Positions 1-60,768 of a stretch of DNA of 60,768 bases are shown one piece after another; the first letter of the stretch is position 1; every line of letters starts with the position of its first letter. The position numbers and the translations under genes are program-made. The DNA lies in the IMG/VR virus record IMGVR_UViG_3300027985_001221, positions 1 through 60,768 of that record; one strand, written 5' to 3'. The stretch is from a virus. Taxonomy: Duplodnaviria; Caudoviricetes. Under the pieces are notes generated by a model. That model worked only from the letters and a program-made list of their open reading frames with translations. It did not search any database and was not told the DNA's origin.

Positions 1-144
1 TGGTATCTAGCATCTAGGTTCTGGTATCCAGCCTCTAATGTTTGGTATCCAGCATCTAGGTTCTGGTATCCAGCCTCTAATGTTTGGTATCTAGCATCTA
101 GGTTCTGGTATCCAATGTTCGATGTCTGATCACCTTTTTCCGGG
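1..144. repeat. Terminal direct repeat / circular assembly overlap (copy 1)
   Basis: 1-144 is identical to 60625-60768. Confidence 0.95.
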
Positions 145-294
145 CTCCTATGTCTTTGATCTGGCATCCGGGGTCTTATCCCCTTTTTCCGGGATCAGGG
201 CTCCGGTTTATTTCCTCCGTGATAAAAGGACTGCCTATTCGGGTAGTTGGTCTTTTTACCATGGTCAATAACTTCAACACAAGGAGAAACAGCA

Positions 295-600
295 ATGAAC
301 TATGAGCAATTCAGAAAAGGTTACAGGGAAGCAATCGAGCACATGATCAAATGGACAGATGCAAAGGAGAAAGATGTGGAATATCATGAAATCAGATATT
401 ACGCTTATCTTTCAGCCTTATTAATTAAAGAGACTTGGGAAGTGTCCGATTACGTTGATGCAATTATAACCGGTGATTTCCCACACTTGACCAGCATGGA
501 GGATCTGGACACCTATTTAAGAGAAACATTTGAAAGAGATAACAACCCTTACGTATTATTAATGAACATAATCGAAGAGATGAAAAACTACTTCGAATAA
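295..600 (+). CDS. Hypothetical protein
   Basis: ORF 247..600; ATG at 295 follows AAGGAG at 281-286. Confidence 0.7.
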   Translation: MNYEQFRKGYREAIEHMIKWTDAKEKDVEYHEIRYYAYLSALLIKETWEVSDYVDAIITGDFPHLTSMEDLDTYLRETFERDNNPYVLLMNIIEEMKNYFE

Positions 601-612
601 GGAGGAGAGGCC

Positions 613-1020
613 ATGACAAAGTATACCATATCAAATCCCCTTGATAAAACAGAAGCATACGAGGTGGAAAAGGAAGGGCTAGCAAACACACTGGCTACTA
701 GGGCTATAAAAATGCTAAACAGCGTGGAGGGTAAAGAAAACTGCTGGGTGAACCTGCAACTAATAGAAGATGGGAGGGTGACTAACCAGTGCGTTTCTGT
801 AAGTGTCCAACCTGATAAAACAGAAATCGTATCGGTGGTGGCGATAAACGAACTAGAACTGTCAACGTTATTGATCTTCATCGGGAAGCTCAATGGGAAA
901 GAATTCAAAACATTTATAACCCACGGGATTTACTCGCCCCTGAATGAACACCTAGTGGCATACAACGGTAGAAAACCAACAGTGTATGAGATAAAACAAT
1001 ACTTAATGGGAAATAGGTGA
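613..1020 (+). CDS. Hypothetical protein
   Basis: 135-aa ORF with GGAGG RBS. Confidence 0.7.
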   Translation: MTKYTISNPLDKTEAYEVEKEGLANTLATRAIKMLNSVEGKENCWVNLQLIEDGRVTNQCVSVSVQPDKTEIVSVVAINELELSTLLIFIGKLNGKEFKTFITHGIYSPLNEHLVAYNGRKPTVYEIKQYLMGNR

Positions 1021-1024
1021 AAAA

Positions 1025-1165
1025 ATGAGCATAAGGCTATTCTTGATCTACAAGAAAAACAAACACTGGGCAAGGTTGAGGAAGGAAGAAACCTTCGCAA
1101 GGATAATGTGGGAGAACTTAGGCTACCCGGACACAATCACTAGCAATTACGTATCGCGAGGTTGA
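1025..1165 (+). CDS. Small hypothetical protein (46 aa, MSIRLFLIYKK...)
   Basis: Read manually; ATG 4 nt after the upstream stop; below the ORF-track length cutoff. Confidence 0.4.
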   Translation: MSIRLFLIYKKNKHWARLRKEETFARIMWENLGYPDTITSNYVSRG

Positions 1166-1238
1166 GAGTGTCCTCCCGCGAGGGCACGCCCTTTTTTCCT
1201 TTTTAAAAAAGCCGACCATCGACAAAGGAGGTCAAAAG

Positions 1239-1460
1239 ATGACAAATTGTGAAATAGTGATGCCAAAACTTTGGACATCGACTTTACTTTTAACTTTATC
1301 GCGAAAACACATAACAAAATCAGACTCAGAAGCCCAAGTCAAATATGCCATGAAAATAATGGTGGCAAGGAGGTCAATAAAACACTTCTCCAAAAAAGAA
1401 ATGGTTGATGAATTGTTGAAGATGAAGGATGTCAATGACAACTATGATGTCCCATTTTGA
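1239..1460 (+). CDS. Hypothetical protein
   Basis: AAGGAGG RBS, 73 aa. Confidence 0.6.
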   Translation: MTNCEIVMPKLWTSTLLLTLSRKHITKSDSEAQVKYAMKIMVARRSIKHFSKKEMVDELLKMKDVNDNYDVPF

Positions 1461-1491
1461 TCGATGTGCAAATGTCCACTATAAACAGATA

Positions 1492-1520
1492 TTGACAGGG
1501 AGCCCTCGGCGTGGTATAAT
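1492..1520 (+). promoter_or_regulatory. Sigma70-type promoter with extended -10
   Basis: TTGACA-17nt-TATAAT with TG extension. Confidence 0.85.
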
Positions 1521-1569
1521 GAGGGTACCACAGAGGGTCAGATCAAATAACTCTAAAGGAGAGAAAACA

Positions 1570-1818
1570 ATGGCCGTAATCGAGTTGTACGTATTGTTGG
1601 ACAATAATGGAAGATTCTTAAAACTGTCCTCTAATCTGGAAAGTGCGATGTACCAAGCGGAAAAGATAGAGGCATCAAAGAGCAAATGTATAATCTGGTA
1701 TCATTCTTGTATTGGCACCTCGGATGAAAACTGGCAAGCATTCGGACCGGAAGACTTCAAAGAATACGATGGTAAACTGCCGTTGTACACCATCAAGAAA
1801 GAATCTACTGCGTATTAA
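1570..1818 (+). CDS. Hypothetical protein
   Basis: ORF 1429..1818; ATG at 1570 follows AAAGGAG and the promoter. Confidence 0.65.
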   Translation: MAVIELYVLLDNNGRFLKLSSNLESAMYQAEKIEASKSKCIIWYHSCIGTSDENWQAFGPEDFKEYDGKLPLYTIKKESTAY

Positions 1819-1829
1819 GGAGAAATGCC

Positions 1830-2060
1830 ATGGATTGGACACTACTGTACTTTCTATCGTATAATCATAACCTGTCAATGGCTCCCTTGGATGATTGGGT
1901 TCATCTCTGCAAACAAGTAACACACAGCAGAAGGAGCAATCGATATATAATGAAAATGTCAATGGAGCAAATACGTAAGTATAACGACCACACCATTGAG
2001 GACATCAAAAAAGGACTGCGGCCAAGACACGCAGAAATAATGGAGGAAGTGAATGAATAA
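1830..2060 (+). CDS. Hypothetical protein
   Basis: AAGGAG RBS; operon packing. Confidence 0.6.
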   Translation: MDWTLLYFLSYNHNLSMAPLDDWVHLCKQVTHSRRSNRYIMKMSMEQIRKYNDHTIEDIKKGLRPRHAEIMEEVNE

Positions 2061-2484
2061 GTCAATGTGGTTCATCGGTCATATGTTGGAAATAAAGCCA
2101 AGCAGGTATTTGAGTGGTGACAAAGAGGAGGCACTTGCAACTATCATGTGGATGGCCTATTGCCTCGGGTCACAACGGATGGATAGAATGCTAAAAAAGA
2201 ATCAACTAAACTCCAGAAAAATGGACGTACTCGTTGAAAAATATACGGCCAACCTCCTTGACCGGGACGAAAGAATTTTGGTCAATTGGCTCTTGTTTGA
2301 TATGATGTACGAAAATGCCGAGTCACTGCAGGGTGTCAGGGTCAGTAAGACGATGAGCCTTCGACAGAGATCCAAAAGATACGAAAAATTCTGGTATGGA
2401 TATAGCAAATCCAATAAGGCAATGGCCAATGACATTAAAACTTACCTCTCCCTCATGGGGAATATAAGGTTTAAAGGATTATGA
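2053..2484 (+). CDS. Hypothetical protein
   Basis: Overlapping start/stop with neighbours. Confidence 0.65.
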   Translation: MNKSMWFIGHMLEIKPSRYLSGDKEEALATIMWMAYCLGSQRMDRMLKKNQLNSRKMDVLVEKYTANLLDRDERILVNWLLFDMMYENAESLQGVRVSKTMSLRQRSKRYEKFWYGYSKSNKAMANDIKTYLSLMGNIRFKGL

Positions 2485-2909
2485 TCCAAGACTGGTTTTA
2501 TCGACATAACGTAAATGCCAGGATGAAGCTGGTCATAGTTTTAAAAGATTATGATCAGCTTGAATACTTCACTGCCATCAACTACGCCCTTCATATTAGG
2601 TATAGTGAAAGGGCAAAAGACAAATACAGAAGGGAGGCTGCAAAGAATCCGACTGCCATCTTGTTCTATGACGACACGCAAAACGATGTTCCTCGGAAGT
2701 GTCCTCATTTGGGCGACAAAGAATTAAACATAAACTGGATTGCGTTCCATTGTCTCACTACCCCGCTAATTAAAGCAAGGCAGTGGGCATATAACAGACG
2801 ATTCAGAAGAATGCTATCTAACTGGTGTTGGCAACAAGATGTTGTTGACTACTTAAAACACATGGAGAGGACCTATGGAATGGTTCAAAGGATACCTGTT
2901 GGGAAATAG
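2481..2909 (+). CDS. Hypothetical protein with PRKCPHLGD motif (copy 1)
   Basis: Motif shared with the next two ORFs. Confidence 0.7.
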   Translation: MIQDWFYRHNVNARMKLVIVLKDYDQLEYFTAINYALHIRYSERAKDKYRREAAKNPTAILFYDDTQNDVPRKCPHLGDKELNINWIAFHCLTTPLIKARQWAYNRRFRRMLSNWCWQQDVVDYLKHMERTYGMVQRIPVGK

Positions 2910-3243
2910 TCCTAAACTGTTATGGGTGATGCCGAATGATGATATAAAAATGGCAGTGAAGAGGATGATGTTCACCCTCAGGGGCACTGCAAGATTTAAT
3001 AAATACATCACACGGTTTCCCTATAGTTATAGTACGGAGCCAGTAACAGTTAAACCAAGAAAATGCCCCCATCTCGGGGACCGCCCGATCACAATGAACT
3101 GGATTGCATTCAACCAACTGAATGATACGGGCCAATACCACTCAAAACGGTTAATCAGTTTTTCGGGTACTGGAAAGTGGTACTGCGATTATGCTAAATT
3201 CAAATATATCAAGGTGGAGGATCTACTCAATGAAATGGGCTGA
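2875..3243 (+). CDS. Hypothetical protein with PRKCPHLGD motif (copy 2)
   Basis: GGAGAGG RBS; shared motif. Confidence 0.7.
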   Translation: MEWFKGYLLGNSPKLLWVMPNDDIKMAVKRMMFTLRGTARFNKYITRFPYSYSTEPVTVKPRKCPHLGDRPITMNWIAFNQLNDTGQYHSKRLISFSGTGKWYCDYAKFKYIKVEDLLNEMG

Positions 3244-3253
3244 GGGATTGATA

Positions 3254-3949
3254 ATGGAATTGAAACAAATGGTAATGCCATTCGATGATAACTCAGCAAG
3301 GTATACCGAGGAAATGGTACCCTCCAAAAGATTGAACCTGATGGATATGAAACACAGGGGAACGACTGACTATGACAAAGACGTAGCAATCAGGGAGATG
3401 ATGACACCCCGGAAGTGTCCTCATTTGGGTGACAAAGTGTTAACAATGGCATGGCAAGCGCATTACAACATGTCTATAGATATGGAATTAAAGAATTCTT
3501 ATTCGCCTCAATCTACCCCCCTCAAACAGTACAGGCTGATGAAAAGGTTCATGAGGAAGGCCCAACAGAGAAAACATGAAGGGTTCGAGTGGTTGAAAGA
3601 ATACTACTACTTGCTGGATGACACTGTTTGGGTAGACAGCGATTGGGACACTGTTAAGGGGGTATGGAATGAAGATCTGTTCAAGTATGACAACATCACC
3701 CATGACAGGTTCGAGAAGAAAATCAAGATGACAAGAACTTTCATCAATGATAAACCCGCCCTAGTATTTGATGGCGGTCCCACTGGTCATGAAAGGTATT
3801 ACATCGAAGATTTGATTGACCCATTGATCATGGACTACAACCGGGAGGGTCTTTGTATCTGTGCTGGCACTGTTAATAGGTGGCCTCAGTGCAATGTAAA
3901 ATGGAAACACATCATGCTATTCCTTAGCATTTATCCGGGGATGGCATAA
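3254..3949 (+). CDS. Hypothetical protein with PRKCPHLGD motif (copy 3) plus a C-terminal domain
   Basis: ORF 3191..3949, likely start 3254; shared motif. Confidence 0.7.
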   Translation: MELKQMVMPFDDNSARYTEEMVPSKRLNLMDMKHRGTTDYDKDVAIREMMTPRKCPHLGDKVLTMAWQAHYNMSIDMELKNSYSPQSTPLKQYRLMKRFMRKAQQRKHEGFEWLKEYYYLLDDTVWVDSDWDTVKGVWNEDLFKYDNITHDRFEKKIKMTRTFINDKPALVFDGGPTGHERYYIEDLIDPLIMDYNREGLCICAGTVNRWPQCNVKWKHIMLFLSIYPGMA

Positions 3950-3962
3950 CGCAAACGATGGA

Positions 3963-3991
3963 TTGACAGGCGACCGCCGCTGTGATACAAT
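3963..3991 (+). promoter_or_regulatory. Sigma70-type promoter
   Basis: TTGACA-17nt-TACAAT with TG extension. Confidence 0.8.
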
Positions 3992-4030
3992 GGAGGGTGG
4001 TCGCCACTTACAAAAACAAGGAGATTAAAA

Positions 4031-4801
4031 ATGGACAAAATTGCTTATTTCGATGAGATGATGGGAACTTGGAATAACTGCATACCTACTGATCTTATGT
4101 TCAGAGAATTCGAAGGTATGAGGACAGGAAACAAAGTCGGCAATGACAATGAAGTCGTAAAGGTCATGAACATGACGACAAAATTGATGATGTCCGGCCT
4201 CAAAGACTTAGACAGTGAAATAGTTAAACAAAAGATAATGGTAATCAATCGGATAGCCACCTTCTATCACAATTACCTGTGCAACAATGTCATTGAATAT
4301 AAGACAAGAACCATGAAGTTCAAAAATGCCATGGTGTATCAATCGATTATCACTACGGCAATGCCATATGCCGTTTTCAAGGTGGGAGATGTGAATGATG
4401 ATTTCACTATATCAGTCACCGTGAAAAATATCAAGCTAAAAGATCTGGTGATGGCCGCTGAACTTGATATTGCATCTGGCGTAATGAATGCAATGCCTTT
4501 TATAATCAGTGCATCCACTGATATCCCCCATGAAAACATCGGTGCCACTCTGCATAAGGTAATGGAGGCCTTCAATCATTATTTTATGGTGATCCAAAAT
4601 TCTCACGAATCCCTATTGAGGGATGAAGAATTAAAAGGATTGTGGTGCTGCCCCGAAGAAAAAGAGTTGTACGATAATCTGTTTCAACAAATGATGGAAA
4701 GACTCAGAAAAGAATCTCGTTTTGCCAGTGTCGTTGCAGTCGATAACGACAAAAACTTCCCAAATAAAAATATAGTTAAAGTTGGCAATCAGCCGAATTG
4801 A
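4031..4801 (+). CDS. Hypothetical protein
   Basis: 256 aa, AAGGAG RBS. Confidence 0.75.
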   Translation: MDKIAYFDEMMGTWNNCIPTDLMFREFEGMRTGNKVGNDNEVVKVMNMTTKLMMSGLKDLDSEIVKQKIMVINRIATFYHNYLCNNVIEYKTRTMKFKNAMVYQSIITTAMPYAVFKVGDVNDDFTISVTVKNIKLKDLVMAAELDIASGVMNAMPFIISASTDIPHENIGATLHKVMEAFNHYFMVIQNSHESLLRDEELKGLWCCPEEKELYDNLFQQMMERLRKESRFASVVAVDNDKNFPNKNIVKVGNQPN

Positions 4802-4924
4802 CGGTGGCTCGGCATGGCGGCAGGCTCGCTGGGGCCAGCGATGGCCTCGGCTTGACCGCCGCTCGGCGTGAGCCCGCCCCGGCGTGGGTGAGCCCGCTCC
4901 GGGCCAGCCGCCCCGCTCCGGGCC
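4801..4924. other. GC-rich intergenic island with internal repeats
   Basis: 24 A/T in 4801-4920 (80% GC); GTGAGCCCGC x2 and CCCGCTCCGGGCC x2. Confidence 0.8.
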
Positions 4925-5022
4925 TCTCTTCAACAAAGGATTCAATAATGGAAAAATTGCTGATTGTGCTGTTTATTGCGGCATTAACAGTTGCATTAAG
5001 TCTACTCCCTTGAGGTGTCCAC

Positions 5023-5244
5023 ATGGCAGAACCTGATAGAAAAATGACTAGGCCCCTTGGCTGTTTCTTTATTACCACTAAATTCAATTGCACTATGGCA
5101 ATCAATGTTAACATGGTAAGAATGATAAGAAGAGACAGTGATAACAAAATCGTGGTTGTTACTGAGGATAATGACCACACAGCATTGGAATGTTGGGAGG
5201 TGGTAGTTGATAGATTCAACGAAGCAAGATCGGAGGTGTTGTAA
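5023..5244 (+). CDS. Hypothetical protein
   Basis: GAGGT RBS, coupled to the next ORF. Confidence 0.6.
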   Translation: MAEPDRKMTRPLGCFFITTKFNCTMAINVNMVRMIRRDSDNKIVVVTEDNDHTALECWEVVVDRFNEARSEVL

Positions 5245-5459
5245 TGAAAAATGACGAAATCAGTGAAGAAGACAAAAGTTGGATTGACAATGCCAGTTAT
5301 GAAGAATTGCTTAGTAGATGGAGGTTTGCGCCCTGCGGTACTAAGATTTTTCAAGGTAGAACTGGTGATTACTTCCAGCAAACAATGATGAGAAAAAAGA
5401 AAGAAATAGGAGATGATGAAGCAGTTAGAATAAGTAAGAGGATAGGATGGGAAAGATGA
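5244..5459 (+). CDS. Hypothetical protein
   Basis: GGAGGT RBS, TAATG coupling. Confidence 0.65.
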   Translation: MKNDEISEEDKSWIDNASYEELLSRWRFAPCGTKIFQGRTGDYFQQTMMRKKKEIGDDEAVRISKRIGWER

Positions 5460-5472
5460 CATATTAACGGTT

Positions 5473-7083
5473 ATGGAGACTAACATGTCGTATGCTGAGG
5501 ATCTTTACAAAATCTTTGCAGGGAATAAAAGATCATTTGGCCAGTTCACTCCTAAGAACGGCAAAATGTTCACTGAAAAAAGGGAGGTATCAATAGATGA
5601 TTTTAGAAATCACTTAGAAGGTAATTTAGGCATAGGTATTGTACCAATTCTGGATGATCAATCCTGTTTATGGGGTGCAATAGACATCGATAATCACGGA
5701 GACAAAGTAGTTAATATAGACTCAGTGGTAAAGGCGGTATGGGACAGGGGTCTTCCATTAGTTCCTTGCCGATCAAAATCGGGTGGCGTGCATCTATACC
5801 TATTTGGAGCAGATATCTTACCGGCTAAATTGGTAAGATTATTATTAACAAAGTGGGCAAAAGACCTAGGTTTCGGGGGGTCAGAAGTGTTCCCGAAACA
5901 AGTATCACTTCGAGATAATGAACTCGGCAACTGGATAAACTTACCATACTTCGAGGCGGATAAAACAAGTAGATACGCCATGAAGTTTGATAATGGCAAT
6001 GTCGAAAAGATATCACTAGATGATTTCATTATCGAGGCCAAGCATGTTGCAGTGTCCAAGGAAGTGCTACTCAAATTTGCAATACTTGGACACGAAGAAG
6101 CACCACCCTGCATACAACGTATGATACAGGGTGAAGTTGAAAGAGGATATCGTAACGAGTCAATCTATAACCTAACAATCTACTTTAGAAGGGCATTCTC
6201 GGACACTAACTACAGGGAATACGTCTATGATCTTAACATGGTCATTTTCGACAAACCCCTCCCGTTTGAAGAAGTAAAGAAAACTGTTGAGAGTGCCAGC
6301 CGCCGAGAGTATAAGTATAAGTGCATGGAAGAACCCTGCAAGGGGTTTTGCAGCCTAGATACTTGTATGCAGCGGAAGTGGGGGATTTCGAAGGAAGATT
6401 CAACTGCTGTTGCAGTGGGACTCCCGGAATTTTCTAAACTATCCATCATAAAAACAGATCCACCTCTATGGGAACTAACGGTTGAAAGTAAAAAGATAGT
6501 TCTCACCACCAAACAACTGAGATGTTTTCAGTCAGTAGCAGAAATGGTAATGGAAAAACTGCTACGAGTCATCCCGATGATGAAAAACGGGGATTGGATG
6601 AACAAATTATCCTCCCTGATGCAAGATGTAGAAGAAATCGAAACACCTGATGATGCTTCCGTTCCAGGCATCATAAAATCACGCCTACAAGAATTTTTAG
6701 AGAAAGCAGATTTGTCTAGTAATGGTACGGACACTGCAGAAAGAGATCTAATGGAAAGAGGTCTTCCCGTTGTGCAAGAGCTCGGCACAATGGGTGATCG
6801 TGTTGTAATGTTCAAGGGTACACAATTCATTAATTTCTTGAAGCGGACCAAATCAGAAGAGACAAAGGGTGCTGACCTCTGGACAATCATGAGGAGTATT
6901 GGGGTGTCCCATCGTCGGGTAAGAATTGGTGGAAATGTCAGGAATGTATGGCTAGCCCCACTGGATGATTACAATAGGACGATTCTTGATCCTGAATATG
7001 GCAAACCTAAGACCATTGAAGAAATGGAACAGGAAGAAAAGGATAGAGAGTCACGTAAATTAATAACTAAGATGGAGTTCTGA
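5473..7083 (+). CDS. AEP-superfamily primase/polymerase with PriCT-like and Cys-rich regions
   Basis: WGAIDID (DxD), RSKSGGVHLYLF and GNWINLPY motifs; APPCI...RNE; YKC..EPC...C....C. Confidence 0.85.
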   Translation: METNMSYAEDLYKIFAGNKRSFGQFTPKNGKMFTEKREVSIDDFRNHLEGNLGIGIVPILDDQSCLWGAIDIDNHGDKVVNIDSVVKAVWDRGLPLVPCRSKSGGVHLYLFGADILPAKLVRLLLTKWAKDLGFGGSEVFPKQVSLRDNELGNWINLPYFEADKTSRYAMKFDNGNVEKISLDDFIIEAKHVAVSKEVLLKFAILGHEEAPPCIQRMIQGEVERGYRNESIYNLTIYFRRAFSDTNYREYVYDLNMVIFDKPLPFEEVKKTVESASRREYKYKCMEEPCKGFCSLDTCMQRKWGISKEDSTAVAVGLPEFSKLSIIKTDPPLWELTVESKKIVLTTKQLRCFQSVAEMVMEKLLRVIPMMKNGDWMNKLSSLMQDVEEIETPDDASVPGIIKSRLQEFLEKADLSSNGTDTAERDLMERGLPVVQELGTMGDRVVMFKGTQFINFLKRTKSEETKGADLWTIMRSIGVSHRRVRIGGNVRNVWLAPLDDYNRTILDPEYGKPKTIEEMEQEEKDRESRKLITKMEF

Positions 7084-7084
7084 T

Positions 7085-7363
7085 GTGGATGAAATGGTGG
7101 ATGTGAATTTTGTCAATCATCTGCCACATTGGGCCACCAAGTTGTGCACCGATGGAAAGTTGTGTGTCGGTGCACAACTACCAACTAGGGATGGTAGGAA
7201 AATTGGAAACGCCTACATCATAGAGGATATGGGTGGTGTATACAATATACTAACCGATGCTGGTACCAAATTAACCATAACCGAGAATGAAGTACACAGA
7301 TTGTTTTATCGGCCTAGGTATATAGCCGATGTGCAAGAGGTACTTAAAAAATTCGAGAGGTAA
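7085..7363 (+). CDS. Hypothetical phage protein
   Basis: ORF in tight operon. Confidence 0.6.
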   Translation: MDEMVDVNFVNHLPHWATKLCTDGKLCVGAQLPTRDGRKIGNAYIIEDMGGVYNILTDAGTKLTITENEVHRLFYRPRYIADVQEVLKKFER

Positions 7364-7365
7364 TC

Positions 7366-7737
7366 ATGAGTCACGAAGAGTATAAGAAATGCATGAGGTG
7401 CAAAGCATTTGAAGGTAAATGTCATTCAGAGGACCCCAATGGCACCTGTCCAAATTGGTCAGTTGCTGATAATGTATTCAGGATGGTCGAAGTGGTTCCT
7501 GTTTGCGTCTTATGCAATAAGGAAATACCACAAGAGCCATTTGCCGGGGTCGGTCGGGAAAACAGGATTCATATCAATAACAAAATATTCAGGCCAATCT
7601 GTCAATTTTGTATGATGTCAGTGATTGGACTGATGGAAACCATATACGAAAATGAACTCCCGGAAGGAAAAGTGGGGGAACCAAACCGTTATGAAAAATA
7701 TACAACTGTTACTGATGGGAGGACCAGCCAAACATGA
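7366..7737 (+). CDS. Cys-rich hypothetical protein
   Basis: Several CxxC pairs. Confidence 0.6.
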   Translation: MSHEEYKKCMRCKAFEGKCHSEDPNGTCPNWSVADNVFRMVEVVPVCVLCNKEIPQEPFAGVGRENRIHINNKIFRPICQFCMMSVIGLMETIYENELPEGKVGEPNRYEKYTTVTDGRTSQT

Positions 7738-7961
7738 TCATAGACACTGATAAAGTCAATTTTCATTGTTATAGTTGCTCAAAGACATTAGATATAGACT
7801 TTAAGAGTGAGAAAGTGGCAATTGTGCCGATGTGCGAAGAATGCCTGGAAACGCTGAAAGAAGAAATAAGTAAAGAAACCGGCGAAATGGAATGGATAAG
7901 GGGCTATAACAAGGGCATGTCTGATGGTATTGAAATAGATAAATCGGAGGAAGGGCTATGA
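7734..7961 (+). CDS. Small zinc-ribbon hypothetical protein
   Basis: CYSC...CEEC. Confidence 0.6.
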   Translation: MIIDTDKVNFHCYSCSKTLDIDFKSEKVAIVPMCEECLETLKEEISKETGEMEWIRGYNKGMSDGIEIDKSEEGL

Positions 7962-8275
7962 GTGACAAATGGCAAAACGGATACGAGGAAGGATTTAAGG
8001 AAGGATATGACCAATGCGCTAGCGACGTAATGAAAGATACTGAACTCAATTATGTTACCATGGGGCAACAGCATATCCATAAGATCAATGGACAGGTTAT
8101 TGATCGCAATTGTGTGGCAGTGTTTGAATCTGAAAAGGGGGTGGGGAGAAGGAAGGCATTCGAGTTATTCGATGTTAAATTCTGTTTCCATTATCCAGAG
8201 AATGAATGGAACAGGAAATTGAAGGATGACCCGGATATGATGCAATATTATCCAAGGGGATACATCAGGATATGA
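7958..8275 (+). CDS. Hypothetical protein
   Basis: ATGA coupling. Confidence 0.6.
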   Translation: MSDKWQNGYEEGFKEGYDQCASDVMKDTELNYVTMGQQHIHKINGQVIDRNCVAVFESEKGVGRRKAFELFDVKFCFHYPENEWNRKLKDDPDMMQYYPRGYIRI

Positions 8276-8802
8276 TAAATGATGAAAAAGTGAAAAAAAG
8301 GCATGAGTTAAATAATAAAATACACTACATCAAATTAAAAAGGGAAATGAATGAATTGGGCATATCAATGACAAACAGTGGAAAAGAATTTGATGCCATG
8401 ATCCTTGATGAAGACAATGAGTGGCATGAGCAAAGTGTTATGGCTCCTGACCATAAGCATGCTGCAGAAAGGGCGTTGGAGATAATAGAATCAAATTGGG
8501 CCGAGTATGGATCAATTAACAGGCCATATAAAGTGCTTGTTAAATTAAAAAGTGAAGATTCGTGGGATCAATTTGAAGTGTCCGGGGAGGCAGTGATACT
8601 ATATTTTGCTAAACCGACCAAGTATGATAGGATGATGTCCCCCGAGGGCATGGCACTCAAACGGGAATTTGACGAAATGCATGATGATGCAGCCTGTTCA
8701 TGCCATATGCATCCCCCCTGTCCAGTATGTACACATCCGGGGAATCCAGTGAATCTGCAGGAAAACCCTGATGCATGGTTGAAGCTAAAGATCAATGAAT
8801 AG
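8272..8802 (+). CDS. Hypothetical protein with CSCHxxPPCxxC motif
   Basis: CSCHMHPPCPVCT near the C-terminus. Confidence 0.65.
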   Translation: MINDEKVKKRHELNNKIHYIKLKREMNELGISMTNSGKEFDAMILDEDNEWHEQSVMAPDHKHAAERALEIIESNWAEYGSINRPYKVLVKLKSEDSWDQFEVSGEAVILYFAKPTKYDRMMSPEGMALKREFDEMHDDAACSCHMHPPCPVCTHPGNPVNLQENPDAWLKLKINE

Positions 8803-8831
8803 TTACTATAAACAGTCACTGTAAAGACTAC

Positions 8832-8860
8832 TTGACGGCAGTGGCTCGGTATGGTATACT
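8832..8860 (+). promoter_or_regulatory. Sigma70-type promoter
   Basis: TTGACG-17nt-TATACT with TG extension. Confidence 0.75.
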
Positions 8861-8912
8861 GATCGACAGGAGGCAGGATCGTCCCGCCTCCTTTACCATT
8901 TAGAGGCACTGA

Positions 8913-9158
8913 ATGGAAATATTAATAATAGGAACAGGAGAACGAGCTATGAATCTGAGAGATCATCTACAAATGTATTTGCCAACGTTTCCGCCAACAA
9001 TATCAGTAAAAGAACAATTGGCAATGGCATTAACCGCCACCCCATCATTATTGGATGGGTTTGTTCCGAATACCGGATCTTCTTCAATCCGTCCTTTTCC
9101 CCGTAGAATCAACAGTAAAAAAGCATGGAAAATGCGGGGAAAGAGGCCATCAAAATGA
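8913..9158 (+). CDS. Hypothetical protein
   Basis: ORF downstream of the promoter. Confidence 0.5.
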   Translation: MEILIIGTGERAMNLRDHLQMYLPTFPPTISVKEQLAMALTATPSLLDGFVPNTGSSSIRPFPRRINSKKAWKMRGKRPSK

Positions 9159-9469
9159 GTGATGAGCAGCCAGTAGAGAAAAAAATGGAGATGATCAGAA
9201 TTGCTATCAAGTATTATGTAGTCGATAACAATTTTGAGGTCGAAACTAACACAACTCACCCATCTGATCTAGTGATAGAGTACATTAGATCACAAATCGG
9301 AGCGGGAGAGGACACTTCCCCAGCAAATCGAAAGTCAAAGTATGAAATAGTCATATACCTTGATTTGAGTGATGATTCATTCAAGGTGGTGCATGACTGT
9401 GGCAATGAAGGACTGATGTTGGGCATCCTGATGGAGTACATAAAATATGTCAAACGAATCGAAGGTTGA
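9155..9469 (+). CDS. Hypothetical protein
   Basis: ORF 9125..9469, ATGA-coupled start at 9155. Confidence 0.6.
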   Translation: MSDEQPVEKKMEMIRIAIKYYVVDNNFEVETNTTHPSDLVIEYIRSQIGAGEDTSPANRKSKYEIVIYLDLSDDSFKVVHDCGNEGLMLGILMEYIKYVKRIEG

Positions 9470-9716
9470 TATATCTTGGAAAAGTGAGGGGGCAGTATTA
9501 AAGGGAATGGTTGGTAGTGTCAGGGTGGCTTACATTGCCAATAATTACACAAGGCCAAAGGGCAACACAAAGGATGCATATAAGGCCGTGTTACTGCTCC
9601 CCGATGGGGTGGGCCACACTAAGGTTGAATATCACAGAACCCAATCCGAATCAGTACAATGGCTGGAGTTGAGGATAAGAATATGGATGGAGAAAATAAA
9701 ACACTTTCTAGTATAA
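9447..9716 (+). CDS. Hypothetical protein (tandem paralogue A)
   Basis: Aligns by eye with 9659..9949. Confidence 0.6.
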   Translation: MSNESKVDISWKSEGAVLKGMVGSVRVAYIANNYTRPKGNTKDAYKAVLLLPDGVGHTKVEYHRTQSESVQWLELRIRIWMEKIKHFLV

Positions 9717-9949
9717 TTTGGAGAATGAGAGGAACCGCCATCATAGGAAGGATTAATGAAAAAATGGTGGCAACGGTATCTCCCAATGTTTTTTGTCAAA
9801 AGGAATCAAATGACCGGTACAATGTATTTGTATTGTTACCCAATGAAAAGGGCGATACAATGCATGTACATGAGGAAGACTCGGTTAAAGCAAAAGCATT
9901 AGCTGAAAAGATGGTTAATGACTGGTTTAAAGAGGTATGTAATGGTTAA
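9659..9949 (+). CDS. Hypothetical protein (tandem paralogue B)
   Basis: Aligns by eye with 9447..9716; start uncertain. Confidence 0.6.
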   Translation: MAGVEDKNMDGENKTLSSIIWRMRGTAIIGRINEKMVATVSPNVFCQKESNDRYNVFVLLPNEKGDTMHVHEEDSVKAKALAEKMVNDWFKEVCNG

Positions 9950-11654
9950 AATTCATTTTAAGGGTACCAAGTTCAGAATAAACTGCGGGTATCATGAAAA
10001 TGACTTTCCCACATCTCTTCCTGATGTAAAATGGCACAAGGCGACTAAAACTTGGCTTGCCAATCCTACCAGACTCAATGTATCAACAATGCATGAGTTG
10101 ATACCGAAGTTCAAAGCTATTGTCTCCCCGGAGGCACTGCAGAAAATATCAGAGGTAATGGAGGTAAAGATAACTACTTCTGATGTTTGGCCTGAAAATT
10201 ACGTATTCCATCGGACACCAAAACCCCATCAGCTTGATGGTGTCCGATTCCTTTATCCAATAAGAAACTCTGCATTATTGATGGATGTTGGTACTGGTAA
10301 AACTCAGGTGGCAATCGATGTAGCAAATGCCAGATATCAAAATAACATAATCAATGGGGTACTGGTAGTTGGCCTAGTATCAATTAAGTATAACTGGAGA
10401 GATGAAATATTGATAGAGGTTCCTGATGCTGATATCCATGTATTGGAAACAGCGGGGGCCGGGGTCAAGAATTATCACAAGTGGCTACAGAAAGAGGGAG
10501 GATTTAAGTGGCTAATTGTGGGTGTTGAATCATTTTCCAATGGTAGTGCTTATGAATTGTGTGAGATATTCTTGGCATCGGGCGGTAAGACAATAATAGT
10601 TGATGAATCATCCAGTATCAAGACACATAATGCTAGGCGAACTGAAAAGTGTATAGAGCTCGGTAAAAAAAGTAATTACAAAATGATAATGACCGGGACA
10701 CCAATAACACAAGGGCTACAGGACTTTTATTCTCAATTCGAGTTTTTGGACCCTGATATCATAGGAGTGGGAAACTTCTATGCTTTCAGAGGAAGATACA
10801 TGGTGATGGGTGGAAAAGATAATAAGATCCTGCTTGGCTATAAGAAAATGGATGAAGTGATCAGGGCAACAAAGCCTCACATATTCCAAGTTAGAAAGCG
10901 TGATGTTTTGAAGGATCTCCCGGAATCGTCCTACGCAGTTAGGTCGGTGGAGATGACAGGGGAGCAGAAAGCACTCTACAAAGAGCTTAAGGATAAGTTA
11001 AGGGTAGAGTATAATGGCAATAAGCTCACTGTGAAAAACGCAATGAATGTGATCCAACGATTGTCAGAAATCACGGGCGGAAACATAACCTATGAAATTG
11101 AGAACCCTGATATTTTGACTCGGGAAAAGAGGCCAATAATCTACCAGAGACAAAGGCTCAAAACAGCCCCCAAAGCATTAGAGTTAAAGAATTTTATAAA
11201 TGAATGCTCGGCTGATGATTCCATAATTATTTGGGCCGTTTGGACTGATGAAATCGATATAATAACTGAAATGTTGAGCGGTTCATTCCCACGAGATGAA
11301 TTTCTGACCATCCGGGGTGGGGGCACTGCCGAGGAAAGGCATAACATTGTTTCTGAGTTCAACAAGAAGAATGCCAGATTCCTAGTAGGAAATCAAAGGG
11401 TTGGTGGTATTGGCCTAAACATGACAGTATCATCAACGATGGTGTATTATAGTAACGATTTTTCACTGGAAAAACGGATACAGAGTGAGGGAAGGATAGA
11501 GCGAATGGGACAATTAAACAAGATGCTCTATGTCGATCTTCTCTGCCGTGGTTCAGTGGATGTAATGTCACATCAAGCACTGGCAAATAAGAACGATTTT
11601 GCCGAAACAGTCAGGGCAGCATTCGATAATGGAGGGTTATTAGATCTGATATGA
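9942..11654 (+). CDS. SNF2-family (SF2) helicase
   Basis: DVGTGKT Walker A, VDESS, MTGTP, GGIGLNM and QSEGRIERMGQ motifs. Confidence 0.92.
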   Translation: MVKIHFKGTKFRINCGYHENDFPTSLPDVKWHKATKTWLANPTRLNVSTMHELIPKFKAIVSPEALQKISEVMEVKITTSDVWPENYVFHRTPKPHQLDGVRFLYPIRNSALLMDVGTGKTQVAIDVANARYQNNIINGVLVVGLVSIKYNWRDEILIEVPDADIHVLETAGAGVKNYHKWLQKEGGFKWLIVGVESFSNGSAYELCEIFLASGGKTIIVDESSSIKTHNARRTEKCIELGKKSNYKMIMTGTPITQGLQDFYSQFEFLDPDIIGVGNFYAFRGRYMVMGGKDNKILLGYKKMDEVIRATKPHIFQVRKRDVLKDLPESSYAVRSVEMTGEQKALYKELKDKLRVEYNGNKLTVKNAMNVIQRLSEITGGNITYEIENPDILTREKRPIIYQRQRLKTAPKALELKNFINECSADDSIIIWAVWTDEIDIITEMLSGSFPRDEFLTIRGGGTAEERHNIVSEFNKKNARFLVGNQRVGGIGLNMTVSSTMVYYSNDFSLEKRIQSEGRIERMGQLNKMLYVDLLCRGSVDVMSHQALANKNDFAETVRAAFDNGGLLDLI

Positions 11655-11854
11655 AGAAAATAACAATTGAAAAGTTCGTACCATCCTGTAGAACATGTCC
11701 CTATGTAACTAATAGTTCAAAGGAGCATGATGACCCCTTTACTTCGGAGCCCCATCCCACAACATGGTGGTGTACTAGCCCGAAGAACAAGGGAATCAAT
11801 GAAAATTTCATAATAATGGACCCTTATAAAGTTGATGATAAGTGTCCAGAATAG
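11651..11854 (+). CDS. Small Cys-containing hypothetical protein
   Basis: CRTCPY...C...CP. Confidence 0.55.
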   Translation: MKKITIEKFVPSCRTCPYVTNSSKEHDDPFTSEPHPTTWWCTSPKNKGINENFIIMDPYKVDDKCPE

Positions 11855-11864
11855 GGGGAATCAA

Positions 11865-12233
11865 ATGAATTATAATAATGAGTATCCAGAGTCAGCAAGC
11901 ATAAAATCAGCATGTATGGAAGATATTGAGGTGCGAATGAAACGGGAAATGAAAACGTTGAAAATCGCCATTAATGCTGAAAATGCCGTGGTTGACCTGA
12001 TGGATATGCATGGTACCAGTAAGGGTGGAATGGAAACACTCGGTCAGGCATGCTTTGTTCGGCATCGGTCAGAGATGACCATAAAAAAGTTGGAGGAAGA
12101 GCACAGGAAAAAAGAGGAAGCTGACAAAAAGCACGAGCAGGAAATCATTAACAGGGCTCGTGAAATTGAACGTCGGCACCATGGGGCCAAATTAACTGAG
12201 GACATGTTGAAGAAAGACTCTAACAAAGAATAG
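11865..12233 (+). CDS. Hypothetical protein with coiled-coil C-terminus
   Basis: ORF 11832..12233, likely start 11865. Confidence 0.6.
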   Translation: MNYNNEYPESASIKSACMEDIEVRMKREMKTLKIAINAENAVVDLMDMHGTSKGGMETLGQACFVRHRSEMTIKKLEEEHRKKEEADKKHEQEIINRAREIERRHHGAKLTEDMLKKDSNKE

Positions 12234-12262
12234 GGGGAGGGGGCATTGTCCCCCTTAATCAA

Positions 12263-12574
12263 ATGTCGGATAACATAACAGTTATTAACATGCCAAAGGC
12301 AATGGGATTGGGCGAAAAAATTGATAGCATTCAAATACGAATTGATACTCCTGTCAGAGAGTTCACATCGATGGAAGATGCTAGAGAATATTATCAGGGC
12401 ACAGCACAGATTTTTGTGAACCTGATACTTCGGACACTCCCCGGTGGGTTGACTGATGCTATCCTTGCCGAATTAATGAGGAAGAAGGCATCCATATTGG
12501 CTGTCCCCGCTATCGGCAGGGATGATCAGACTAAGAACCCCGTGGATTTCGGGGAAATAGTGTTGGATGTGTGA
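12263..12574 (+). CDS. Hypothetical protein
   Basis: 103-aa ORF. Confidence 0.6.
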   Translation: MSDNITVINMPKAMGLGEKIDSIQIRIDTPVREFTSMEDAREYYQGTAQIFVNLILRTLPGGLTDAILAELMRKKASILAVPAIGRDDQTKNPVDFGEIVLDV

Positions 12575-12578
12575 CAAC

Positions 12579-12719
12579 ATGGAAAGAAAAATACGAAATC
12601 TAATTATAGGGACGTTAGTGATTGTGGGGCTTTTGATAACCATGGTGTATAGTGTCAGTGGGACAAAGAACATGGTTAAGATAACCCGTGATACAAAGGA
12701 GATACGTCTCTCTTTGTAG
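12579..12719 (+). CDS. Small membrane protein (46 aa)
   Basis: Read manually: MERKIRNLIIGTLVIVGLLITMVYSV..., one hydrophobic helix. Confidence 0.5.
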   Translation: MERKIRNLIIGTLVIVGLLITMVYSVSGTKNMVKITRDTKEIRLSL

Positions 12720-12727
12720 TAAGAGGC

Positions 12728-12757
12728 TTGACAGGATACCGGTCGGTGTGGTATAAT
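12728..12757 (+). promoter_or_regulatory. Sigma70-type promoter
   Basis: TTGACA-18nt-TATAAT with TG extension. Confidence 0.8.
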
Positions 12758-12812
12758 GGGGCTTACGATGGACGATGACAGCAATTTTTAACCAAAACCA
12801 AGGAGAATTATC

Positions 12813-13352
12813 ATGAACGATCAGAGCGAAAACACTGAAATTATCGAAGAGACTGTTGCTCCCGTAACAGAAGCACCTGAGGCAACTGCACCTGCAGAGC
12901 CCGAAGGTCACAAAAATGCACTCGGCGTCGACCTGCCCCCGGAAGGGACAATGGTAATGTGCGATGATGGCGTTGAACGTCCGGTAGTATACCGTGAGAC
13001 TGCCATCAAGGAAGGTGTCAACCGCTATTTCACTGGTCTTGCCTGTCAGAATGGGCATATGTGTGAACGTAAAGTGAAAGGGTACCTGTGCACCACCTGC
13101 GGTCGTAATCGGCAAAAGGATCGTATCAAATCTAAACTTGCCACCGATCCCGAGTTTAAGGCAAAGCAGAAATCCAAACGTGCTGAACGCCTGAAAAGAA
13201 AATATCAGGAAGACCCGGATTACAAATCCAAACAACTGGCCAAAGCAAAGGAGCGTCGGGCCAAAAAAGCGGAGATCCGCAAAGCAGAAAACATTCGCCT
13301 CAAGGCAGAAGCAGAAGCAAAGGGAGAAACTGCGGGATCTGCCACTGCTTAA
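12813..13352 (+). CDS. Putative Zn-binding, Lys/Arg-rich DNA-binding protein
   Basis: RYFTGxxCxxGH...CxxC followed by a long basic helix. Confidence 0.7.
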   Translation: MNDQSENTEIIEETVAPVTEAPEATAPAEPEGHKNALGVDLPPEGTMVMCDDGVERPVVYRETAIKEGVNRYFTGLACQNGHMCERKVKGYLCTTCGRNRQKDRIKSKLATDPEFKAKQKSKRAERLKRKYQEDPDYKSKQLAKAKERRAKKAEIRKAENIRLKAEAEAKGETAGSATA

Positions 13353-13385
13353 TTGTTAACCCCTACATAATAGGAAAAAACCAGC

Positions 13386-13775
13386 ATGAACAAAAAGTTG
13401 AATGATCTATTCGAAAAAACTGTGGAAGAAGAGGTCAAATCCAGAGTAGATAATATTCTTGTGAATAATATTGAAATGGAAAAAGTGGCTGAAATTCTCA
13501 AATCAGTTAGCGAAGGATTGATGACTGCATATGCTGCCCATATGAAGGCATGCAAGGAGCTTGACAAAATCCTCCCGAACGATTTAAAGGGGATACTAAC
13601 TGAACACAGGAATCAGCGTGGTACCCCCTTTAGGTCAGGAGAACCATGGAGCACCGAAGAAGAGATACAATTGATAAACATGCTTCACACCACAATGGAT
13701 GAATTTGCCAACAAATGTGGTAGATCTTACGGTGCCATCAGATCAAAGGCAAAAAAGATTTTCATTCAGGAATAG
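13386..13775 (+). CDS. Protein with C-terminal Myb/SANT-like HTH
   Basis: PWSTEEEIQL...GRSYGAIRSKAKK. Confidence 0.55.
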   Translation: MNKKLNDLFEKTVEEEVKSRVDNILVNNIEMEKVAEILKSVSEGLMTAYAAHMKACKELDKILPNDLKGILTEHRNQRGTPFRSGEPWSTEEEIQLINMLHTTMDEFANKCGRSYGAIRSKAKKIFIQE

Positions 13776-13784
13776 GGGGAATCA

Positions 13785-14207
13785 ATGGATTACAAAACAT
13801 ATGAAGGAATGTCTCTAGTTGGACTCATTAAGGAAATGGGTGACGTCAAAGAGCAACTGGATAAGGTAACGGAGGAAAAGACAGCACTTCAAAAAACATA
13901 TGATTACCTCCGAATCAATCTTATTCCTGAATTAATGGCAGATGATGATCTGTCGACCATTACCGTAGATGGGGTTGGAAGGGTGTCCCTCACGGCTGAT
14001 ATCTATTCGAGTGTGCCATCTGAAAAGAAAGAGGCGGCATATGAATGGCTGCGGGAGCATCAACTCGGGGATATCATCAAGGAAACAATCAATTCGGGCA
14101 CTCTCAAAGCCACCATTAAAGCCCTCATGAAGAAAGGTGAGGAAGTGCCGGGGGATATATTCAAAGTGACCCCCTACACAAGGGCAAGTATTACCAAGGT
14201 TAAATAG
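13785..14207 (+). CDS. Conserved phage replication-region protein (coiled coil plus small beta domain)
   Basis: AYEWLREHQLGDIIKETI..TLKA pattern, of the kind seen in phage replication modules. Confidence 0.65.
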   Translation: MDYKTYEGMSLVGLIKEMGDVKEQLDKVTEEKTALQKTYDYLRINLIPELMADDDLSTITVDGVGRVSLTADIYSSVPSEKKEAAYEWLREHQLGDIIKETINSGTLKATIKALMKKGEEVPGDIFKVTPYTRASITKVK

Positions 14208-14329
14208 ACTATACGGTTCGCCATGCAAGTACATTGAAAAGGGGGTGGTTCCATTGGGCTAGTTATTGGTAGTATATATAAATGAAGAGCCAATTTCAAA
14301 GTAAAATTTCCAGATAGACCTGTTTTGTT

Positions 14330-14363
14330 AGGGTCAGTTCCACAGGGGGACTGGCCCATTTTT
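14330..14363 (+). terminator. Putative intrinsic terminator
   Basis: GGGTCAGTTCC/GGGACTGGCCC stem followed by ATTTTT. Confidence 0.5.
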
Positions 14364-14399
14364 CCAACATAGAATATACCGCTAAAGGTAGGTAACCAA

Positions 14400-15176
14400 A
14401 TGTCAAACAAAGAAGAAAAAAAGAACGAATTAACAGAGGCCAATTCCAATCAGATCATTATTGCATCAGGTGATGAACTACCCGCATACTTAAAAACTGA
14501 TTCGAACAGGGGATCCGAAGATGTTGGTATTGAAGATCTTACCATCCCCCGCCTTGAAATTGTCCAGGCCCTCTCCCCTTGCCGCAAAAAAACAAATGCC
14601 GCATACATCGAGGGGTGTGAAGAAGGCCAATTATATAATAGCATTACCCGTGAAATCTACGGTGACAAAGTTTTCATTATCCCGGTCGTATTCAAAAAGC
14701 AATGGCTCATTTGGAAAGATCGTGATGCAGGTGGCGGTTTCAAAGGTGCCTATGATACTGCCGAATTAGCAGCAGAAAGATTGATTGAGCTCGAAGAGGA
14801 AAATGCTGTTGGGCCATTTGAATCAGTGGACACTGCTCAACATATCTGCCTGTTGCTTAAACCTAATGGCAAGATCGAAGAGATTGCTATCTCGATGGCC
14901 AAGTCAAAAATGAAAGTGTCCCGTAAATTTAACTCCCTCGTCCGTATCAATGGCGGCGACAGATTCTCCCGTGTATATGAAGTAAGAACGGTAGAGGACA
15001 AATCTGAGAAGGGTGAATATATTAATCTCGACATCAAAACCATCGGCTTCCCATCGGAGGAAATGTACAGGAAAGCCGAGATACTCTTCGATGACATCAA
15101 ATCTGGCAAGCGCGAAGTAAAAGTCAGCGATAAATTCGATGAGGATACTGTTATGGAGGGTGACGTCAAGATCTGA
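14400..15176 (+). CDS. Putative phage-type single-stranded DNA-binding protein
   Basis: DLTIPRLEIVQALSP motif, acidic C-tail, position next to helicase and polymerase. Confidence 0.55.
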   Translation: MSNKEEKKNELTEANSNQIIIASGDELPAYLKTDSNRGSEDVGIEDLTIPRLEIVQALSPCRKKTNAAYIEGCEEGQLYNSITREIYGDKVFIIPVVFKKQWLIWKDRDAGGGFKGAYDTAELAAERLIELEEENAVGPFESVDTAQHICLLLKPNGKIEEIAISMAKSKMKVSRKFNSLVRINGGDRFSRVYEVRTVEDKSEKGEYINLDIKTIGFPSEEMYRKAEILFDDIKSGKREVKVSDKFDEDTVMEGDVKI

Positions 15177-15289
15177 CAGCCCTTTAGTACAGTTCAATGA
15201 TTCAGAGGGATGATAGGTGACACCTCCCGTTGCCGACAAGTGGCCTCCATCACTTCATCCCTTTTTTCTATTGGAGGCATGGTGACACA

Positions 15290-16717
15290 ATGAAATCAAC
15301 AGTTGTTTTGGGTAGCCCCGGCACAGGTAAAACTAGCAACTTGATTAAACGGATTGAAGAAGAAATTGAATCCGGCACTTCCAAAGACAGAATCCACGTA
15401 GTATCCCACACAAGAGTAGCAGCAAACGAAATAAAAGATAGGGCAGGTGCGCATGGTATCAATGCGTCAACTATCCACAGTATGGCATACCGATTCGGTG
15501 AGTTCATAAAAGAACAGGTTGTGTATGGCAAAGAGCTCAAAGACTTCTCGGAAAAATTAGGAATTCCTATGAAGGGCTTTGTTGACGCCACCTTCGATGC
15601 TTTAGAGGTCGGGGACGAGTACATCGCCATCATGAACGTTGCCAACAACACGATGTTGCCCTATGAGCAGGTCTACAAAAACTCTCACAGACCTGGGAAC
15701 TACAATGAATTCAAGTATTTCTACGAGAATTATGAGCATTGGAAGAGGGTGAATGGATTCATCGACTTCAATGACATGATAAAAGTGGGTAAATACGTTG
15801 GTGAGGACCCGATAGAAATCCTATTCATTGACGAGGCACAAGACCTATCAAAGTTGCAATGGGCATTCCTGCATGGGGTGATCAGGGAAAACAAGGTAAA
15901 AAAGGTAATTGTAACTGGCGATCCCGATCAGTCTCTATTCATTTGGGGCGGGGCCGATCGAAGTGGTATGATCAACTTCATAAAAGACTACAAGGCAAAA
16001 GTAGTTGAACTAGATCAATCATATCGAGTACCAATTAACGTCCATAGGATAAGTAGAGACATCATCTCAAGAGTGTCCAATCGGATTGACAAAACATACC
16101 ACCCAGCAGGACACTCCGGGATAATAAGGAAATACTCATCAGCGGATATGCTAGATTTTGACGATGGCGAAACTCTAGTGTTGTATAGAAACCATTCATT
16201 CAGGAGGGATATAGAAGGAATACTAATAGAAAAAGGGCTACCATATAGAGTATTAAATGGAAGACCCGGATTGTTTGAAAACAAATACTCAAATGCAATA
16301 CGTGCAGTACGAAAGATACAGAAAATGGGGCCAAATGATGTTGTTCCCCGGAGTATAGTCAACTGCATAAAATTAGTAGCCACCCCCAAGGCAAAAAAGA
16401 TACTAGAAAAGGGTGAGTTCAGCAAATTATTCACAATGAGGAGGAATGAAGTAATATCGTTCCCATTCAGTGAATGCCAATACTACATGGGGGTGGATGT
16501 ATCAAAGGAACCTAATATACTACTGTCATCAATACACGGGGCTAAAGGTATGGAGGCCGACAGGGTGATTTTATTAAACAGCATCACTCAAAGGGTGAGT
16601 GAAGAAATGTATAATGACCCTGACCCCGAGCATCAAGTATGGTATGTGGCAGTAACTAGGTCTAAGAATAAATTAGATATAGTCGATGGCTATGACGGAG
16701 ACATGTATAACATATGA
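15290..16717 (+). CDS. UvrD/Rep-like SF1 helicase
   Basis: GSPGTGKT, IDEAQD, GDPDQS, QSYR, HGAKGME, YVAVTRS. Confidence 0.92.
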   Translation: MKSTVVLGSPGTGKTSNLIKRIEEEIESGTSKDRIHVVSHTRVAANEIKDRAGAHGINASTIHSMAYRFGEFIKEQVVYGKELKDFSEKLGIPMKGFVDATFDALEVGDEYIAIMNVANNTMLPYEQVYKNSHRPGNYNEFKYFYENYEHWKRVNGFIDFNDMIKVGKYVGEDPIEILFIDEAQDLSKLQWAFLHGVIRENKVKKVIVTGDPDQSLFIWGGADRSGMINFIKDYKAKVVELDQSYRVPINVHRISRDIISRVSNRIDKTYHPAGHSGIIRKYSSADMLDFDDGETLVLYRNHSFRRDIEGILIEKGLPYRVLNGRPGLFENKYSNAIRAVRKIQKMGPNDVVPRSIVNCIKLVATPKAKKILEKGEFSKLFTMRRNEVISFPFSECQYYMGVDVSKEPNILLSSIHGAKGMEADRVILLNSITQRVSEEMYNDPDPEHQVWYVAVTRSKNKLDIVDGYDGDMYNI

Positions 16718-18543
16718 TATTTCCAAACATAATAGACGAAAGTTTAATATCAATAGACACAGAAACCACCAGCTTGGATTGGATGGAGTGTCATTGGTTT
16801 GGATTCTCACTGTCATTTGCGGATGATCAGGATTTTTATTTCGATCTGCGGGAGACACCTAAAGCCCTGGATTGGCTAAGGGACTCTTTGAAATATTACA
16901 GGGGGAGGATCGTAAATCACAACCTTAAATATGATGCACACGTCCTTAGGGAGAATGGAGTGGACATCATAGACCATAACATTGAATGTACTATGGTCAG
17001 GGCATGCCTGATCGATGAAAATAGAATCCTATACAATCTGGATGACGTAGCAAAGGACTGCATAGGAAGAGGAAAAGTTGATCCATATAAAGAGTTGGCT
17101 GGTCTATTTGGAGGTAAGGCCACCCGGAAAGATCAGATAGGAAATCTGGTTAGAGCACCTGTAGATCTAGTTAGTAGGTATGCAAAGGGTGACTCTCGCA
17201 CTGCCCTCGATCTGTGGAAATGGCAAGAAGACGTCATAAATAAAGATGACATATATGGTAATAACCTTTCCAATGTGTCCGGTCTGGAAAATGACGTATT
17301 GAAAGTAATCATAGACATGGAAAGCCATGGAGTAAAGGTCGATATAGACAGGGCCGAAAGATCAATGTATGAATTGGGGAGGGAGATAGACAGGGGCAAA
17401 AAAGAATTGAATAATCTGGCCGGATTTTCAGTCAACCCCAATCCTAGTGGATCTATCCACAAACTGTTCAATCCCAAATGGGACGATCAGACCGGAAAAT
17501 GGGTACTGTGCGATGGGACACTCACAGATTCAACAGAGGGTGGCAAAGCATCAATAGGGGCCGAGACATTGTTACGTATGTCCCATCCAGCAGCAGCCAT
17601 GATCTTGAGAATCAGAAAGCTTGCAAAATGTCGAGGTACGTTCATACAGAAACATATCCTTGAGAAACATAAAAATGGGAGGGTATATCCCAACATCAAT
17701 CAATGCAAGGGGGATGATGGTGGTACTAAAACTGGTAGATTGAGCTATGTTGACCCAGCATTGCAACAGATCCCATCCAGAGATAAAGAGATATCATCAA
17801 TGACTAGGGTATTATTTTTACCAGAGGATGGTGATAATTGGTACAGATTGGATTACAGTCAGGCTGATATGAGGGCCTTTGTGCATTACACCCAATCCCC
17901 GCCATTAATGGCAGCATATAAGAGGGATAAATACACAGATCTCCACAACCTCACTGCTAGTCTGACAGGACTTCCCCGAAATGCCCCGCACAGTGGTGGT
18001 GCCAATGCAAAACAGATAGGATTGGGCCTGATCTTCTCCATGGGAGAGGGTAAGATGGCTCAAGAAATGTCATTACCCTTCACCACCCGAGAGGGTAAAG
18101 GAAGGATATGGTTGGAACCGGGGGAGGAAGCATTAGAAATATTCTCACGTTTCCATGCTGCTGTTCCTGGGGTAAAGGAATTTTCCAAAAGGGCGGTTTC
18201 GGTCGCCAGAAACAGAGGATATGTAATATCGTTGATGGGAAGATTCCTTAGATTCCCGGACAAACACTTTTGCTACAAAGCAGCTGGATATCTTTATCAG
18301 TCGGCCACAGCAGAGTTCAACAAGGTCAAGATGGTTGATACGTGGAGAATGACCAGATATTCCGACACAAGACTCATACTATCAGTTCATGATGAATTGA
18401 ATTTTAGCTCTAATAATCCCGATAGAATGGATAAGGTGAAAGAAGAGATGGAAGATTTTCAATCACCAAAGGCTAGGTTAAAATTAAAAGTTCCGATGGT
18501 AGCAGATATGGGATCGGGACAGAACTGGTATGAGGCCAAATAA
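16714..18543 (+). CDS. dpoZ: Family A DNA polymerase (3'-5' exonuclease plus polymerase, no 5' nuclease), DpoZ-type
   Basis: DTETT and HNLKYD exonuclease motifs; TGRLS; DYSQ motif A; variant motif B PRN..HSGGANAKQIGLGLIF; KAAGYLYQ; VHDE motif C; purZ nearby. Confidence 0.85.
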   Translation: MIFPNIIDESLISIDTETTSLDWMECHWFGFSLSFADDQDFYFDLRETPKALDWLRDSLKYYRGRIVNHNLKYDAHVLRENGVDIIDHNIECTMVRACLIDENRILYNLDDVAKDCIGRGKVDPYKELAGLFGGKATRKDQIGNLVRAPVDLVSRYAKGDSRTALDLWKWQEDVINKDDIYGNNLSNVSGLENDVLKVIIDMESHGVKVDIDRAERSMYELGREIDRGKKELNNLAGFSVNPNPSGSIHKLFNPKWDDQTGKWVLCDGTLTDSTEGGKASIGAETLLRMSHPAAAMILRIRKLAKCRGTFIQKHILEKHKNGRVYPNINQCKGDDGGTKTGRLSYVDPALQQIPSRDKEISSMTRVLFLPEDGDNWYRLDYSQADMRAFVHYTQSPPLMAAYKRDKYTDLHNLTASLTGLPRNAPHSGGANAKQIGLGLIFSMGEGKMAQEMSLPFTTREGKGRIWLEPGEEALEIFSRFHAAVPGVKEFSKRAVSVARNRGYVISLMGRFLRFPDKHFCYKAAGYLYQSATAEFNKVKMVDTWRMTRYSDTRLILSVHDELNFSSNNPDRMDKVKEEMEDFQSPKARLKLKVPMVADMGSGQNWYEAK

Positions 18544-19043
18544 TGAGATTTGAAATAGTCAGGTTTGATAAAGACTATCATCAAGTAGTAGAATCAGTGA
18601 TGATGGATTTTAATAATATACACGATGCGGAAAAATACTGTGAAGGTGCATCCGGGTGCGGAGAGGAATACTATGTAAAGTGCACCAAGCAGGATAACAT
18701 AAAAATAATCGATGAATTGGTTAGGCAAACCGATGTATCGAGTTTTATGTGGCGGGATAAATATGGAGCATATCATAATCCTGGGAGAATGAGAACAAGC
18801 TATTTATTCTTCGTATTGAGAATGATATGGAATCATGTCGTTCCTGATAAGTATAAATTATTCCCATATAAGCAGTATAGTTTCAGTAGCCACTATACAG
18901 TAGAATATATGGCCAATGCAGTAAAATATATTTACAAAGAATTGATGAAAAGAAATGATTTAGAGCAGAGATGGTTAAATGAATTGGCAGAAATGGATAG
19001 AAGTATTAAAGAGATGCAAAAAATGAGGTGTATCAGTGAATAA
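18543..19043 (+). CDS. Hypothetical protein
   Basis: TAATG-coupled to the polymerase. Confidence 0.65.
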   Translation: MRFEIVRFDKDYHQVVESVMMDFNNIHDAEKYCEGASGCGEEYYVKCTKQDNIKIIDELVRQTDVSSFMWRDKYGAYHNPGRMRTSYLFFVLRMIWNHVVPDKYKLFPYKQYSFSSHYTVEYMANAVKYIYKELMKRNDLEQRWLNELAEMDRSIKEMQKMRCISE

Positions 19044-19221
19044 AAATGAAGAGGAATATACCATGGATCTGCTATTGGAGAGGGAACATGCTGTTCTAGT
19101 GTCCGATGGCGATGATGAATATTGGTTACCAAAAAGTCAGATCGAAATTAAAAAGATATCGGGGGAATCGGTAATTGTCACCATACCAGACTGGTTGGCA
19201 AAGGATAAGGGCATAATCTGA
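19036..19221 (+). CDS. Small conserved phage protein (WLPKSQI motif)
   Basis: AVLV..G...WLPKSQIE...IPDWLA. Confidence 0.65.
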   Translation: MNKNEEEYTMDLLLEREHAVLVSDGDDEYWLPKSQIEIKKISGESVIVTIPDWLAKDKGII

Positions 19222-19412
19222 TGTTTAAAGGAGAAAAAGTAATCGGGGTGAATGTCAACAGTCACAGAGGATTTCTATCTGTGACAACTAAAGATACAAA
19301 TAACAACCATAAAACATATGAATTCGGGTATGGGGCATACAAAGAACATGCAGATAAGGTTCAAAAAATATTGGATGCCACCGACGAATTATTGAAATCA
19401 GTCAGGAACTGA
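19221..19412 (+). CDS. Hypothetical protein
   Basis: Coupled ORF. Confidence 0.55.
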   Translation: MFKGEKVIGVNVNSHRGFLSVTTKDTNNNHKTYEFGYGAYKEHADKVQKILDATDELLKSVRN

Positions 19413-19427
19413 TATATCAAACAATCA

Positions 19428-19456
19428 TTGACAGCGGGGGCTCAGCGTGGTATAAT
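19428..19456 (+). promoter_or_regulatory. Sigma70-type promoter of the purZ-containing operon
   Basis: TTGACA-17nt-TATAAT with TG extension. Confidence 0.85.
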
Positions 19457-19473
19457 GGAAGGAGGTGATAGCA

Positions 19474-19656
19474 GTGCCCAACACAGTTAGAAAAATCAAT
19501 GGAAAATGGAGAGTAGTGGAAAAAGCCACTGGAAAAGTAACAACTAATTCGGCTGGCACCCCGGTGGATGGACCGGGACACTCCTCAAAAGCAGGGGCGG
19601 AAAGACAGGCTGCAGCCATAAACATCAACCAACACAAGAAAAAGAGGAAGAGATGA
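19474..19656 (+). CDS. Small basic protein
   Basis: GGAGGT RBS then GTG at 19474. Confidence 0.6.
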   Translation: MPNTVRKINGKWRVVEKATGKVTTNSAGTPVDGPGHSSKAGAERQAAAININQHKKKRKR

Positions 19657-20072
19657 CAAAAAGATACATAGGAACCAATATCATACATGCAAAACCAATG
19701 ACCTTGGGGCAGTATAATGAATACAGAGGATGGAAGATCCCTGAAAATGAAGATCCAAATAAAGCGGGATATCTTGTCATATATAGCGATATGTATGAAT
19801 CATGGTCCCCTGCCGATGTATTTGAAGAAGCCTACATCGAAACTGATGAAATGAATTTCGGATTGGCGTCGGAAGCAATGAGACGTGGAAACAGATGTTT
19901 TAGGGGCAAGTGGAATAAGAACCACAATCGTAAACACATCGAACTGGTCGAACCCGATAGTGTCAGTGAGATGACTGAACCATATTTTTTAATCAATGTT
20001 AATGGAACTACGTTCCCATGGACACCTCTGGCAGAAGATCTGTTAGCTGTCGATTGGTGTATTTTGGACTAA
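19653..20072 (+). CDS. DUF2829 / Thoeris anti-defence 2 (Tad2)-like protein with N-terminal extra domain
   Basis: MNFGLA.EA.RRG....R..WN...PWTP...DLLA.DW pattern. Confidence 0.7.
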   Translation: MTKRYIGTNIIHAKPMTLGQYNEYRGWKIPENEDPNKAGYLVIYSDMYESWSPADVFEEAYIETDEMNFGLASEAMRRGNRCFRGKWNKNHNRKHIELVEPDSVSEMTEPYFLINVNGTTFPWTPLAEDLLAVDWCILD

Positions 20073-20097
20073 TCATAACTCAAGGAGAAGAAGTACC

Positions 20098-20367
20098 ATG
20101 AAGAAATTCATTGCAGTGTCCCTCGTTTCGTTATCCTTTGCAGCATGCTCAACGTTGACCATCCAGGATTCGTACGTCGACGATCAGGGAAGGGAGCATA
20201 CTTGCGTTGCAAAGAGGTCAGCCTTTGGAATCGGGGTGTCCGATGTCGAGACTAATGTATGTAATTCTAATACTAAAATCGGAAATTCTGATTCCAGCAA
20301 GTCATTGGCCGACGCTATTGTTAATGCACTTGCTAACTATGTTAGGGCAACGGGGGACGCTCAATGA
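20098..20367 (+). CDS. Lipoprotein
   Basis: MKK plus hydrophobic stretch plus lipobox FAAC. Confidence 0.7.
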   Translation: MKKFIAVSLVSLSFAACSTLTIQDSYVDDQGREHTCVAKRSAFGIGVSDVETNVCNSNTKIGNSDSSKSLADAIVNALANYVRATGDAQ

Positions 20368-20540
20368 GTGTATGGAAAAGACAGGTAAAGAAATTCCAAT
20401 GTGATGTATGCGGCAAAGACTTCAACAACAAAAGGGCTTATTCCAATCACATGAAGGATAAGCACAATGGAGATGAATGCAAGGTATTCAAAGCCTTCAA
20501 AAATCAGGACGTTAAATACGGGGAGGGTCCACATGATTAA
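20364..20540 (+). CDS. C2H2 zinc-finger protein (58 aa), absent from the ORF track
   Basis: FQCDVCGKDFNNKRAYSNHMKDKH; ATGA overlap with the lipoprotein and 8-nt overlap with purZ. Confidence 0.75.
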   Translation: MSVWKRQVKKFQCDVCGKDFNNKRAYSNHMKDKHNGDECKVFKAFKNQDVKYGEGPHD

Positions 20541-21633
20541 TTTCAAAAACAAGATTAAGGCTAAGATTGATGTACTGTATGGCGGACAGTATGGCAGTGA
20601 GTCAAAACGACTATTCACCGAATTCTACACAAAAATGTTCAAAACTGACACAATCATTTCAAATTTTGGGCCGAATTCCGGGGGATTTGATTCATTTGGA
20701 AGCAAATGGTCAGTATTCCCGATCGGTTTTGATGGTAACATCATGTTGTCGGCGGGGTCAATCATCCCCGAGGAAAGATTCTGGAAGGAGGCAGAACAAC
20801 TGCCGTCCGGGGCTAACATTGTAATACACCCTAATGCCTGTGTGGTGAACGACGATCATCGACAAAGAGAGGCCGACAGGGTAACCATCGGTAGCACGAT
20901 GACCGGGACCATGGAAGCTGTCGTGCAAAAAATGCGGAGAGACCCCAACAATATCAATACAGCAGCGAACTCTGGCCTAAGGGAGTTCGTCGTTAGTCAA
21001 GAGGAATGGCTACAGAGAATTGTTGATTGTGAAAGTGCCCTGGTAGTGGTCCCCCAAGGCCATTCTTTGTCGATCAATCATGGTATGTACCCCTTCTGTA
21101 CCAGTAGAAACACCTCCCCTCAACAGGGTCTTGCCGATGCCGGAATCCCAATCTGGTTGGTAAGGGATATTATCGGCTGTTTCAGGACCTATCCTATCAG
21201 GGTGGCCAATCGCTATGATGATGATGGTAATATGATTGGTTATTCTGGTCCATGTTATGATGACCAGAAAGAAATGACATGGGATGAAATAGGTGTCCCG
21301 GCTGAATATACCAGCATCAGTAAAAAGATGAGAAGGGTGTTCAATTTTTCCATCAAACAATATGTTGAGTCGGTGTTGATGAATGGATGTACTAAGGTAT
21401 TCATGAATTTTATGAATTACCTAGGACATGCCGACTCACAGCAATTCTTGGTCAACCTCAATGAATTGGGACTCCCTGCCAGAGTGGAATGGGCTGGATA
21501 TGGTCCAAAATGTACGGATATTGCCAAGGTCAAGTATGTTGACAAAGCCGAATATGAAAAGATGATGGTGAATGATGCCGGAATATTTAGCACACTAAGG
21601 GGAGGATTCGATAATCCGGGAAGGGAGAACTAA
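20533..21633 (+). CDS. purZ: PurZ-like N6-succino-2-amino-2'-deoxyadenylate synthase (adenylosuccinate synthetase homologue)
   Basis: GGQYGSESK (Ser at the PurA catalytic Asp position), IGST..G, QG.SLS, YPFCTSR, RTYPIRV, RRVF, NFMNY (ATP-type, not TKLD); GGAGG RBS before ATG 20533. Confidence 0.88.
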   Translation: MINFKNKIKAKIDVLYGGQYGSESKRLFTEFYTKMFKTDTIISNFGPNSGGFDSFGSKWSVFPIGFDGNIMLSAGSIIPEERFWKEAEQLPSGANIVIHPNACVVNDDHRQREADRVTIGSTMTGTMEAVVQKMRRDPNNINTAANSGLREFVVSQEEWLQRIVDCESALVVVPQGHSLSINHGMYPFCTSRNTSPQQGLADAGIPIWLVRDIIGCFRTYPIRVANRYDDDGNMIGYSGPCYDDQKEMTWDEIGVPAEYTSISKKMRRVFNFSIKQYVESVLMNGCTKVFMNFMNYLGHADSQQFLVNLNELGLPARVEWAGYGPKCTDIAKVKYVDKAEYEKMMVNDAGIFSTLRGGFDNPGREN

Positions 21634-21636
21634 AAA

Positions 21637-21927
21637 ATGATATCATTGGACACTAACCATCCAGTAACTAATACTGCAGCTGAATTGTGGGGAGAAAATG
21701 GCCAAGTCAACATTCTACAGGAAGAATGTGCAGAACTGATCTCGGCCATAGCAAGAAGAAATAGGGGGAGGAATGGTAACGATGAGGTTGCAGAGGAGGC
21801 TGCTGATGTGTTAGTGTCCTTGATGTCTGTTATCCCAATCCTAGGGATAGAAGAAGATGTAATTAGGCACATGAATTTTAAGATAAATCGTTTGGACAAG
21901 CGAATAAAATCATTAATGGAGGGATGA
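21637..21927 (+). CDS. mazZ: MazG-like nucleotide pyrophosphohydrolase (MazZ-like)
   Basis: EECAEL...EEAADV (ExxE/ExxD), between purZ and datZ. Confidence 0.75.
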   Translation: MISLDTNHPVTNTAAELWGENGQVNILQEECAELISAIARRNRGRNGNDEVAEEAADVLVSLMSVIPILGIEEDVIRHMNFKINRLDKRIKSLMEG

Positions 21928-22511
21928 TGTCAGAACTAAATATAAAAGACATACTACGTTCGGGTCATGTCATCAGGTGGCAAATAGTAAGGACAGTGAG
22001 AGATCAAACTCTGGCAGAACATCTATTCACTGTAACAATCCTGAGTATCGAGATGTCAAACAGAGTATTCACGAAGGGTATATCTGATCAGATGAAACTA
22101 AAAATGATCGATTGGGCCTTGCGTCATGATATGCCCGAAATCTATACAGGAGATGTTGCCACGCCAGTAAAGAAAAGAATGAAGGCAGTGGACCCTGGAT
22201 TCTTTGACACCATCGAACGTGGTATATCAAAGAAATACTCGGACGCAAAGGATTCAGTATCAGGGACACCCTTCGAAGTAATAGTCAAGCTGGCGGATCT
22301 GCTGGATGGCATATCATTTCTCGATACAGAAGGGTTGGGGGACCATGCTAAGGACGTGTCCAGAAAGCTGAAAACTGAATATGCTAATCTGGTGGAGACA
22401 GCCAAGGTAAGGTTTTTTGATCTCAACTGGAATGAATCAACAAAAATGTTGTATGAGGTGACAGAGGGTAAGGACAGTCACCTTGAATATGAATCAAATG
22501 GAGGAATTTGA
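21924..22511 (+). CDS. datZ: HD-domain dATP triphosphohydrolase (DatZ-like)
   Basis: R.GHV.RW.IVRT...QTLAEH, HDMPEIYTGD..TP.K, VKLAD. Confidence 0.85.
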   Translation: MMSELNIKDILRSGHVIRWQIVRTVRDQTLAEHLFTVTILSIEMSNRVFTKGISDQMKLKMIDWALRHDMPEIYTGDVATPVKKRMKAVDPGFFDTIERGISKKYSDAKDSVSGTPFEVIVKLADLLDGISFLDTEGLGDHAKDVSRKLKTEYANLVETAKVRFFDLNWNESTKMLYEVTEGKDSHLEYESNGGI

Positions 22512-23122
22512 TGTCAGTAAAAAATGATTGCGGCAATGAGGTACATAAATTCTTGTGGTTTGATACTGAAACTACAGGGACCGACCCAATAAAACATGAC
22601 ATAATCCAAATAGCTGGCCAAATTGTGGTGGGAGGAATAGTGATGGACAGCTTCGATTACAGATGTCAACCCTTTGATTGGGACACTATTGAGGAAAAAG
22701 CCCTTGAGAAGAATGGCATAACTAGGGAAGAAATAGCCACATTCCCGGAGCCAGATATAATCTACGGAAAGCTAAAGCGCATGTTCAGGAAGTACATCAA
22801 TCCCTATGATAAGGCTGACAAGTTCATTGCCGGGGGTCAAAATGTAAGATTTGACATCGATATGACCCATCACTTCTTCAAGAAGAATAAAGATGATTTT
22901 TTCTTCTCCTTCGTCCGGGCGGGAGTTTTCGACACACTACATATGGCGACGATGCTGGAGGTCAAGGAAAGGAAAAGGATATTCAAGAAGGGATACAAGC
23001 TTGAACAGCTTTGTGAGGAACTCGGAGTGCCATTGGAGAATGCCCACGATGCATTGGCCGACATCACTGCCACTCGGCAAGTTGCAAACATACTCTGGAA
23101 AAGATTGGTGATGGGGGAATAA
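22511..23122 (+). CDS. DEDDh 3'-5' exonuclease (DnaQ-like)
   Basis: DTETTG, N..FD, H.ALAD. Confidence 0.9.
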   Translation: MSVKNDCGNEVHKFLWFDTETTGTDPIKHDIIQIAGQIVVGGIVMDSFDYRCQPFDWDTIEEKALEKNGITREEIATFPEPDIIYGKLKRMFRKYINPYDKADKFIAGGQNVRFDIDMTHHFFKKNKDDFFFSFVRAGVFDTLHMATMLEVKERKRIFKKGYKLEQLCEELGVPLENAHDALADITATRQVANILWKRLVMGE

Positions 23123-23123
23123 A

Positions 23124-23564
23124 ATGAGGGGCAGACCAAAAAAGGAAACTCCACCTAAACCCCCCAAGGTGGAGTACACTTGTATATGTGGTTGTGGTAA
23201 ACCAGTAAGGAAGGAGGGGGGTATATCCGATGGGTGTAAGCCGAAAATAAGGAAATTAATTGATGCTGGTATTATTAAGCCCACTTCATATGGTATCTGT
23301 GCTTATAGCCAGTGTAAAAAAGAATTTCCTCGCTACAAACTTATACATAACTCAATGACTCAAGAGTGTTGCTGTCGGAAATGTGGTGCCAGCAAATATT
23401 ATGAAGATATCGCCAATGGAAGAAGGAAGGAGACACCAAGGAAAAAGCCAGTAAACACTACTGGGGGGATGAAAATTGCAAAAGGGTCAACAAAGACTGA
23501 TAGAAAGAAATTGTTGGATTCCATCCCATCCCCCACCCCATATGAGGAGGCATTGTATAGATGA
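23124..23564 (+). CDS. Cys-rich basic protein
   Basis: RGRP start, CICGCG and other Cys clusters. Confidence 0.6.
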   Translation: MRGRPKKETPPKPPKVEYTCICGCGKPVRKEGGISDGCKPKIRKLIDAGIIKPTSYGICAYSQCKKEFPRYKLIHNSMTQECCCRKCGASKYYEDIANGRRKETPRKKPVNTTGGMKIAKGSTKTDRKKLLDSIPSPTPYEEALYR

Positions 23565-23800
23565 TAAAGGGGGTTAAGAAAAGGGATAATAGTCAGATAG
23601 ATAAGGCAAAGATACTCAATCTGTACATAGAGGACCAGATGAGTATAAACGAAATAAGTAAAAAACTAAAGATCCCATTTTCCAACATAAGGAATTGGCT
23701 AATAAAGGGGGGAATTAAGCCAAGGGAAAGGGCATACAGCATTAGATTAGCTGTTAAAAGAATAAAACAAATGGAGCGCAACAATGGGCGATCTAAGTAA
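23561..23800 (+). CDS. Small HTH protein
   Basis: MSINEISKKLKIPFSNIRNWL. Confidence 0.65.
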   Translation: MIKGVKKRDNSQIDKAKILNLYIEDQMSINEISKKLKIPFSNIRNWLIKGGIKPRERAYSIRLAVKRIKQMERNNGRSK

Positions 23801-24176
23801 AAATTTTTCATTACGAGAATTCAGATGCAAAGGGACCAACTGCTGCAATCATGCAGTGTCCCTCTCCCCCACCCTTTTGAAAACCCTACAGGAAATAAGG
23901 GACATCCTGGGAGAGGCAATGATAGTCAATTGTGGGTACCGATGTAGGACCCATAATGAGGAAATTGGCGGAGCTATTGGATCACTCCATACAATGGGTA
24001 TGGCCGCTGATATAAAGTGTCCAAGTGCTGATTATAGGGATAAATTGGTAAAAATAGCCAGTTCCCATCCCTATGTGGGGTACATCGGTATACATGATGA
24101 ATTCGTTCATATCGATGTAAGAAGGGGTGATATGTTGGTACAGGACAAAAGGAGCAATAAAAATGCGAAAGTATGA
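23784..24176 (+). CDS. Peptidase M15A-family endolysin
   Basis: NFS..EF.C, GYRC..HN..IGG...SLH..G.AADI, FVHIDVR. Confidence 0.88.
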   Translation: MGDLSKNFSLREFRCKGTNCCNHAVSLSPTLLKTLQEIRDILGEAMIVNCGYRCRTHNEEIGGAIGSLHTMGMAADIKCPSADYRDKLVKIASSHPYVGYIGIHDEFVHIDVRRGDMLVQDKRSNKNAKV

Positions 24177-24591
24177 TGGTATATTATATGCTCCTCCTGC
24201 ATATTGGAAATTATCGGAGGCCGCACGAAAAGAATTGTGCAACGGCTGTGGCACCGGGGGATGGAAAGGAAGATTGGTATCGGATACAGTGTTTGGAATG
24301 TGTATAACTGAAGCATGTGATATACATGACTACATGTATGTTGCGTCAAAGCCAAATTTCAACGACAAAGATTCCGCCGATCGGACTTTCCTAAATAACA
24401 TGGTCCGAATATTGAATGCCCAAAAGGACACCCTGATAAACAAGATACTATATGATTTCAGGTTGAGCAGGATACATAAATACTATAAGGCAGTGTCCAT
24501 GTTCGGCGGTCCAGCATTTTGGAGTTCCCATAACATATCATCATTCCAACCATCCGGGTTGGATATAATTACCGAAAAGGAGACGGCATGA
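24163..24591 (+). CDS. Phospholipase A2-like (DUF1353-like) protein
   Basis: CNGCG...ACDIHDYMY...AD..F..NM. Confidence 0.6.
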
Positions 24592-24986
24592 TAAACAAGG
24601 TCATATTGATTGGAAATTTGGGTGCAGACCCCGAGGTTAGATATTCCCAAAACGGGCTGGCAGTGTGTAACTTTAACATGGCCACTTCCGAAAGATGGAA
24701 GGATGAAAAGGGCAATGCAAAGGAAAATACTGAATGGCATAGGGTTTGTGCCTTTGGTCGAATTGCCGAGATCTGCGGGGAATACCTTAATAAGGGATCT
24801 AAGGTGTATGTCGAAGGGAAATTACAAACAAGATCCTGGGAAGACCGGGATGGCAATAAACGATACACCACAGAGGTTGTAATACGGGACATGAAAATGC
24901 TAAATCCAAAGGGTGGTTCAGGCGGCAGCAGGGAAGAACCCCCTATGCCAGAGCCACCCGCCAATTGGGATGATGTTCCCTTCTAA
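24588..24986 (+). CDS. ssb: Bacterial-type single-stranded DNA-binding protein
   Basis: [33 protein letters not shown] tail. Confidence 0.95.
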
Positions 24987-25010
24987 TCATAAAAAATAAA
25001 AAGGATAGAA

Positions 25011-25469
25011 ATGAATAGACCAGAAAAGGATCTATGGGATAAAATAAGAGTGGCAATGGGGTTATCTTGGAGTGCCCAACGTCATGAAGATCGTTACTCC
25101 CTTGGGATTCCCGATGTAAGCTTTGCAATAACTTTTAAGGGTAAAAAGATCAATGGATGGATCGAATTAAAGGTTATTGGCAAGATGCATGATTCCAATG
25201 TAATAAAAGTGTCCAAATTTACAAAGGAACAAAAGGCCTGGTTAACAGACACCTCCGAACATGGAGGAAATTGCTTTTTATTTTTGAAGGCTGGGGATGT
25301 CTATATGATATTCGGTGATGACTTTTACTCGATAGGGACGATGACAGCAAAGGAGATGTTGAGTAAGTCAATTATCAATATAGAATCCCCAAGTGGTGCA
25401 GACATTAAAACTATGATAACTAGAGCTTTGTCATTTAATAATGAAATCCTTCCTCACCCCGAAGGGTGA
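25011..25469 (+). CDS. VRR-NUC / PD-(D/E)xK Holliday junction resolvase-like nuclease
   Basis: GIPDV...WIELK...Q..W. Confidence 0.8.
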   Translation: MNRPEKDLWDKIRVAMGLSWSAQRHEDRYSLGIPDVSFAITFKGKKINGWIELKVIGKMHDSNVIKVSKFTKEQKAWLTDTSEHGGNCFLFLKAGDVYMIFGDDFYSIGTMTAKEMLSKSIINIESPSGADIKTMITRALSFNNEILPHPEG

Positions 25470-25777
25470 GTTTTTACATACCATACAACGGCTGCAAATA
25501 CGAACCCGACTAGTGATACTATGAAGGCAGTAGTTGCAGCCATTTTTATCTGATTCTCACCTTTCTTAGCTCCCCTCACCCAGGCATGGTCCTCTTGCCG
25601 ATTCTCAAAATCACTATAACACTTCTCTAACATCAAATGGTGTTTATAATGCATCTCTGGTGGGTACCTGAAATCAGTTTTACGAAAGTTTTGTTGAATG
25701 GACACCTCAAAAGCTTTCACCATGGTATTAAGTAACTTTTCATCAATTTGAGGGTCCTTATCTTCGTCAATCCCCAT
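25454..25777 (-). CDS. Membrane protein, holin candidate
   Basis: C-terminal transmembrane helix; last gene of the structural arm; GAGGT RBS before ATG 25777. Confidence 0.5.
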   Translation of the reverse strand: MGIDEDKDPQIDEKLLNTMVKAFEVSIQQNFRKTDFRYPPEMHYKHHLMLEKCYSDFENRQEDHAWVRGAKKGENQIKMAATTAFIVSLVGFVFAAVVWYVKTHPSG

Positions 25778-25787
25778 GGTGATCACC

Positions 25788-26207
25788 TCATTCCTCTGGT
25801 GTAGTGCGCTTAACACTATCAGTCATTACCCCAATTGGCCTTTCTTCTGTCCCGGTAACATTTCCCTCTTCGTCAGTGATCTCAATAGTGTACATAATTG
25901 GATCATACTCCATGGGATTACCATCTGCATCAGTTTCCCATTCAGTTCGAATCCATTCTACATTATCCGATTTTTTGAGCTTTTCAAGTTCCTTGGCAGT
26001 GTCGTACTCACATCGGATTGTGATGTAATCACCGAACCACGGAGTGTTACAAAGGGGAAATGCCTCCTCTATTTTACTTGCTCCTGGATTCCCCTTACCA
26101 AATTTTTGTAAACCGACGTTGACCAAATCTTGCCATGTCACATCGGGTGATAATCTTTTTAGAACAACGTTAACTGTCTCCAGTTTCTTTTTATATTTAG
26201 TTCCCAC
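25788..26207 (-). CDS. Hypothetical protein, possible tail-fibre chaperone
   Basis: Directly follows the tail fibre gene. Confidence 0.55.
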   Translation of the reverse strand: MGTKYKKKLETVNVVLKRLSPDVTWQDLVNVGLQKFGKGNPGASKIEEAFPLCNTPWFGDYITIRCEYDTAKELEKLKKSDNVEWIRTEWETDADGNPMEYDPIMYTIEITDEEGNVTGTEERPIGVMTDSVKRTTPEE

Positions 26208-29200
26208 GAAGAGCCTCCTCTATTGTTTTTGTTTTATTGGATATTGCTAAACAATTTGCATCAGACAGTGCCCTATTTATAATAACCGCTGATATTATAC
26301 CATTGTATGGATTGGAATTGTTATAATATGACCCCAATCTACATGATGTTTGCGGCACGAAATGTTGGGTATCAGAAAGTGAATTGTATACTCCACCCAC
26401 CCATAATTTTTTTAGATTTTCATTAGTGGACACTTTGAAAACAATGAATACATCTTCACTGGCAGCATATGAGTAAGTTAATGATATATTGTTACTGATC
26501 CCGGCATCAGCTATATAGCATATGTAAGTTGCCGAAAGTATCTGAACAATATACCGATCCTCAAGAGAACCTGTCCAAGTGTCGAATAAACATTGATTAG
26601 AAGCTATTTGTGAGCCACTTGATTTTTGTCTTAAAATAAGGGTGAAGTTATCCCCACTATTTGGTATGAGTTTATCCACTGTTATTATTGTTAATGCTCT
26701 TGTTGCTGTGGAAGTTGTGGTAATTATTGGAGATGTGGCATAAGATCCTGATTCTGCCTGGGAAAATGCAACATAAGCTCCCTTTACTCCATCACCAGTA
26801 TACGTACCACCTCTAGCAGTGGTTCCAGTATCAACAAAGTATAAACTACATCCAGCAGTCGATGCTGTTCCAGATACAGTATATGTGATAACATACCAAC
26901 CATGATTACCAATTGGTGATATTGATGCAGTACAATCAGTTGAAGCGGTAACTGTACCATTAATTATATCATAGTTTGCATATGCAGTACCATTGAACGC
27001 TGAGGGGGAGTTCATTTGTACATATTGCACACCATTGGATCTTATTACAACTGATCTAGTGTGTGGAGTCGGCATTACCACAGTACCAGTGACAGCATGA
27101 GCCCCGGTTCCAACTGTAGCAGTTAATCTTGATACAACTCTTTCAATATATGAGTCGTATACTTGATCAACATTCATAGTTGATTTTGTCCATGCTGCAT
27201 TTGTCATGTCACTGCCATACACAAACAAATTAGTTGCAGCTGGTTCACAAAGAATTCCACCAGCACTGGGTGAATAAAAACCGCCATATTTAAGTTTTGA
27301 TGGAATAACTGCTGTAGTAACTGCTGATGCATCAGTTATAACATATCCATTAAAATAGTTACTTAATTCAATTTGAACGTGTGCAAGATAAAATCCACTA
27401 ACCCCATCTCCCGTATATGATGGAAATCGAGAGTTATAATTGTTATCGTTACATGCAACTATGTATGCTGAATAAGTGGTAGTGGTAACAGTAGCTGGAG
27501 ATGTAATAGAACATCTATACCAACCATTGTTAACATATTCAATTTCACCAGAAGCAGCACTTCCATATGAAACTACTTTACCCTCTCTTAAATCAAAAGT
27601 TGCCCAAGCATTGGAACCGAACGCAGCAGATGCAAATGTAAGCTGAGCTTTACTTATTTCTCCCGCTTTGAGTAGGGCAGTTTGAGTATACACCGAACCG
27701 CTGGTAAAAGAGGCAGAGTTATCACAAGCCACAAAGTGAGAAGAGCTGTTTACTTTTGCGACTATTTTTCTAGCATCCCTTCCCGGTATCGGTCCGGACA
27801 CTTCTGTAGTTGCCACTGGCTCTTCTACATAATATACCAACCACCCATTGGCAGTGGTGGGTGCAGTTGAATATTTCACATAATTGAAGGCGGTACCAAC
27901 AGTAGTGACTGCAGCAGTGGTTGTTGTAATGGGCGGTGTAGCAGTAGAACCAGTTTCAAGTTGAGCACCCCATGCCACTACACTTGTTAATGAACAAGTT
28001 AAACCACGGGTGTCCATACAGTAAACATTAATCGAGGTTGCAGATGGAGTAAAGGATATTGTATACCTTTGCCATTTTTCTGTTACACTAACATCTGTTC
28101 TATGGTGTGCCCCATCATACCATCCTAATGTCCATGTTCCGGTACCAGATACAGTCCTTAAAAAGATACTATATGTATATGGGTTACCAGAAGTTACTCC
28201 AGTAACAGTCTCAGAACAAAATGCAGCTGATGGAGTAGTTGCAGTAATTGTATCAGCATCCTGTGCACCTGTAGGTGAAACATGGGTATCAGCCGAAACA
28301 GTACCACTCGATATTACCCAGGGTGGAGCATTTTCAAATCCACTGCTTCTTGTTAACAGATTGGTTGCTGCTGGAGTGTATGACCATGGTGCAGTGGACC
28401 ATCCAGTTTCTGATCCTTCATACCATCCATTTTTATAATTGACCCTTTTATACTTTGAATGATAACCTAATGTATCAGTATAACTTTTATATTGGTCATA
28501 AACCTTTGTCCCCTGTATCATCCTATAAGGGTGCGTCCTTGACCCATCCGGGAGAGTGTCCTTGAACTTTGGTATTATCTCCCTTATTGATATATAAGTT
28601 ATCAATACATCAACATTGGTAACGCTTCTAGTTATATTAAATGTAGTGGATATTGCCCCCTTCTGTGTGATGGTATTGAAATCAACAGTATTGGGGGTAA
28701 AAAAGTCTGATTTTACCGACCCACTGGTAACAACACCAGATATTTTAAAAAGGTAATTTTTCCCAACTGTTAAAGTATTAAGTTGGTTTACTACTAACTG
28801 AGGGGAAGTTGTATCACTTTGATACCTCATTCCACTACTGCTGAAAGTAACAATGTGAGTTGCATCCTCCCCCGATACTGATAATCCAGCTCCGGTATTA
28901 AGATTACCTGTGAATAATTCTGGACCAAGGTAGTAATCGTCATTGTTATATATTGAATTGTTAAAGGTTATTGGTTTGACTGTAAAATCATCAATAACCA
29001 TGGTAGATCCAGCATAACATTTTATGTATACTGAGTTATTTATTTCTTTTATACCATCATATACATAAGTACCAGGACCTGTAAATGTATATGAATCGGC
29101 ACCGCTGGTTAATGATATTGCTCCAGTACCAGATATCGATGAAACTTTTACTGATACCCTATATTTTGCTCCTATAGTTGCGATATTTTCTTGATATATA

Positions 29201-29565
29201 AATGAAGCAGAAGAGGGGGCAGTACAAGTGGCAACTCCACCACTAACTACCCAATCAGCACTAGTGGTTTTCCATGATGCAGAGTTATTAAAAGGGGAGT
29301 CGGCCATGACATTACTACCGATAGTAGCATAGTCAGTGGGATCTGTTCTATACATTCCAGGGTAAGCTGGCCTATCAACATTAGTAGTTATATAAGTCAA
29401 CTTACCATTTGGTCTTCTGGATAATATATTTTGACCGCCGCCAGTGATTGTTACATCGTCAGCTTGCTTGACTAAACTTTTACTACTATCAAGTGCATTA
29501 AAGTCCCCCATTGCGGGGGAGCACATTAATGCTGATAGGAGTATAAAAAGAAATATCCTTTTCAT
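26197..29565 (-). CDS. Tail fibre / receptor-binding protein with repeated carbohydrate-binding-like modules
   Basis: 1122 aa, Thr/Ser-rich; AATNL..S...W x2 and Q.E.G..AT..ITT repeats; lectin-like C-terminus. Confidence 0.75.
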   Translation of the reverse strand: MKRIFLFILLSALMCSPAMGDFNALDSSKSLVKQADDVTITGGGQNILSRRPNGKLTYITTNVDRPAYPGMYRTDPTDYATIGSNVMADSPFNNSASWKTTSADWVVSGGVATCTAPSSASFIYQENIATIGAKYRVSVKVSSISGTGAISLTSGADSYTFTGPGTYVYDGIKEINNSVYIKCYAGSTMVIDDFTVKPITFNNSIYNNDDYYLGPELFTGNLNTGAGLSVSGEDATHIVTFSSSGMRYQSDTTSPQLVVNQLNTLTVGKNYLFKISGVVTSGSVKSDFFTPNTVDFNTITQKGAISTTFNITRSVTNVDVLITYISIREIIPKFKDTLPDGSRTHPYRMIQGTKVYDQYKSYTDTLGYHSKYKRVNYKNGWYEGSETGWSTAPWSYTPAATNLLTRSSGFENAPPWVISSGTVSADTHVSPTGAQDADTITATTPSAAFCSETVTGVTSGNPYTYSIFLRTVSGTGTWTLGWYDGAHHRTDVSVTEKWQRYTISFTPSATSINVYCMDTRGLTCSLTSVVAWGAQLETGSTATPPITTTTAAVTTVGTAFNYVKYSTAPTTANGWLVYYVEEPVATTEVSGPIPGRDARKIVAKVNSSSHFVACDNSASFTSGSVYTQTALLKAGEISKAQLTFASAAFGSNAWATFDLREGKVVSYGSAASGEIEYVNNGWYRCSITSPATVTTTTYSAYIVACNDNNYNSRFPSYTGDGVSGFYLAHVQIELSNYFNGYVITDASAVTTAVIPSKLKYGGFYSPSAGGILCEPAATNLFVYGSDMTNAAWTKSTMNVDQVYDSYIERVVSRLTATVGTGAHAVTGTVVMPTPHTRSVVIRSNGVQYVQMNSPSAFNGTAYANYDIINGTVTASTDCTASISPIGNHGWYVITYTVSGTASTAGCSLYFVDTGTTARGGTYTGDGVKGAYVAFSQAESGSYATSPIITTTSTATRALTIITVDKLIPNSGDNFTLILRQKSSGSQIASNQCLFDTWTGSLEDRYIVQILSATYICYIADAGISNNISLTYSYAASEDVFIVFKVSTNENLKKLWVGGVYNSLSDTQHFVPQTSCRLGSYYNNSNPYNGIISAVIINRALSDANCLAISNKTKTIEEALRGN

Positions 29566-29574
29566 ATCTTCTCC

Positions 29575-30048
29575 TTAGTTTTTATCAACTACCCAGATTT
29601 CTACAACTGCCTTTTTGGTAGACCCCATTCCCGACATTACCAAGTATGGGGAGCCACTGTAAGGTATGACATAGGGTAAACCATCAACAATAGGACGTAT
29701 AATTACATCAGCAGTATTCAATCTGGACACTCCATAACCGTACAGCATATCATACTTGATGGTCGCATTACGATTGTACAGGTAAATGGACCATCCAGTG
29801 CTCGGCGTATCAGTAGTGTCCAATCGCACCACAACATGATCAATTGCTCCCTCCAATTTGGTTATTGCCAAAGAGGCATTACCAGAGGAATCAGACGTAA
29901 CATCATAACTCTTCATCGAATATCGGGTACCACCAATGGTTATAATCCTTATCGAATTAGAAGAATTCTCTACTATGGCGGCATGGGCCAGATTACATGA
30001 CATAGCCAATGCCATAAGGAACATCATCATTACCAATAACTTTTTCAT
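29575..30048 (-). CDS. Hypothetical protein with signal peptide
   Basis: MKK plus hydrophobic stretch plus AHA. Confidence 0.6.
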   Translation of the reverse strand: MKKLLVMMMFLMALAMSCNLAHAAIVENSSNSIRIITIGGTRYSMKSYDVTSDSSGNASLAITKLEGAIDHVVVRLDTTDTPSTGWSIYLYNRNATIKYDMLYGYGVSRLNTADVIIRPIVDGLPYVIPYSGSPYLVMSGMGSTKKAVVEIWVVDKN

Positions 30049-30398
30049 TCTTTTGTCTCCTCTACTTTTTGTGTGGTTGGTAAAAAATTTCCCGGACCTT
30101 TAATGCCGATGTATAATAGCAATGGCTCATTCATACAAGATATGGCCTGACCCACTGTATCTCCTCCTTTGAATAGCATCACGCAGGTGAGAAGCATGGC
30201 AAATATAAGCATAGCGCATCTGGCATATACCATATAACTTTCGCCATGTTCATTACCCTTACCCTTTATCCCAATGTATGCCATCAGGGGGACACCCATG
30301 TAAGACATAAACATTTCAACACTGGCATTGCCAAACATGAATAATGCAAATACCGAACTCATGTATGATATTATCAACAAACATCTAGTGTAAATCAT
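30045..30398 (-). CDS. Internally duplicated membrane protein, holin candidate
   Basis: Two repeats of Y.RC...PL..YIGIKG.GN, each with hydrophobic helices. Confidence 0.6.
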   Translation of the reverse strand: MIYTRCLLIISYMSSVFALFMFGNASVEMFMSYMGVPLMAYIGIKGKGNEHGESYMVYARCAMLIFAMLLTCVMLFKGGDTVGQAISCMNEPLLLYIGIKGPGNFLPTTQKVEETKE

Positions 30399-30406
30399 GA
30401 CTACTC

Positions 30407-33400
30407 CTATCTATTGTAAGTGAATGTTTTTCTGTACCACTTTGAAGCAGTATCCAATTTCTTTTTATCGTCGGCAGTTAATGATGAATAAAACATGTTC
30501 CTATATTTCTTAGGAAGACCACCAGTGGGCTCGGACATTTGGATGCTTGCACTAATCCCCTCCCATGTACCACCCTCATCAGCGTATTTATTCAAGTATT
30601 TATCTGCAGCCTTAAGATCACTGTACTTCAAAGCAGTCTTAAAGTTATACAAAGCATCAGATTTGTCATTTATTGCACTGCGATGTCCTTTTTCTCCTTG
30701 CTGTTCCATGAAGTTATTAACAAGGTTTCTAACGTGAAAGTAAGCTGATTCACCCGGATCAACGTTATACCACAATTTTTGGGTAAAGTCATCAGCTAAA
30801 CTCTTTGTTGGCAGCCCCATTGCCCTTCTAGAAAAGATTTCAAGTGAGAATTGTTTAAAGACGTAATCCCAATTATTCCTAATTGGCTTGGGATCAAGGA
30901 TACTTGGGTAATCAGTTGTACCTGTCATCACTGTACCAATTGTCTTGAATATCGGTCGGGTGCCGAACCATAATTTCTCGAAAGGAGCAACTGCCGATTC
31001 GGTAAGCTTTGTACCAACTGTCTTCTTACCTGTCATCACGTCCCCGATGTCATATAGGGCGTCTTCACCACCGAACCACGACAAAGCATCCCTGAATGCT
31101 CCCGATATTGGAAGATAACGTATTGAACCATCCGATCTTCGGCCTAATATCATGTGCATCTGTCGTTTTTGATCTCTTGACAATTCATCCTCTTCATCCC
31201 CAAAGAAGGTGGCATTCCACATTGATACCATGGCAGAGAACATTAAGAACTTTAATCCCATCTTAGATGCTCTCCATGTCAGGTTAGTCGCAATTCTTGC
31301 TGTGCCATTACCTTCATGCTTTATGTTTTTCATCATTTTTACATATCGAGGAGCATTTATTTCTATCCATGAGTAGAAAGGAATAAGATTGCTTCTCATC
31401 CACTCCCCGGATTTACTCAACGACCCATAATCACCAATCAACTCCCTCGACAGTTTTGCAGCAATTTCATTTTTATTCGTCATTTCATCAATTTCATGTG
31501 GGTTGGATGCCCCATAAACAATTTCTCCCTTGGCAATCCGATCTTTAAAGTAACGATAGGCTGCAAGACGAAGAATGTTTTCCCTGAAGTTAGTTGCTTC
31601 TTTTGTACGTTGCCAATATTTTATGGCCTGATTGGTCTTTACCCCCATCATATTTTTGAATTCAGATTGAATGTCAGATATTTCATGCATTACAAATCCA
31701 GAGCCAATAACATCAAATTTATGGGCTTCCTGCAACTCATCGGACACTGCCTGACTGGTCGACCCAGCAAATTTATTGACGTTAAATGGGAGTTTTGCTC
31801 CATATGAATTCATATCAGCGGCCAGATCCTTCATTGCAGCAGCGGTATATTTCAAAATGCGAGGATCATATGCCATAGCTATATCGAGGTCACCAGATAT
31901 GTTGTTAACAGTATACCTAAAGACTCTGAATGGGTTTAGGAGTGTCCATTTCTTCCATCCTGATACCATTTGTCGTTGGATGATGTCCATTACACCTTTT
32001 TTACCTTCCTGCTCTCCCGCCTGATCTAGTGCTTTAGCAACTTCCTCTGGTATTACCCATATTTCATCTTGCCCTTTAACATAAGCCTTTTTGATTTGAT
32101 CAGGGTCAATCAACTTACCAGCAAGTACATTCTCTACTGCCTGTGCGCTGATCGTATTTGCTTTTCTCCATGCACTGCCGGGGGCAGGTTTCCACATCAC
32201 ATAGCCCTTGGGCATTACCTGACTAAGGTTGTCAACGTTAGGATCGTTCTTTACTTGATCCATCAAATCATGGTATTTATCATATTTCTCCCTAATGTTT
32301 TCCTTTCTATCATATACCTCAATAGCGGAAATTGCCTGGGACATTACTTCAAATTCTGATGTGATGTATTCAGTGTTATAATCCTGTATGCTCCCGGATC
32401 TGGCTTTCTGCCACCCTCTCTTGGTGATTCTAACATCACCTCTAGTAGTTGGGGTGAATGCGTATTCATCACCCATTGCCATTTTTTCCAACACTTGATG
32501 GTGGAAGTATGCATCATCCTTAGCCAATTCCTTCTTTAACATTTTATTTTTGACTAGTTTTTGCTTAATATCCCTCATCATTGCTTTACGTTTAGCAAGA
32601 GCCTGCATTACCTTTTGACTCTTACGTGCTTCATTTTGGAAATGTCGGACACTCTCCGCAACTTCTGCAACTGTACGGAATCCAAATGGTAGATGACCAT
32701 CCTCAAGAAGGGAATATCCGTTAACATCGGGGGTAGCATCTTTCATGATGTCAGCAAGAACAAGATTCATGGTGAATACAACATTTTCATTCTCATCCAT
32801 GTTACCTACAATGTTATAGATGTCCTTCCATGCTTTGTAGGCCCCATAATGATCGGAATTCTTAATTAGCCTCAATTCATTTTTAAGATAACCATGTTCA
32901 TTGGGTTTCAAAGAGGTATATGTTCTAGTAAAACTTTTACCCAATTCATTGAATCTATCTTTAAGCTTTTCAAGTTTACCCTTTACTTGAATCCCCCTAC
33001 TAGCTTCTATTCTTTTCTGTACTTGGGGATGGGGATCAACCGGATTGATCGAATATTTAAACCTGTTATCGTTTGGATCAAAATTACCAGTGTTAAGGGT
33101 TGCGCTCTTTATCTGGTTTGGTTCAAAAGTAACAAGGTAATCGGCCTCTTTTATCCAGATGCTATCAAATCCCAGGTTTCTTAATTTAGCCGCCAACATC
33201 TTTGACTGTTGTACATTCTCAATGTCCTGTGCCTGTTTCAGGGTCATCGGGTAAGGATTCTCGGCTTTTATATAGAATTCATGTATGTTATCACCATATC
33301 TGGTTACCCTCTCCAGATGGGGAGAAAAGAAAAATCCAAGACCAGAGGTGGCATGGTTGGTGCTGGAGCCAATCTTACTTTTATCGAATTCTTCGAAGGC

Positions 33401-36400
33401 TTTGTCGGTAGCATGGTATACTATCGCTGGCTCTCCTCCTCTAGTAATCTTACTGTCACCGAACCACTCCTTGAAGGCTACACTAGAAGTGTCCACCGGC
33501 TTGAACTCTTGTTTCTTACTTTCCTTTACATCAAATTCAATATCAGGATCAATAAATCCAAGTTCAGAAATAAGGGCATCCAATTTTTCAAAATCAGTGC
33601 TAAATTTGTATTTATTCAACTCCGACTCGGACACTCTAGAGGAATCTCCACCCAATAAATCATTTACTTTTTGTTGGGCCTCTTTATTCCTCTTCAATTC
33701 CCCCCTTAATTTGGTTATTTCCTCATTTTCTTTACTCTTTGCATTCCTCGCCGCTGCTCTCTCCATGGTGGCCTTGATATAATCGTCGACTTCCTCCACC
33801 TTGCTCTTTACAAAATCATCGACAACTTTATTTTCACCCACGCGCTTTGCTCGCCTCGGTCCAGTTTCCCTTTTTACTTTAATGTCCTGATTTGACAATA
33901 GCTTATCAATCTCTTCAATGGTAAGGGGACCATTTTTATCAATCATTTCTGATACGTTTTTAACTATATCAGAATCAACCTCCCCCGAGGAAGGCGGGGG
34001 GTTCTTCTTTTTAGTGGTCAGGTCACTATCGGGGGAGGTTGAAACTTTATTTTCCTTTTGCCAATTTTTGAGTCTACCCTCCATTGCGTTGACTGATAAC
34101 AAAGCCTTTCCTCTAAAGAATACAGCCTTATCCCCTTCAACGTCCATCCCGAGGACTTCTTCAAAATATTTATCATTCTTTCCAGACAGATTAATAACAA
34201 GATTTTTATTGTTTTGTCTACACCATTTTACCATTATACTGAACTCCTCTGGAGTAGATATCATGGCATCTTCTTCACTGACAGTAATGTAGTTATCAGT
34301 GGTAGATTCAACTGGTATAGTTTCTTCATCTATTTTTGTTATTTTGGTTGACATTCCGGGTTTTGCATCAGTATATTTCTGACCAACGGATTTTCCACCA
34401 AAGAACTTCTTAAATTCCTTTTTATTATTTACATGCATATTTGGCTCAAATACAGCATCCGAACCAACTTTTTTAAACCCGAGATGTTCAACAGCAGTGG
34501 AATTTGTGGCTCCTCCCAATATTACTATTGGACGTTTTTCTTCCCTACCACGTTTTATCAATTCCCTCATATCTTGATATGACATGGACTTAGCATCATC
34601 AACAGATACATCTATTGAATTGGTTCTGTCATATTCTTTTTCTGCTTTTTTGTTTTCTGCCTTTCTTTCCTTTTTCAGGTTATTGATATCTTTTCCAGAT
34701 TTAACTATCAATTTACCATCGGTATCAACTATCCCATCATTTTGAAGGGATGTCATTATTTCTTTTGCTCTGGAATAACCAACTCCCATTCTACTTCTTA
34801 TCTGATTGATACTGATTTCACCATCCCTGAGGATATAATCAACTACGTCCCCATATTTGTCATCCTGGGGCTTCTCGGTATTAGCCTGTTCTACCGTTAT
34901 TTCCTCTGGTTCATTGCTTTTGAGATTATCCCCCCTTACCTTTTTTACTTCTCCCGTATCCTTCATTTTTATCTTGATGTTACCAAAGAAACTGCCTACT
35001 ACTGTAGCTTCTTTACCATCGTACAAAACTTCTTTCCCAACATAGTTGGATTTAAGCCGTAATTCAAGTTTTTTCCGGGCATCCTCGGTAAGGAATTGGG
35101 GAGCGGCCATCCTCTTCTGTTTAAACATTTTGAAGGATGCAGCTTTCTTTGCTTTAACCCATTGTATTTTATTGTCATCCTTCTTATATTGTTTTTTAGC
35201 CGCCTTCATTTCTTCCTGATAGGTGGCATCAATTTCGTCCCACTTAGTTTTTTGCTCGGGGGTGATATTAGCAGTGATTCCACCGAAGGTTACTTTTTCA
35301 CCAACAGAGGGATTGGACACTGCTGCAGCCTTCTCCTTGGCTGTCATACCTGATTTATTAGTAGGGGAGACTTTCTGAGAAGTGTCCGTTTTGGAATTTT
35401 TATTCTTCCAATTTTTCTCCATGGCTTCATTGGATGCCTCCCCTTTCATCTCAATGACTTCTGCCCTTACAAATTCTCTAGTGTCCGGGTCCCTGTCCCA
35501 AAGAGTCATTTCACTACCCTTTGTTGTTACCCTTCTTTCCTTGCCTCCGGCGAGCCAATCTCTAGATTTAGAAACACGCTCGTTCATGGTAGATATCGTG
35601 GTACGGACTGTCTCGGTTGAGGTCGCTCCGGGGGTCGGGCCAGCCGATGGCCCCGGCGATGGGGTCCCGGCTGCAGCGGTCGGGCTCTCGGGCTCGGCGG
35701 CGGGGGTCAAGCCGCTCGGCTCGGTCGAGGCCGTCCCAGGGCTCCGGGAGCCTTCTACGTTATTGTTAATAGCCTCAGGTTTTGGGGACCCTTTGGAAAT
35801 AGGCTCTTTTGCCAGTTTTCTATTAGCATACTTCTTATAGACAGTGGTAATGGTTTGACGCATTCTGTTCATATCATCAAATATGAAGTCAGAAGATTGA
35901 ACTCCCCTTATTCTCTTAAATACCCTGCCCACTACATTTTTAGCAGCATTAATGATTCTCCAGAATTTTGGTTTATCCTTTGCATACATCATATCCCAAA
36001 ATTTAGGGTCACTAAATTCATTACCAGAAAAATCAGCAAGTATCTCCTCAACTACTTGATAATTGTCCATTTCTGGTATGCCATGTTTTTCTGTAAGTTC
36101 GTTGTATTTTTTACGATACTTACCATACACGTCCATGTTCATTAATGATACAGCGGTTTTTTCCAAATAATCATATGTTTCTGGATCTTCCGTTTTCAGT
36201 GTATGGATCATTTCATGACCCAATATAAACATATGAGGTTTAGCAGCCTTTGAATTCATCATTATTACTTCTGGACGATTAGAGTCTGCTATTCCATCTG
36301 GTATTGGTGCTTTATCATTGAGATGATCATAAAAAATAATCTTTTTATCAAATATCTTGCCGATCGATTTAATTGTATTAGCATGTTCGGGAAGAGATTC

Positions 36401-38452
36401 AGTAGGAGTAATCCTTATTTCAATTCTTTTATCCCTATCTGGTTGCATCTTTGCCATGGTTATATTGTAATCATCAATTACATCTTGATCCTTAATATAA
36501 GCATGGGGCCATACATGGCCTTCCGATTTCATGTTGTAATGGTTTTTGATACCCTGATCAAAGAAAAATTCATTGTCATCACTGCCCCTTTTACTGTCAG
36601 TGATAAGGTCAAGACCCCTAATGTCAGTAGACACCAAACCAAATTCAGTATCAGCTTTGTTAGGATCAGTTGTCCATAGATTTTCTTTACTGGTCTGGTA
36701 CAACTTTACCTCGTCATCTGGCTTTATGTTGTCCCATGTTACCCGATTGTTTGGACCAAGTGGCTTCTTTAAATCATTTATGCCACCCTTAGGCATTTCC
36801 TTTTTACTGAAATAGAAATCAGCATCGATGATATCCTGCTGGCGCATTCCCATAACGCCATCCTCGGACTTCATCCTCATTTTGTAATCATTCCATTCAT
36901 CCCTGGTAATTTCACCATTTCTGATAGCACCAATTATGTCATTATTGGTCTTCATGCTATCTAATGGGTTAGGTCTGGTGGATACGGGAGTGGTAATTTC
37001 TGGTTCTGGTGTTTTTACTTCTTCCTCATCTGGAAGTTTACCATTAACCAGTATGTCATCCACAATTTTCTTATTAGCGTCATCCTCATACTTAAGATTA
37101 ACCCTGCCGATCTGCTCGGGGGTAAAATCCTTCTTATCATACTCATCCCATTGCTCTTTGGTGATGTCTCCCCTACTTATTGCTTTCATCTTATCAGCAA
37201 CAGAGGGAAGAGTAACGAGAGGATTAACAAACGCATCCTTATCGGACACTCCAGGGGCTGCTGCGGGGGCTGCTGCGGGGGCATTCTTTGTATCCCCCAC
37301 CTTTTTACTTCCTCCATGATCCCTGAACACTGTGCCGTAGGCCCCACCGACAGTACCGCCCAAAATGATAGATTCCATTAATCCATCTGTTAACTCGGTA
37401 TTGGGATCATATCCAATCTTTTGCAGAGCGTTGCCTATTACTTGCTGTAATCCTTCTGTAGACCCCTCTACCAGTGTCCCAGCGGCAATATCCTTACCCA
37501 ATTCGGTAATAAACTTCATAGAAGTTTCTTTAGCAGCTTCGCCGGTTACTTCTTTACCAGCCTTTTTGCCAAGCATGCCAAATACATCGGATAAATGAAA
37601 TTTATCTGTAAGACCCTCGATGGCACCAGATATAACACCAGTTGCAATGACAGAGGACACTCCCCGGATCGTCGGTTCTTCATTCTCCTTAGTCAAGAAA
37701 CTACGGTATGACTCCTGTGCACCAGCCATCTCTTGACCAATACCAATCCCCATCTGGACTTTGGCCATACCCTTTGATAACTCTTTGGCAGCGGCAATCT
37801 TGGCTTCCTTACTAATAGTTTTATCCATTAGCTTTTTGACTAGGGCCTCTCCCCCTGTCTTAAGGAAATATTTACCTCCGACAAGGTTGGGGAGAATGGA
37901 CATAGCAGCTTCCGGGCCATTAGCTATAATCCAGTTAGGATCTTTTATTCCCTCTTTCCAATCAGTAGGAATGGCAGCATTGGGGGCCATAGATTCTACT
38001 GCAGCATCCTTTACCCTATTACCGAAATCAATGACTGATCCAATACCAGAGGATCTTTTATCCTCGGGGGATGGCTCTATTCCCATCATCTCAAGAGTTT
38101 TATTGGAAAGGGCAGTACCAACATCACTTACAAGTTGGGCATTTTCAAAGGGGAACATTACTCCCCTTACCAACCCTCTTCCTGTACTCTTTGCAGCCTC
38201 AGCCAATTTGGATACTTCTTCCGGCTGTTGCTGGGGTAATTGCTGTGCTTGTCTAGTGGCGTACGATGGAGGAACAGGATTGTTCCCAAGAGCACCTAAC
38301 ATATCATTGCTCTTAGACCCACTGCTTAAACTACCAAGCATGGCATCGGCATCTTTGTCGATGTTTTGGGGTTTTTGTTCCCCCAATACCCCCAACATGC
38401 TATTTATGGCAGCTCTCTTCCTTTCGTCCTCTTTCGCATTCTCTTTTAACAT
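30407..38452 (-). CDS. Giant polyvalent internal-virion/ejection protein (zincin peptidase, FtsK-gamma-like wHTH, ART-PolyVal-like domain)
   Basis: 2681 aa; GHEMIH...EE.LAD; SINQIRSRMGVGYSRA..I...L..DGIV; FKEWFGDSK...VYHAT...F...GFFFS...FEPNQIKSA..N.G.F. Confidence 0.8.
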   Translation of the reverse strand: MLKENAKEDERKRAAINSMLGVLGEQKPQNIDKDADAMLGSLSSGSKSNDMLGALGNNPVPPSYATRQAQQLPQQQPEEVSKLAEAAKSTGRGLVRGVMFPFENAQLVSDVGTALSNKTLEMMGIEPSPEDKRSSGIGSVIDFGNRVKDAAVESMAPNAAIPTDWKEGIKDPNWIIANGPEAAMSILPNLVGGKYFLKTGGEALVKKLMDKTISKEAKIAAAKELSKGMAKVQMGIGIGQEMAGAQESYRSFLTKENEEPTIRGVSSVIATGVISGAIEGLTDKFHLSDVFGMLGKKAGKEVTGEAAKETSMKFITELGKDIAAGTLVEGSTEGLQQVIGNALQKIGYDPNTELTDGLMESIILGGTVGGAYGTVFRDHGGSKKVGDTKNAPAAAPAAAPGVSDKDAFVNPLVTLPSVADKMKAISRGDITKEQWDEYDKKDFTPEQIGRVNLKYEDDANKKIVDDILVNGKLPDEEEVKTPEPEITTPVSTRPNPLDSMKTNNDIIGAIRNGEITRDEWNDYKMRMKSEDGVMGMRQQDIIDADFYFSKKEMPKGGINDLKKPLGPNNRVTWDNIKPDDEVKLYQTSKENLWTTDPNKADTEFGLVSTDIRGLDLITDSKRGSDDNEFFFDQGIKNHYNMKSEGHVWPHAYIKDQDVIDDYNITMAKMQPDRDKRIEIRITPTESLPEHANTIKSIGKIFDKKIIFYDHLNDKAPIPDGIADSNRPEVIMMNSKAAKPHMFILGHEMIHTLKTEDPETYDYLEKTAVSLMNMDVYGKYRKKYNELTEKHGIPEMDNYQVVEEILADFSGNEFSDPKFWDMMYAKDKPKFWRIINAAKNVVGRVFKRIRGVQSSDFIFDDMNRMRQTITTVYKKYANRKLAKEPISKGSPKPEAINNNVEGSRSPGTASTEPSGLTPAAEPESPTAAAGTPSPGPSAGPTPGATSTETVRTTISTMNERVSKSRDWLAGGKERRVTTKGSEMTLWDRDPDTREFVRAEVIEMKGEASNEAMEKNWKNKNSKTDTSQKVSPTNKSGMTAKEKAAAVSNPSVGEKVTFGGITANITPEQKTKWDEIDATYQEEMKAAKKQYKKDDNKIQWVKAKKAASFKMFKQKRMAAPQFLTEDARKKLELRLKSNYVGKEVLYDGKEATVVGSFFGNIKIKMKDTGEVKKVRGDNLKSNEPEEITVEQANTEKPQDDKYGDVVDYILRDGEISINQIRSRMGVGYSRAKEIMTSLQNDGIVDTDGKLIVKSGKDINNLKKERKAENKKAEKEYDRTNSIDVSVDDAKSMSYQDMRELIKRGREEKRPIVILGGATNSTAVEHLGFKKVGSDAVFEPNMHVNNKKEFKKFFGGKSVGQKYTDAKPGMSTKITKIDEETIPVESTTDNYITVSEEDAMISTPEEFSIMVKWCRQNNKNLVINLSGKNDKYFEEVLGMDVEGDKAVFFRGKALLSVNAMEGRLKNWQKENKVSTSPDSDLTTKKKNPPPSSGEVDSDIVKNVSEMIDKNGPLTIEEIDKLLSNQDIKVKRETGPRRAKRVGENKVVDDFVKSKVEEVDDYIKATMERAAARNAKSKENEEITKLRGELKRNKEAQQKVNDLLGGDSSRVSESELNKYKFSTDFEKLDALISELGFIDPDIEFDVKESKKQEFKPVDTSSVAFKEWFGDSKITRGGEPAIVYHATDKAFEEFDKSKIGSSTNHATSGLGFFFSPHLERVTRYGDNIHEFYIKAENPYPMTLKQAQDIENVQQSKMLAAKLRNLGFDSIWIKEADYLVTFEPNQIKSATLNTGNFDPNDNRFKYSINPVDPHPQVQKRIEASRGIQVKGKLEKLKDRFNELGKSFTRTYTSLKPNEHGYLKNELRLIKNSDHYGAYKAWKDIYNIVGNMDENENVVFTMNLVLADIMKDATPDVNGYSLLEDGHLPFGFRTVAEVAESVRHFQNEARKSQKVMQALAKRKAMMRDIKQKLVKNKMLKKELAKDDAYFHHQVLEKMAMGDEYAFTPTTRGDVRITKRGWQKARSGSIQDYNTEYITSEFEVMSQAISAIEVYDRKENIREKYDKYHDLMDQVKNDPNVDNLSQVMPKGYVMWKPAPGSAWRKANTISAQAVENVLAGKLIDPDQIKKAYVKGQDEIWVIPEEVAKALDQAGEQEGKKGVMDIIQRQMVSGWKKWTLLNPFRVFRYTVNNISGDLDIAMAYDPRILKYTAAAMKDLAADMNSYGAKLPFNVNKFAGSTSQAVSDELQEAHKFDVIGSGFVMHEISDIQSEFKNMMGVKTNQAIKYWQRTKEATNFRENILRLAAYRYFKDRIAKGEIVYGASNPHEIDEMTNKNEIAAKLSRELIGDYGSLSKSGEWMRSNLIPFYSWIEINAPRYVKMMKNIKHEGNGTARIATNLTWRASKMGLKFLMFSAMVSMWNATFFGDEEDELSRDQKRQMHMILGRRSDGSIRYLPISGAFRDALSWFGGEDALYDIGDVMTGKKTVGTKLTESAVAPFEKLWFGTRPIFKTIGTVMTGTTDYPSILDPKPIRNNWDYVFKQFSLEIFSRRAMGLPTKSLADDFTQKLWYNVDPGESAYFHVRNLVNNFMEQQGEKGHRSAINDKSDALYNFKTALKYSDLKAADKYLNKYADEGGTWEGISASIQMSEPTGGLPKKYRNMFYSSLTADDKKKLDTASKWYRKTFTYNR

Positions 38453-38468
38453 TTAAGTTACCCCTGTA

Positions 38469-39230
38469 TTAGAAATATCTGCTAAAAAATCCTTCTTTCT
38501 TCTGTGGCTGGAGAGGAGCTTCATATCTGTCTATTTCATCCTTGTACATTTCCTGCAGTCTTGGATCAAATGACTTAATTACATTGTATCTCTGCTCCGG
38601 GCTCATTCCTTGTAACCTTTGGTTGGCCATCTCAAATGCCTTAGCAGTAGTGTCCCTCATGGAAACATCAGCATACGCCTGACCGTATGTTTTTGGCTGC
38701 GGTTGGGGGGTACCCATTGGCATTGTAGGAGGATTCATTAATGAAGTTATATTTTTATCTTGACGAGTAAGGTCATACTGTCTAATGCTCTCTGCTAGAC
38801 TGGCTTTTTGAGAGTCATTAATGTCAGAATATCGTTTATTCTCGGCAGACAATTTTGCTGCCAATCTTTTACCCTCCTCACCCTGGGTAAACTTGGATCT
38901 CTCCATTGCCCCGGTTTCAGACATTTCAGTTCTTTTGGTGGCTCCCTCTTCTGTCATTTTAGTTCTTTCCAAAGAATTCTGATTGGACGACAGTAAACGG
39001 GCATTTTCATTGGCGTCCTTTAATCTTTGAACTGCCAGTTGGTTAGTACCCTGGGTAGCTAAACCGGCCAAATCATATCTTCCCCTGATATTGGCAACGT
39101 TGGCATTGGATTCATCCTGCATCCTTTGTATTTTCATCTGGGCATTAATCGCATTTGATTCACGATTAAGTTTTATGCGCCTAGTTGAATCCCTTTGAAT
39201 TTCTTCAGCTAATCTACCTGCACCAGCCAT
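38469..39230 (-). CDS. Internal virion protein candidate (helical, Ala/Gln-rich)
   Basis: Composition; adjacent to the giant gene. Confidence 0.6.
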   Translation of the reverse strand: MAGAGRLAEEIQRDSTRRIKLNRESNAINAQMKIQRMQDESNANVANIRGRYDLAGLATQGTNQLAVQRLKDANENARLLSSNQNSLERTKMTEEGATKRTEMSETGAMERSKFTQGEEGKRLAAKLSAENKRYSDINDSQKASLAESIRQYDLTRQDKNITSLMNPPTMPMGTPQPQPKTYGQAYADVSMRDTTAKAFEMANQRLQGMSPEQRYNVIKSFDPRLQEMYKDEIDRYEAPLQPQKKEGFFSRYF

Positions 39231-39233
39231 CTT

Positions 39234-41165
39234 TTATTCCTCCTCATAATTATGAGATTCACTAATACTTTCACCATGGCTCCAACTTTCACCATAATTA
39301 ACACTGCCATTGTAACCGAACGAAGCAGATGTATTAACAGCGTTGAGAGCAGATGCAGTAAGTTGTGCCCCGACATTCATTATGCCAGTGGTCCCTTGAA
39401 TTCTTAGTTGATTTATTGACTCATATCCTCTGGTCATTGCATCTATTTCTGCCGTAGCCTTTTTGATTCGCAATTCAGCTTCGGATATTCGTGCTGTTAT
39501 TTCTTGTATTTTAACCTGATAGTACGAAGAAATAGCAGATGTTTCAGCGTTATAACTGGACACTTCTGCCTCAAAAGCCGCAACAACATTTTGGTTGCTA
39601 GAAAGATGAGCGGTAAGTTCCACCTTATATGCTTCAAGTTCCGCCTTATATCTTTCTATTTCCTGAGTATTTAATTGAAGGCTATACTCAAGTTTTTTGA
39701 TTTGAATATCAACTTTTACCTTAGCTGAATCTACTTCTGCTATGTAAGCCTTGATTCTTTCCCCATATGTGTTAGCCTTTGTAGCCTCCGCCCTTACCAT
39801 GGTGTCATACACTTCGAATTTTACCTTTTCACCATCCAGTTGAGCGATGTATGCTTGGGTTTTGAGCTTAAAAGCTTCCATTTTCGATGCTTCAATTTCA
39901 GAAGCAATCCGGGCTCCCTCCATTTGCGCAGAGTACAATTTCATTTGCGTCTCGACAGCGGACACTTGCGCAGAGTAAACATCAACCAGACTTTTTTGCA
40001 CATCAGCTGTTACTTTTGATGCCTCTATTTGTGCCTTGAATACCTCAATATTTGTTACTGCCGCCCGGACCCTGACATCGTATAATTCAACCTGGGATTT
40101 GAATGCCTCCATATTAGCATTAAAGATGGCCACCGAAGCATTGTAAACCTCTATGGCATTCTGAGCATTGAATTTATTGATCTCAAATAATCGGTTAGTG
40201 TTATTGGTATAAAAGTTTCTGATCATTTCCTCAAGCTGTATGCCCTTATCAATTATGAATTGAGTATTCTTTTGAGCAAGTTCAGCCTGATTTATGGTTA
40301 TCTCCCGGAGGGAGGCAGAGTTATTCCTTGATATTTGATTGTTTGCCTCAGTTAATCTACCTATTAAAGCCCCTGGGGGTAGTGTCCAACCACGGGAAGA
40401 GAAATAATCGTTTGCTTCGGTGTATAACCTTTCATTTTCATCCTGCTGCTTATCCAGTAGTCTTTGGTAAATCGCGTCTTCAACCTCTACATCAAGGCCC
40501 GTACCACCGTTACGGATTCCATCAAGGACCTTAGCCAAAAGATCAGACCAGATATCAGACACATATGAAGGATCTTCACCCCATTCAAATTTGGCCGGTT
40601 CAGATAGGGTTACTGATGGTACTTCTATCTGAAATTCTGGCAAAGTTATACTGGGTGCTTCTGGTATGACTATTGAATCAAATGATGGCGCAGCTGGCAT
40701 TGTATAAGTTGGCATCGCTGGTATATCAACTTGATTCAAAGTTGGGGCATCCCCCGGAGAAGCAATGGTATTAAGCACTGGTAATTCAGGGTTATAATAC
40801 TCTGGAGCAGATACCGTCAATGCAGGAATGGTTACATCTTCAAATTCTGGTATAGAAGTATATACCGGACGAATTGCAGTGTTTTCTGGTAAAGTGGTAT
40901 CTATACTTAATGCCGATATACCGGGCCTATCTATTAAATCAAAACTGATTGGCTCATATTCAACATCAGCTATTTCTCCCACATCAGGAACCACTAAGCC
41001 CTGAATCATTGCATTAAGGGTACTTATATAACTCCTAGTTATATCAAAACTGTTATCAGCATACTCATTAACCAGAGCAAACTGATTTGTTATTATTTCG
41101 CTGGCCTGAACCGAACCAGAACTCCTACTCATACCATTGTCAGGTACATCAACAAATGTTCCCAT
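39234..41165 (-). CDS. Structural protein (Pro-rich N-terminus, long coiled coil)
   Basis: 643 aa in the structural operon. Confidence 0.65.
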   Translation of the reverse strand: MGTFVDVPDNGMSRSSGSVQASEIITNQFALVNEYADNSFDITRSYISTLNAMIQGLVVPDVGEIADVEYEPISFDLIDRPGISALSIDTTLPENTAIRPVYTSIPEFEDVTIPALTVSAPEYYNPELPVLNTIASPGDAPTLNQVDIPAMPTYTMPAAPSFDSIVIPEAPSITLPEFQIEVPSVTLSEPAKFEWGEDPSYVSDIWSDLLAKVLDGIRNGGTGLDVEVEDAIYQRLLDKQQDENERLYTEANDYFSSRGWTLPPGALIGRLTEANNQISRNNSASLREITINQAELAQKNTQFIIDKGIQLEEMIRNFYTNNTNRLFEINKFNAQNAIEVYNASVAIFNANMEAFKSQVELYDVRVRAAVTNIEVFKAQIEASKVTADVQKSLVDVYSAQVSAVETQMKLYSAQMEGARIASEIEASKMEAFKLKTQAYIAQLDGEKVKFEVYDTMVRAEATKANTYGERIKAYIAEVDSAKVKVDIQIKKLEYSLQLNTQEIERYKAELEAYKVELTAHLSSNQNVVAAFEAEVSSYNAETSAISSYYQVKIQEITARISEAELRIKKATAEIDAMTRGYESINQLRIQGTTGIMNVGAQLTASALNAVNTSASFGYNGSVNYGESWSHGESISESHNYEEE

Positions 41166-41174
41166 ATCACCCTC

Positions 41175-42599
41175 CTAAACGACCATCATGGGGGTTAAAG
41201 TGATTGAAGTTATTTCTTCATCAGTTGTTAATTCATTAAATATTTCCTGTATTGCTGCGTCAATATATAAACAATGTGGTTCAGAGGGGGAAGTAAATAC
41301 ATCACCGATAGTTGGCCCCACTGATTCTGGCTTATTTAAATTGTCTGGGTAAAATCCAACACTACTATACCCTACATATTCTTTATCGGCTGTTTCGGGG
41401 TTAATAAAAGTTATTGTGACAGCTGAATCTATTACTAAATCTTCGGTGGTTACTGCATAAGATACAACAAATGCAAAGTATGCCCCCGTAGCTCCAAATA
41501 TCATGTGCTTTCTCATAGTGTTGAAAGTTATGTACGTAGATTCAACTGGTAAATGATCCCATCCAGTACCTCCCGTATAATCATAATATCCATAAAATTC
41601 ATATCCAGCAGTAAGAGTGTGTGATATATTTCTACCCTTTACAAAAAACTCATAAGTTTTATATATGTTTTTTGTAACGTAATAGTTAACCCCCACGTAG
41701 AACCCACCCATTGAATACCAGTCTAAACATAATTGGTATGAATGGAGTTGATCAAGACAGTTATATTTTATACCAAATTCTAACAGTTCATCAGGATCAG
41801 AGGGTAAACCAGAATTAGAACTATAATATACTCCCGAAATGCCATAGCCATATGGTTCATTGGTATATTCCTCAGTTATATAATGAGTGTTACACAGCCA
41901 TTCCCCACAATTACCATCTATGTATTGATGTAAATAAGACCATTTCTCAAAGTCATCATGATAATCATATACGCTACCAACATTGTATGTATATGTATAT
42001 GTCTGGTGGTAATCACCTAAACAATACCTATCACTCCATGCCTCCTCCCATATTACACCTGGAGTAGTAGGTGGAGTATTAGGGGTAACATACAATAATG
42101 TGTTATTTAAGTATGTAGCAAGTGTTATGGTTGAATCGAAAAAATATTCATTAAGGAAAGATGAACAATAGGCACTCTCACATGGAAAGGTAAAAGTTGC
42201 CTCTGGATCATAATCCGTGGGGGACACTTTCTCCCCGGTGAGTACATCCACTAGGGTAACTATATCGTTAATTTTAATCTTTAGAAATTCTTTGGAGCAA
42301 AAATTTGTTTTATCAGATCCAGAGTGTCCTACTATGTATGTGTCCACCCCGTTATATAAGACAATGACTATGTCATTGGTTTTGAACGCAGTATGGCCCT
42401 GCAAATTTTCATCTTGACAATTGTATTTAAATCTGATGTTTTCGGCATCTATACTGTAATCCTCATGACAGTCTGATAAGAATGTAACTGATGCCGTGTT
42501 ATTGAATACGTTTATCGAATCAATCCGGGCTATCATTACAACTATATCTTTTAACTGGTCTATGGTTTCTAGTTCGTAGATACTTTCATCAGTCATCAT
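41175..42599 (-). CDS. Putative tail protein (Tyr-rich)
   Basis: 474 aa in the structural operon. Confidence 0.6.
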   Translation of the reverse strand: MMTDESIYELETIDQLKDIVVMIARIDSINVFNNTASVTFLSDCHEDYSIDAENIRFKYNCQDENLQGHTAFKTNDIVIVLYNGVDTYIVGHSGSDKTNFCSKEFLKIKINDIVTLVDVLTGEKVSPTDYDPEATFTFPCESAYCSSFLNEYFFDSTITLATYLNNTLLYVTPNTPPTTPGVIWEEAWSDRYCLGDYHQTYTYTYNVGSVYDYHDDFEKWSYLHQYIDGNCGEWLCNTHYITEEYTNEPYGYGISGVYYSSNSGLPSDPDELLEFGIKYNCLDQLHSYQLCLDWYSMGGFYVGVNYYVTKNIYKTYEFFVKGRNISHTLTAGYEFYGYYDYTGGTGWDHLPVESTYITFNTMRKHMIFGATGAYFAFVVSYAVTTEDLVIDSAVTITFINPETADKEYVGYSSVGFYPDNLNKPESVGPTIGDVFTSPSEPHCLYIDAAIQEIFNELTTDEEITSITLTPMMVV

Positions 42600-43239
42600 A
42601 GCACCCTTTAGGGTCTAGACTTACCTTCCTGAATCTTCCACTTTCAGGAAATGTTATTGGTATTATTCTATACGTGGGAAGATCCTCGGACACCTCACGA
42701 GGGCAGCACGCAGTTATATCATTACTAGTTCTGTCGCTTTTTCCGCAACAAACATTGGCTCCTTCCTGTCCATACCCATTTTCTATTAAGATTATTACTG
42801 GTATTGGGTAGTTGGTGCCATAATTAAAAAAGTCAGAGGCTAAACAATTATCATATATTACATAAAGATTCTTGGTGTTACAAATTTCAACTGTGTATTT
42901 GTACTCCTCGCTTGGGAACTCATCCCCAGGGTTAGTAGGCTGCAATATGTAGCCAAAAGCGAAGGAGCAAGTACAAAAGCATTCTCTGAAATCTCCCGGT
43001 TTTTTACCCCCGGCAGGGATGGGTGGTACTGTTATTCTAACTACTGACCTTCCAAAACTGTGTAAACATTCTATCACTACTGATCCATATCTTACCGTTC
43101 TCCAAGATTGACTTAAACCCTGGAATTTCATTTGGTTTATCAATATGTTTAGTTGTGATTTAGCCTCACCAATTAATTTTCTCCCAAGTACAGTATCCCC
43201 CTGTACTATTATCTTTGTCGGTATTTTAAGATATTCCAT
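42589..43239 (-). CDS. Putative tail protein (Cys-containing)
   Basis: Operon position. Confidence 0.6.
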   Translation of the reverse strand: MEYLKIPTKIIVQGDTVLGRKLIGEAKSQLNILINQMKFQGLSQSWRTVRYGSVVIECLHSFGRSVVRITVPPIPAGGKKPGDFRECFCTCSFAFGYILQPTNPGDEFPSEEYKYTVEICNTKNLYVIYDNCLASDFFNYGTNYPIPVIILIENGYGQEGANVCCGKSDRTSNDITACCPREVSEDLPTYRIIPITFPESGRFRKVSLDPKGCYDD

Positions 43240-43687
43240 AATTCCTAAACACCGTCATCGCGTCAACAGAGTCTATGGAAAAATCTCCACCATTTTTATT
43301 TGCAATATTTATTTTAAAATATGTTCCATGTATACTCCGGGGGATCGGGAATTTTTGTTTAGATGGCTTCATTGATGTACTTGGTATATCTACAGTATAA
43401 ACACTACCATCGTCAAATGAAACTGTTACTGTAATATAATCACTTGATTTATAACCAAAGTATAGAAACCTTACCCTTTTGACGCATAACATACCAAGAT
43501 CATTAACAACCGGTTCAAAATAAGCACTTATATTGGTCCCATTGTCATTTGATCCACCCATTTTAAATATGCCATCATCCCCCGCACAAATCGTTTCGCC
43601 ATTAAAGTTAACCATAGAGTTAAAATTAAAATTTGTAAACTGAGTGGTTGCATTTGCAGCTTTAAAATTGGTGCATAGGGATAACAT
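43226..43687 (-). CDS. Putative tail/structural protein
   Basis: Beta-rich, operon position. Confidence 0.6.
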   Translation of the reverse strand: MLSLCTNFKAANATTQFTNFNFNSMVNFNGETICAGDDGIFKMGGSNDNGTNISAYFEPVVNDLGMLCVKRVRFLYFGYKSSDYITVTVSFDDGSVYTVDIPSTSMKPSKQKFPIPRSIHGTYFKINIANKNGGDFSIDSVDAMTVFRNYGIS

Positions 43688-44559
43688 TATTGTACCGACC
43701 CCCTTATATGCCTAAGAACTGAATATGGGCTATTTTTTATTGATACATCAAATTTAGAAATTGGTAAAACCCCGCTAACATCAGCGATGGTATCAAAAAC
43801 AGTACCAACATTACCACGAATAACGGGAATGTTCCCATCGATGTCAGCATTGATCTGGGAAAAAACATTAATACTTCCCCCAGCAATTGGCATACTGGAA
43901 ATGATTGAAACCGACGTATCTGTGTGAGCATTTGTGCTTCCTCCGATTTTAGGCAATTCATCAGTTATTGAGATTAATTGTTCAATCTGAGCAGAAATAC
44001 CACCGATGATGGACACTAGAGAGGAGGCTATCGTAGCTACGATTGGTTCTGTCACTGCCATTTCTACGCTGGAAATTGGCAGAGATGATGTTATTATCGC
44101 CCCACAATTTAAAGTTATCCTGCCTAAGGGTAGATTACCGCCCATTTCCGACTCGACGATAATACTTGCTTCTAAAGACCCATTTATACCTGGTAAATCA
44201 TCTGATATTAAGGCTGCTCCCCACATAGTCATACTTGACATGGGCAAAGATCCACTCAATATCATACCTGTTTGTGCTGCATGTATCGAATCCCATCTAG
44301 CATCATCAGCTATTATGGGTAATTCACCCTCGATCCATGGCTGTCTTTCCATTTCTATGCTACATGATGATACTGGAAGACTACCCTCTAATGTACAGCC
44401 GATCATGGTGGTATCAACTTCCATCTCCATAGTAGAAACTGGAAGAGATCCACTTATATCAGCACTTACCCCCTCCTCTTCGGTGGATGGCATATACGAG
44501 TTATCAGAGGTATCTAAAAAAGCATTATCAGAGGTAGCTAAAAATGAATTAAGAGACAT
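43687..44559 (-). CDS. Repeat-rich structural protein
   Basis: Recurrent (I/L)xGxLP units. Confidence 0.6.
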   Translation of the reverse strand: MSLNSFLATSDNAFLDTSDNSYMPSTEEEGVSADISGSLPVSTMEMEVDTTMIGCTLEGSLPVSSCSIEMERQPWIEGELPIIADDARWDSIHAAQTGMILSGSLPMSSMTMWGAALISDDLPGINGSLEASIIVESEMGGNLPLGRITLNCGAIITSSLPISSVEMAVTEPIVATIASSLVSIIGGISAQIEQLISITDELPKIGGSTNAHTDTSVSIISSMPIAGGSINVFSQINADIDGNIPVIRGNVGTVFDTIADVSGVLPISKFDVSIKNSPYSVLRHIRGSVQ

Positions 44560-44563
44560 TGTG

Positions 44564-45430
44564 TTATCCGTTTATGTCATTTACTACTTGAGAAAACCCA
44601 ACCGGTGCGTATGTATGAGGATAATCGTACAAATTGTTACCACAATTTATGATAAATCCATGACCAGAGTTACTAGTAATGAATGCAAAACTGAAGTAAC
44701 CACTTATATCAATGTATCCTACTGGTCGCGCTCCCCTTGCTGGGTCCAGACCACTAGACCATACACCATCAATATGCACCCATACTGCTCCGGTAGCAGT
44801 GTCCAATGCGATGCCTATTATTTGATTGGCAGTATCACAAGGATTGTCAATATAATGGCCAGTGGACACTCCCCCAATTGTGATTTCGCCATTTAACTGT
44901 ATATCAAGGAGGTCAAGTTCATACATGTTACCTCCATCAGTTGTGCAAATACCAAGATGAGCGTTGTACCATGATGCTCCGGGGGCAACATGCTTAAATT
45001 CTGCATACACCCTTCTGCCAGCTTTGGTTATGATTTTACTTTGACCGGGGGTGTTCCAGTTATCCCCACCCGATACAAGACTTATATAATCATTGCTCGA
45101 ACTTGTAACGGTCCATGTTCCGTATGTTTGTGATGATTCCCAGTTGGCTGCTGTTCCCTTCGGCGGGAATCCGTTAAAGTTCATTTGAACTGAATACCAC
45201 CGAAGATCACCACCATTTGAATCGGGGGCAATAATCCTTGGAAATGACTCACTCGCGCCAGTTTCTTTTAAGATGTACAGGTACGCCTGTTCACCCTTTA
45301 TTACTATAGCAGCATCCCCCGCTGCTAATGGTACCATACTACTGTCGCCACAAGCATCAGCACCATCTATTGCGTCTAGAGCACCAGTACCACCACCGTT
45401 GATGGCACTGGCCCAATACAAGTTAGCCAT
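44564..45430 (-). CDS. Structural protein with SPRY/B30.2-like C-terminal domain
   Basis: YAEF...IIGIALD...G.VW...DG.W...INCG...P.GF. Confidence 0.55.
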   Translation of the reverse strand: MANLYWASAINGGGTGALDAIDGADACGDSSMVPLAAGDAAIVIKGEQAYLYILKETGASESFPRIIAPDSNGGDLRWYSVQMNFNGFPPKGTAANWESSQTYGTWTVTSSSNDYISLVSGGDNWNTPGQSKIITKAGRRVYAEFKHVAPGASWYNAHLGICTTDGGNMYELDLLDIQLNGEITIGGVSTGHYIDNPCDTANQIIGIALDTATGAVWVHIDGVWSSGLDPARGARPVGYIDISGYFSFAFITSNSGHGFIINCGNNLYDYPHTYAPVGFSQVVNDING

Positions 45431-45440
45431 TGGCTACTCC

Positions 45441-46166
45441 TTATGATGCGGGTTGAGTTAACGCTACTGAATCAACAGTTGTGGTTACTCCGGAAACCAG
45501 AGTTGTACTTGTCATGTTCATTTGCGCACCACTGGTAGCACAGGACCCATCCATCCTTACTGCAGTTGTACTTGCCCCGGTTGTAACGTTGTTGTCATAC
45601 ATTCGGAACCATCCTGCTACGCCAGATGCAAGATTTTGTCCAGACCATACATCAGCTGTCTCTTTGGCAATTACCCCGGCTGCAGCATCCCCCAAACGCA
45701 GACCATTTGTTACGGACCCAGGGGTAACAGCACCACTCGATACAGTAAGTCTGCATAATTTTGTACCTGTTTCAGCATCATCTGCAGAGGAGGGTTGAGC
45801 TCCCGAATAAATGTCAATAACCATTCCTCTGAAAGCACCGCGATAAGAACCACCAGAGGCAGAAGCCAATACAACGGTCGTTCCAGCAGCAACAGCAGTA
45901 AATGTCCCAGCAGCAACTTCAATTTTTCCACTTGCTACACTCAATATTTTAGCCACTATACCAGCATTCGCACCGCCGCCCGAAACAATGGTTATATCAT
46001 CGTATTGTTTGAAACCACCGAGCCCATTGCCACTATCATTAATGGTATCCCGACCATCAGTTCCATCGCCATCACCAAATGATATGGTAGAAGCATATGC
46101 CACAGCATGTACTGTAGCTTTACCTCCAAGAAGTTTATTCCTAAGGCCAGTTGACAATTTCCACAT
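45441..46166 (-). CDS. Structural protein
   Basis: LSTGLRN...IYSGAQPSSAD...AGWFR; Gly/Ala/Thr-rich. Confidence 0.65.
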   Translation of the reverse strand: MWKLSTGLRNKLLGGKATVHAVAYASTISFGDGDGTDGRDTINDSGNGLGGFKQYDDITIVSGGGANAGIVAKILSVASGKIEVAAGTFTAVAAGTTVVLASASGGSYRGAFRGMVIDIYSGAQPSSADDAETGTKLCRLTVSSGAVTPGSVTNGLRLGDAAAGVIAKETADVWSGQNLASGVAGWFRMYDNNVTTGASTTAVRMDGSCATSGAQMNMTSTTLVSGVTTTVDSVALTQPAS

Positions 46167-46168
46167 GT

Positions 46169-47089
46169 CTATTCTCCCACTGTATGAATGAAATTATATC
46201 CCCTAATGACCCCGGCACCAATACCATTCATCTGAGGATAAACAATTTTGTTTCTTGTTACGTTTATCATTTTTCCATCAGGAAGTCCAATGCATACACC
46301 CTTTTTGGACATCCATACGGCACATTCACCAATGGCAAGATTTTCCAACCCGATGTCAGTAGACTTTATTGTTTCCTTAGCCTCTGACCATTCTATAGCA
46401 GGATATTCAGCAACTATCTCCAGCGAAAAATCTTTTGGGTCTTTGCCATTAATAAAATAAGTTCTCTTTTCATCTGAAACAAAAATCCCATTTTCAACTG
46501 GTCTTACCATTAAAACTTTTGATTCAAATTGTGCAAAATCTCTGGTTCTATCGAAAAGGCCAAATGCAAATGGCTGTGACCACCACACAACATTCTCTTC
46601 CGAAACAAATATCCTACCGGAGAAAAATGCCAAATGACTACCAAATCGGGGTCCATCAAAACTTTTATTAGTGTCCGGGCCTACATATGTTTGAGCATCC
46701 CAATTAATAGCATCAGAATCTTTTGGTACTATCCCTTTGTTTTTACCATTGGTGTAGTATATGTCCTGATTTACCTGAACATATGCCATCGTATCATTTC
46801 CATCCAAAATGGCAATTTCAGTTGAACTATAATCGGGATTGAGTCTGTACATTACACCGTCTTTTATAAATAGACAGTTATATCCGCAACAAAAAAGGCT
46901 GTGACACGCCCCGGACACTAATCCAGTATATCCCGGTCTACGACCTGTGAATCCAGTTTCATCTATCATCACATTAACAGCAACACCCATGTCGCTGATC
47001 CCGGTTTCTGAATCATAGTTAATCCTTATCGGATCAACCACAGTGTTTAGTCCTTTGCAGCCTCTTATTATTGGGATTAATTTATTCAT
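46169..47089 (-). CDS. Putative tail nozzle/stabilisation (beta-propeller-like) protein
   Basis: Follows the adaptor gene; beta-rich; likely start 47089. Confidence 0.55.
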   Translation of the reverse strand: MNKLIPIIRGCKGLNTVVDPIRINYDSETGISDMGVAVNVMIDETGFTGRRPGYTGLVSGACHSLFCCGYNCLFIKDGVMYRLNPDYSSTEIAILDGNDTMAYVQVNQDIYYTNGKNKGIVPKDSDAINWDAQTYVGPDTNKSFDGPRFGSHLAFFSGRIFVSEENVVWWSQPFAFGLFDRTRDFAQFESKVLMVRPVENGIFVSDEKRTYFINGKDPKDFSLEIVAEYPAIEWSEAKETIKSTDIGLENLAIGECAVWMSKKGVCIGLPDGKMINVTRNKIVYPQMNGIGAGVIRGYNFIHTVGE

Positions 47090-47756
47090 AATCTTCGAAA
47101 TCGAATTTACTGTGAACTTCTTCAATTAAAAAGGGATCATCATCCTCAGGGCCAACAAATACCCGGAAATCTTCAAGGGCATCTTTGAACAGATTCTCAT
47201 AATAAATCGCATTGGACCTATCACTCTCCATGCTGTCCTCAACGTCATTGTAGATTTTACTGCATACCCAATTATGAATAAGATCATGAGCGTACCCATC
47301 ATCAATGTAATCTGGTATGTTGTCACCAGCTTCCAATGTTTCTGGTTTTGCCCTGTAATAAATCCTCAAACCTTGGGCAGAGGATGGTAATCTTTGATAA
47401 TACAATTGGTTAGAATACTTGGCAACAGCATCAACATTTCCAGACAAATCCAATCTGCCCAACTTTGAATCAAGAAGACTTCTAGAACCATACACTTTGG
47501 CCCACCCGAATGTATACAGATTGTAGCATCTTTTAAGATCTCTTTGGAAGTTGTCCGGAAGATCAATTAGATTGCCATCTGTAACAGTCTCCAGATCAGC
47601 AGTAAGGTATAATTCCTTTATGTCTATCTTGCTAGCTATGTAATGCATACACTTGTTAATAAACCCCAGTATGGTTACCGAAGTGTATGAACTATCTTGT
47701 ATGGTATTAGCTATACTAGCTTGCAAAGATGCGACAGTGGTTGTCATCTCATTCAC
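47082..47756 (-). CDS. Putative head-tail adaptor / tail tubular protein A-like
   Basis: Position after capsid genes; LPDNF...YRAKP..L pattern. Confidence 0.55.
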   Translation of the reverse strand: MNEMTTTVASLQASIANTIQDSSYTSVTILGFINKCMHYIASKIDIKELYLTADLETVTDGNLIDLPDNFQRDLKRCYNLYTFGWAKVYGSRSLLDSKLGRLDLSGNVDAVAKYSNQLYYQRLPSSAQGLRIYYRAKPETLEAGDNIPDYIDDGYAHDLIHNWVCSKIYNDVEDSMESDRSNAIYYENLFKDALEDFRVFVGPEDDDPFLIEEVHSKFDFEDYE

Positions 47757-47988
47757 CTATTGCCATAAAGAAACCGGCCTGAGCTGCACCAGGATCTGCA
47801 GTAACCACGGTAACATTTCCGCCTGATACTGTTACATTGGTAGCAGCCATCATTTCGAAATATTCAACCTTACGAAGGCCAGTGGCTACAACTCCACCAG
47901 TATCGCCACTCCCCTGGGCAAAAGTTCCCATACGAACTCTTTTGTTGCCCATAATCGTTTTAGTCGTAACGCTCGCTGAAAAGGACAT
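47749..47988 (-). CDS. Small structural protein
   Basis: AGGAG RBS, capsid operon. Confidence 0.6.
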   Translation of the reverse strand: MSFSASVTTKTIMGNKRVRMGTFAQGSGDTGGVVATGLRKVEYFEMMAATNVTVSGGNVTVVTADPGAAQAGFFMAIGE

Positions 47989-48002
47989 TTCATTTCTCCT
48001 AT

Positions 48003-48031
48003 GAAATACCCCCGACGTTAATCGGGGGTAT
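48003..48031 (-). terminator. Hairpin downstream of the capsid and decoration genes
   Basis: ATACCCCCGA/TCGGGGGTAT perfect 10-bp stem. Confidence 0.55.
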
Positions 48032-48061
48032 CAATTTATTTAATTCCAGTGATGACTGTAA

Positions 48062-48787
48062 TTAATCGATCTTCATGAATACCGGCTTATATTCGCCACT
48101 GACACCAGCGGTACCCCAAGAAACGGCAACGATGGGCATATCGATGTCAAGAGTAGCATTCATAGCCTGCAGTGCGCCAGAGGTGCCAGACAAGGTGAGC
48201 ATGGTACCCACAGCGGGTGTGCCATTAACCAGAGTACATGCAGGTCCACCGGTCTGCAGCCAACAGAAATAACCATCGGCTACGTCAACCAATGGGACAC
48301 CTGTTGCAAGCGACTCTTCGGTTGTGGTATGGGTAACACCATACCAGGGAGAGTGGATAAGGGCCAATTTGGATGTAGCATCGAGCCCGACTGCAGGATC
48401 TTCAAGGTCAAGGGTAATGGATGTACCGGCAGAAGTAACAGCGGTGTTGGCCCCGATTCTGAAAGATTTACCTGCGCCAGTTCCGGATTCAACCTGCATT
48501 ACGCCACCGGTGAATTTATTCTCGGCGATGGCAGTTCCGGCAGTGATGGTCAATGTTACCTGGGTATAGGTGGTGTTATAAGAGGCAAGTGCTGCAGTAA
48601 TATGAGCAGCGGGAACAGCAGCCGCTACTGTAACTTTACCTGCTGAAAGGGCTGCACCAGCCTTGGAATATCGCCATTTGGTACCATTATCAAGGATACG
48701 GATGGTACCGACTTTTTCTTTAGCCGTTGCACTGGTGTTACGAAGACCCTGAGCAAAAGCAGATGTTTTAATAGGTGCTTCACGCAT
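48062..48787 (-). CDS. Capsid decoration/cement protein candidate
   Basis: Directly after the major capsid gene; Ala/Gly/Thr-rich; WLQTGG. Confidence 0.6.
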   Translation of the reverse strand: MREAPIKTSAFAQGLRNTSATAKEKVGTIRILDNGTKWRYSKAGAALSAGKVTVAAAVPAAHITAALASYNTTYTQVTLTITAGTAIAENKFTGGVMQVESGTGAGKSFRIGANTAVTSAGTSITLDLEDPAVGLDATSKLALIHSPWYGVTHTTTEESLATGVPLVDVADGYFCWLQTGGPACTLVNGTPAVGTMLTLSGTSGALQAMNATLDIDMPIVAVSWGTAGVSGEYKPVFMKID

Positions 48788-48839
48788 TTTGTGTTTCCTC
48801 CTTCAATTCATTTACTGTTGGTTACTTTCGATTGGTCAA

Positions 48840-49811
48840 TTAGCTAAGATTGCTGTGGCCGATGTGCGCTTTACGGTTGGAGCAAACTGTATTACCATCG
48901 AAGTAAATCTTCATGGTCTTATCTTCCGGGCTATCCTGTACGACTCTCCAAGGACCACGGGAGAAGAAACCTTTCTGATGAACAGCAAAACCGTAGAATT
49001 TGGAGTTCAGCAAGAAAAGGTGTCCAGAGGGACAATAATCGTCGGGAGTGATGATTTTACCCTCGAAATCAACGCCAGTGAAACCAGCCTTTGCAGTGTC
49101 CTCAGATTTGGTAAAACGCTGCTGGATGGTAAGGGAATCAACGATGATATTGAACAGGGTTTCAGTGGTAACGGCAACGTCCGGTTTACCATTTTTTCCG
49201 TCACGAATTTTTGCCTGGGTAGCCATGGTACGGATGAGAGATGTATTGATACCTTCAACGGTAGCAATCATTTTTCCTTCCCATGGTTTTGTGCCGTCCT
49301 GTGCTTCCAGGTCATCCTCGGCAATACCACCATAGGCAAGGGTAGTAACCTCATTGCAGGTGGCCCGAAGACCAGTCAAACGACGGGAATCGCCAGAAGG
49401 GAGATCATAGAGACTTTCAGCAAGAACCTTTGTAAGGGAAGTCTGGGCAGTCTCAATCTCATCCATCGTAAGTTCTACGACAGCTTCCGGACCGCTATTT
49501 TCCAAAGTATCAAGACGAAGAACGGTAGCATTACCATAGGCATGTGACAGGGTGAAGTAAGCAGCGTTCACGTTATCGCGTTTGTCGCTGGAAAGTGTTT
49601 CGCCACGAGCGTAGAATCCTGCCTCATTACCATCATATTTAAGAGGAATACGAACTCGACGACCGCCAGCAGGACGCTTCCATATACCTTTCTGCTGTTT
49701 CAGGAAGAGATTCAAAAGATAAGAACTGTCAAAGTAGATATCTGTTGCTTTGCCGTTATCGAGAATGAAGTAATCATTCGTAACGGATTCAAGCTGTTCA
49801 AAAGTAAGCAT
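48840..49811 (-). CDS. Major capsid protein
   Basis: 323 aa after scaffold and portal; size and position typical. Confidence 0.8.
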   Translation of the reverse strand: MLTFEQLESVTNDYFILDNGKATDIYFDSSYLLNLFLKQQKGIWKRPAGGRRVRIPLKYDGNEAGFYARGETLSSDKRDNVNAAYFTLSHAYGNATVLRLDTLENSGPEAVVELTMDEIETAQTSLTKVLAESLYDLPSGDSRRLTGLRATCNEVTTLAYGGIAEDDLEAQDGTKPWEGKMIATVEGINTSLIRTMATQAKIRDGKNGKPDVAVTTETLFNIIVDSLTIQQRFTKSEDTAKAGFTGVDFEGKIITPDDYCPSGHLFLLNSKFYGFAVHQKGFFSRGPWRVVQDSPEDKTMKIYFDGNTVCSNRKAHIGHSNLS

Positions 49812-49822
49812 TTCTTTTTCTC

Positions 49823-50707
49823 CTATTTTTTAATACCAGCTCTCTCGGCAATCGATGACACTGCATTCCCTCTGCTCATACTTTTAAGAGCTTTGTCACT
49901 TCTGGTGATTGGGGATACAGACCCATTTGAGCCAAGGACCTGATTTTGTTTTTTGGTTTTAAAATCGTTAATGGCTTTTTGCTCACCCTCTTTTTTAGCG
50001 TCTTCGATCCTTTTATTGATGGTCAGCATCATGTGAGCAGAGATTGCATTGTGACCAGGATTTTTATCCATGTAGGTTTTTAATTCGCCTGAATCCCACA
50101 TCTTTTCGAAGTCTGGATTGTCCTTGGCATACCCACTGAATGTCTCCTCTACTTGACGATTATACCTGTCGGTAGTGGACCTCTCTTCCATTTGCTGTGT
50201 AAGCTCACCCGATATCGATTTAGTGAGTTGCGCAACGAAGTTTTTCGGGTCCTGTGATATAAGATCAACCAAATCATCGTGCTCCATAGCCAGCAGGTCT
50301 GATACCTTGCCACCTACATCCTTGCCACTATCGGTTGTTTTATCCCCTTTTTTCATGGTGGTAAGGGAATCATTAAATTCCTTTAATCCACCAAGAAGTT
50401 TATTTATACTATCAGTAAGTTCAGCATTTGCCGGTGGGGTGGTTGTGTCTGGAGGGGTTTTATCTCCCTCTCCTTTACCGTCATCACCTTTACCGTCATC
50501 ACCTTTATTGTCATCACCATCGCCATCACCCTCCCCATCATCCTTAACAGATGGAATACCAAGGTCGCCCTCAAATCCACCAGATGGCATGGAATCTATG
50601 TTGACATCACCAGACATATCGCCACCACTGTGCGATCCCCCTGGTTCGTCCGGAGCGAAGCAAATGTTACCGAAAATCAAATCCAAACCTTTATACCCCT
50701 TAAGCAT
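49823..50707 (-). CDS. Capsid scaffolding protein
   Basis: Acidic Gly/Asp low-complexity N-terminus, helical C-terminus, before the major capsid gene. Confidence 0.7.
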   Translation of the reverse strand: MLKGYKGLDLIFGNICFAPDEPGGSHSGGDMSGDVNIDSMPSGGFEGDLGIPSVKDDGEGDGDGDDNKGDDGKGDDGKGEGDKTPPDTTTPPANAELTDSINKLLGGLKEFNDSLTTMKKGDKTTDSGKDVGGKVSDLLAMEHDDLVDLISQDPKNFVAQLTKSISGELTQQMEERSTTDRYNRQVEETFSGYAKDNPDFEKMWDSGELKTYMDKNPGHNAISAHMMLTINKRIEDAKKEGEQKAINDFKTKKQNQVLGSNGSVSPITRSDKALKSMSRGNAVSSIAERAGIKK

Positions 50708-51101
50708 GTTTTCCCCCTACTGTAATCGATTCACGTTTTTTGAAGTTATCCATTATTTTACCATGCATTTCCTTTTTCCATTTTTTTCTCTCATTTGGAT
50801 CAGGTTTGCGTAGTTTTTCCCCCTCTTCTATGGGTCGGAGTCCTTCACCTTTTAACCAGTTTTTGTAATTCTTTCGATTGGGCTCATTCATAAATTCCTG
50901 ACAATGACGACCGCCATCTGGATTTACCACTTGTATAGTGTCCTTCATCCAGTTGGGGGATTCGTGTAGTCCACCGAACTTTAGATACACGCGATGGGAC
51001 ACTCCTCCACAGATATTACAAATACCAGTTTTATCCTCAGGGCCAGTGAATACTTCATATATTTCACCACAGCCCTCACATTCCATATCATACAGCGGCA
51101 T
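50700..51101 (-). CDS. FmdB-like zinc-ribbon protein
   Basis: MPLYDMECEGCG...CNICGG. Confidence 0.75.
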   Translation of the reverse strand: MPLYDMECEGCGEIYEVFTGPEDKTGICNICGGVSHRVYLKFGGLHESPNWMKDTIQVVNPDGGRHCQEFMNEPNRKNYKNWLKGEGLRPIEEGEKLRKPDPNERKKWKKEMHGKIMDNFKKRESITVGGKHA

Positions 51102-53199
51102 CTTTACCCCCCGGTTTTGCCTCTTTTTTCGCCTTATCTCTGTTAATTCTTAGATTGGCGATTGTTTCGGATCTCATTACTGCCACTTTTTGGCGTTCTA
51201 TGTCGAGTTTCTCATTATCAACCTGAATATCGTTGAGTACTTTGTCTGCTTCGTTTTGTGCCTTTTTAGCTTTGGCGGCTATTTCACTTGCTTCTCCTCT
51301 CTTTTTCTCCAACTCTATTTCTTTCAGAGGATCTTGCTGTATACCGGCAATATTAAATGCCTGATCGAAGGTTGGTATTTCGCTTCTATCAATTGCCCTT
51401 GCCAATTTGTTATCATCGAGAGCAGTGAGATTATTAAAGTATTCAAGGATTTCAGGTGGAACTTTAGCCATTTCGAACTTGGCGAGTAATTTAGCCGATT
51501 CACCCGATCTGGACCTGTTTGCAACTTCTTTCCATTTGGGCCAATCCATCTGCTTAAGTAATTCCTGATTATCAATAGCTCCTTTATCATAGAGTTCTAT
51601 GGCTTCTTCCCTAATCTGTACCTGGGATTTTGGCATCGTCGATCCACTTACTATGGTAAGCTTCAATGGAACTATCATTTTGTTTCCATTGATTCTGGTT
51701 GTCACCTCATCCCCGGAATCATCATCATAAGAAATATATCTGTCTTCTGTATACCAGTTTTGCATACAGCTAACGTACATACGGCCACGTTCTCTGATAA
51801 GTTTACTGTAATTACGAATCTTACCACGTAACAGGGTAGATGCCCGCTCCAAAAGGGCCGCGATTGCTTTGTAGGCAATCACCTGTCGTCCGGGCTGATT
51901 TGCCTGCTCCATGTCGAAATTGCCAGAGATTTCATAGAACAGGTCTTTGTACAGGGCTATTGATTCTTGTAATTCTTTGGGAACCCTTGGGGGCTCAAGA
52001 TAATGTATGCCATGGTTTGGTGTGGACGGATTGATTACCCCGATACCAGCAGCAAATTGAGTGTTGGCCACCCCCGAGTTTTTGGGGTTCACTACTTTGA
52101 TTGATGCAGTTCGATCCTTCATGGTTGAGTATTGGCTTATGGATTTATTTATCTCCATTTGTAAACCACTCAACTGTTCAAAGTCGCCCTCACCCCATAT
52201 CGTCATTCCATCTTTATTGGAATTGGCTACTCCGAACGGGTACTTATCATAAAGATACGTTAGAGAAGCAACCTCGTCTGGAAGATTGGGGTTGATAGAA
52301 GGATTGGCCATATCGGACACTACTAAATCGCCATTGATAGCCGTTACGCAACGGATATTGCCAGGGTATATGTATTTATCATCCTCGTCTACTTCGTAAT
52401 CTTTCAACCAACATTCAACGATAATGACTTCTTTATCCTCTGACTTTTTCTCTTGCCCCCCGCCTAATAACGTTCTTATTGCCCCGAGGAAGGTGGTTAC
52501 TGTACTTTCCGTTCCGCTTAAGGATTTATCCTTCATGCCAGAAACTGTACGTCTTTCATCCCCCATGTTATTCAGCAATTTTTCGTCTGGCTTAATCAGG
52601 CTGGCTTTGTCGGGGTACCTTCTTTTTGCTTCCCGGACCGAGATGGGGTAATAGTGGAAGACTGCCTCGGCCTTTTGTATGTTTTTGGTTCTGACCGGAT
52701 ATACCCCAAAATGATGAGGATCAACTACTACTGTCTCTACTTCACCAATACCATATTCGGCTTCAAGGTTAAAAATAACCTTTTCGATACAGACTCCATA
52801 GGTTTCTCCATTATAGATAGAATCATCGAGAATATCCTGTTGTTCTGTTTCGTTCCACCAATACTCAGTGGTTCTAAGTATTTTGTTGAATATCTCTTCC
52901 CCACCTTCTATTTCTGTTACTTTCTTAACATTAAAGGTGGGGTTGTTATCAGTTAGTAGGTTTACAGTTCTCCGTCTGTGATGCCCTATGAAGTTGGCAG
53001 AGGTAAGGGATAAAGATGGATTAGCTTTCCTCCAATGTTTATTCCTTCCTAATTCATAGAATCGCAACCATTTGTTGTGCAGATTCAATTCTTCTTTATC
53101 CGATATTACAGTTTCAAGAAGACTGAATAAGGCTTTGCCAACTCTAGGGTCATCTTTCGGAGGGAGTAATCCCTCGTATTCCTTCTCTTCTTTGGCCAT
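51088..53199 (-). CDS. Portal protein (P22-like size)
   Basis: 703 aa downstream of terminase; C-terminal coiled coil. Confidence 0.8.
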   Translation of the reverse strand: MAKEEKEYEGLLPPKDDPRVGKALFSLLETVISDKEELNLHNKWLRFYELGRNKHWRKANPSLSLTSANFIGHHRRRTVNLLTDNNPTFNVKKVTEIEGGEEIFNKILRTTEYWWNETEQQDILDDSIYNGETYGVCIEKVIFNLEAEYGIGEVETVVVDPHHFGVYPVRTKNIQKAEAVFHYYPISVREAKRRYPDKASLIKPDEKLLNNMGDERRTVSGMKDKSLSGTESTVTTFLGAIRTLLGGGQEKKSEDKEVIIVECWLKDYEVDEDDKYIYPGNIRCVTAINGDLVVSDMANPSINPNLPDEVASLTYLYDKYPFGVANSNKDGMTIWGEGDFEQLSGLQMEINKSISQYSTMKDRTASIKVVNPKNSGVANTQFAAGIGVINPSTPNHGIHYLEPPRVPKELQESIALYKDLFYEISGNFDMEQANQPGRQVIAYKAIAALLERASTLLRGKIRNYSKLIRERGRMYVSCMQNWYTEDRYISYDDDSGDEVTTRINGNKMIVPLKLTIVSGSTMPKSQVQIREEAIELYDKGAIDNQELLKQMDWPKWKEVANRSRSGESAKLLAKFEMAKVPPEILEYFNNLTALDDNKLARAIDRSEIPTFDQAFNIAGIQQDPLKEIELEKKRGEASEIAAKAKKAQNEADKVLNDIQVDNEKLDIERQKVAVMRSETIANLRINRDKAKKEAKPGGKDAAV

Positions 53200-53203
53200 T
53201 TAA

Positions 53204-53665
53204 TTATCCGATATCCTTGGACTGATTTATCATATCGACTATTTTTTGATCCACTTCCCCTCCCTCTGCTACTTCACTGGGAGAAGGAACCTCTCTATCA
53301 AAGTCATTGGCGGGGATTTCGCGTTTCTCCGCCCCTACTTCGGGATCAGAATCTTTATCATCCTCACTTGGGGCAATGACTTCCTCTTTATTCACGATTT
53401 CACAACCTTTCGTATTAAGGATTATTTCACCGATGTTGGATGAAATTTTTTCTCCAGAAATAAATGGACGATTGAAACAAACTGGACATCTTAAATCGAC
53501 CCAGGTGGCTACAACGTTAAATGGTCTAGGGAAACCATGTTTCTCATCAACCGATTCAAACATTGCCCCGGTCAATGGTATTTTCAAATCAAGCAATTTG
53601 GCCGTAGCTATGTTCTGTTTGCAAATGTCACAGCTTATTACTACTTTATCAGGCATTTCAGGCAT
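53204..53665 (-). CDS. Hypothetical zinc-ribbon protein
   Basis: CDIC...CPVC. Confidence 0.6.
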   Translation of the reverse strand: MPEMPDKVVISCDICKQNIATAKLLDLKIPLTGAMFESVDEKHGFPRPFNVVATWVDLRCPVCFNRPFISGEKISSNIGEIILNTKGCEIVNKEEVIAPSEDDKDSDPEVGAEKREIPANDFDREVPSPSEVAEGGEVDQKIVDMINQSKDIG

Positions 53666-53676
53666 CTTTAACCCCC

Positions 53677-53949
53677 TTATAATGTTTCTTTTCTAGAATC
53701 AACGGGATCACCTTCCCATAATTCTTCATACATATCACTTTCACTGAATGGTTTAACAGTGTCATTTTGTCTGTCGGATTTTCTCCTCTTTTTGCCCCAC
53801 CGACAATCAGTACAATTTGCGCTTCTTTCATATTCCATTGATTTGTATTTGACCAGATGGAACATGTTAATGCAGAGGTACACCAATAATCCTATAACTA
53901 TTATCAGTTCCCCGAGAAGAAATAATTCAAAATAATCTACTGGTTCCAT
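53677..53949 (-). CDS. Small membrane protein
   Basis: N-terminal transmembrane helix. Confidence 0.5.
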   Translation of the reverse strand: MEPVDYFELFLLGELIIVIGLLVYLCINMFHLVKYKSMEYERSANCTDCRWGKKRRKSDRQNDTVKPFSESDMYEELWEGDPVDSRKETL

Positions 53950-55454
53950 ATTTCATTCTCCGGTGAATTTGCCATTTCATTTTCATAGGTTGCAATACTA
54001 TCGACTTGGACACCTTTCTCAAGATCATTTATCCTTTTCTCTGTTTCACTTACCTTTTTAGTAATTGGGGCTGGCTCAATTACCCTTGCCATGCAGAGAA
54101 AGCAGGAGTCATCATATACGTGATCTTCACCATCTGAATCAATATCTTCCAGTGTCCTAGTTTCCATTACCAAGTTGGGGATGGTGCGTCTAAATTGTTT
54201 ACACCTTTCATATACCTGAATCATTGGTGCTTCACCACCGTTAATTTCACGTATCTTTAGACGTTCCCGAAACTGCCTTATTTTTAGTGTCCTTAATGAA
54301 TCGCCAGGGGTGAGGTATAAGTTAAATGGATCTTCTGCGAATACCTCAGAGGTGGATTTTCCTTGTCCACCACCTTTATAATCTGGCTTTTTATTAAATG
54401 AGTCATTACCAGTTATACGTATGTAATCTCTCCCGATCCCATACATTTTGTGGAACAACTCTTCTCTTTCAATTATCCCTCTGGCTATATCGGAATCGGT
54501 TAGTTTTAAACCCATATTTGGGGTACCATTCCAGCCGTACCATTCATCAAATCTTCTTATTATACCATCATTCGTTACGTACCACCACCCTATACTGAAT
54601 GGCTTACCAAATCCCCAGTCAAATGTCATGTAAAGGGGTGCGCCAACAGGGATTGGGGTGTCATTTGGCAAGACGTACGGGTATCTATCCCTGTATTCGG
54701 TAAATGCTTGTCCAACGTAAACGTCCCAATTGCCTTCTTTAAATGCTTCTCGCAAATCTGGGTGTAAGGTATTGAGGACTTGATAGTATTCTTGGGGAAG
54801 ATGGGGGTTATCTGTTGCTTTAGAGGGGATATAGGCAAACTTTTGTTCAAATCCGGCCCAATCGTCTGAAAAGATTCTATCGATCCAGAATGCTTTGCAC
54901 CAGCCATGTCCGACACCCCCTGGGTTGGTACCTCCCAAGAATTTGAGGAAGCTATCTGGTACGCCGGGGTATCTAAGACGTGTTCTAAGAAAAGTGAAGA
55001 CTTCATATATATTTTTTGTGAGTTCATCAACAAAGATAAAAATGAACTCGGCAGATTGATATTTAGAAGTGTCGTCAAGATTCCTAAGGGCTATTACGCC
55101 CCCTCCCAATTTTTTATTGAGAATGTAACAACGTCCATATGCCTTATGATCATTATGCAGTTTCCCCATCCATGGCGGGAATTCTGTTGTAATTTTTTGT
55201 AGTTGCCTGTCTTTTAACGCTGGGTAATCTTCACAGGCTAGCATTCCTACTGGTGCTTTTACCCCAAATTCTGATGATGCTACCATCAATGTTCTGGCAG
55301 CCGCCCATCTCAACAGGTATGATTTCCCTCCCCCGAGTGCACCACCATAGAGGAGGTATTTGAATAACGGGTTGTCCAGTGCCGCTATTGCTTGTTTTTG
55401 CCTAGGAGTAAATTTCGCTAGGTCGTTATCAAAGTCGAAATCTAAACTGGACAC
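53937..55454 (-). CDS. terL: Terminase large subunit
   Basis: YGGALGGGKS Walker A, FVDE Walker B, TNPGG.GH, DWG and EDH..D nuclease motifs. Confidence 0.92.
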   Translation of the reverse strand: MSSLDFDFDNDLAKFTPRQKQAIAALDNPLFKYLLYGGALGGGKSYLLRWAAARTLMVASSEFGVKAPVGMLACEDYPALKDRQLQKITTEFPPWMGKLHNDHKAYGRCYILNKKLGGGVIALRNLDDTSKYQSAEFIFIFVDELTKNIYEVFTFLRTRLRYPGVPDSFLKFLGGTNPGGVGHGWCKAFWIDRIFSDDWAGFEQKFAYIPSKATDNPHLPQEYYQVLNTLHPDLREAFKEGNWDVYVGQAFTEYRDRYPYVLPNDTPIPVGAPLYMTFDWGFGKPFSIGWWYVTNDGIIRRFDEWYGWNGTPNMGLKLTDSDIARGIIEREELFHKMYGIGRDYIRITGNDSFNKKPDYKGGGQGKSTSEVFAEDPFNLYLTPGDSLRTLKIRQFRERLKIREINGGEAPMIQVYERCKQFRRTIPNLVMETRTLEDIDSDGEDHVYDDSCFLCMARVIEPAPITKKVSETEKRINDLEKGVQVDSIATYENEMANSPENEIWNQ

Positions 55455-55456
55455 TT

Positions 55457-55903
55457 TTAAACCTCTACGCTAGTATTGCCCCTGCGAATGATGATCTTAT
55501 CTGGTAATCCGTCATCATCCACATCTATACCGTAGGTTATTCTCTCCAGCGGTATAATTCTAGCGAAGATTTTTGATGCTTTTTCCAGCATCTTTAACTG
55601 TACGCCGATGTCATCTACGTATCTTATATTCTCCACGATGACTGATCCCACCAGCCTCATTTTACCTAGGTCTGCTTTGTGAGCCTTTGTCACCTGCACG
55701 TCTGTCAGTGTTTCATCATCGCTGTATACATCATCAAAGCACGAGTTGACCGATGAGGTTATTCCTCTATCGCCCCATTTATCTTGTTTTGATTTAAGGA
55801 GTATTTCGGCTAATGATATCCCATACCGATTGGACACTTTCTTAAGGTCACTCCCGGACAAGAATTCAAGTTTTATATTATCCCAATCAATCTTTTTTGA
55901 CAT
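55457..55903 (-). CDS. Terminase small subunit candidate
   Basis: N-terminal HTH (IDW..IK.EF...LK.VS.RYGIS), directly upstream of terL. Confidence 0.65.
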   Translation of the reverse strand: MSKKIDWDNIKLEFLSGSDLKKVSNRYGISLAEILLKSKQDKWGDRGITSSVNSCFDDVYSDDETLTDVQVTKAHKADLGKMRLVGSVIVENIRYVDDIGVQLKMLEKASKIFARIIPLERITYGIDVDDDGLPDKIIIRRGNTSVEV

Positions 55904-55954
55904 TACCGTTTTCCTTATTTTTCACGCCCGCATGCGCCCCCGCAGCTTTTAAAC

Positions 55955-55984
55955 ATTTTACCACATTCGGGCGGCTTCTGTCAA
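55955..55984 (-). promoter_or_regulatory. Sigma70-type promoter of the packaging/structural arm
   Basis: On the - strand: TTGACA-18nt-TAAAAT with TG extension. Confidence 0.7.
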
Positions 55985-56215
55985 GTGCCTTACTGCAAAG
56001 GAGGGCCAACAAAGAGGGCTCAAAGACCTCGTGACTGGTGTGAATATCGCACACTGGGTTCACGCCATTCACAGTACCCAGAACAAAGCATCAGCTTCCC
56101 GCTGGCGGGTGGCTCGATGTAAGCCCCGGTCGACCCCAGCCGATGCCAAGGACGATAGACCCAAAGGCTCTGGATGGACACTTTTAAAATAGCATCCCCA
56201 TATATACCTCAAATT

Positions 56216-56490
56216 CAAGAAGCTGTTAGGGTGGGTACCAGTGATACTATACCTCAGCCATTAGCTTAATTATCATAACCACACAGTTAGTGTAATTGCC
56301 TTCGACCAGGGCTGGCCCGGATGCCCCGACGTTGGAACAAGGAGGATAGATGTTACCCCCTAGATGATAGACAAAAGTAAATGGACGCTGGATATCACCC
56401 CTAGACGCTGACAAAGGCTGTTGGATGCCTAACAATCAAAGGCGGATCTGGTAATTGATTCTAAGCGAGTGGGGTTCCGATATGGGACAA
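56216..56490. ncRNA. Unidentified structured non-coding element, copy X
   Basis: Collinear conserved blocks shared with 60121-60330. Confidence 0.4.
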
Positions 56491-56716
56491 AACTTAATTT
56501 CACTGGGTCTGCCGACGTCCTTACGTATGCGCTGCGCGCAGGTATATTGCGTGGTACGCCCCCGCTGGCCGCTTGGCGGCCCGCCGTCTGCATGTTATTC
56601 TGGGCGAGAAGCGGCGGCCCCGCCGCGACGCGACACGATCGTGTGGTACGATCACAACGCGTAATTAACGGGCAATCAAGCCCGAAACCGGCGTACTCGC
56701 CAAAGGAGAAACTCCC

Positions 56717-57229
56717 ATGACTACAGCTATCGAAACCAAAACCACCGTAGACGCAATCGTATCTGAAACCAACGCAAACGAGAAAAACGAAATGGTGCAG
56801 TACGACGTAATTTCGTACTTATCATGCAAATGTGGGTACAAAGCAGTGGTCCCGGCTGGTAACAGATTCAACCGTAAATGCCCGGACTGCAAGGCATGGT
56901 TGAACGTACGCCTTAACCCAAATCACGAGAACTACGTAAAGGGCCTGAACGTCACTGTCAATGGCAATGATACCTATGACATAAATGACCTCACTGCAGT
57001 AGCCCTCAGGGGGATGGATATCAAAGATGCCTACATCAAGGCGGCTGAATTGATGATGATTGAAATCCCTAGGGAAAGCTGGTTCTCCCCCAAAATGGAC
57101 CGGGAGTACAGGAAATCCGGCAAGAGTTTAGCTGAATTCCTTAGCTCCCGCTGGTCAGAGCGTAATTTGGGGATGCAAAGGATGAATTTGGGCAACGTAC
57201 TTCGTGCTGCTTTCAATAGGGCATTATGA
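56717..57229 (+). CDS. Zinc-ribbon protein with NLGMQRMxLGN domain (paralogue 1)
   Basis: Aligns with 58845..59537. Confidence 0.75.
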   Translation: MTTAIETKTTVDAIVSETNANEKNEMVQYDVISYLSCKCGYKAVVPAGNRFNRKCPDCKAWLNVRLNPNHENYVKGLNVTVNGNDTYDINDLTAVALRGMDIKDAYIKAAELMMIEIPRESWFSPKMDREYRKSGKSLAEFLSSRWSERNLGMQRMNLGNVLRAAFNRAL

Positions 57230-57236
57230 TTTCACC

Positions 57237-57260
57237 GGGGGGCATTTAGCCCCCCACTTT
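57237..57260 (+). terminator. Hairpin / terminator-like element
   Basis: GGGGGGC-ATTTA-GCCCCCC-ACTTT. Confidence 0.5.
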
Positions 57261-57286
57261 CAAACCTCATATAAGGAGAAACTACC

Positions 57287-57811
57287 ATGGAACAACAAGA
57301 AAACAACAACAACATGAAACAACAAGCTAACATTAAACAACAACAGGAGGAAAGAAGAATGAAACAAATTATCGCACTGACAGTAGAATTGGACAATGAT
57401 GATGTTGATCATTTCCCACCCATTGCAAGAGCAGTGGCAATTGCGATTGAAAACAGGATAGCACAATCATCGGGCCATGGGTGGACCATCGGATTTACAA
57501 CCGATAAAGCGGATGAAATACGACTGGTCGGAGTGGACACTATCCTTGAGACTAAGCGGTTTATTGTTACCCTGTACAGTGGTAAACTGGAGGGTAAGGC
57601 CCTTTATATTGAGGCAGTGGATGAACAGATTGCAATGTGGAAAGTGGAAAAGTTGATGGACATGAAGTGGTTGAAAACTAAGAAGGGATGGTTCCTCATT
57701 GCTGAAGAATATGCGGACCAAGTTGATTTTGATGAACTTACCAACTGCTATTCAGTGGCGATTGGTGAGATAGACCATGAAGGTTTCAGTCCAGAAGCCG
57801 TTCAATGGTAA
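57287..57811 (+). CDS. Hypothetical protein
   Basis: AAGGAG RBS; Gln/Asn-rich N-terminus (alternative start 57359). Confidence 0.65.
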   Translation: MEQQENNNNMKQQANIKQQQEERRMKQIIALTVELDNDDVDHFPPIARAVAIAIENRIAQSSGHGWTIGFTTDKADEIRLVGVDTILETKRFIVTLYSGKLEGKALYIEAVDEQIAMWKVEKLMDMKWLKTKKGWFLIAEEYADQVDFDELTNCYSVAIGEIDHEGFSPEAVQW

Positions 57812-57849
57812 ACTTTATCGGGGCCGAAAGGCCCCAAAGGAGAAATGTT

Positions 57850-58329
57850 ATGGACAAAAGGTTAGAGATTCTTCACGATGTTTTGTTTAGTCTGGTTAAT
57901 GACCCTGATGGTGATTTACCTCCCTTGGAGGATATTTTGTGTACAAACTTCAAGGACTACAACCTTGATGATGTTAATGAAGTGATAACGGAGGAAATCG
58001 TTAGCCTCCGGAAACAACTGGTCGAAGGTTATGGCGACCATTTATCGATACACATCGGCAGGGGAATGGGAATAACCATCAATGGTATGAAACCTGATGC
58101 CCCATGGGACTTTGGTATTGATGTAACTCACTCAATCATTAAAACTGATAACTTGTCAGTGAACGGGGTGAAAATATCAAGGATCGAGTTTAGCTCTAAC
58201 ATTTATGATAACGATTTCCCCGACATTGTGAAGTTGGTTACTGAAAAAGGTACAAAGATGTATAGCCTTATACGGGGTTTTTATGATGACGAAGTATCGT
58301 CAACCATCTACTACAAACCTCTACTATAA
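57850..58329 (+). CDS. Hypothetical protein
   Basis: ATG 57850 after AAAGGAG. Confidence 0.65.
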   Translation: MDKRLEILHDVLFSLVNDPDGDLPPLEDILCTNFKDYNLDDVNEVITEEIVSLRKQLVEGYGDHLSIHIGRGMGITINGMKPDAPWDFGIDVTHSIIKTDNLSVNGVKISRIEFSSNIYDNDFPDIVKLVTEKGTKMYSLIRGFYDDEVSSTIYYKPLL

Positions 58330-58336
58330 ACAGCTA

Positions 58337-58365
58337 TTGACAGGGGGCTCTCTATGTGGTATAAT
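58337..58365 (+). promoter_or_regulatory. Sigma70-type promoter
   Basis: TTGACA-17nt-TATAAT with TG extension. Confidence 0.85.
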
Positions 58366-58423
58366 GGAGGTATCACAGGGAGCCTCGGCTTAAACTTCAA
58401 AAAATAAAGTAAGGAGAAACAAA

Positions 58424-58669
58424 ATGGAACGTGACAAATTGGAAGCAATCGCAACAGAGATTTTTGGCGAGCAGAAAGGTAAAAGTTGGACAAAGGGTAA
58501 CGTTCGCCTCAAAATCAAAGAACACGTATGGCGGGTTGATGTAAAGGTGGAAAAAACTCATCCGTATCAAGTTGACTGGTCCCGTGTTGCCGGTTTCCCT
58601 ATTGACAAAACGGAAGAGGACACTTTTAGGGAGTTCGTAGGAAAAACTATCGAGGCCAACAAGGGGTAA
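58424..58669 (+). CDS. Hypothetical protein
   Basis: AAGGAG RBS. Confidence 0.65.
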   Translation: MERDKLEAIATEIFGEQKGKSWTKGNVRLKIKEHVWRVDVKVEKTHPYQVDWSRVAGFPIDKTEEDTFREFVGKTIEANKG

Positions 58670-58769
58670 ACATGAAAGCTAAACTATTTGTACTGGCTGC
58701 ATTCTTTGCGGCCTACACGATTTGTGGCTGGATTGAATTGTACTGGTAAACTGTTACCTAAACAGGTAC

Positions 58770-58798
58770 TTGACAAGGGGCTCTTCGTGTGGTAAAGT
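58770..58798 (+). promoter_or_regulatory. Sigma70-type promoter (weaker -10)
   Basis: TTGACA-17nt-TAAAGT with TG extension. Confidence 0.65.
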
Positions 58799-58844
58799 GA
58801 GCCATGCGAAGGGCTCTTAATCACCAAAACAAGGGGGAAACCTG

Positions 58845-59537
58845 ATGGATGCAAAACAAGTGTCAGAATCTTTGGACAAAGCAGTCGTAGTTGAGGGCAA
58901 AGGCAACGGGATGATCATCGGCTACATTAAAGGATGGGTAGAGGTGGAAATGCCCGATACCACAGTCATCAAATGTAGGGCAAAGGAACTCACTCTTTTG
59001 CCTGAGGATAAACAACCGGAGGTGCAATCTTTTGACGTCGGTCCTGTGGAGGATTTTGAAGAGGACCACAACATTAAACCGCTGGTCGAGGGCGAAGACA
59101 ACGAAATCCACTGCCCCGCCTGTGAAAATGTTTTTCACACCAAGCGTACAGACAATTTCAAATGTCCGAAATGCAAGTTCACTTTTCGGATTAGGTTGAA
59201 ACCGAACAAAGACAATTATGTAATAGGACTGGCATCAACGGTGTCCGGGAGGGACACAATGGACATAAACGACAACATTGCAGAAGCAATGCGGGGTCAG
59301 TTCATTGAAGATGTCTATGTTATTGCGACCGGCAGACTGATCTCTTTGCCGGAAGAAACATGGTTCACTGGCAAGAATCGAGTGGCCTTCAAAAAATGGA
59401 AAGAGGACAGACCGGACACTGCGAATTACGATCTTTTGCTCTCTTTTCTCTGGAATAAATTCTCCCACCTGAACCTGGGCATGCAGCGCATGTCTTTAGG
59501 TAATCTTGTTCGCGCTGCTAACAAACGCGCCGAATAA
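58845..59537 (+). CDS. Zinc-ribbon protein with NLGMQRMxLGN domain (paralogue 2), extra N-terminal domain
   Basis: Aligns with 56717..57229. Confidence 0.75.
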   Translation: MDAKQVSESLDKAVVVEGKGNGMIIGYIKGWVEVEMPDTTVIKCRAKELTLLPEDKQPEVQSFDVGPVEDFEEDHNIKPLVEGEDNEIHCPACENVFHTKRTDNFKCPKCKFTFRIRLKPNKDNYVIGLASTVSGRDTMDINDNIAEAMRGQFIEDVYVIATGRLISLPEETWFTGKNRVAFKKWKEDRPDTANYDLLLSFLWNKFSHLNLGMQRMSLGNLVRAANKRAE

Positions 59538-59580
59538 TCTAACTCAAATAATGGGGGCGAAAGCCCCCAAGGAGAAAACC

Positions 59581-59841
59581 ATGGTAATCGGAAAATACTA
59601 CGGTGGTACGCTAGAAGAGTACAAAGAAGCAATAAATGAGGCCATAGTCAATAAAGTGGAAAAGGAGCCCGAATTTATAGATGCTTTGTTCCTGTTCGCC
59701 CCAAGGAAGGGCAAAACGCTAATCGGCTACGTCAAAATGACTAAGAATCATGGCAAAGATCCCAAGAACTTAGCAGTGTTTCTGGTATTTAATAACAACA
59801 ATCTGGTGGTAGTTTTAGAAGAGTGGGGTTCTATATACTGA
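59581..59841 (+). CDS. Hypothetical protein
   Basis: ATG 59581 after AAGGAG. Confidence 0.6.
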   Translation: MVIGKYYGGTLEEYKEAINEAIVNKVEKEPEFIDALFLFAPRKGKTLIGYVKMTKNHGKDPKNLAVFLVFNNNNLVVVLEEWGSIY

Positions 59842-59990
59842 TATCTGGCTCTTTTGGTGAATATGTGAAGCTGTGAGGGGGGGTAGTTGCCGTCGTTGCT
59901 ACACCGAGCGGTAAGCAATGCCTAACCGCATCTCGCTACATCGTTCTGTAAGTCGATGCGATCACACCCCCCCTGCTCTAAGGCTCTCGA

Positions 59991-60037
59991 CGACGGTAGC
60001 GAGCGGTTAGAAATCGACGGTAGCGAGCGGTTAGAAA
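59991..60037. repeat. 23-bp direct repeat x2 (period 24)
   Basis: CGACGGTAGCGAGCGGTTAGAAA at 59991 and 60015. Confidence 0.9.
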
Positions 60038-60120
60038 GCATAATTCGATTGAAATTGTGCCGTCCGACGCGGGCTCTCGGTTCGTCGAGGGTGTGAACGC
60101 AATTATCCGTACGAGGACTC

Positions 60121-60330
60121 CAGAAGCTTGTTAGACGGGGGTGTATATTCACATACGGTATTCGTTCACTTGTCGGTAGGTATACCCTGATTGCCTAACG
60201 ACGCTCTGGACCCACCCCTACCTGCGGAAATGGTCACTCAAAGCAGGTATGCCTAACAACGATTGTGTAATTAACTGCGAAGGCGGACACTCTGGGAATA
60301 GAGACTAACCCAGAGGCGGCTCGGGACACG
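60121..60330. ncRNA. Unidentified structured non-coding element, copy Y
   Basis: Collinear blocks shared with 56216-56490; stems TACCTGC/GCAGGTA and TCTGGG/CCCAGA. Confidence 0.4.
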
Positions 60331-60608
60331 GGCTCGATAAAAAAGGGGAAGATCAGAAAAAAAGAAGACTTCTCTTAGGACGAGGACACTCTACATGTGT
60401 TTACATCTGTGAACGTTGATTGATGGTGGATTGCGGTCGCCCGCCGACAGGGGTTGGCTCCGGTATTCACGTTCACATACACACAGCCGCCAGCCTCGGA
60501 GAAGCTTCATAATACCAGTCGATGCGTTCACACTCGAACGCTTTGCAAGCGAGCCAGTCAAATTTCCTCCGGTGGGTGTCCTCCCCGCCATAGGTTTAGT
60601 GTCCGGGG

Positions 60609-60734
60609 TCCAGCCTCTAATGTTTGGTATCTAGCATCTAGGTTCTGGTATCCAGCCTCTAATGTTTGGTATCCAGCATCTAGGTTCTGGTATCCAGCCT
60701 CTAATGTTTGGTATCTAGCATCTAGGTTCTGGTA
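60609..60734. repeat. Tandem array of six 21-bp units alternating A/B (42-bp period), iteron-like
   Basis: A=TCCAGCCTCTAATGTTTGGTA, B=TC(T/C)AGCATCTAGGTTCTGGTA. Confidence 0.9.
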
Positions 60735-60768
60735 TCCAATGTTCGATGTCTGATCACCTTTTTCCGGG
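60625..60768. repeat. Terminal direct repeat / circular assembly overlap (copy 2)
   Basis: Identical to 1-144. Confidence 0.95.

Follow-up and report, generated by a model that had tools for sequence, protein, structure and literature searches.

Among the closest described systems for replacing adenine by 2-aminoadenine (Z), Vibrio phage phiVC8 (Enhodamvirus, 39 kb) carries DpoZ, PurZ, MazZ-2 and DatZ, and Acinetobacter phage SH-Ab 15497 and Salmonella phage PMBT28 (43-48 kb genomes) combine a classic-type PurZ with a pyrophosphatase of 290-385 aa that is a PF18909 + PF04447 fusion (DUF5664 + DUF550). In all three, and in Bm1, the genes run from the helicase through the 140-aa and 258-aa proteins, UvrD, DpoZ, PurZ and the pyrophosphatase to DatZ. 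Cyanophage S-2L has a datZ-mazZ-purZ cluster and, according to PMC8065100, a PrimPol and no DpoZ. The Wayne-like Z phages of Actinomycetota, the phages of PurZ0, are described in PMC12884076 as relying on DmtZ, a Dut-like enzyme and a DpoZ of a different cluster.

The window, the whole 60,768-nucleotide stretch of DNA analysed here, represents the entire genome of a tailed bacteriophage that has not been cultivated. Subtracting the 144-bp terminal overlap leaves about 60.6 kb; as the overlapping end bases are identical, the assembly is self-closing (Table 1). Its M15 endolysin and bacterial-type SSB point to a bacterial host. All four products that the original prediction had named as a Z-type gene set were recovered as ORFs on the plus strand at the positions it gave, and their spacing agrees with its description, since 2.0 kb separate the polymerase end from the PurZ start, and PurZ, the MazG-like gene and the HD hydrolase gene are contiguous (3-nt gap, then 4-nt overlap). 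Judged from the families to which the proteins belong, the specificity residues they conserve, the synteny and the retention of the cluster in relatives, the best reading, with a probability of roughly 0.8, is a Z-substituted genome made by a working Z pathway inside a replication module of the phiVC8/SH-Ab 15497 type; each of the enzymatic activities is predicted, as is the presence of Z in the DNA. The public runs that contain the sequence consist of assembled contigs only.

Table 1 Coordinates of the features discussed, with the evidence for their assignment
Feature	Position	Strand	Basis
Terminal overlap	1-144 = 60625-60768		Identical bases
42-bp tandem repeats	1-114 and 60609-60738		
Upstream replication module	5473-15176	+	PHROGs, Pfam PF23977, synteny
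Primase	5473-7083	+	Part of upstream replication module
SF2 helicase	9918-11654	+	Part of upstream replication module
PHROG 2378 protein	13785-14207	+	Part of upstream replication module
Pam3_Gp34-like protein	14400-15176	+	Part of upstream replication module
UvrD/PcrA-like SF1 helicase	15230-16717	+	Pfam UvrD-helicase E 7.7e-29
DpoZ, phiVC8-like family A DNA polymerase + 3'-5' exonuclease domain	16714-18543	+	NF038380, Pfam, 7PBK
Tad2-like (Thoeris anti-defence 2-like) domain protein	19653-20072	+	Pfam PF11195 E 1.8e-14, 54.5 bits, cut-off 25
PurZ homologue, KR-type	20533-21633 (probable start; ORF opens 20467)	+	PHROG 1211, PDB, tree, motifs
Small MazG/HisE-fold nucleoside-triphosphate pyrophosphohydrolase (predicted), 96 aa, 'MazZ slot'	21637-21927	+	Pfam MazG, PHROG 2245
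DatZ-type HD dATP triphosphohydrolase (predicted)	21924-22511	+	Pfam, PHROG 7076, PDB 6ZPA
Stand-alone DnaQ-like (DEDD) 3'-5' exonuclease	22508-23122	+	Pfam RNase_T E 7.3e-20, PHROG 192
M15 peptidase endolysin	23784-24176	+	Pfam Peptidase_M15_3 E 7.8e-19
Bacterial-type SSB	24588-24986	+	Pfam SSB E 5.7e-41
Structural and packaging arm	26197-55903	-	PHROGs, Pfam ART-PolyVal and FtsK_gamma
Tail protein	26197-29565	-	Within structural arm
Giant polyvalent protein, 2681 aa	30407-38452	-	Pfam ART-PolyVal E 2.8e-17
Major head protein	48840-49811	-	Within structural arm
Portal	51088-53199	-	Within structural arm
Small + large terminase, head-closure protein	Within 26197-55903	-	

The PurA homologue had been taken for a PurZ, and in the maximum-likelihood tree (67 rows) it is nested in a broad-sense PurZ clade (support 100/99) with PurZ0 and E. 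coli PurA outside. It matches PHROG 1211, the PurZ family; a PDB search returned the PurZ entries 6FM1 (E 4e-47) and 7ODX (E 1.7e-44) ahead of PurZ0 (1e-19), archaeal PurA (2e-12) and bacterial PurA (at best 3e-5), and Foldseek ranks 1-9 for its AlphaFold model (pLDDT 78.8) are PurZ chains only. The serine expected at the PurA Asp13 position (Ser22, in GSESKR) and the ATP-type motif (NFMNY, equivalent to NFCNY of phiVC8) are both present, and GYGP, GST, YPFCTSR, KKMRR and the PurZ-specific insertion after IRVAN are retained with them. Translation probably starts at 20533, with GGAGG 8 nt upstream, giving the 366-aa product on record.

Within the clade the protein belongs to a tight metagenomic subfamily, here KR-type, which is sister to all characterised PurZ; its P-loop GSESKR carries Lys-Arg and NSGG replaces NAGHT, whereas the 35% identical phiVC8 PurZ, of another subfamily, has GSTGKG and NAGHT. 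PurZ0 likewise has Ser at the Asp13 position followed by Glu (GSEAKG), but keeps NAGH and lacks NFxNY. Owing to NSGG, the window PurZ is without the usually essential catalytic histidine: alignment found no equivalent of E. coli PurA His41 or of S-2L PurZ His52, the latter listed among the triphosphate contacts (PMC8342488). The residue is missing, together with a 2-residue deletion, from every one of the 43 KR-type proteins that include the N-terminus, and is kept in E. coli PurA, PurZ0 and 75 of 75 tabulated non-KR PurZ, which counts against the Z reading, as do a score of 197 bits on the NCBI PurZ model (NCBIfam NF038379, cut-off 300 bits) and an aspartate-loop motif of TSISK instead of TTVTK.

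Because the catalytic histidine is gone, the activity of KR-type PurZ may have been lost or changed. The genome would then be ordinary ATGC or only partly substituted, and the roles of DatZ, the polymerase and the MazG-like enzyme, acquired along with the module, would lie in replication and the dNTP pool in general. The missing histidine and the score under the PurZ cut-off favour this alternative, which we nevertheless consider unlikely, as 90 columns, including all other substrate-binding motifs, are invariant over 23 KR-type members at a mean identity of 55%, indicating purifying selection. Genomic context also speaks against it, for KR-type PurZ is clustered with DatZ in 8 of the 9 loci examined (7 distinct after merging duplicate records), and with DpoZ wherever upstream DNA is present. 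An Omnitrophota-binned genome, by contrast, carries a KR-type PurZ, and searches of it with the window proteins found neither DatZ nor DpoZ, which fits a lost or changed activity.

The partner enzymes weigh in the same direction as the clustering. The HD hydrolase matches Pfam YfbR-like/HD_3, PHROG 7076 ('dATP triphosphohydrolase', E 8.7e-32) and the DatZ structure 6ZPA (E 2.8e-12), is 32% identical to phiVC8 DatZ (E 6e-29) and shares all nine S-2L key residues checked (R19, W20, I22, Q29, A32, G74, P79, K81 and K116). The DatZ assignment thereby held, and the dATP-selecting Trp and Ile, whose roles are set out with those of other S-2L residues in PMC8065100, argue against loss of the PurZ activity, since a conserved dATP specificity would be useful only if A is to be excluded. 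The Klenow-like family A polymerase, with its Pfam DNA_pol_A and 3'-5' exonuclease domains, is likewise the phiVC8-type DpoZ that had been proposed: it scores 702.4 bits on the curated NCBIfam model NF038380 (phage_DpoZ_1, cut-off 500), a further point against such a loss, and its top solved relative is phiVC8 DpoZ (PDB 7PBK, E 5e-123; Klenow 3.6e-39). It falls in the phiVC8 subfamily at 38% identity, the closest cultured-phage DpoZ being that of the SH-Ab 15497/PMBT28 group (43%). Conserved in the alignment are the exonuclease Asp/Glu, the E1/E2 residues, R161 and the three DpoZ insertions (1 to 3), with Ile at M165 and a motif B string the same as in phiVC8 at Leu and Phe; R161, M165, the insertions and motif B are features given in PMC8599892 and PMC10201439. 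In tblastn searches (E<=1e-60), 58 of 60 phage records came from genera carrying PurZ (379-496 bits; next score 236 bits).

The gene order is that of known Z phages (phiVC8, SH-Ab 15497, PMBT28 and Bm1). The replication helicase and the 140-aa and 258-aa proteins follow in the same order in these four phages at 37-54% identity (37-44% for phiVC8), and the UvrD/PcrA-like helicase lies directly 5' of DpoZ, as do its 36-37% identical counterparts in SH-Ab 15497 and PMBT28. The latter two share the whole run from the 258-aa protein through this helicase, DpoZ, PurZ and pyrophosphatase to DatZ. In phiVC8, too, purZ is followed by a small pyrophosphatase gene and then datZ, and in S-2L purZ and datZ likewise flank the gene of a small MazG/HisE-fold enzyme in a cluster of three. 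PurB, kinase and other nucleotide genes were found among none of the scanned window ORFs, which counts against the Z reading and would leave completion of the pathway to the host. Between DpoZ and PurZ, and outside the Z pathway, lies the Tad2-like protein, with a homologue at 39% identity in the related genome G001 (see below). The DnaQ-like exonuclease, inside the range of the first reading (to 23122) and overlooked there, lies 3' of DatZ in all examined KR-type PurZ relatives (L013, L014/L029, L025, L026, L027, L028 and L030; 41-51% identity), and none was found in the phiVC8, S-2L, SH-Ab 15497, Bm1 and PMBT28 loci.

Adjoining PurZ there is indeed a MazG-like pyrophosphatase (Pfam MazG 27.5 bits, cut-off 22; PHROG 2245 E 1.3e-18). 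Its acidic residues EExxE...EExxD are invariant in alignment A2, and every Foldseek match of its three-helix AlphaFold model (pLDDT 95) is MazG, HisE or dCTPase. Orthology to MazZ-1 or MazZ-2 was considered and is not demonstrable: the S-2L enzyme matches weakly (BLASTP E 0.001, 28% over 65 residues; hhalign 41%), and phiVC8 MazZ-2 shows no sequence-level kinship (hhalign 6%). The 96-aa MazG fold is unlike the SH-Ab 15497/PMBT28 fusion. Of the proposed purZ-mazZ-datZ plus DpoZ toolkit, the PurZ, DatZ and DpoZ families stand and the identity of mazZ is not supported. A Ser occupies the place of S-2L MazZ Asp60, which reads the 2-amino group of guanine (PMC8342488), and this too counts against the Z reading. 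The enzyme presumably supplies dGMP, a step that is a guess given its unclear kinship to either MazZ and this serine.

In an exploratory, uncontrolled comparison of palindromic hexamers, GC-only hexamers occur twice in the window against 62.6 expected (O/E 0.03) and A/T-containing ones at an O/E of 0.88; the corresponding values are 0.14 vs 0.88 in G001 and 0.15 vs 0.77 in a 16-kb piece of phiVC8, a known Z phage, a like contrast that tentatively favours the Z reading. Resistance to restriction is what we infer for the phage. Depletion of GATC (226 observed vs 307 expected), CATG (260 vs 347) and GGATCC (1 vs 11.8) counts against full protection of every A-containing site, and this persisting avoidance is a point for lost or changed PurZ activity.

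That the KR-type enzyme makes some other product, for example from another purine monophosphate or with another phosphate donor, and the DNA purine modification is different from 2-aminoadenine, seems very improbable: the rewired phosphoryl-transfer site (P-loop Lys-Arg, NSGG for NAGHT), the serines substituting for aspartate-loop threonines and a MazG-like partner differing in kind from both MazZ types would suit it, but the residues gripping the ATP adenine (N-F-x-N-Y, G-Y-G-P) and those surrounding the base and sugar of dGMP (Ser22, Asn48, GST, Gln175, IRV then the PurZ insertion) are retained, and the DatZ and DpoZ partners belong to the Z pathway.

The phage has no cultured relative, and beyond the Z cluster the structural arm is unmatched in cultured phages, those of phiVC8 and of the unrelated SH-Ab 15497/PMBT28 arm included; the sole match of the portal among 50,697 phage records is MetMV (27%). 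The giant 'polyvalent' protein is real, and the short-tail type draws no support from the detected families. PHROGs detected no tail tube, sheath or tape-measure families, which is absence of evidence only, and a podovirus body alone would not set the phage apart, because known Z phages include Podoviridae (PMC8599892). IMG/VR record G001 (uncultivated, 62,384 bp, direct terminal repeats) is a sister genome, with homologues of 31 of the 81 window ORFs (at least 70 aa, coding strands) in conserved order. Identities are 80% for the major head protein, 66% for the large terminase and 51-53% for the portal, and the entire Z cluster is retained at 43-63% (DpoZ 62-63%, PurZ 57%, DatZ 44%, MazG-like protein 43%). 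Many early genes are unshared, and the divergence is at family or genus level.

Under the preferred reading of a Z-substituted genome, the small MazG-fold pyrophosphatase would convert dGTP, and perhaps dATP too, to the monophosphate, and PurZ would join dGMP and aspartate to N6-succino-2-amino-2'-deoxyadenylate at the expense of ATP or dATP. Host PurB and host kinases would complete dZTP, DatZ would degrade dATP to deoxyadenosine, and DpoZ would replicate the genome with Z opposite T. KR-type PurZ probably catalyses the same reaction via a rewired phosphoryl-transfer site. Overall, the phage is equipped with the known set of genes through which 2-aminoadenine takes the place of adenine in DNA, but its key enzyme, PurZ, comes from an undescribed branch.

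The toolkit for 2-aminoadenine (Z) is present in the window, and it very probably forms a functional Z pathway, with a probability of roughly 80%. The gene order was taken from an ORF map in combination with three profile libraries. Plus-strand genes occupy roughly 250-26,100 and the part from 56,700 onward, and minus-strand genes occupy 26,197-55,903, in agreement with the GC skew; the G+C content is 41-42%, and no tRNA genes were found in the window. The IMG/VR record, all 60,768 bases of which form the window, is 100% complete according to CheckV. The record carries the class 'linear, no end repeats', but its bases 1-144 and 60625-60768 are identical and thus join the two ends of the assembly. 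Both ends (1-144 and 60609-60768) carry 42-bp tandem repeats with 21-bp half units, in 2.7 and 3.1 copies, which may represent an iteron-like or packaging region. Pfam scans of 20 additional ORFs of the early region yielded no further nucleotide-metabolism genes. A homologue of the Tad2-like ORF also occurs in the IMG/VR sister genome G001, but elsewhere in the module.

Features of the window and of related loci, with the basis of each assignment
Feature	Coordinates	Strand	Basis or remark
UvrD/PcrA-like helicase	15230-16717	+	ORF map and profile libraries
Family A polymerase with 3'-5' exonuclease (DpoZ)	16714-18543	+	ORF map and profile libraries
Tad2-like (Thoeris anti-defence 2-like) PF11195 domain ORF	19653-20072	+	one of three small ORFs in the DpoZ-PurZ interval
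PurA homologue (PurZ)	ORF 20467-21633, probable start 20533	+	ORF map and profile libraries
MazG-like protein, 96 aa	21637-21927	+	ORF map and profile libraries
HD hydrolase (DatZ type)	21924-22511	+	ORF map and profile libraries
DnaQ-like exonuclease	22508-23122	+	ORF map and profile libraries
Giant virion-arm protein, 2681 aa	30407-38452	-	ADP-ribosyltransferase of polyvalent proteins at 1673-1791; FtsK-gamma DNA-binding at 1196-1243
Stand-alone PF18909 (dATP/dGTP diphosphohydrolase N-terminal, DUF5664), locus L013	6738-7265		without PF04447, directly after PurZ
Stand-alone PF18909, locus L026	11048-11509		without PF04447, directly after PurZ
Stand-alone PF18909, locus L028	11067-11486		without PF04447, directly after PurZ
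KR-type PurZ, Omnitrophota-binned 135-kb contig L012	9989-10960		

The probable start of the PurA homologue is preceded by GGAGG 8 nt upstream and gives the 366-aa form that is on record and whose numbering is used here. The original prediction had read a serine at the position of PurA Asp13 and an ATP-type nucleotide motif, and both readings held. The serine is Ser22 (phiVC8 S14, S-2L S23, E. coli D13), invariant across the alignment of the PurZ subfamily, and the motif reads NFMNY/GYGP, compared with NFCNY/GFGP in phiVC8 and NFAQY/GFGP in S-2L. The adenine-nucleotide donor site of PurZ consists of N-F-x-N/Q-Y and G-x-G-P (S-2L N305, F306, Q308, G335 and P336), and a PurZ-specific insertion after a conserved Arg-Val shuts out ribonucleotides (PMC8342488); the window insertion, IRVANRYDDDGNMIGYSGPCYDDQ, aligns with those of SH-Ab 15497 and S-2L and is lacking in E. 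coli PurA. Among PDB entries, phiVC8 PurZ ranked first (E 4e-47), followed by S-2L PurZ (1.7e-44), PurZ0 (1e-19) and archaeal PurA (2e-12), with bacterial PurA at 3e-5 or weaker. Furthermore, an AlphaFold model built from 23 subfamily members (mean pLDDT 78.8) retrieved only PurZ chains at Foldseek ranks 1-9 (E 3.5e-29 to 9e-21), then archaeal PurA and PurZ0.

The phylogeny was computed by maximum likelihood (IQ-TREE, LG+G4, 67 rows, rooted on E. coli PurA) from 45 of the 120 listed PurZ matches and 23 reference and locus sequences, leaving out of the trees a 29-aa broken ORF of locus L016 and, from the careful tree, the long-branched PurA of Flavobacterium phage MaF61. The window protein falls inside the PurZ clade and not with canonical PurA, the clustering that the original prediction had named as its refutation. 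Support for a broadly defined PurZ clade is 100/99, and within it the window belongs to a clade of 25 rows (100/100), which we call KR-type after its P-loop. Its sister is a 29-row clade (96/94) including all five reference PurZ proteins (S-2L, phiVC8, SH-Ab 15497, PMBT28 and Bm1), while the classic-type row P0093 stands, weakly supported (86/49), outside both. Identity of the window protein to the best deposited-phage PurZ does not exceed 38%. Outside the PurZ clade are PurZ0 and Ser-bearing short PurA-like proteins of bacterial genomes and MAGs. The latter (loci L015-L024, including the Lacibacter chromosome L020; 323-352 aa) form a clade of 99/98 beside PurZ0 and have Ser at the Asp13 position, yet retain the full GSEGKGK P-loop and NSGHT, so that this serine alone is not diagnostic of phage PurZ.

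That the polymerase is of the DpoZ type was borne out by 702.4 bits on NCBIfam NF038380 (cut-off 500), with DNA polymerase I models at 220 bits or less, all under their cut-offs, and by a PDB ranking of phiVC8 DpoZ (7PBK, E 5e-123) versus Klenow (3.6e-39). DpoZ is marked by insertions in the palm (G349-G353), helix O (A442-P448) and finger tip (P473-K491), and by an extension of the exonuclease helices that carry R161 and M165. The window polymerase has a five-residue palm insertion (GDDGG, 333-337), a seven-residue helix O loop (APHSGGA, 424-430) and a finger-tip insertion at 455-468 that is 6 residues shorter than that of phiVC8; R161 is retained as R138 and M165 is replaced by Ile142, Ile being among the variants given for this position in the DpoZ structure paper. 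The exonuclease Asp and Glu are likewise retained in the alignment with phiVC8 DpoZ. Motif B reads KQIGLGLIF in the window versus KQMNLGMIF in phiVC8, with the same Leu and Phe, which we take to be B3 and B4 by way of Klenow F762 and Y766. A B3 Leu and a B4 Phe are described as DpoZ marks (PMC10201439). Sixty of 50,697 phage records reach E<=1e-60 with the window polymerase, 58 of them at 379-496 bits and from PurZ-carrying genera; the other two are Microcystis phage Me-ZS1 and phage DSL-LC04 (232-236 bits). A preference for dZTP over dATP is predicted for the window polymerase.

The HD hydrolase was confirmed as DatZ-type, with S-2L DatZ (6ZPA) matched at E 2.8e-12 and nine of nine key residues kept. 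It has the YfbR-type HD fold (PF12917, E 5.9e-11; PF13023, E 5.1e-9; both above the Pfam cut-offs), matches PHROG 7076 'dATP triphosphohydrolase' at E 8.7e-32 and is 32% identical to phiVC8 DatZ (E 6e-29). S-2L residues R19, W20, I22, Q29, A32, G74, P79, K81 and K116 correspond to R18, W19, I21, Q28, A31, G76, P81, K83 and K122 of the window. According to PMC8065100, R19, P79, K81 and K116 make phosphate and base contacts, and Q29, A32 and G74 are conserved positions; in that paper and in a bioRxiv preprint, Trp20 bars the ribose 2'-OH and hence ribonucleotides, and Ile22 bars the 2-amino group carried by G and Z. Because the equivalents of W20 and I22 are retained, the dATP specificity signature is intact in the window protein at the level of its residues, and the protein is predicted to hydrolyse dATP and to spare dZTP and dGTP.

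The naming of the pyrophosphatase as MazZ stood as regards its fold and its slot between purZ and datZ (for the definition of the Z cluster see PMC8342488), and fell as regards the guanine-reading D60. The 96-aa protein has the all-alpha MazG/HisE fold (Pfam MazG above cut-off), and the acidic motifs EExxE and EExxD (E29, E30, E33, E53, E54, D57) are invariant in the alignment of MazG-like proteins. Its three-helix model (pLDDT 95.3) has iMazG, MazG, DCTPP1 (a dCTPase) and HisE as best Foldseek matches, with probabilities of up to 0.99 and all at E>0.05. Compared with S-2L MazZ (MazZ-1), BLASTP gave E 0.001 (28% over 65 residues) and hhalign a probability of 41%, and with phiVC8 MazZ-2 the values were E 0.055 and 6%. 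A PDB profile search returned Bacillus MazG-type 5IE9 and 2GTA (E 0.0044) with no MazZ-named entry among its 12 matches, and the protein as a single query found no PDB match at E<=0.1. In S-2L MazZ, guanine is read by N20 and D60, the latter contacting the 2-amino group (PMC8342488); D60 aligns by BLASTP with Ser64 of the window in a column that is variable among MazG-like proteins, and N20 lies beyond the aligned stretch.

The same slot is occupied differently among the relatives. A window-type MazG-like gene was found in G001 (43% identity) and in the related genome G004 (61%), and in the KR-type relatives L013, G002 and G003 the slot is taken by a PF18909 (DUF5664) gene that stands alone; SH-Ab 15497 and PMBT28 carry the PF18909+PF04447 fusion. 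In three KR-type relatives, a Cys-rich ORF of 66-67 aa is conserved between the stand-alone PF18909 gene and DatZ. The variation in the slot agrees with the 'functional convergence' of Z phages set out in PMC12884076. The window pyrophosphatase, which is not clearly a MazZ, is probably a third kind and the putative supplier of dGMP.

The best model for the window PurZ is NCBIfam NF038379, yet its 197.4 bits lie below the cut-off of 300; the runner-up is an archaeal-type PurA (93 bits). The active site of the window PurZ departs from the superfamily in that the catalytic His of N-A-G-H-T is missing; NSGG and a gap of two residues stand there instead, and the first 98 residues contain no His. 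In E. coli PurA this His is the catalytic His41. The equivalent His52 of S-2L PurZ contacts the triphosphate (PMC8342488). Among the best 120 PurZ matches from a 5.8-billion-protein collection, 43 combine a G-S-x-x-K-R P-loop with N-S-G-G and the 2-residue deletion, a further 75 carry both G-S-x-G-K-G and N-[AS]-G-H-T, the remaining two are N-terminal fragments, and no intermediates between the KR and classic types were found. In the KR type the aspartate loop changes from TTVTK to TS[IV]SK, with all other substrate surroundings retained. The branch is compact: among 1.84 billion representatives at 50% identity, it accounts for two of the best 150 matches, at 371 and 328 bits with the next at 228 bits. 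Of these two, the full-length one has KR and NSGG and the other is a fragment. A Q-G-H motif, present in 42 of the 43 KR-type matches, was considered as a relocated catalytic His and rejected as not specific: QGH occurs in eight of the 150 representatives, at least six of which retain NxGH.

In the papers on PurZ and Z-DNA that were searched, no mention of a His-less PurZ subfamily was found, although KR-type sequences may already be among the supplementary data to PMC12884076, to PMC8342488 and to the bioRxiv preprint. The window subfamily is coherent, unremarked in those papers and, judged from its residues, rewired at its catalytic site, and the window PurZ is predicted to turn dGMP, aspartate and (d)ATP into dSMP. 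Tentatively, and with the odds somewhat against the combined proposal, we suggest that KR-type PurZ is a mechanistically distinct enzyme that has discarded the His while still making the dZ precursor, and that the Z phages carrying it are a radiation of their own. The P-loop arginine (GSExKR), which is confined to the KR branch, would replace the lost His in stabilising the gamma-phosphate. The radiation would consist of environmental Z phages of 45-62 kb, none of them cultured, whose cluster would have gained a stand-alone DnaQ-like exonuclease and whose dGMP-supplying enzyme would be swapped freely between a MazG-like protein and a lone DUF5664 protein.

Among the loci examined, the DnaQ-like exonuclease follows directly after DatZ in every KR-type locus with DatZ, and no counterpart was detected at the five reference loci; it may provide this lineage with a second proofreading or dA-removal activity. 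The common order of helicase, 140-aa protein, Pam3_Gp34-like protein, (UvrD), DpoZ, PurZ, pyrophosphatase and DatZ also occurs in phiVC8, SH-Ab 15497, PMBT28 and Bm1, the identities being 27-54%. Additionally, the Omnitrophota-binned contig L012 encodes a KR-type PurZ (55% identical) in the neighborhood of an ATP-dependent DNA ligase, YqeY, a TROVE/Ro-like protein, a ClpB-like ATPase and a nucleoside 2-deoxyribosyltransferase-like ORF (weak, under the Pfam cut-off). Queries with the window proteins detected no DatZ or DpoZ in this genome, possibly that of a large phage that follows another Z route.

With respect to the proposed new lineage, we found no cultured or described relative of the phage. 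Megablast of 20 kb of the window against 50,697 phage records gave no close DNA relatives, and the portal has a single phage-record match, Methanosarcina virus MetMV (27%). MetMV is matched solely by the portal, the head and the head-closure proteins (25-28%). The sister genome G001 is syntenic; it measures 62,384 bp, bears direct terminal repeats and matches 31 of 81 window ORFs that are at least 70 aa long (head protein 80%, large terminase 66%). An IMG/VR scan for PurZ yielded six loci with an alignment as query and no matches with a single protein. Three further IMG/VR records of 45-47 kb have KR-type PurZ together with DpoZ and DatZ, and the window portal and head protein had no match in them. 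The polyvalent protein proposed for the structural arm is indeed encoded, with ART-PolyVal and FtsK-gamma domains, and MetMV has a 3002-aa gene at the matching position of its structural arm. The short-tail type was not established; the 20 structural-arm proteins scanned gave no match to any tail-tube, sheath or tape-measure family.

An archaeal host was considered, given the MetMV portal match, one Methanoregula-labelled subfamily member and the G+C content of 41-42%, and was rejected: the window carries an SSB of bacterial type and a peptidoglycan peptidase of the M15 family, and its MetMV matches are few and at 25-28%. Since the window encodes this M15 endolysin and bacterial SSB, the data indicate a bacterial host. 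All five public runs listed are stored as assembled contigs, in which effects of Z on base calling would not show. Three of them contain the window, two of which may be the source itself; these runs are labelled 'hydrothermal vent metagenome', a label that is not independent evidence of habitat. Thermal stability as an extra role of Z substitution in a 41% G+C genome would be speculation drawn from the habitat label.

Z substitution of the DNA with ensuing restriction resistance, as originally predicted, was approached through palindromic hexamers as an exploratory proxy. Their observed counts were set against Markov expectations in a sample of five sequences, three of which are partial, that lacks a proper set of non-Z controls.

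Observed/expected (O/E) ratios of palindromic hexamers
Sequence	GC-only palindromes	A/T-containing palindromes
Window	0.03 (2 observed, 62.6 expected)	0.88
G001 (sister genome)	0.14	0.88
phiVC8, 16-kb piece	0.15	0.77
Bm1, 19-kb piece	0.53	0.75
MetMV, 50 kb	0.60	0.77

Non-palindromic hexamers of the window have an O/E of 1.0, and CCCGGG and GGGCCC are absent where 17.1 and 5.4 are expected, respectively. The scarcity of GC-only palindromes also covers G001 (loci L046-L049). In this tiny sample, the pattern fits selection focused on sites that Z cannot protect. However, GATC, CATG and GGATCC are also depleted in the window, unlike the mild depletion of other A/T-containing palindromes, which argues against blanket protection by Z and is consistent with the report that about half of the restriction enzymes tested still cut dZ DNA (PMC12944874). 

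As a kind, such a system is familiar, given the PurZ or PurZ0 homologues in over 200 deposited phage records. Its details were not already known, because the lineage is without a cultured or described relative, the PurZ subfamily is unremarked and the pyrophosphatase is probably of a third kind. To our knowledge, Z-genome phages are the sole organisms that swap canonical base pair geometry genome-wide, and PurZ, DatZ, MazZ and DpoZ have been used for making ZTGC DNA in E. coli. The window adds a Z-pathway phage lineage without a cultured relative and implies a host and habitat range broader than the seven Z groups counted among NCBI viruses in PMC12884076. Its dGMP-supply step, apparently filled by yet another unrelated pyrophosphatase, fits functional convergence. 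The KR-type PurZ is compact and missed by current curated models, so homology screens using the NCBIfam PurZ cut-off under-count Z phages in metagenomes. Lacking a residue thought indispensable in the superfamily, it offers a natural experiment on phosphoryl transfer once Asp13 is already gone.

Follow-up and report, generated by a model that had tools for sequence, protein, structure and literature searches.

A branch of phage PurZ proteins that lacks the family histidine and carries a nearby arginine

The window analysed here is the entire stretch of 60,768 nucleotides in virus record IMGVR_UViG_3300027985_001221 (Duplodnaviria; Caudoviricetes). The record is rated 100% complete and holds a single PF00709 gene, the purZ-like gene considered below. 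Two sequencing runs, represented by Logan contigs, contain a fraction of 0.99 of the words sampled from this DNA and may come from the source sample. The reading frame of this gene (20533-21633, plus strand) is open and encodes 366 residues followed by a single terminal stop. An ATG at 20467 is an alternative start, but the start at 20533 was preferred because a Shine-Dalgarno-like run (GGGGAGGG) lies 5 nt before it, its ATG overlaps the stop codon of the upstream ORF (ATGA) and it agrees with the N-termini of homologues. The features of the locus are:

16714..18543, plus strand: DpoZ-type family A DNA polymerase (NF038380 phage_DpoZ_1, 702.4 bits, cut-off 500)
20533..21633, plus strand: purZ-like gene (P0001), 366 residues, member of the clade that lacks the histidine and has an arginine in the P-loop (translation; PF00709)
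20593..20610, plus strand: P-loop GSESKR, residues 21-26, with the PurZ hallmark Ser22 and with Arg26 in place of a family-invariant Gly (E. coli Gly17)
20620..20622, plus strand: Glu30, an acidic residue specific to the clade, one turn of the helix past Arg26 (helix 22-36 in the model)
20671..20688, plus strand: shortened "40s loop" PNSGGF, residues 47-52; Gly51 is the His41 equivalent and the Thr42 equivalent is deleted
21043..21063, plus strand: VVVPQGH, residues 171-177; Val172 is the Glu221 equivalent, with Gln175 (E. coli Gln224) retained and His177 a gain specific to the clade
21310..21336, plus strand: aspartate loop TSISKKMRR, residues 260-268; Thr260, Arg267 and Arg268 are kept and Thr is replaced by Ser at 261 and 263
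21406..21420, plus strand: NFMNY, residues 292-296, predicted PurZ-type adenine pocket for a (d)ATP donor (equivalents of S-2L N305, F306 and Q308)
21637..21927, plus strand: MazG-like nucleotide pyrophosphohydrolase in the mazZ position (PF03819, 27.5 bits, cut-off 22)
21924..22511, plus strand: DatZ-like HD phosphohydrolase (PF12917, 42.8 bits; PF13023, 36.7 bits)
22508..23122, plus strand: RNase T/DnaQ-like 3'-5' exonuclease (PF00929, 72.6 bits)

A first-pass annotation of this DNA had described the ORF as full length and coupled to mazZ and datZ. This proved correct: 3 nt separate the first two genes, the second and third overlap by 4 nt, and the coupling holds because the downstream genes encode a MazG-like protein (PF03819) and an HD/YfbR-like phosphohydrolase (PF12917). 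The acidic EExxE and EEAADV motifs of the MazG-like protein align with S-2L MazZ. The guanine determinants named for the S-2L protein, I56 and D60, are Val and Ser in the window protein, and hence the supply of dGMP is only assumed. The R-W-x-I motif of DatZ matches S-2L R19, W20 and I22 and is kept in the window and in five related loci; I22 of S-2L DatZ excludes 2-amino purines (PMC8065100). The best phage matches of the window polymerase are the polymerases of PurZ-carrying phages (42-43% identity). In 10 of 11 distinct contexts DatZ lies downstream together with either a MazG-like protein (4) or a DUF5664/PF18909 dATP/dGTP diphosphohydrolase (6), and in nine an RNase T/DnaQ-like exonuclease follows DatZ. 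Of the two contexts lacking the exonuclease, one (L031) is a contig of 2.1 kb with ~950 bp of sequence beyond DatZ. The L019/L025 context had no DatZ, MazZ or DpoZ within 10 kb. Judged from predicted gene content, the neighbourhood of the window gene is a diaminopurine (Z) module.

The best sequence matches of the purZ-like protein in the PDB were PurZ of phiVC8 (3.8e-47) and of S-2L (1.8e-44). Foldseek searches with an AlphaFold2 model of the protein (pLDDT 82.7, pTM 0.83) gave PurZ chains as the top five matches (TM 0.76-0.82; 7odx, TM 0.79/0.82). The best-scoring NCBIfam model was that for PurZ, NF038379, although the score of 197.4 bits lies below the cut-off of 300. Two other members of the clade defined below also scored under the cut-off (P0029, 235 bits; P0019, 207 bits), as did P0122, a PurZ that retains the histidine (285 bits), whereas phiVC8 PurZ (397 bits) and the PurZ0 of phage Ghobes (346 bits) passed. 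The protein falls outside PurA: Ser22 and Gly51 occupy the positions of the catalytic Asp13 and His41 residues, and the PurA models TIGR00184 and NF003295 gave 60.9 bits (cut-off 395.55) and 93.4 bits (cut-off 368), respectively.

An alignment with PurA, PurZ and PurZ0, as proposed in the first-pass annotation, yielded a clade of metagenomic phage proteins (43 rows) that share the altered residues and are monophyletic (43/43, support 100) in two trees that agree with one another, an IQ-TREE quick mixture-model tree of 64 rows and a FastTree tree of 205 rows. The stem of the clade measures 0.63 and 0.98 in the two trees, the latter (IQ-TREE) being the longest branch inside PurZ. In the 64-row IQ-TREE tree the clade is nested with the PurZ proteins of S-2L, phiVC8, SH-Ab and Bm1 in a group of 43 having an SH-aLRT support of 99, within which the backbone is weakly supported. 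PurZ0 is monophyletic apart from the clade (support 98-99 in IQ-TREE and FastTree). Hence, the window gene is a member of an entire PurZ branch that lacks the family histidine and has an arginine nearby. A tblastn search of 50,697 phage records gave 201 with a match, all at <60% identity and the best at 33-38%; none is a close relative, and therefore that collection contains no isolate of the clade. Beyond the papers cited here, literature searches listed no published description of a PurZ or PurA lacking the histidine, nor of a role for Glu221.

The motifs GSESKR, PNSGGF, VVPQG and TSISKKMRR reported in the first-pass annotation were all found at their sites in the translation and in HMMER alignments, where the window motifs face GSTGKG, PNAGHT, EGAQG/EGCQG and TTVTKK/TTVTKL of the PurZ chains of phiVC8 (6fm1/6fko/6tnh) and S-2L (7odx). 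The motifs IGST, YPFCTSR, PIRV, NFMNY and GYGP, said to be intact, are likewise present in the translation. Conservation was counted in an alignment of the 43 clade rows with 142 other PurZ, 18 PurZ0 and E. coli PurA. The clade keeps 49 of the 55 columns that are at least 85% conserved in the 142 other PurZ proteins and alters six: Gly17 (now Arg26), His41 (now Gly51), Thr42 (deleted), Glu221 (hydrophobic at residue 172) and two aspartate-loop threonines (now Ser). Arg26 is present in all 43 clade rows at a position that is Gly in 142/142 PurZ and 18/18 PurZ0 proteins; residue 51 is Gly in 43/43 versus His in 141/142 PurZ; the Thr42 column is a gap in 43/43 versus Thr in 135/142; and residue 172 is Ile, Val, Ser or Leu versus Glu in 140/142. 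Ser261 (41/43) and Ser263 (43/43) replace threonines found in 139/142 and 140/142 of the other PurZ proteins. Gly17, His41 and Glu221 are all present in the 18 PurZ0 proteins and in E. coli PurA. Among retained residues, Gln175 is found in 43/43 rows, both aspartate-loop arginines (Arg267 and Arg268) are invariant in the clade and in other PurZ proteins, and Lys265, at the position of phiVC8 K267 and E. coli R303, is nearly invariant in the clade.

Beside these losses there are clade-specific gains at Glu30, Tyr32, His177 and Asn193. Residue 30 is Glu in 42 rows and Asp in one, in place of the Gly, Ala or Ser of other PurZ proteins (Glu in 1%), and His177 is found in 42/43 clade rows versus 8/142. 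The first-pass annotation had set the P-loop GSESKR against GSTGKG of PurZ and GDEGKG of PurA. The Gly17 to Arg change is unique to the clade, as are the loss of His41 with Thr42 and that of Glu221. The Glu of GSE and the leading GGQ are not, and we rejected them as clade markers, as PurZ0 and five PurZ proteins that contain the histidine (P0122, P0123, P0128, P0131 and P0132) share them. The arginine is present and the histidine absent in all 44 of the clusters with 47-65% identity whose sequences include the N-terminus, and among the matches listed every protein of ≤42% identity shows GK-G and GH. The same residue states recur in 44 independent protein clusters and in loci drawn from three collections. 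Among 28 clade members there are 75 invariant columns, with a mean column identity of 52%. Arg26 is encoded by CGA, AGA, CGG, CGC and AGG, and thus by both codon families (10 loci), and Ser263 by AGT, AGC and TCA (the AGY and TCA families). The view that the active-site changes are coordinated and the gene is not decaying is upheld, the changes being clade-wide and under purifying selection.

The ligand contacts given in PMC8342488 were mapped onto the 43 clade rows, the roles of phiVC8 residues being taken second-hand from that paper and bioRxiv 2025.10.22.683976. In S-2L PurZ the dATP triphosphate is contacted by five residues, S23, G25, G51, H52 and T53, with His52 and Thr53 among them (PMC8342488). 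The clade departs from this arrangement: the equivalents of the Ser and of Gly51 (S-2L numbering) are kept, G25 is Ala or Ser in 36/43 rows, H52 is Gly in 43/43 and T53 is deleted in 43/43; the adjoining G27 is Arg in 43/43. The remainder of the site is of the PurZ type. The equivalents of the S-2L residues for dGMP binding and exclusion of the 2'-OH (N49, S131, T132, R146', Q190, T205, R240 and V241) are invariant in the clade (8/8), and each of Gly21, Ser22, Asn48, Ser121, Thr122, Arg136, Gln175, Thr190, Arg223, Val224, Thr260, Arg267, Arg268, Phe293 and Asn295 is present in 43/43 rows. The window protein has the set of residues (Tyr20, Gly21, Ser22 and Thr260; the Ser and Thr260 each 43/43) to which bioRxiv 2025.10.22.683976 and PMC8342488 assign recognition of the 2-amino group. 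The ATP/dATP-type adenine pocket, in S-2L N305, F306, Q308/N, G335 and P336, is represented in the window by N292, F293, N295, G324 and P325; in the clade Phe293 and Asn295 are invariant, and Asn292, Gly324 and Pro325 are found in 32, 39 and 31 of the 43 rows. By this mapping the dGMP-pocket, aspartate-loop arginine and adenine-pocket residues are all kept, and only the triphosphate contacts appear rebuilt.

The clade thus resembles phiVC8 and S-2L PurZ in fold (TM 0.76-0.82; 33-35% identity over ~320 residues), in having Ser for the Asp13 of PurA, in the dGMP pocket, the KK/RR aspartate loop and the N-F-x-N-Y adenine pocket, in the purZ-mazZ-datZ neighbourhood and in its nesting with both in the tree. 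Unlike these proteins it has Arg after the P-loop Lys, no triphosphate-contacting His-Thr pair, a hydrophobic residue for the Glu before G-x-Q-G, Ser-Ser at the tip of the aspartate loop, and the additional invariant residues Glu30, Tyr32, His177 and Asn193. The PurZ0 proteins (Gordonia phage Archimedes, PDB 7VF6; Ghobes; Arthrobacter and Microbacterium phages) share with the clade a P-loop that begins GGQ-[FY]-GSE-[ASG]-K and Ser for Asp13. However, PurZ0 forms a separate group that retains Gly17, His41 and Glu221 (18/18), has a donor pocket of M-x-D-Q rather than N-F-x-N-Y (NFMNY in the window) and is a weaker match to the window protein (E 9.2e-20, TM 0.70). PurZ0 phages have DutZ and DmtZ, not DatZ (PMC12884076). 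PurA (E. coli; Pyrococcus horikoshii 5K7X) shares the superfamily fold; the equivalents of its Lys16, Asn38, Gly40, Thr129, Arg143, Gln224, Thr239 and Arg305 are kept in the clade, and the clade residue Asn193 matches TSSN of PurA. In contrast, Asp13 is replaced by Ser, His41, Thr42, Glu221 and Gly17 are all altered, and identity in structural alignments is ~15%.

Two further metagenomic PurZ clusters, P0183 and P0389 (contigs of 3.6 and 4.1 kb), also lack the histidine. Like the clade they have a 40s loop of PNSGG plus an aromatic residue, but unlike it they retain Gly17 (GSCGKG), Glu221 and TTVT. We considered whether P0183 might be a sister lineage intermediate to the clade and rejected this, as the mixture-model tree places it outside the SH-aLRT 99 group; since that group holds the clade, the loss of the histidine in P0183/P0389 is independent on that tree.

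Given these data the reading that we favour, with a probability of roughly 60%, is that the window protein is an active dGMP-to-dSMP synthetase of a derived PurZ lineage in which the phosphoryl-transfer site has been rewired. Since the remainder of the protein and the adjoining pathway genes are intact, the enzyme probably works, with one corner of its catalytic site rebuilt. The predicted reaction would join dGMP and aspartate at the expense of (d)ATP to give N6-succino-2-amino-dAMP (dSMP), from which dZTP for a 2-aminoadenine genome is made, and rebuilding would be confined to the region of the active site where the gamma-phosphate is held and transferred. On the stem of the lineage the switch-like 40s loop lost its triphosphate-contacting His-Thr pair, the Glu ahead of the catalytic Gln became hydrophobic and the Gly following the P-loop Lys became Arg, with a new acidic residue (Glu30) arising one turn on and a new His beyond the catalytic Gln. 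The guanidinium group of Arg26, placed by Glu30, may reach the beta/gamma-phosphate space left by His41 and Thr42 and supply positive charge for phosphoryl transfer, and His177 may be an alternative or additional compensator. That Arg26 could take over the role of His41 is suggested by its position in the model, at the site equivalent to the Walker-A S/T and paired i/i+4 with Glu30 along helix 22-36. On the favoured reading the virion DNA would contain Z. With dATP removed, a DpoZ polymerase in place and no second PF00709 gene, the phage would need this enzyme to be functional. Counting against the favoured reading are the loss of His41, a residue held essential in E. coli PurA, the loss of two of the five triphosphate contacts that PMC8342488 gives for S-2L PurZ (His52 and Thr53), the NF038379 scores (197 versus a cut-off of 300, with other clade members at 207-235), the absence of DatZ, MazZ and DpoZ within 10 kb in the L019/L025 context and the MazG-like protein that lacks the S-2L guanine determinants.

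The same scaffold might instead carry out changed chemistry, with another phosphoryl donor or mode of activation, other metal needs or another amine donor, to make a product other than dSMP, possibly a non-Z purine. We regard this as unlikely. It would account for the rebuilt triphosphate site, the aspartate-loop Thr to Ser changes and a residue 124 (E. coli Arg131) that is no longer Lys or Gln. All six altered columns do lie on the NTP or aspartate side of the pocket, the stem is the longest inside PurZ (0.98), Thr124, His177, Asn193 and Ser280 are additional clade-specific residues, the protein scores under the curated PurZ cut-off and its MazG-like partner lacks the S-2L guanine determinants. 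However, the adenine-pocket residues are of the PurZ type, the 2-amino recognition set (an aromatic residue at 20, Ser22 and Thr260) and the 2'-OH excluder Val224 are retained, Arg267 and Arg268 are invariant and Lys265 is nearly so. The Thr to Ser changes preserve the hydroxyl, and P0122 has both serines with His, Gly17 and Glu221 intact. Residue 124 was rejected as a sign of a new amine donor, as it is already Gln or Ser in the structurally solved PurZ proteins of phiVC8 and S-2L. Moreover, the DatZ Ile that excludes 2-amino purines and the passing score of the polymerase against the DpoZ model are both expected if the product is Z. The suggestions in the first-pass annotation of a different amine donor, substrate or product and of a different modified purine are therefore not favoured, given that the mapped residues for dGMP and for the donor adenine and the aspartate-loop arginines are all kept and that the neighbouring DpoZ, DatZ and dGMP-supplying genes form the ordinary Z pathway set. 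It is likewise doubtful that the activation step itself has altered chemistry, either as phosphoryl transfer driven in cis by the P-loop Arg with an altered metal requirement or donor, or, together with a slimmer Ser-Ser aspartate loop, by accepting a different amine to give a 2-aminopurine derivative other than dSMP or Z. Were this so, the clade would add a third functional class to PurZ0 and PurZ. If the chemistry did differ, this would point to a further modified purine.

An enzyme that is catalytically dead, or repurposed as a dGMP/ATP-binding regulator or structural partner without phosphate transfer, seems improbable to us. His41 is held essential in E. coli PurA, where the H41N protein is reportedly inactive, and the clade has lost this residue; the PurZ HMM score is sub-threshold, and the His-less P0183/P0389 proteins, having no compensating Arg, could be products of decay. 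Nevertheless, the clade retains 49 of the 55 conserved columns, among them those of Lys25, Gln175 and the two aspartate-loop arginines, the gained residues are themselves invariant and Arg26 has been retained through synonymous codon turnover. In 10 of 11 contexts the gene shares an operon with DatZ and a dGMP-supplying gene, the genome, rated complete, has no other PF00709 gene and a phage with DatZ and DpoZ but no source of dZTP would be expected to starve its own replication. The first-pass annotation had allowed that the residues might vary commonly in ordinary PurZ enzymes. They do not, the changes being rare there (Gly17 in 142/142, His41 in 141/142 and Glu221 in 140/142 of the other PurZ proteins). 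Ordinary variation, or an assembly or sequencing error, is scarcely credible and was rejected on the clade-wide cluster and column counts: the same states occur in the 44 independent clusters and in loci from three collections, the frame is open with no internal stops and nothing was found in its favour.

Within the adenylosuccinate synthetase superfamily His41 is regarded as an unchanging part of the catalytic machinery, and a lineage that is maintained by selection without it is a natural experiment on the rebuilding of a phosphoryl-transfer site. The text on Fig. 3A of bioRxiv 2025.10.22.683976 counts PurZ-like cases on unmodified contigs (3 of 17), and clade members may be among them. Proteins of the clade are labelled plain "adenylosuccinate synthetase" in MAGs and, because they fall under the curated NCBI cut-off for PurZ, surveys of Z-genome phages that rely on PurZ models may miss them. 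The clade includes phages from a hydrothermal-vent metagenome.

The purZ-like gene of the window encodes a protein of 366 residues, P0001, with no internal stops, and follows a small ORF:

20533-21633, + strand: purZ-like gene (P0001)
20364-20540, + strand: 58-residue ORF with a zinc-finger-like C-x2-C...H-x5-H pattern

An upstream ATG at 20467 would give a longer frame, but 20533 is the preferred start because a GGGGAGGG run lies 5 bases upstream, the ATGA there overlaps the stop codon of the 58-residue ORF, and the N-termini of homologues agree. The ATGA overlap also suggests translational coupling of the small ORF to purZ. The only Pfam family found in P0001 was PF00709 (adenylosuccinate synthetase; 46.7 bits versus a cut-off of 27). 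Among solved structures the best sequence matches were phiVC8 PurZ (6fm1, E 3.8e-47) and S-2L PurZ (7odx, 1.8e-44), with weaker matches to PurZ0 (7vf6, 9.2e-20) and archaeal PurA (1.6e-12). In alignments with the PurZ structures and in our own alignments the P0001 motifs GSESKR, PNSGG-F (containing a gap), VVVPQG and TSISKKMRR stand opposite GSTGKG, PNAGHT, AEGAQG and TTVTKKVRR, respectively. The first-pass annotation had given these atypical motifs correctly in all details, and it was also right about those it called intact.

A word-indexed search of 5.8 billion proteins with P0001 gave 279 proteins of E ≤ 1e-10 among 1351 candidates. Within the best 120 of the 279, identity to P0001 fell in two steps, 47-65% for the homologues P0002-P0046 and ≤42% for the remainder. 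The motif table of these 120 showed that all 44 proteins of the 47-65% group that cover the N-terminus (P0041 and P0046 are truncated there) have K-R in the P-loop together with PNSGG and a two-residue gap, and that every protein from P0047 onward has K-G and G-H. An exhaustive search of 50%-identity representatives gave 1521 matches of E ≤ 0.001, the group being represented among the best 150 by only two proteins, P0029 and P0041. When 50,697 phage records were searched by tblastn no cultured phage of the group was found; 201 records matched, all at <60% identity and the best at 33-38%.

The alignment for tree building included the PurZ proteins of phiVC8, S-2L, SH-Ab 15497 and Bm1, the PurZ0 proteins of Ghobes, HunterDalle and Cicada plus further PurZ0 relatives, the PurA-like gene of Flavobacterium phage MaF61 and E. 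coli purA. A clade with common altered motifs, which the first-pass annotation had proposed looking for, was recovered by FastTree (205 rows) as one branch holding 43/43 rows with support of 100 and a stem of 0.63; PurZ0 formed another branch (18/18, support 99). A quick IQ-TREE run with the LG+C20 mixture model, covering 64 selected rows of the 205, again recovered the clade (16/16, SH-aLRT 100). Its stem, of 0.98, exceeded all other branches within PurZ. The clade was nested in a group of 43 (SH-aLRT 99) with the S-2L, phiVC8, SH-Ab and Bm1 enzymes, within which the backbone was weak. At any attachment point the residue states of the clade are derived, as the normal residues are common to PurZ0 and E. 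coli PurA.

We compared columns among three sets, the clade (43 rows), other PurZ-type proteins (142 rows) and PurZ0 (18 rows). Conservation reached 85% or more among the 142 other PurZ proteins in 55 columns, of which 49 are kept in the clade and six are changed.

Positions changed in the clade (P0001 numbering), with the state in other PurZ proteins and the E. coli PurA equivalent
Residue 26: clade Arg, 43/43; other PurZ Gly, 142/142; E. coli Gly17
Residue 51: clade Gly, 43/43; other PurZ His, 141/142; E. coli His41
Residue after 51: clade deleted, 43/43; other PurZ Thr, 135/142; E. coli Thr42
Residue 172: clade Ile/Val/Ser/Leu; other PurZ Glu, 140/142; E. coli Glu221
Residue 261: clade Ser, 41/43; other PurZ Thr, 139/142; E. 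coli equivalent not named
Residue 263: clade Ser, 43/43; other PurZ Thr, 140/142; E. coli Thr301

We take the E. coli residue names to follow the literature numbering, one below the Met-inclusive count, consistent with the entry titles K16Q, R143L and R303L. Gly17, His41 and Glu221 are all present in 18/18 PurZ0 proteins, and the counts for these three residues in other PurZ proteins refute ordinary variation as the source of the differences. A further eight residues (Glu30, Tyr32, Trp59, Ser73, Thr124, His177, Asn193 and Ser280) are near-fixed in the clade and found in ≤10% of sequences elsewhere. The Glu of GSE, part of a motif listed as atypical in the first-pass annotation, is not specific to the clade, and neither is the leading GGQ; both are usual in PurZ0. 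They are also seen in PurZ proteins that have the His (P0122, P0123, P0128, P0131 and P0132), the first of which also has both aspartate-loop serines.

The ligand contacts of S-2L PurZ, as given in the consulted part of PMC8342488, were mapped one by one onto the alignment. The clade conserves the guanine/dGMP pocket (Tyr/Phe20, Gly21, Ser22, Asn48, Ser49, Gly120, Ser121, Thr122, Gln175, Tyr/Phe188, Cys189, Thr190, Arg223 and Val224, most in 43/43), Arg136, the partner-subunit contact to the 5'-phosphate, the aspartate-loop residues Thr260, Arg267 and Arg268, and the adenine pocket (Asn292, Phe293, Asn295, Gly324 and Pro325). Among the five residues described there as holding the triphosphate, S23, G25, G51, H52 and T53, the clade keeps two, has Ala/Ser for a third in 36/43 rows, replaces a fourth and has lost the fifth. 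Hence, remodelling affects only the corner that handles phosphate. The donor pocket reads N-F-x-N-Y as in PurZ, not M-x-D-Q as in PurZ0, which argues that ATP/dATP would be the phosphate donor.

Across 28 clade members 75 columns are invariant, at a mean column identity of 52%. In the ten loci with DNA, Arg26 is encoded by CGA, AGA, CGG, CGC and AGG, Gly51 by all four codons and Ser263 by AGT, AGC and TCA. Thus, the new residues have been held through extensive synonymous turnover. An AlphaFold2 model of P0001 built from a 28-sequence alignment (pLDDT 82.7, pTM 0.83) has a single low-confidence stretch, 180-192. The top five PDB matches found by Foldseek were PurZ chains (TM 0.76-0.82), with PurZ0 at 0.70 and bacterial PurA at about 0.65. 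The P-loop helix spans 22-36 and carries Arg26 and Glu30 as an i/i+4 pair. The side chain of the classical Walker A Ser/Thr faces the metal and the beta-phosphate, and residue 26 occupies that position. Judged from its place in the model, Arg26, steered by Glu30, would occupy the space vacated by His41 and Thr42, and Glu221, no longer needed, would have been exchanged for a hydrophobic residue. A further candidate for compensation is His177, which lies two residues past the catalytic Gln.

Around purZ the window encodes the following:

16714-18543, + strand: polymerase matching NCBIfam NF038380, aminoadenine-incorporating DNA polymerase DpoZ (702 bits versus a cut-off of 500)
19653-20072, + strand: Tad2-like domain protein (anti-Thoeris family; PF11195, 54.5 bits), just upstream of the Z module
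21637-21927, + strand: MazG-like gene in the purZ-datZ slot, its acidic metal motifs aligning with S-2L MazZ
21924-22511, + strand: DatZ-like HD protein aligning with the S-2L and phiVC8 DatZ proteins, R-W-x-I kept

The best phage matches of the polymerase were polymerases of PurZ-carrying phages. In S-2L DatZ, 2-amino purines are kept out by Ile22 and ribose by Trp20, according to the part of PMC8065100 consulted. The MazG-like protein differs from S-2L MazZ in having Val/Ser at the guanine determinants I56/D60 and a shorter N-terminus, and its nucleotide specificity may differ. A replication module lies further upstream (5473-7083, 9918-11654, 13785-15176 and 15230-16717, + strand), with an AEP primase (AEP-TOTE plus PriCT_1), an SNF2 helicase, Pam3 gp33-like and gp34-like proteins and a UvrD-type helicase; most of its genes are syntenic in related loci.

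Related loci from three collections, with identical or near-identical contigs merged, gave 11 distinct contexts having at least 1.2 kb downstream (L028 and L032 were too short to count). DatZ lies downstream of the clade gene in 10 of the 11, and in the same 10 a gene stands between the two, MazG-like in four and a PF18909 dATP/dGTP diphosphohydrolase (DUF5664) in six, Pfam-confirmed in two of the six:

L002 11048-11509: PF18909 slot gene
L004 11067-11486: PF18909 slot gene
Four further contexts likewise

In 9/11 contexts the gene after DatZ encodes an RNase T-like exonuclease; L031, one of the two that lack it, is a 2.1-kb contig ending about 950 bp past DatZ. The presence of two unrelated enzymes in one slot argues that slot function, putatively dGMP supply, is what selection keeps, and resembles the convergence described in the consulted part of PMC12884076. 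The exception is L019/L025, on contigs of 136 kb and 228 kb of which one is binned to an Omnitrophota MAG; here the neighbourhood is different:

L019 8494-12600 and L025: ATP-dependent DNA ligase, YqeY, TROVE/Ro60-like protein, GntR regulator and ClpB-like AAA protein

A nucleoside 2-deoxyribosyltransferase-like ORF there is weak (23 bits against a cut-off of 28.8), and DatZ, MazZ and DpoZ were not found within 10 kb of the clade gene.

The observation holds and extends to the whole clade, which is maintained by selection. DpoZ together with dATP destruction leaves a phage in need of a dZTP source, and P0001 is the only candidate; the window record, rated 100% complete, has one PF00709 gene. 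As the sole candidate source coincides with intact substrate sites and selection on the new residues, our best reading, with a probability of about 0.6, is that the clade protein works as a dSMP synthetase whose phosphoryl-transfer site has been rebuilt. Against activity, the equivalent His has been reported to be essential in E. coli PurA, and P0001 scores 197 bits against the NCBI PurZ cut-off of 300 (two other members 207-235), where phiVC8 scores 397 and PurZ0 Ghobes 346. A dead P0001 is nonetheless quite improbable given the selection on the new residues. An enzyme changed in donor, metal use, amine or product seems only slightly less doubtful; the altered triphosphate contacts would suit it, and the conserved dGMP, aspartate-loop and adenine sites would not. 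The clade matters for mechanism and, in practice, for finding phages with Z genomes.

The His is missing (PNSGGW) from one of the 142 other PurZ rows too, P0183, which keeps Gly17, Glu221 and TTVT; among 117 further relatives only P0389, 63% identical to it, has the same pattern. Both lie on contigs of about 4 kb. In the mixture-model tree P0183 falls outside the SH-aLRT 99 group holding the clade, and by its placement this is a second, apparently independent loss. His-less PurZ was not mentioned in literature searches or in the consulted portions of bioRxiv 2025.10.22.683976, PMC12884076, PMC8342488, PMC8065100 and PMC13128860. Within the portion consulted, the first of these gives 3 of 17 PF00709 proteins on contigs scored unmodified as not grouping with E. 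coli PurA.

Other features were seen elsewhere in the window:

30407-38452, - strand: ORF of 2681 residues with ART-PolyVal ADP-ribosyltransferase (64 bits) and FtsK-gamma (34.5 bits) domains, resembling giant polyvalent phage proteins
51088-53199 and 53937-55454, - strand: P22-like portal (44.9 bits) and a large-terminase match too weak to reach the cut-off (20 bits)

The GC skew reverses near 26 kb and 56 kb, at the gene-orientation switches, and the sequencing runs containing window DNA are labelled hydrothermal vent metagenome.
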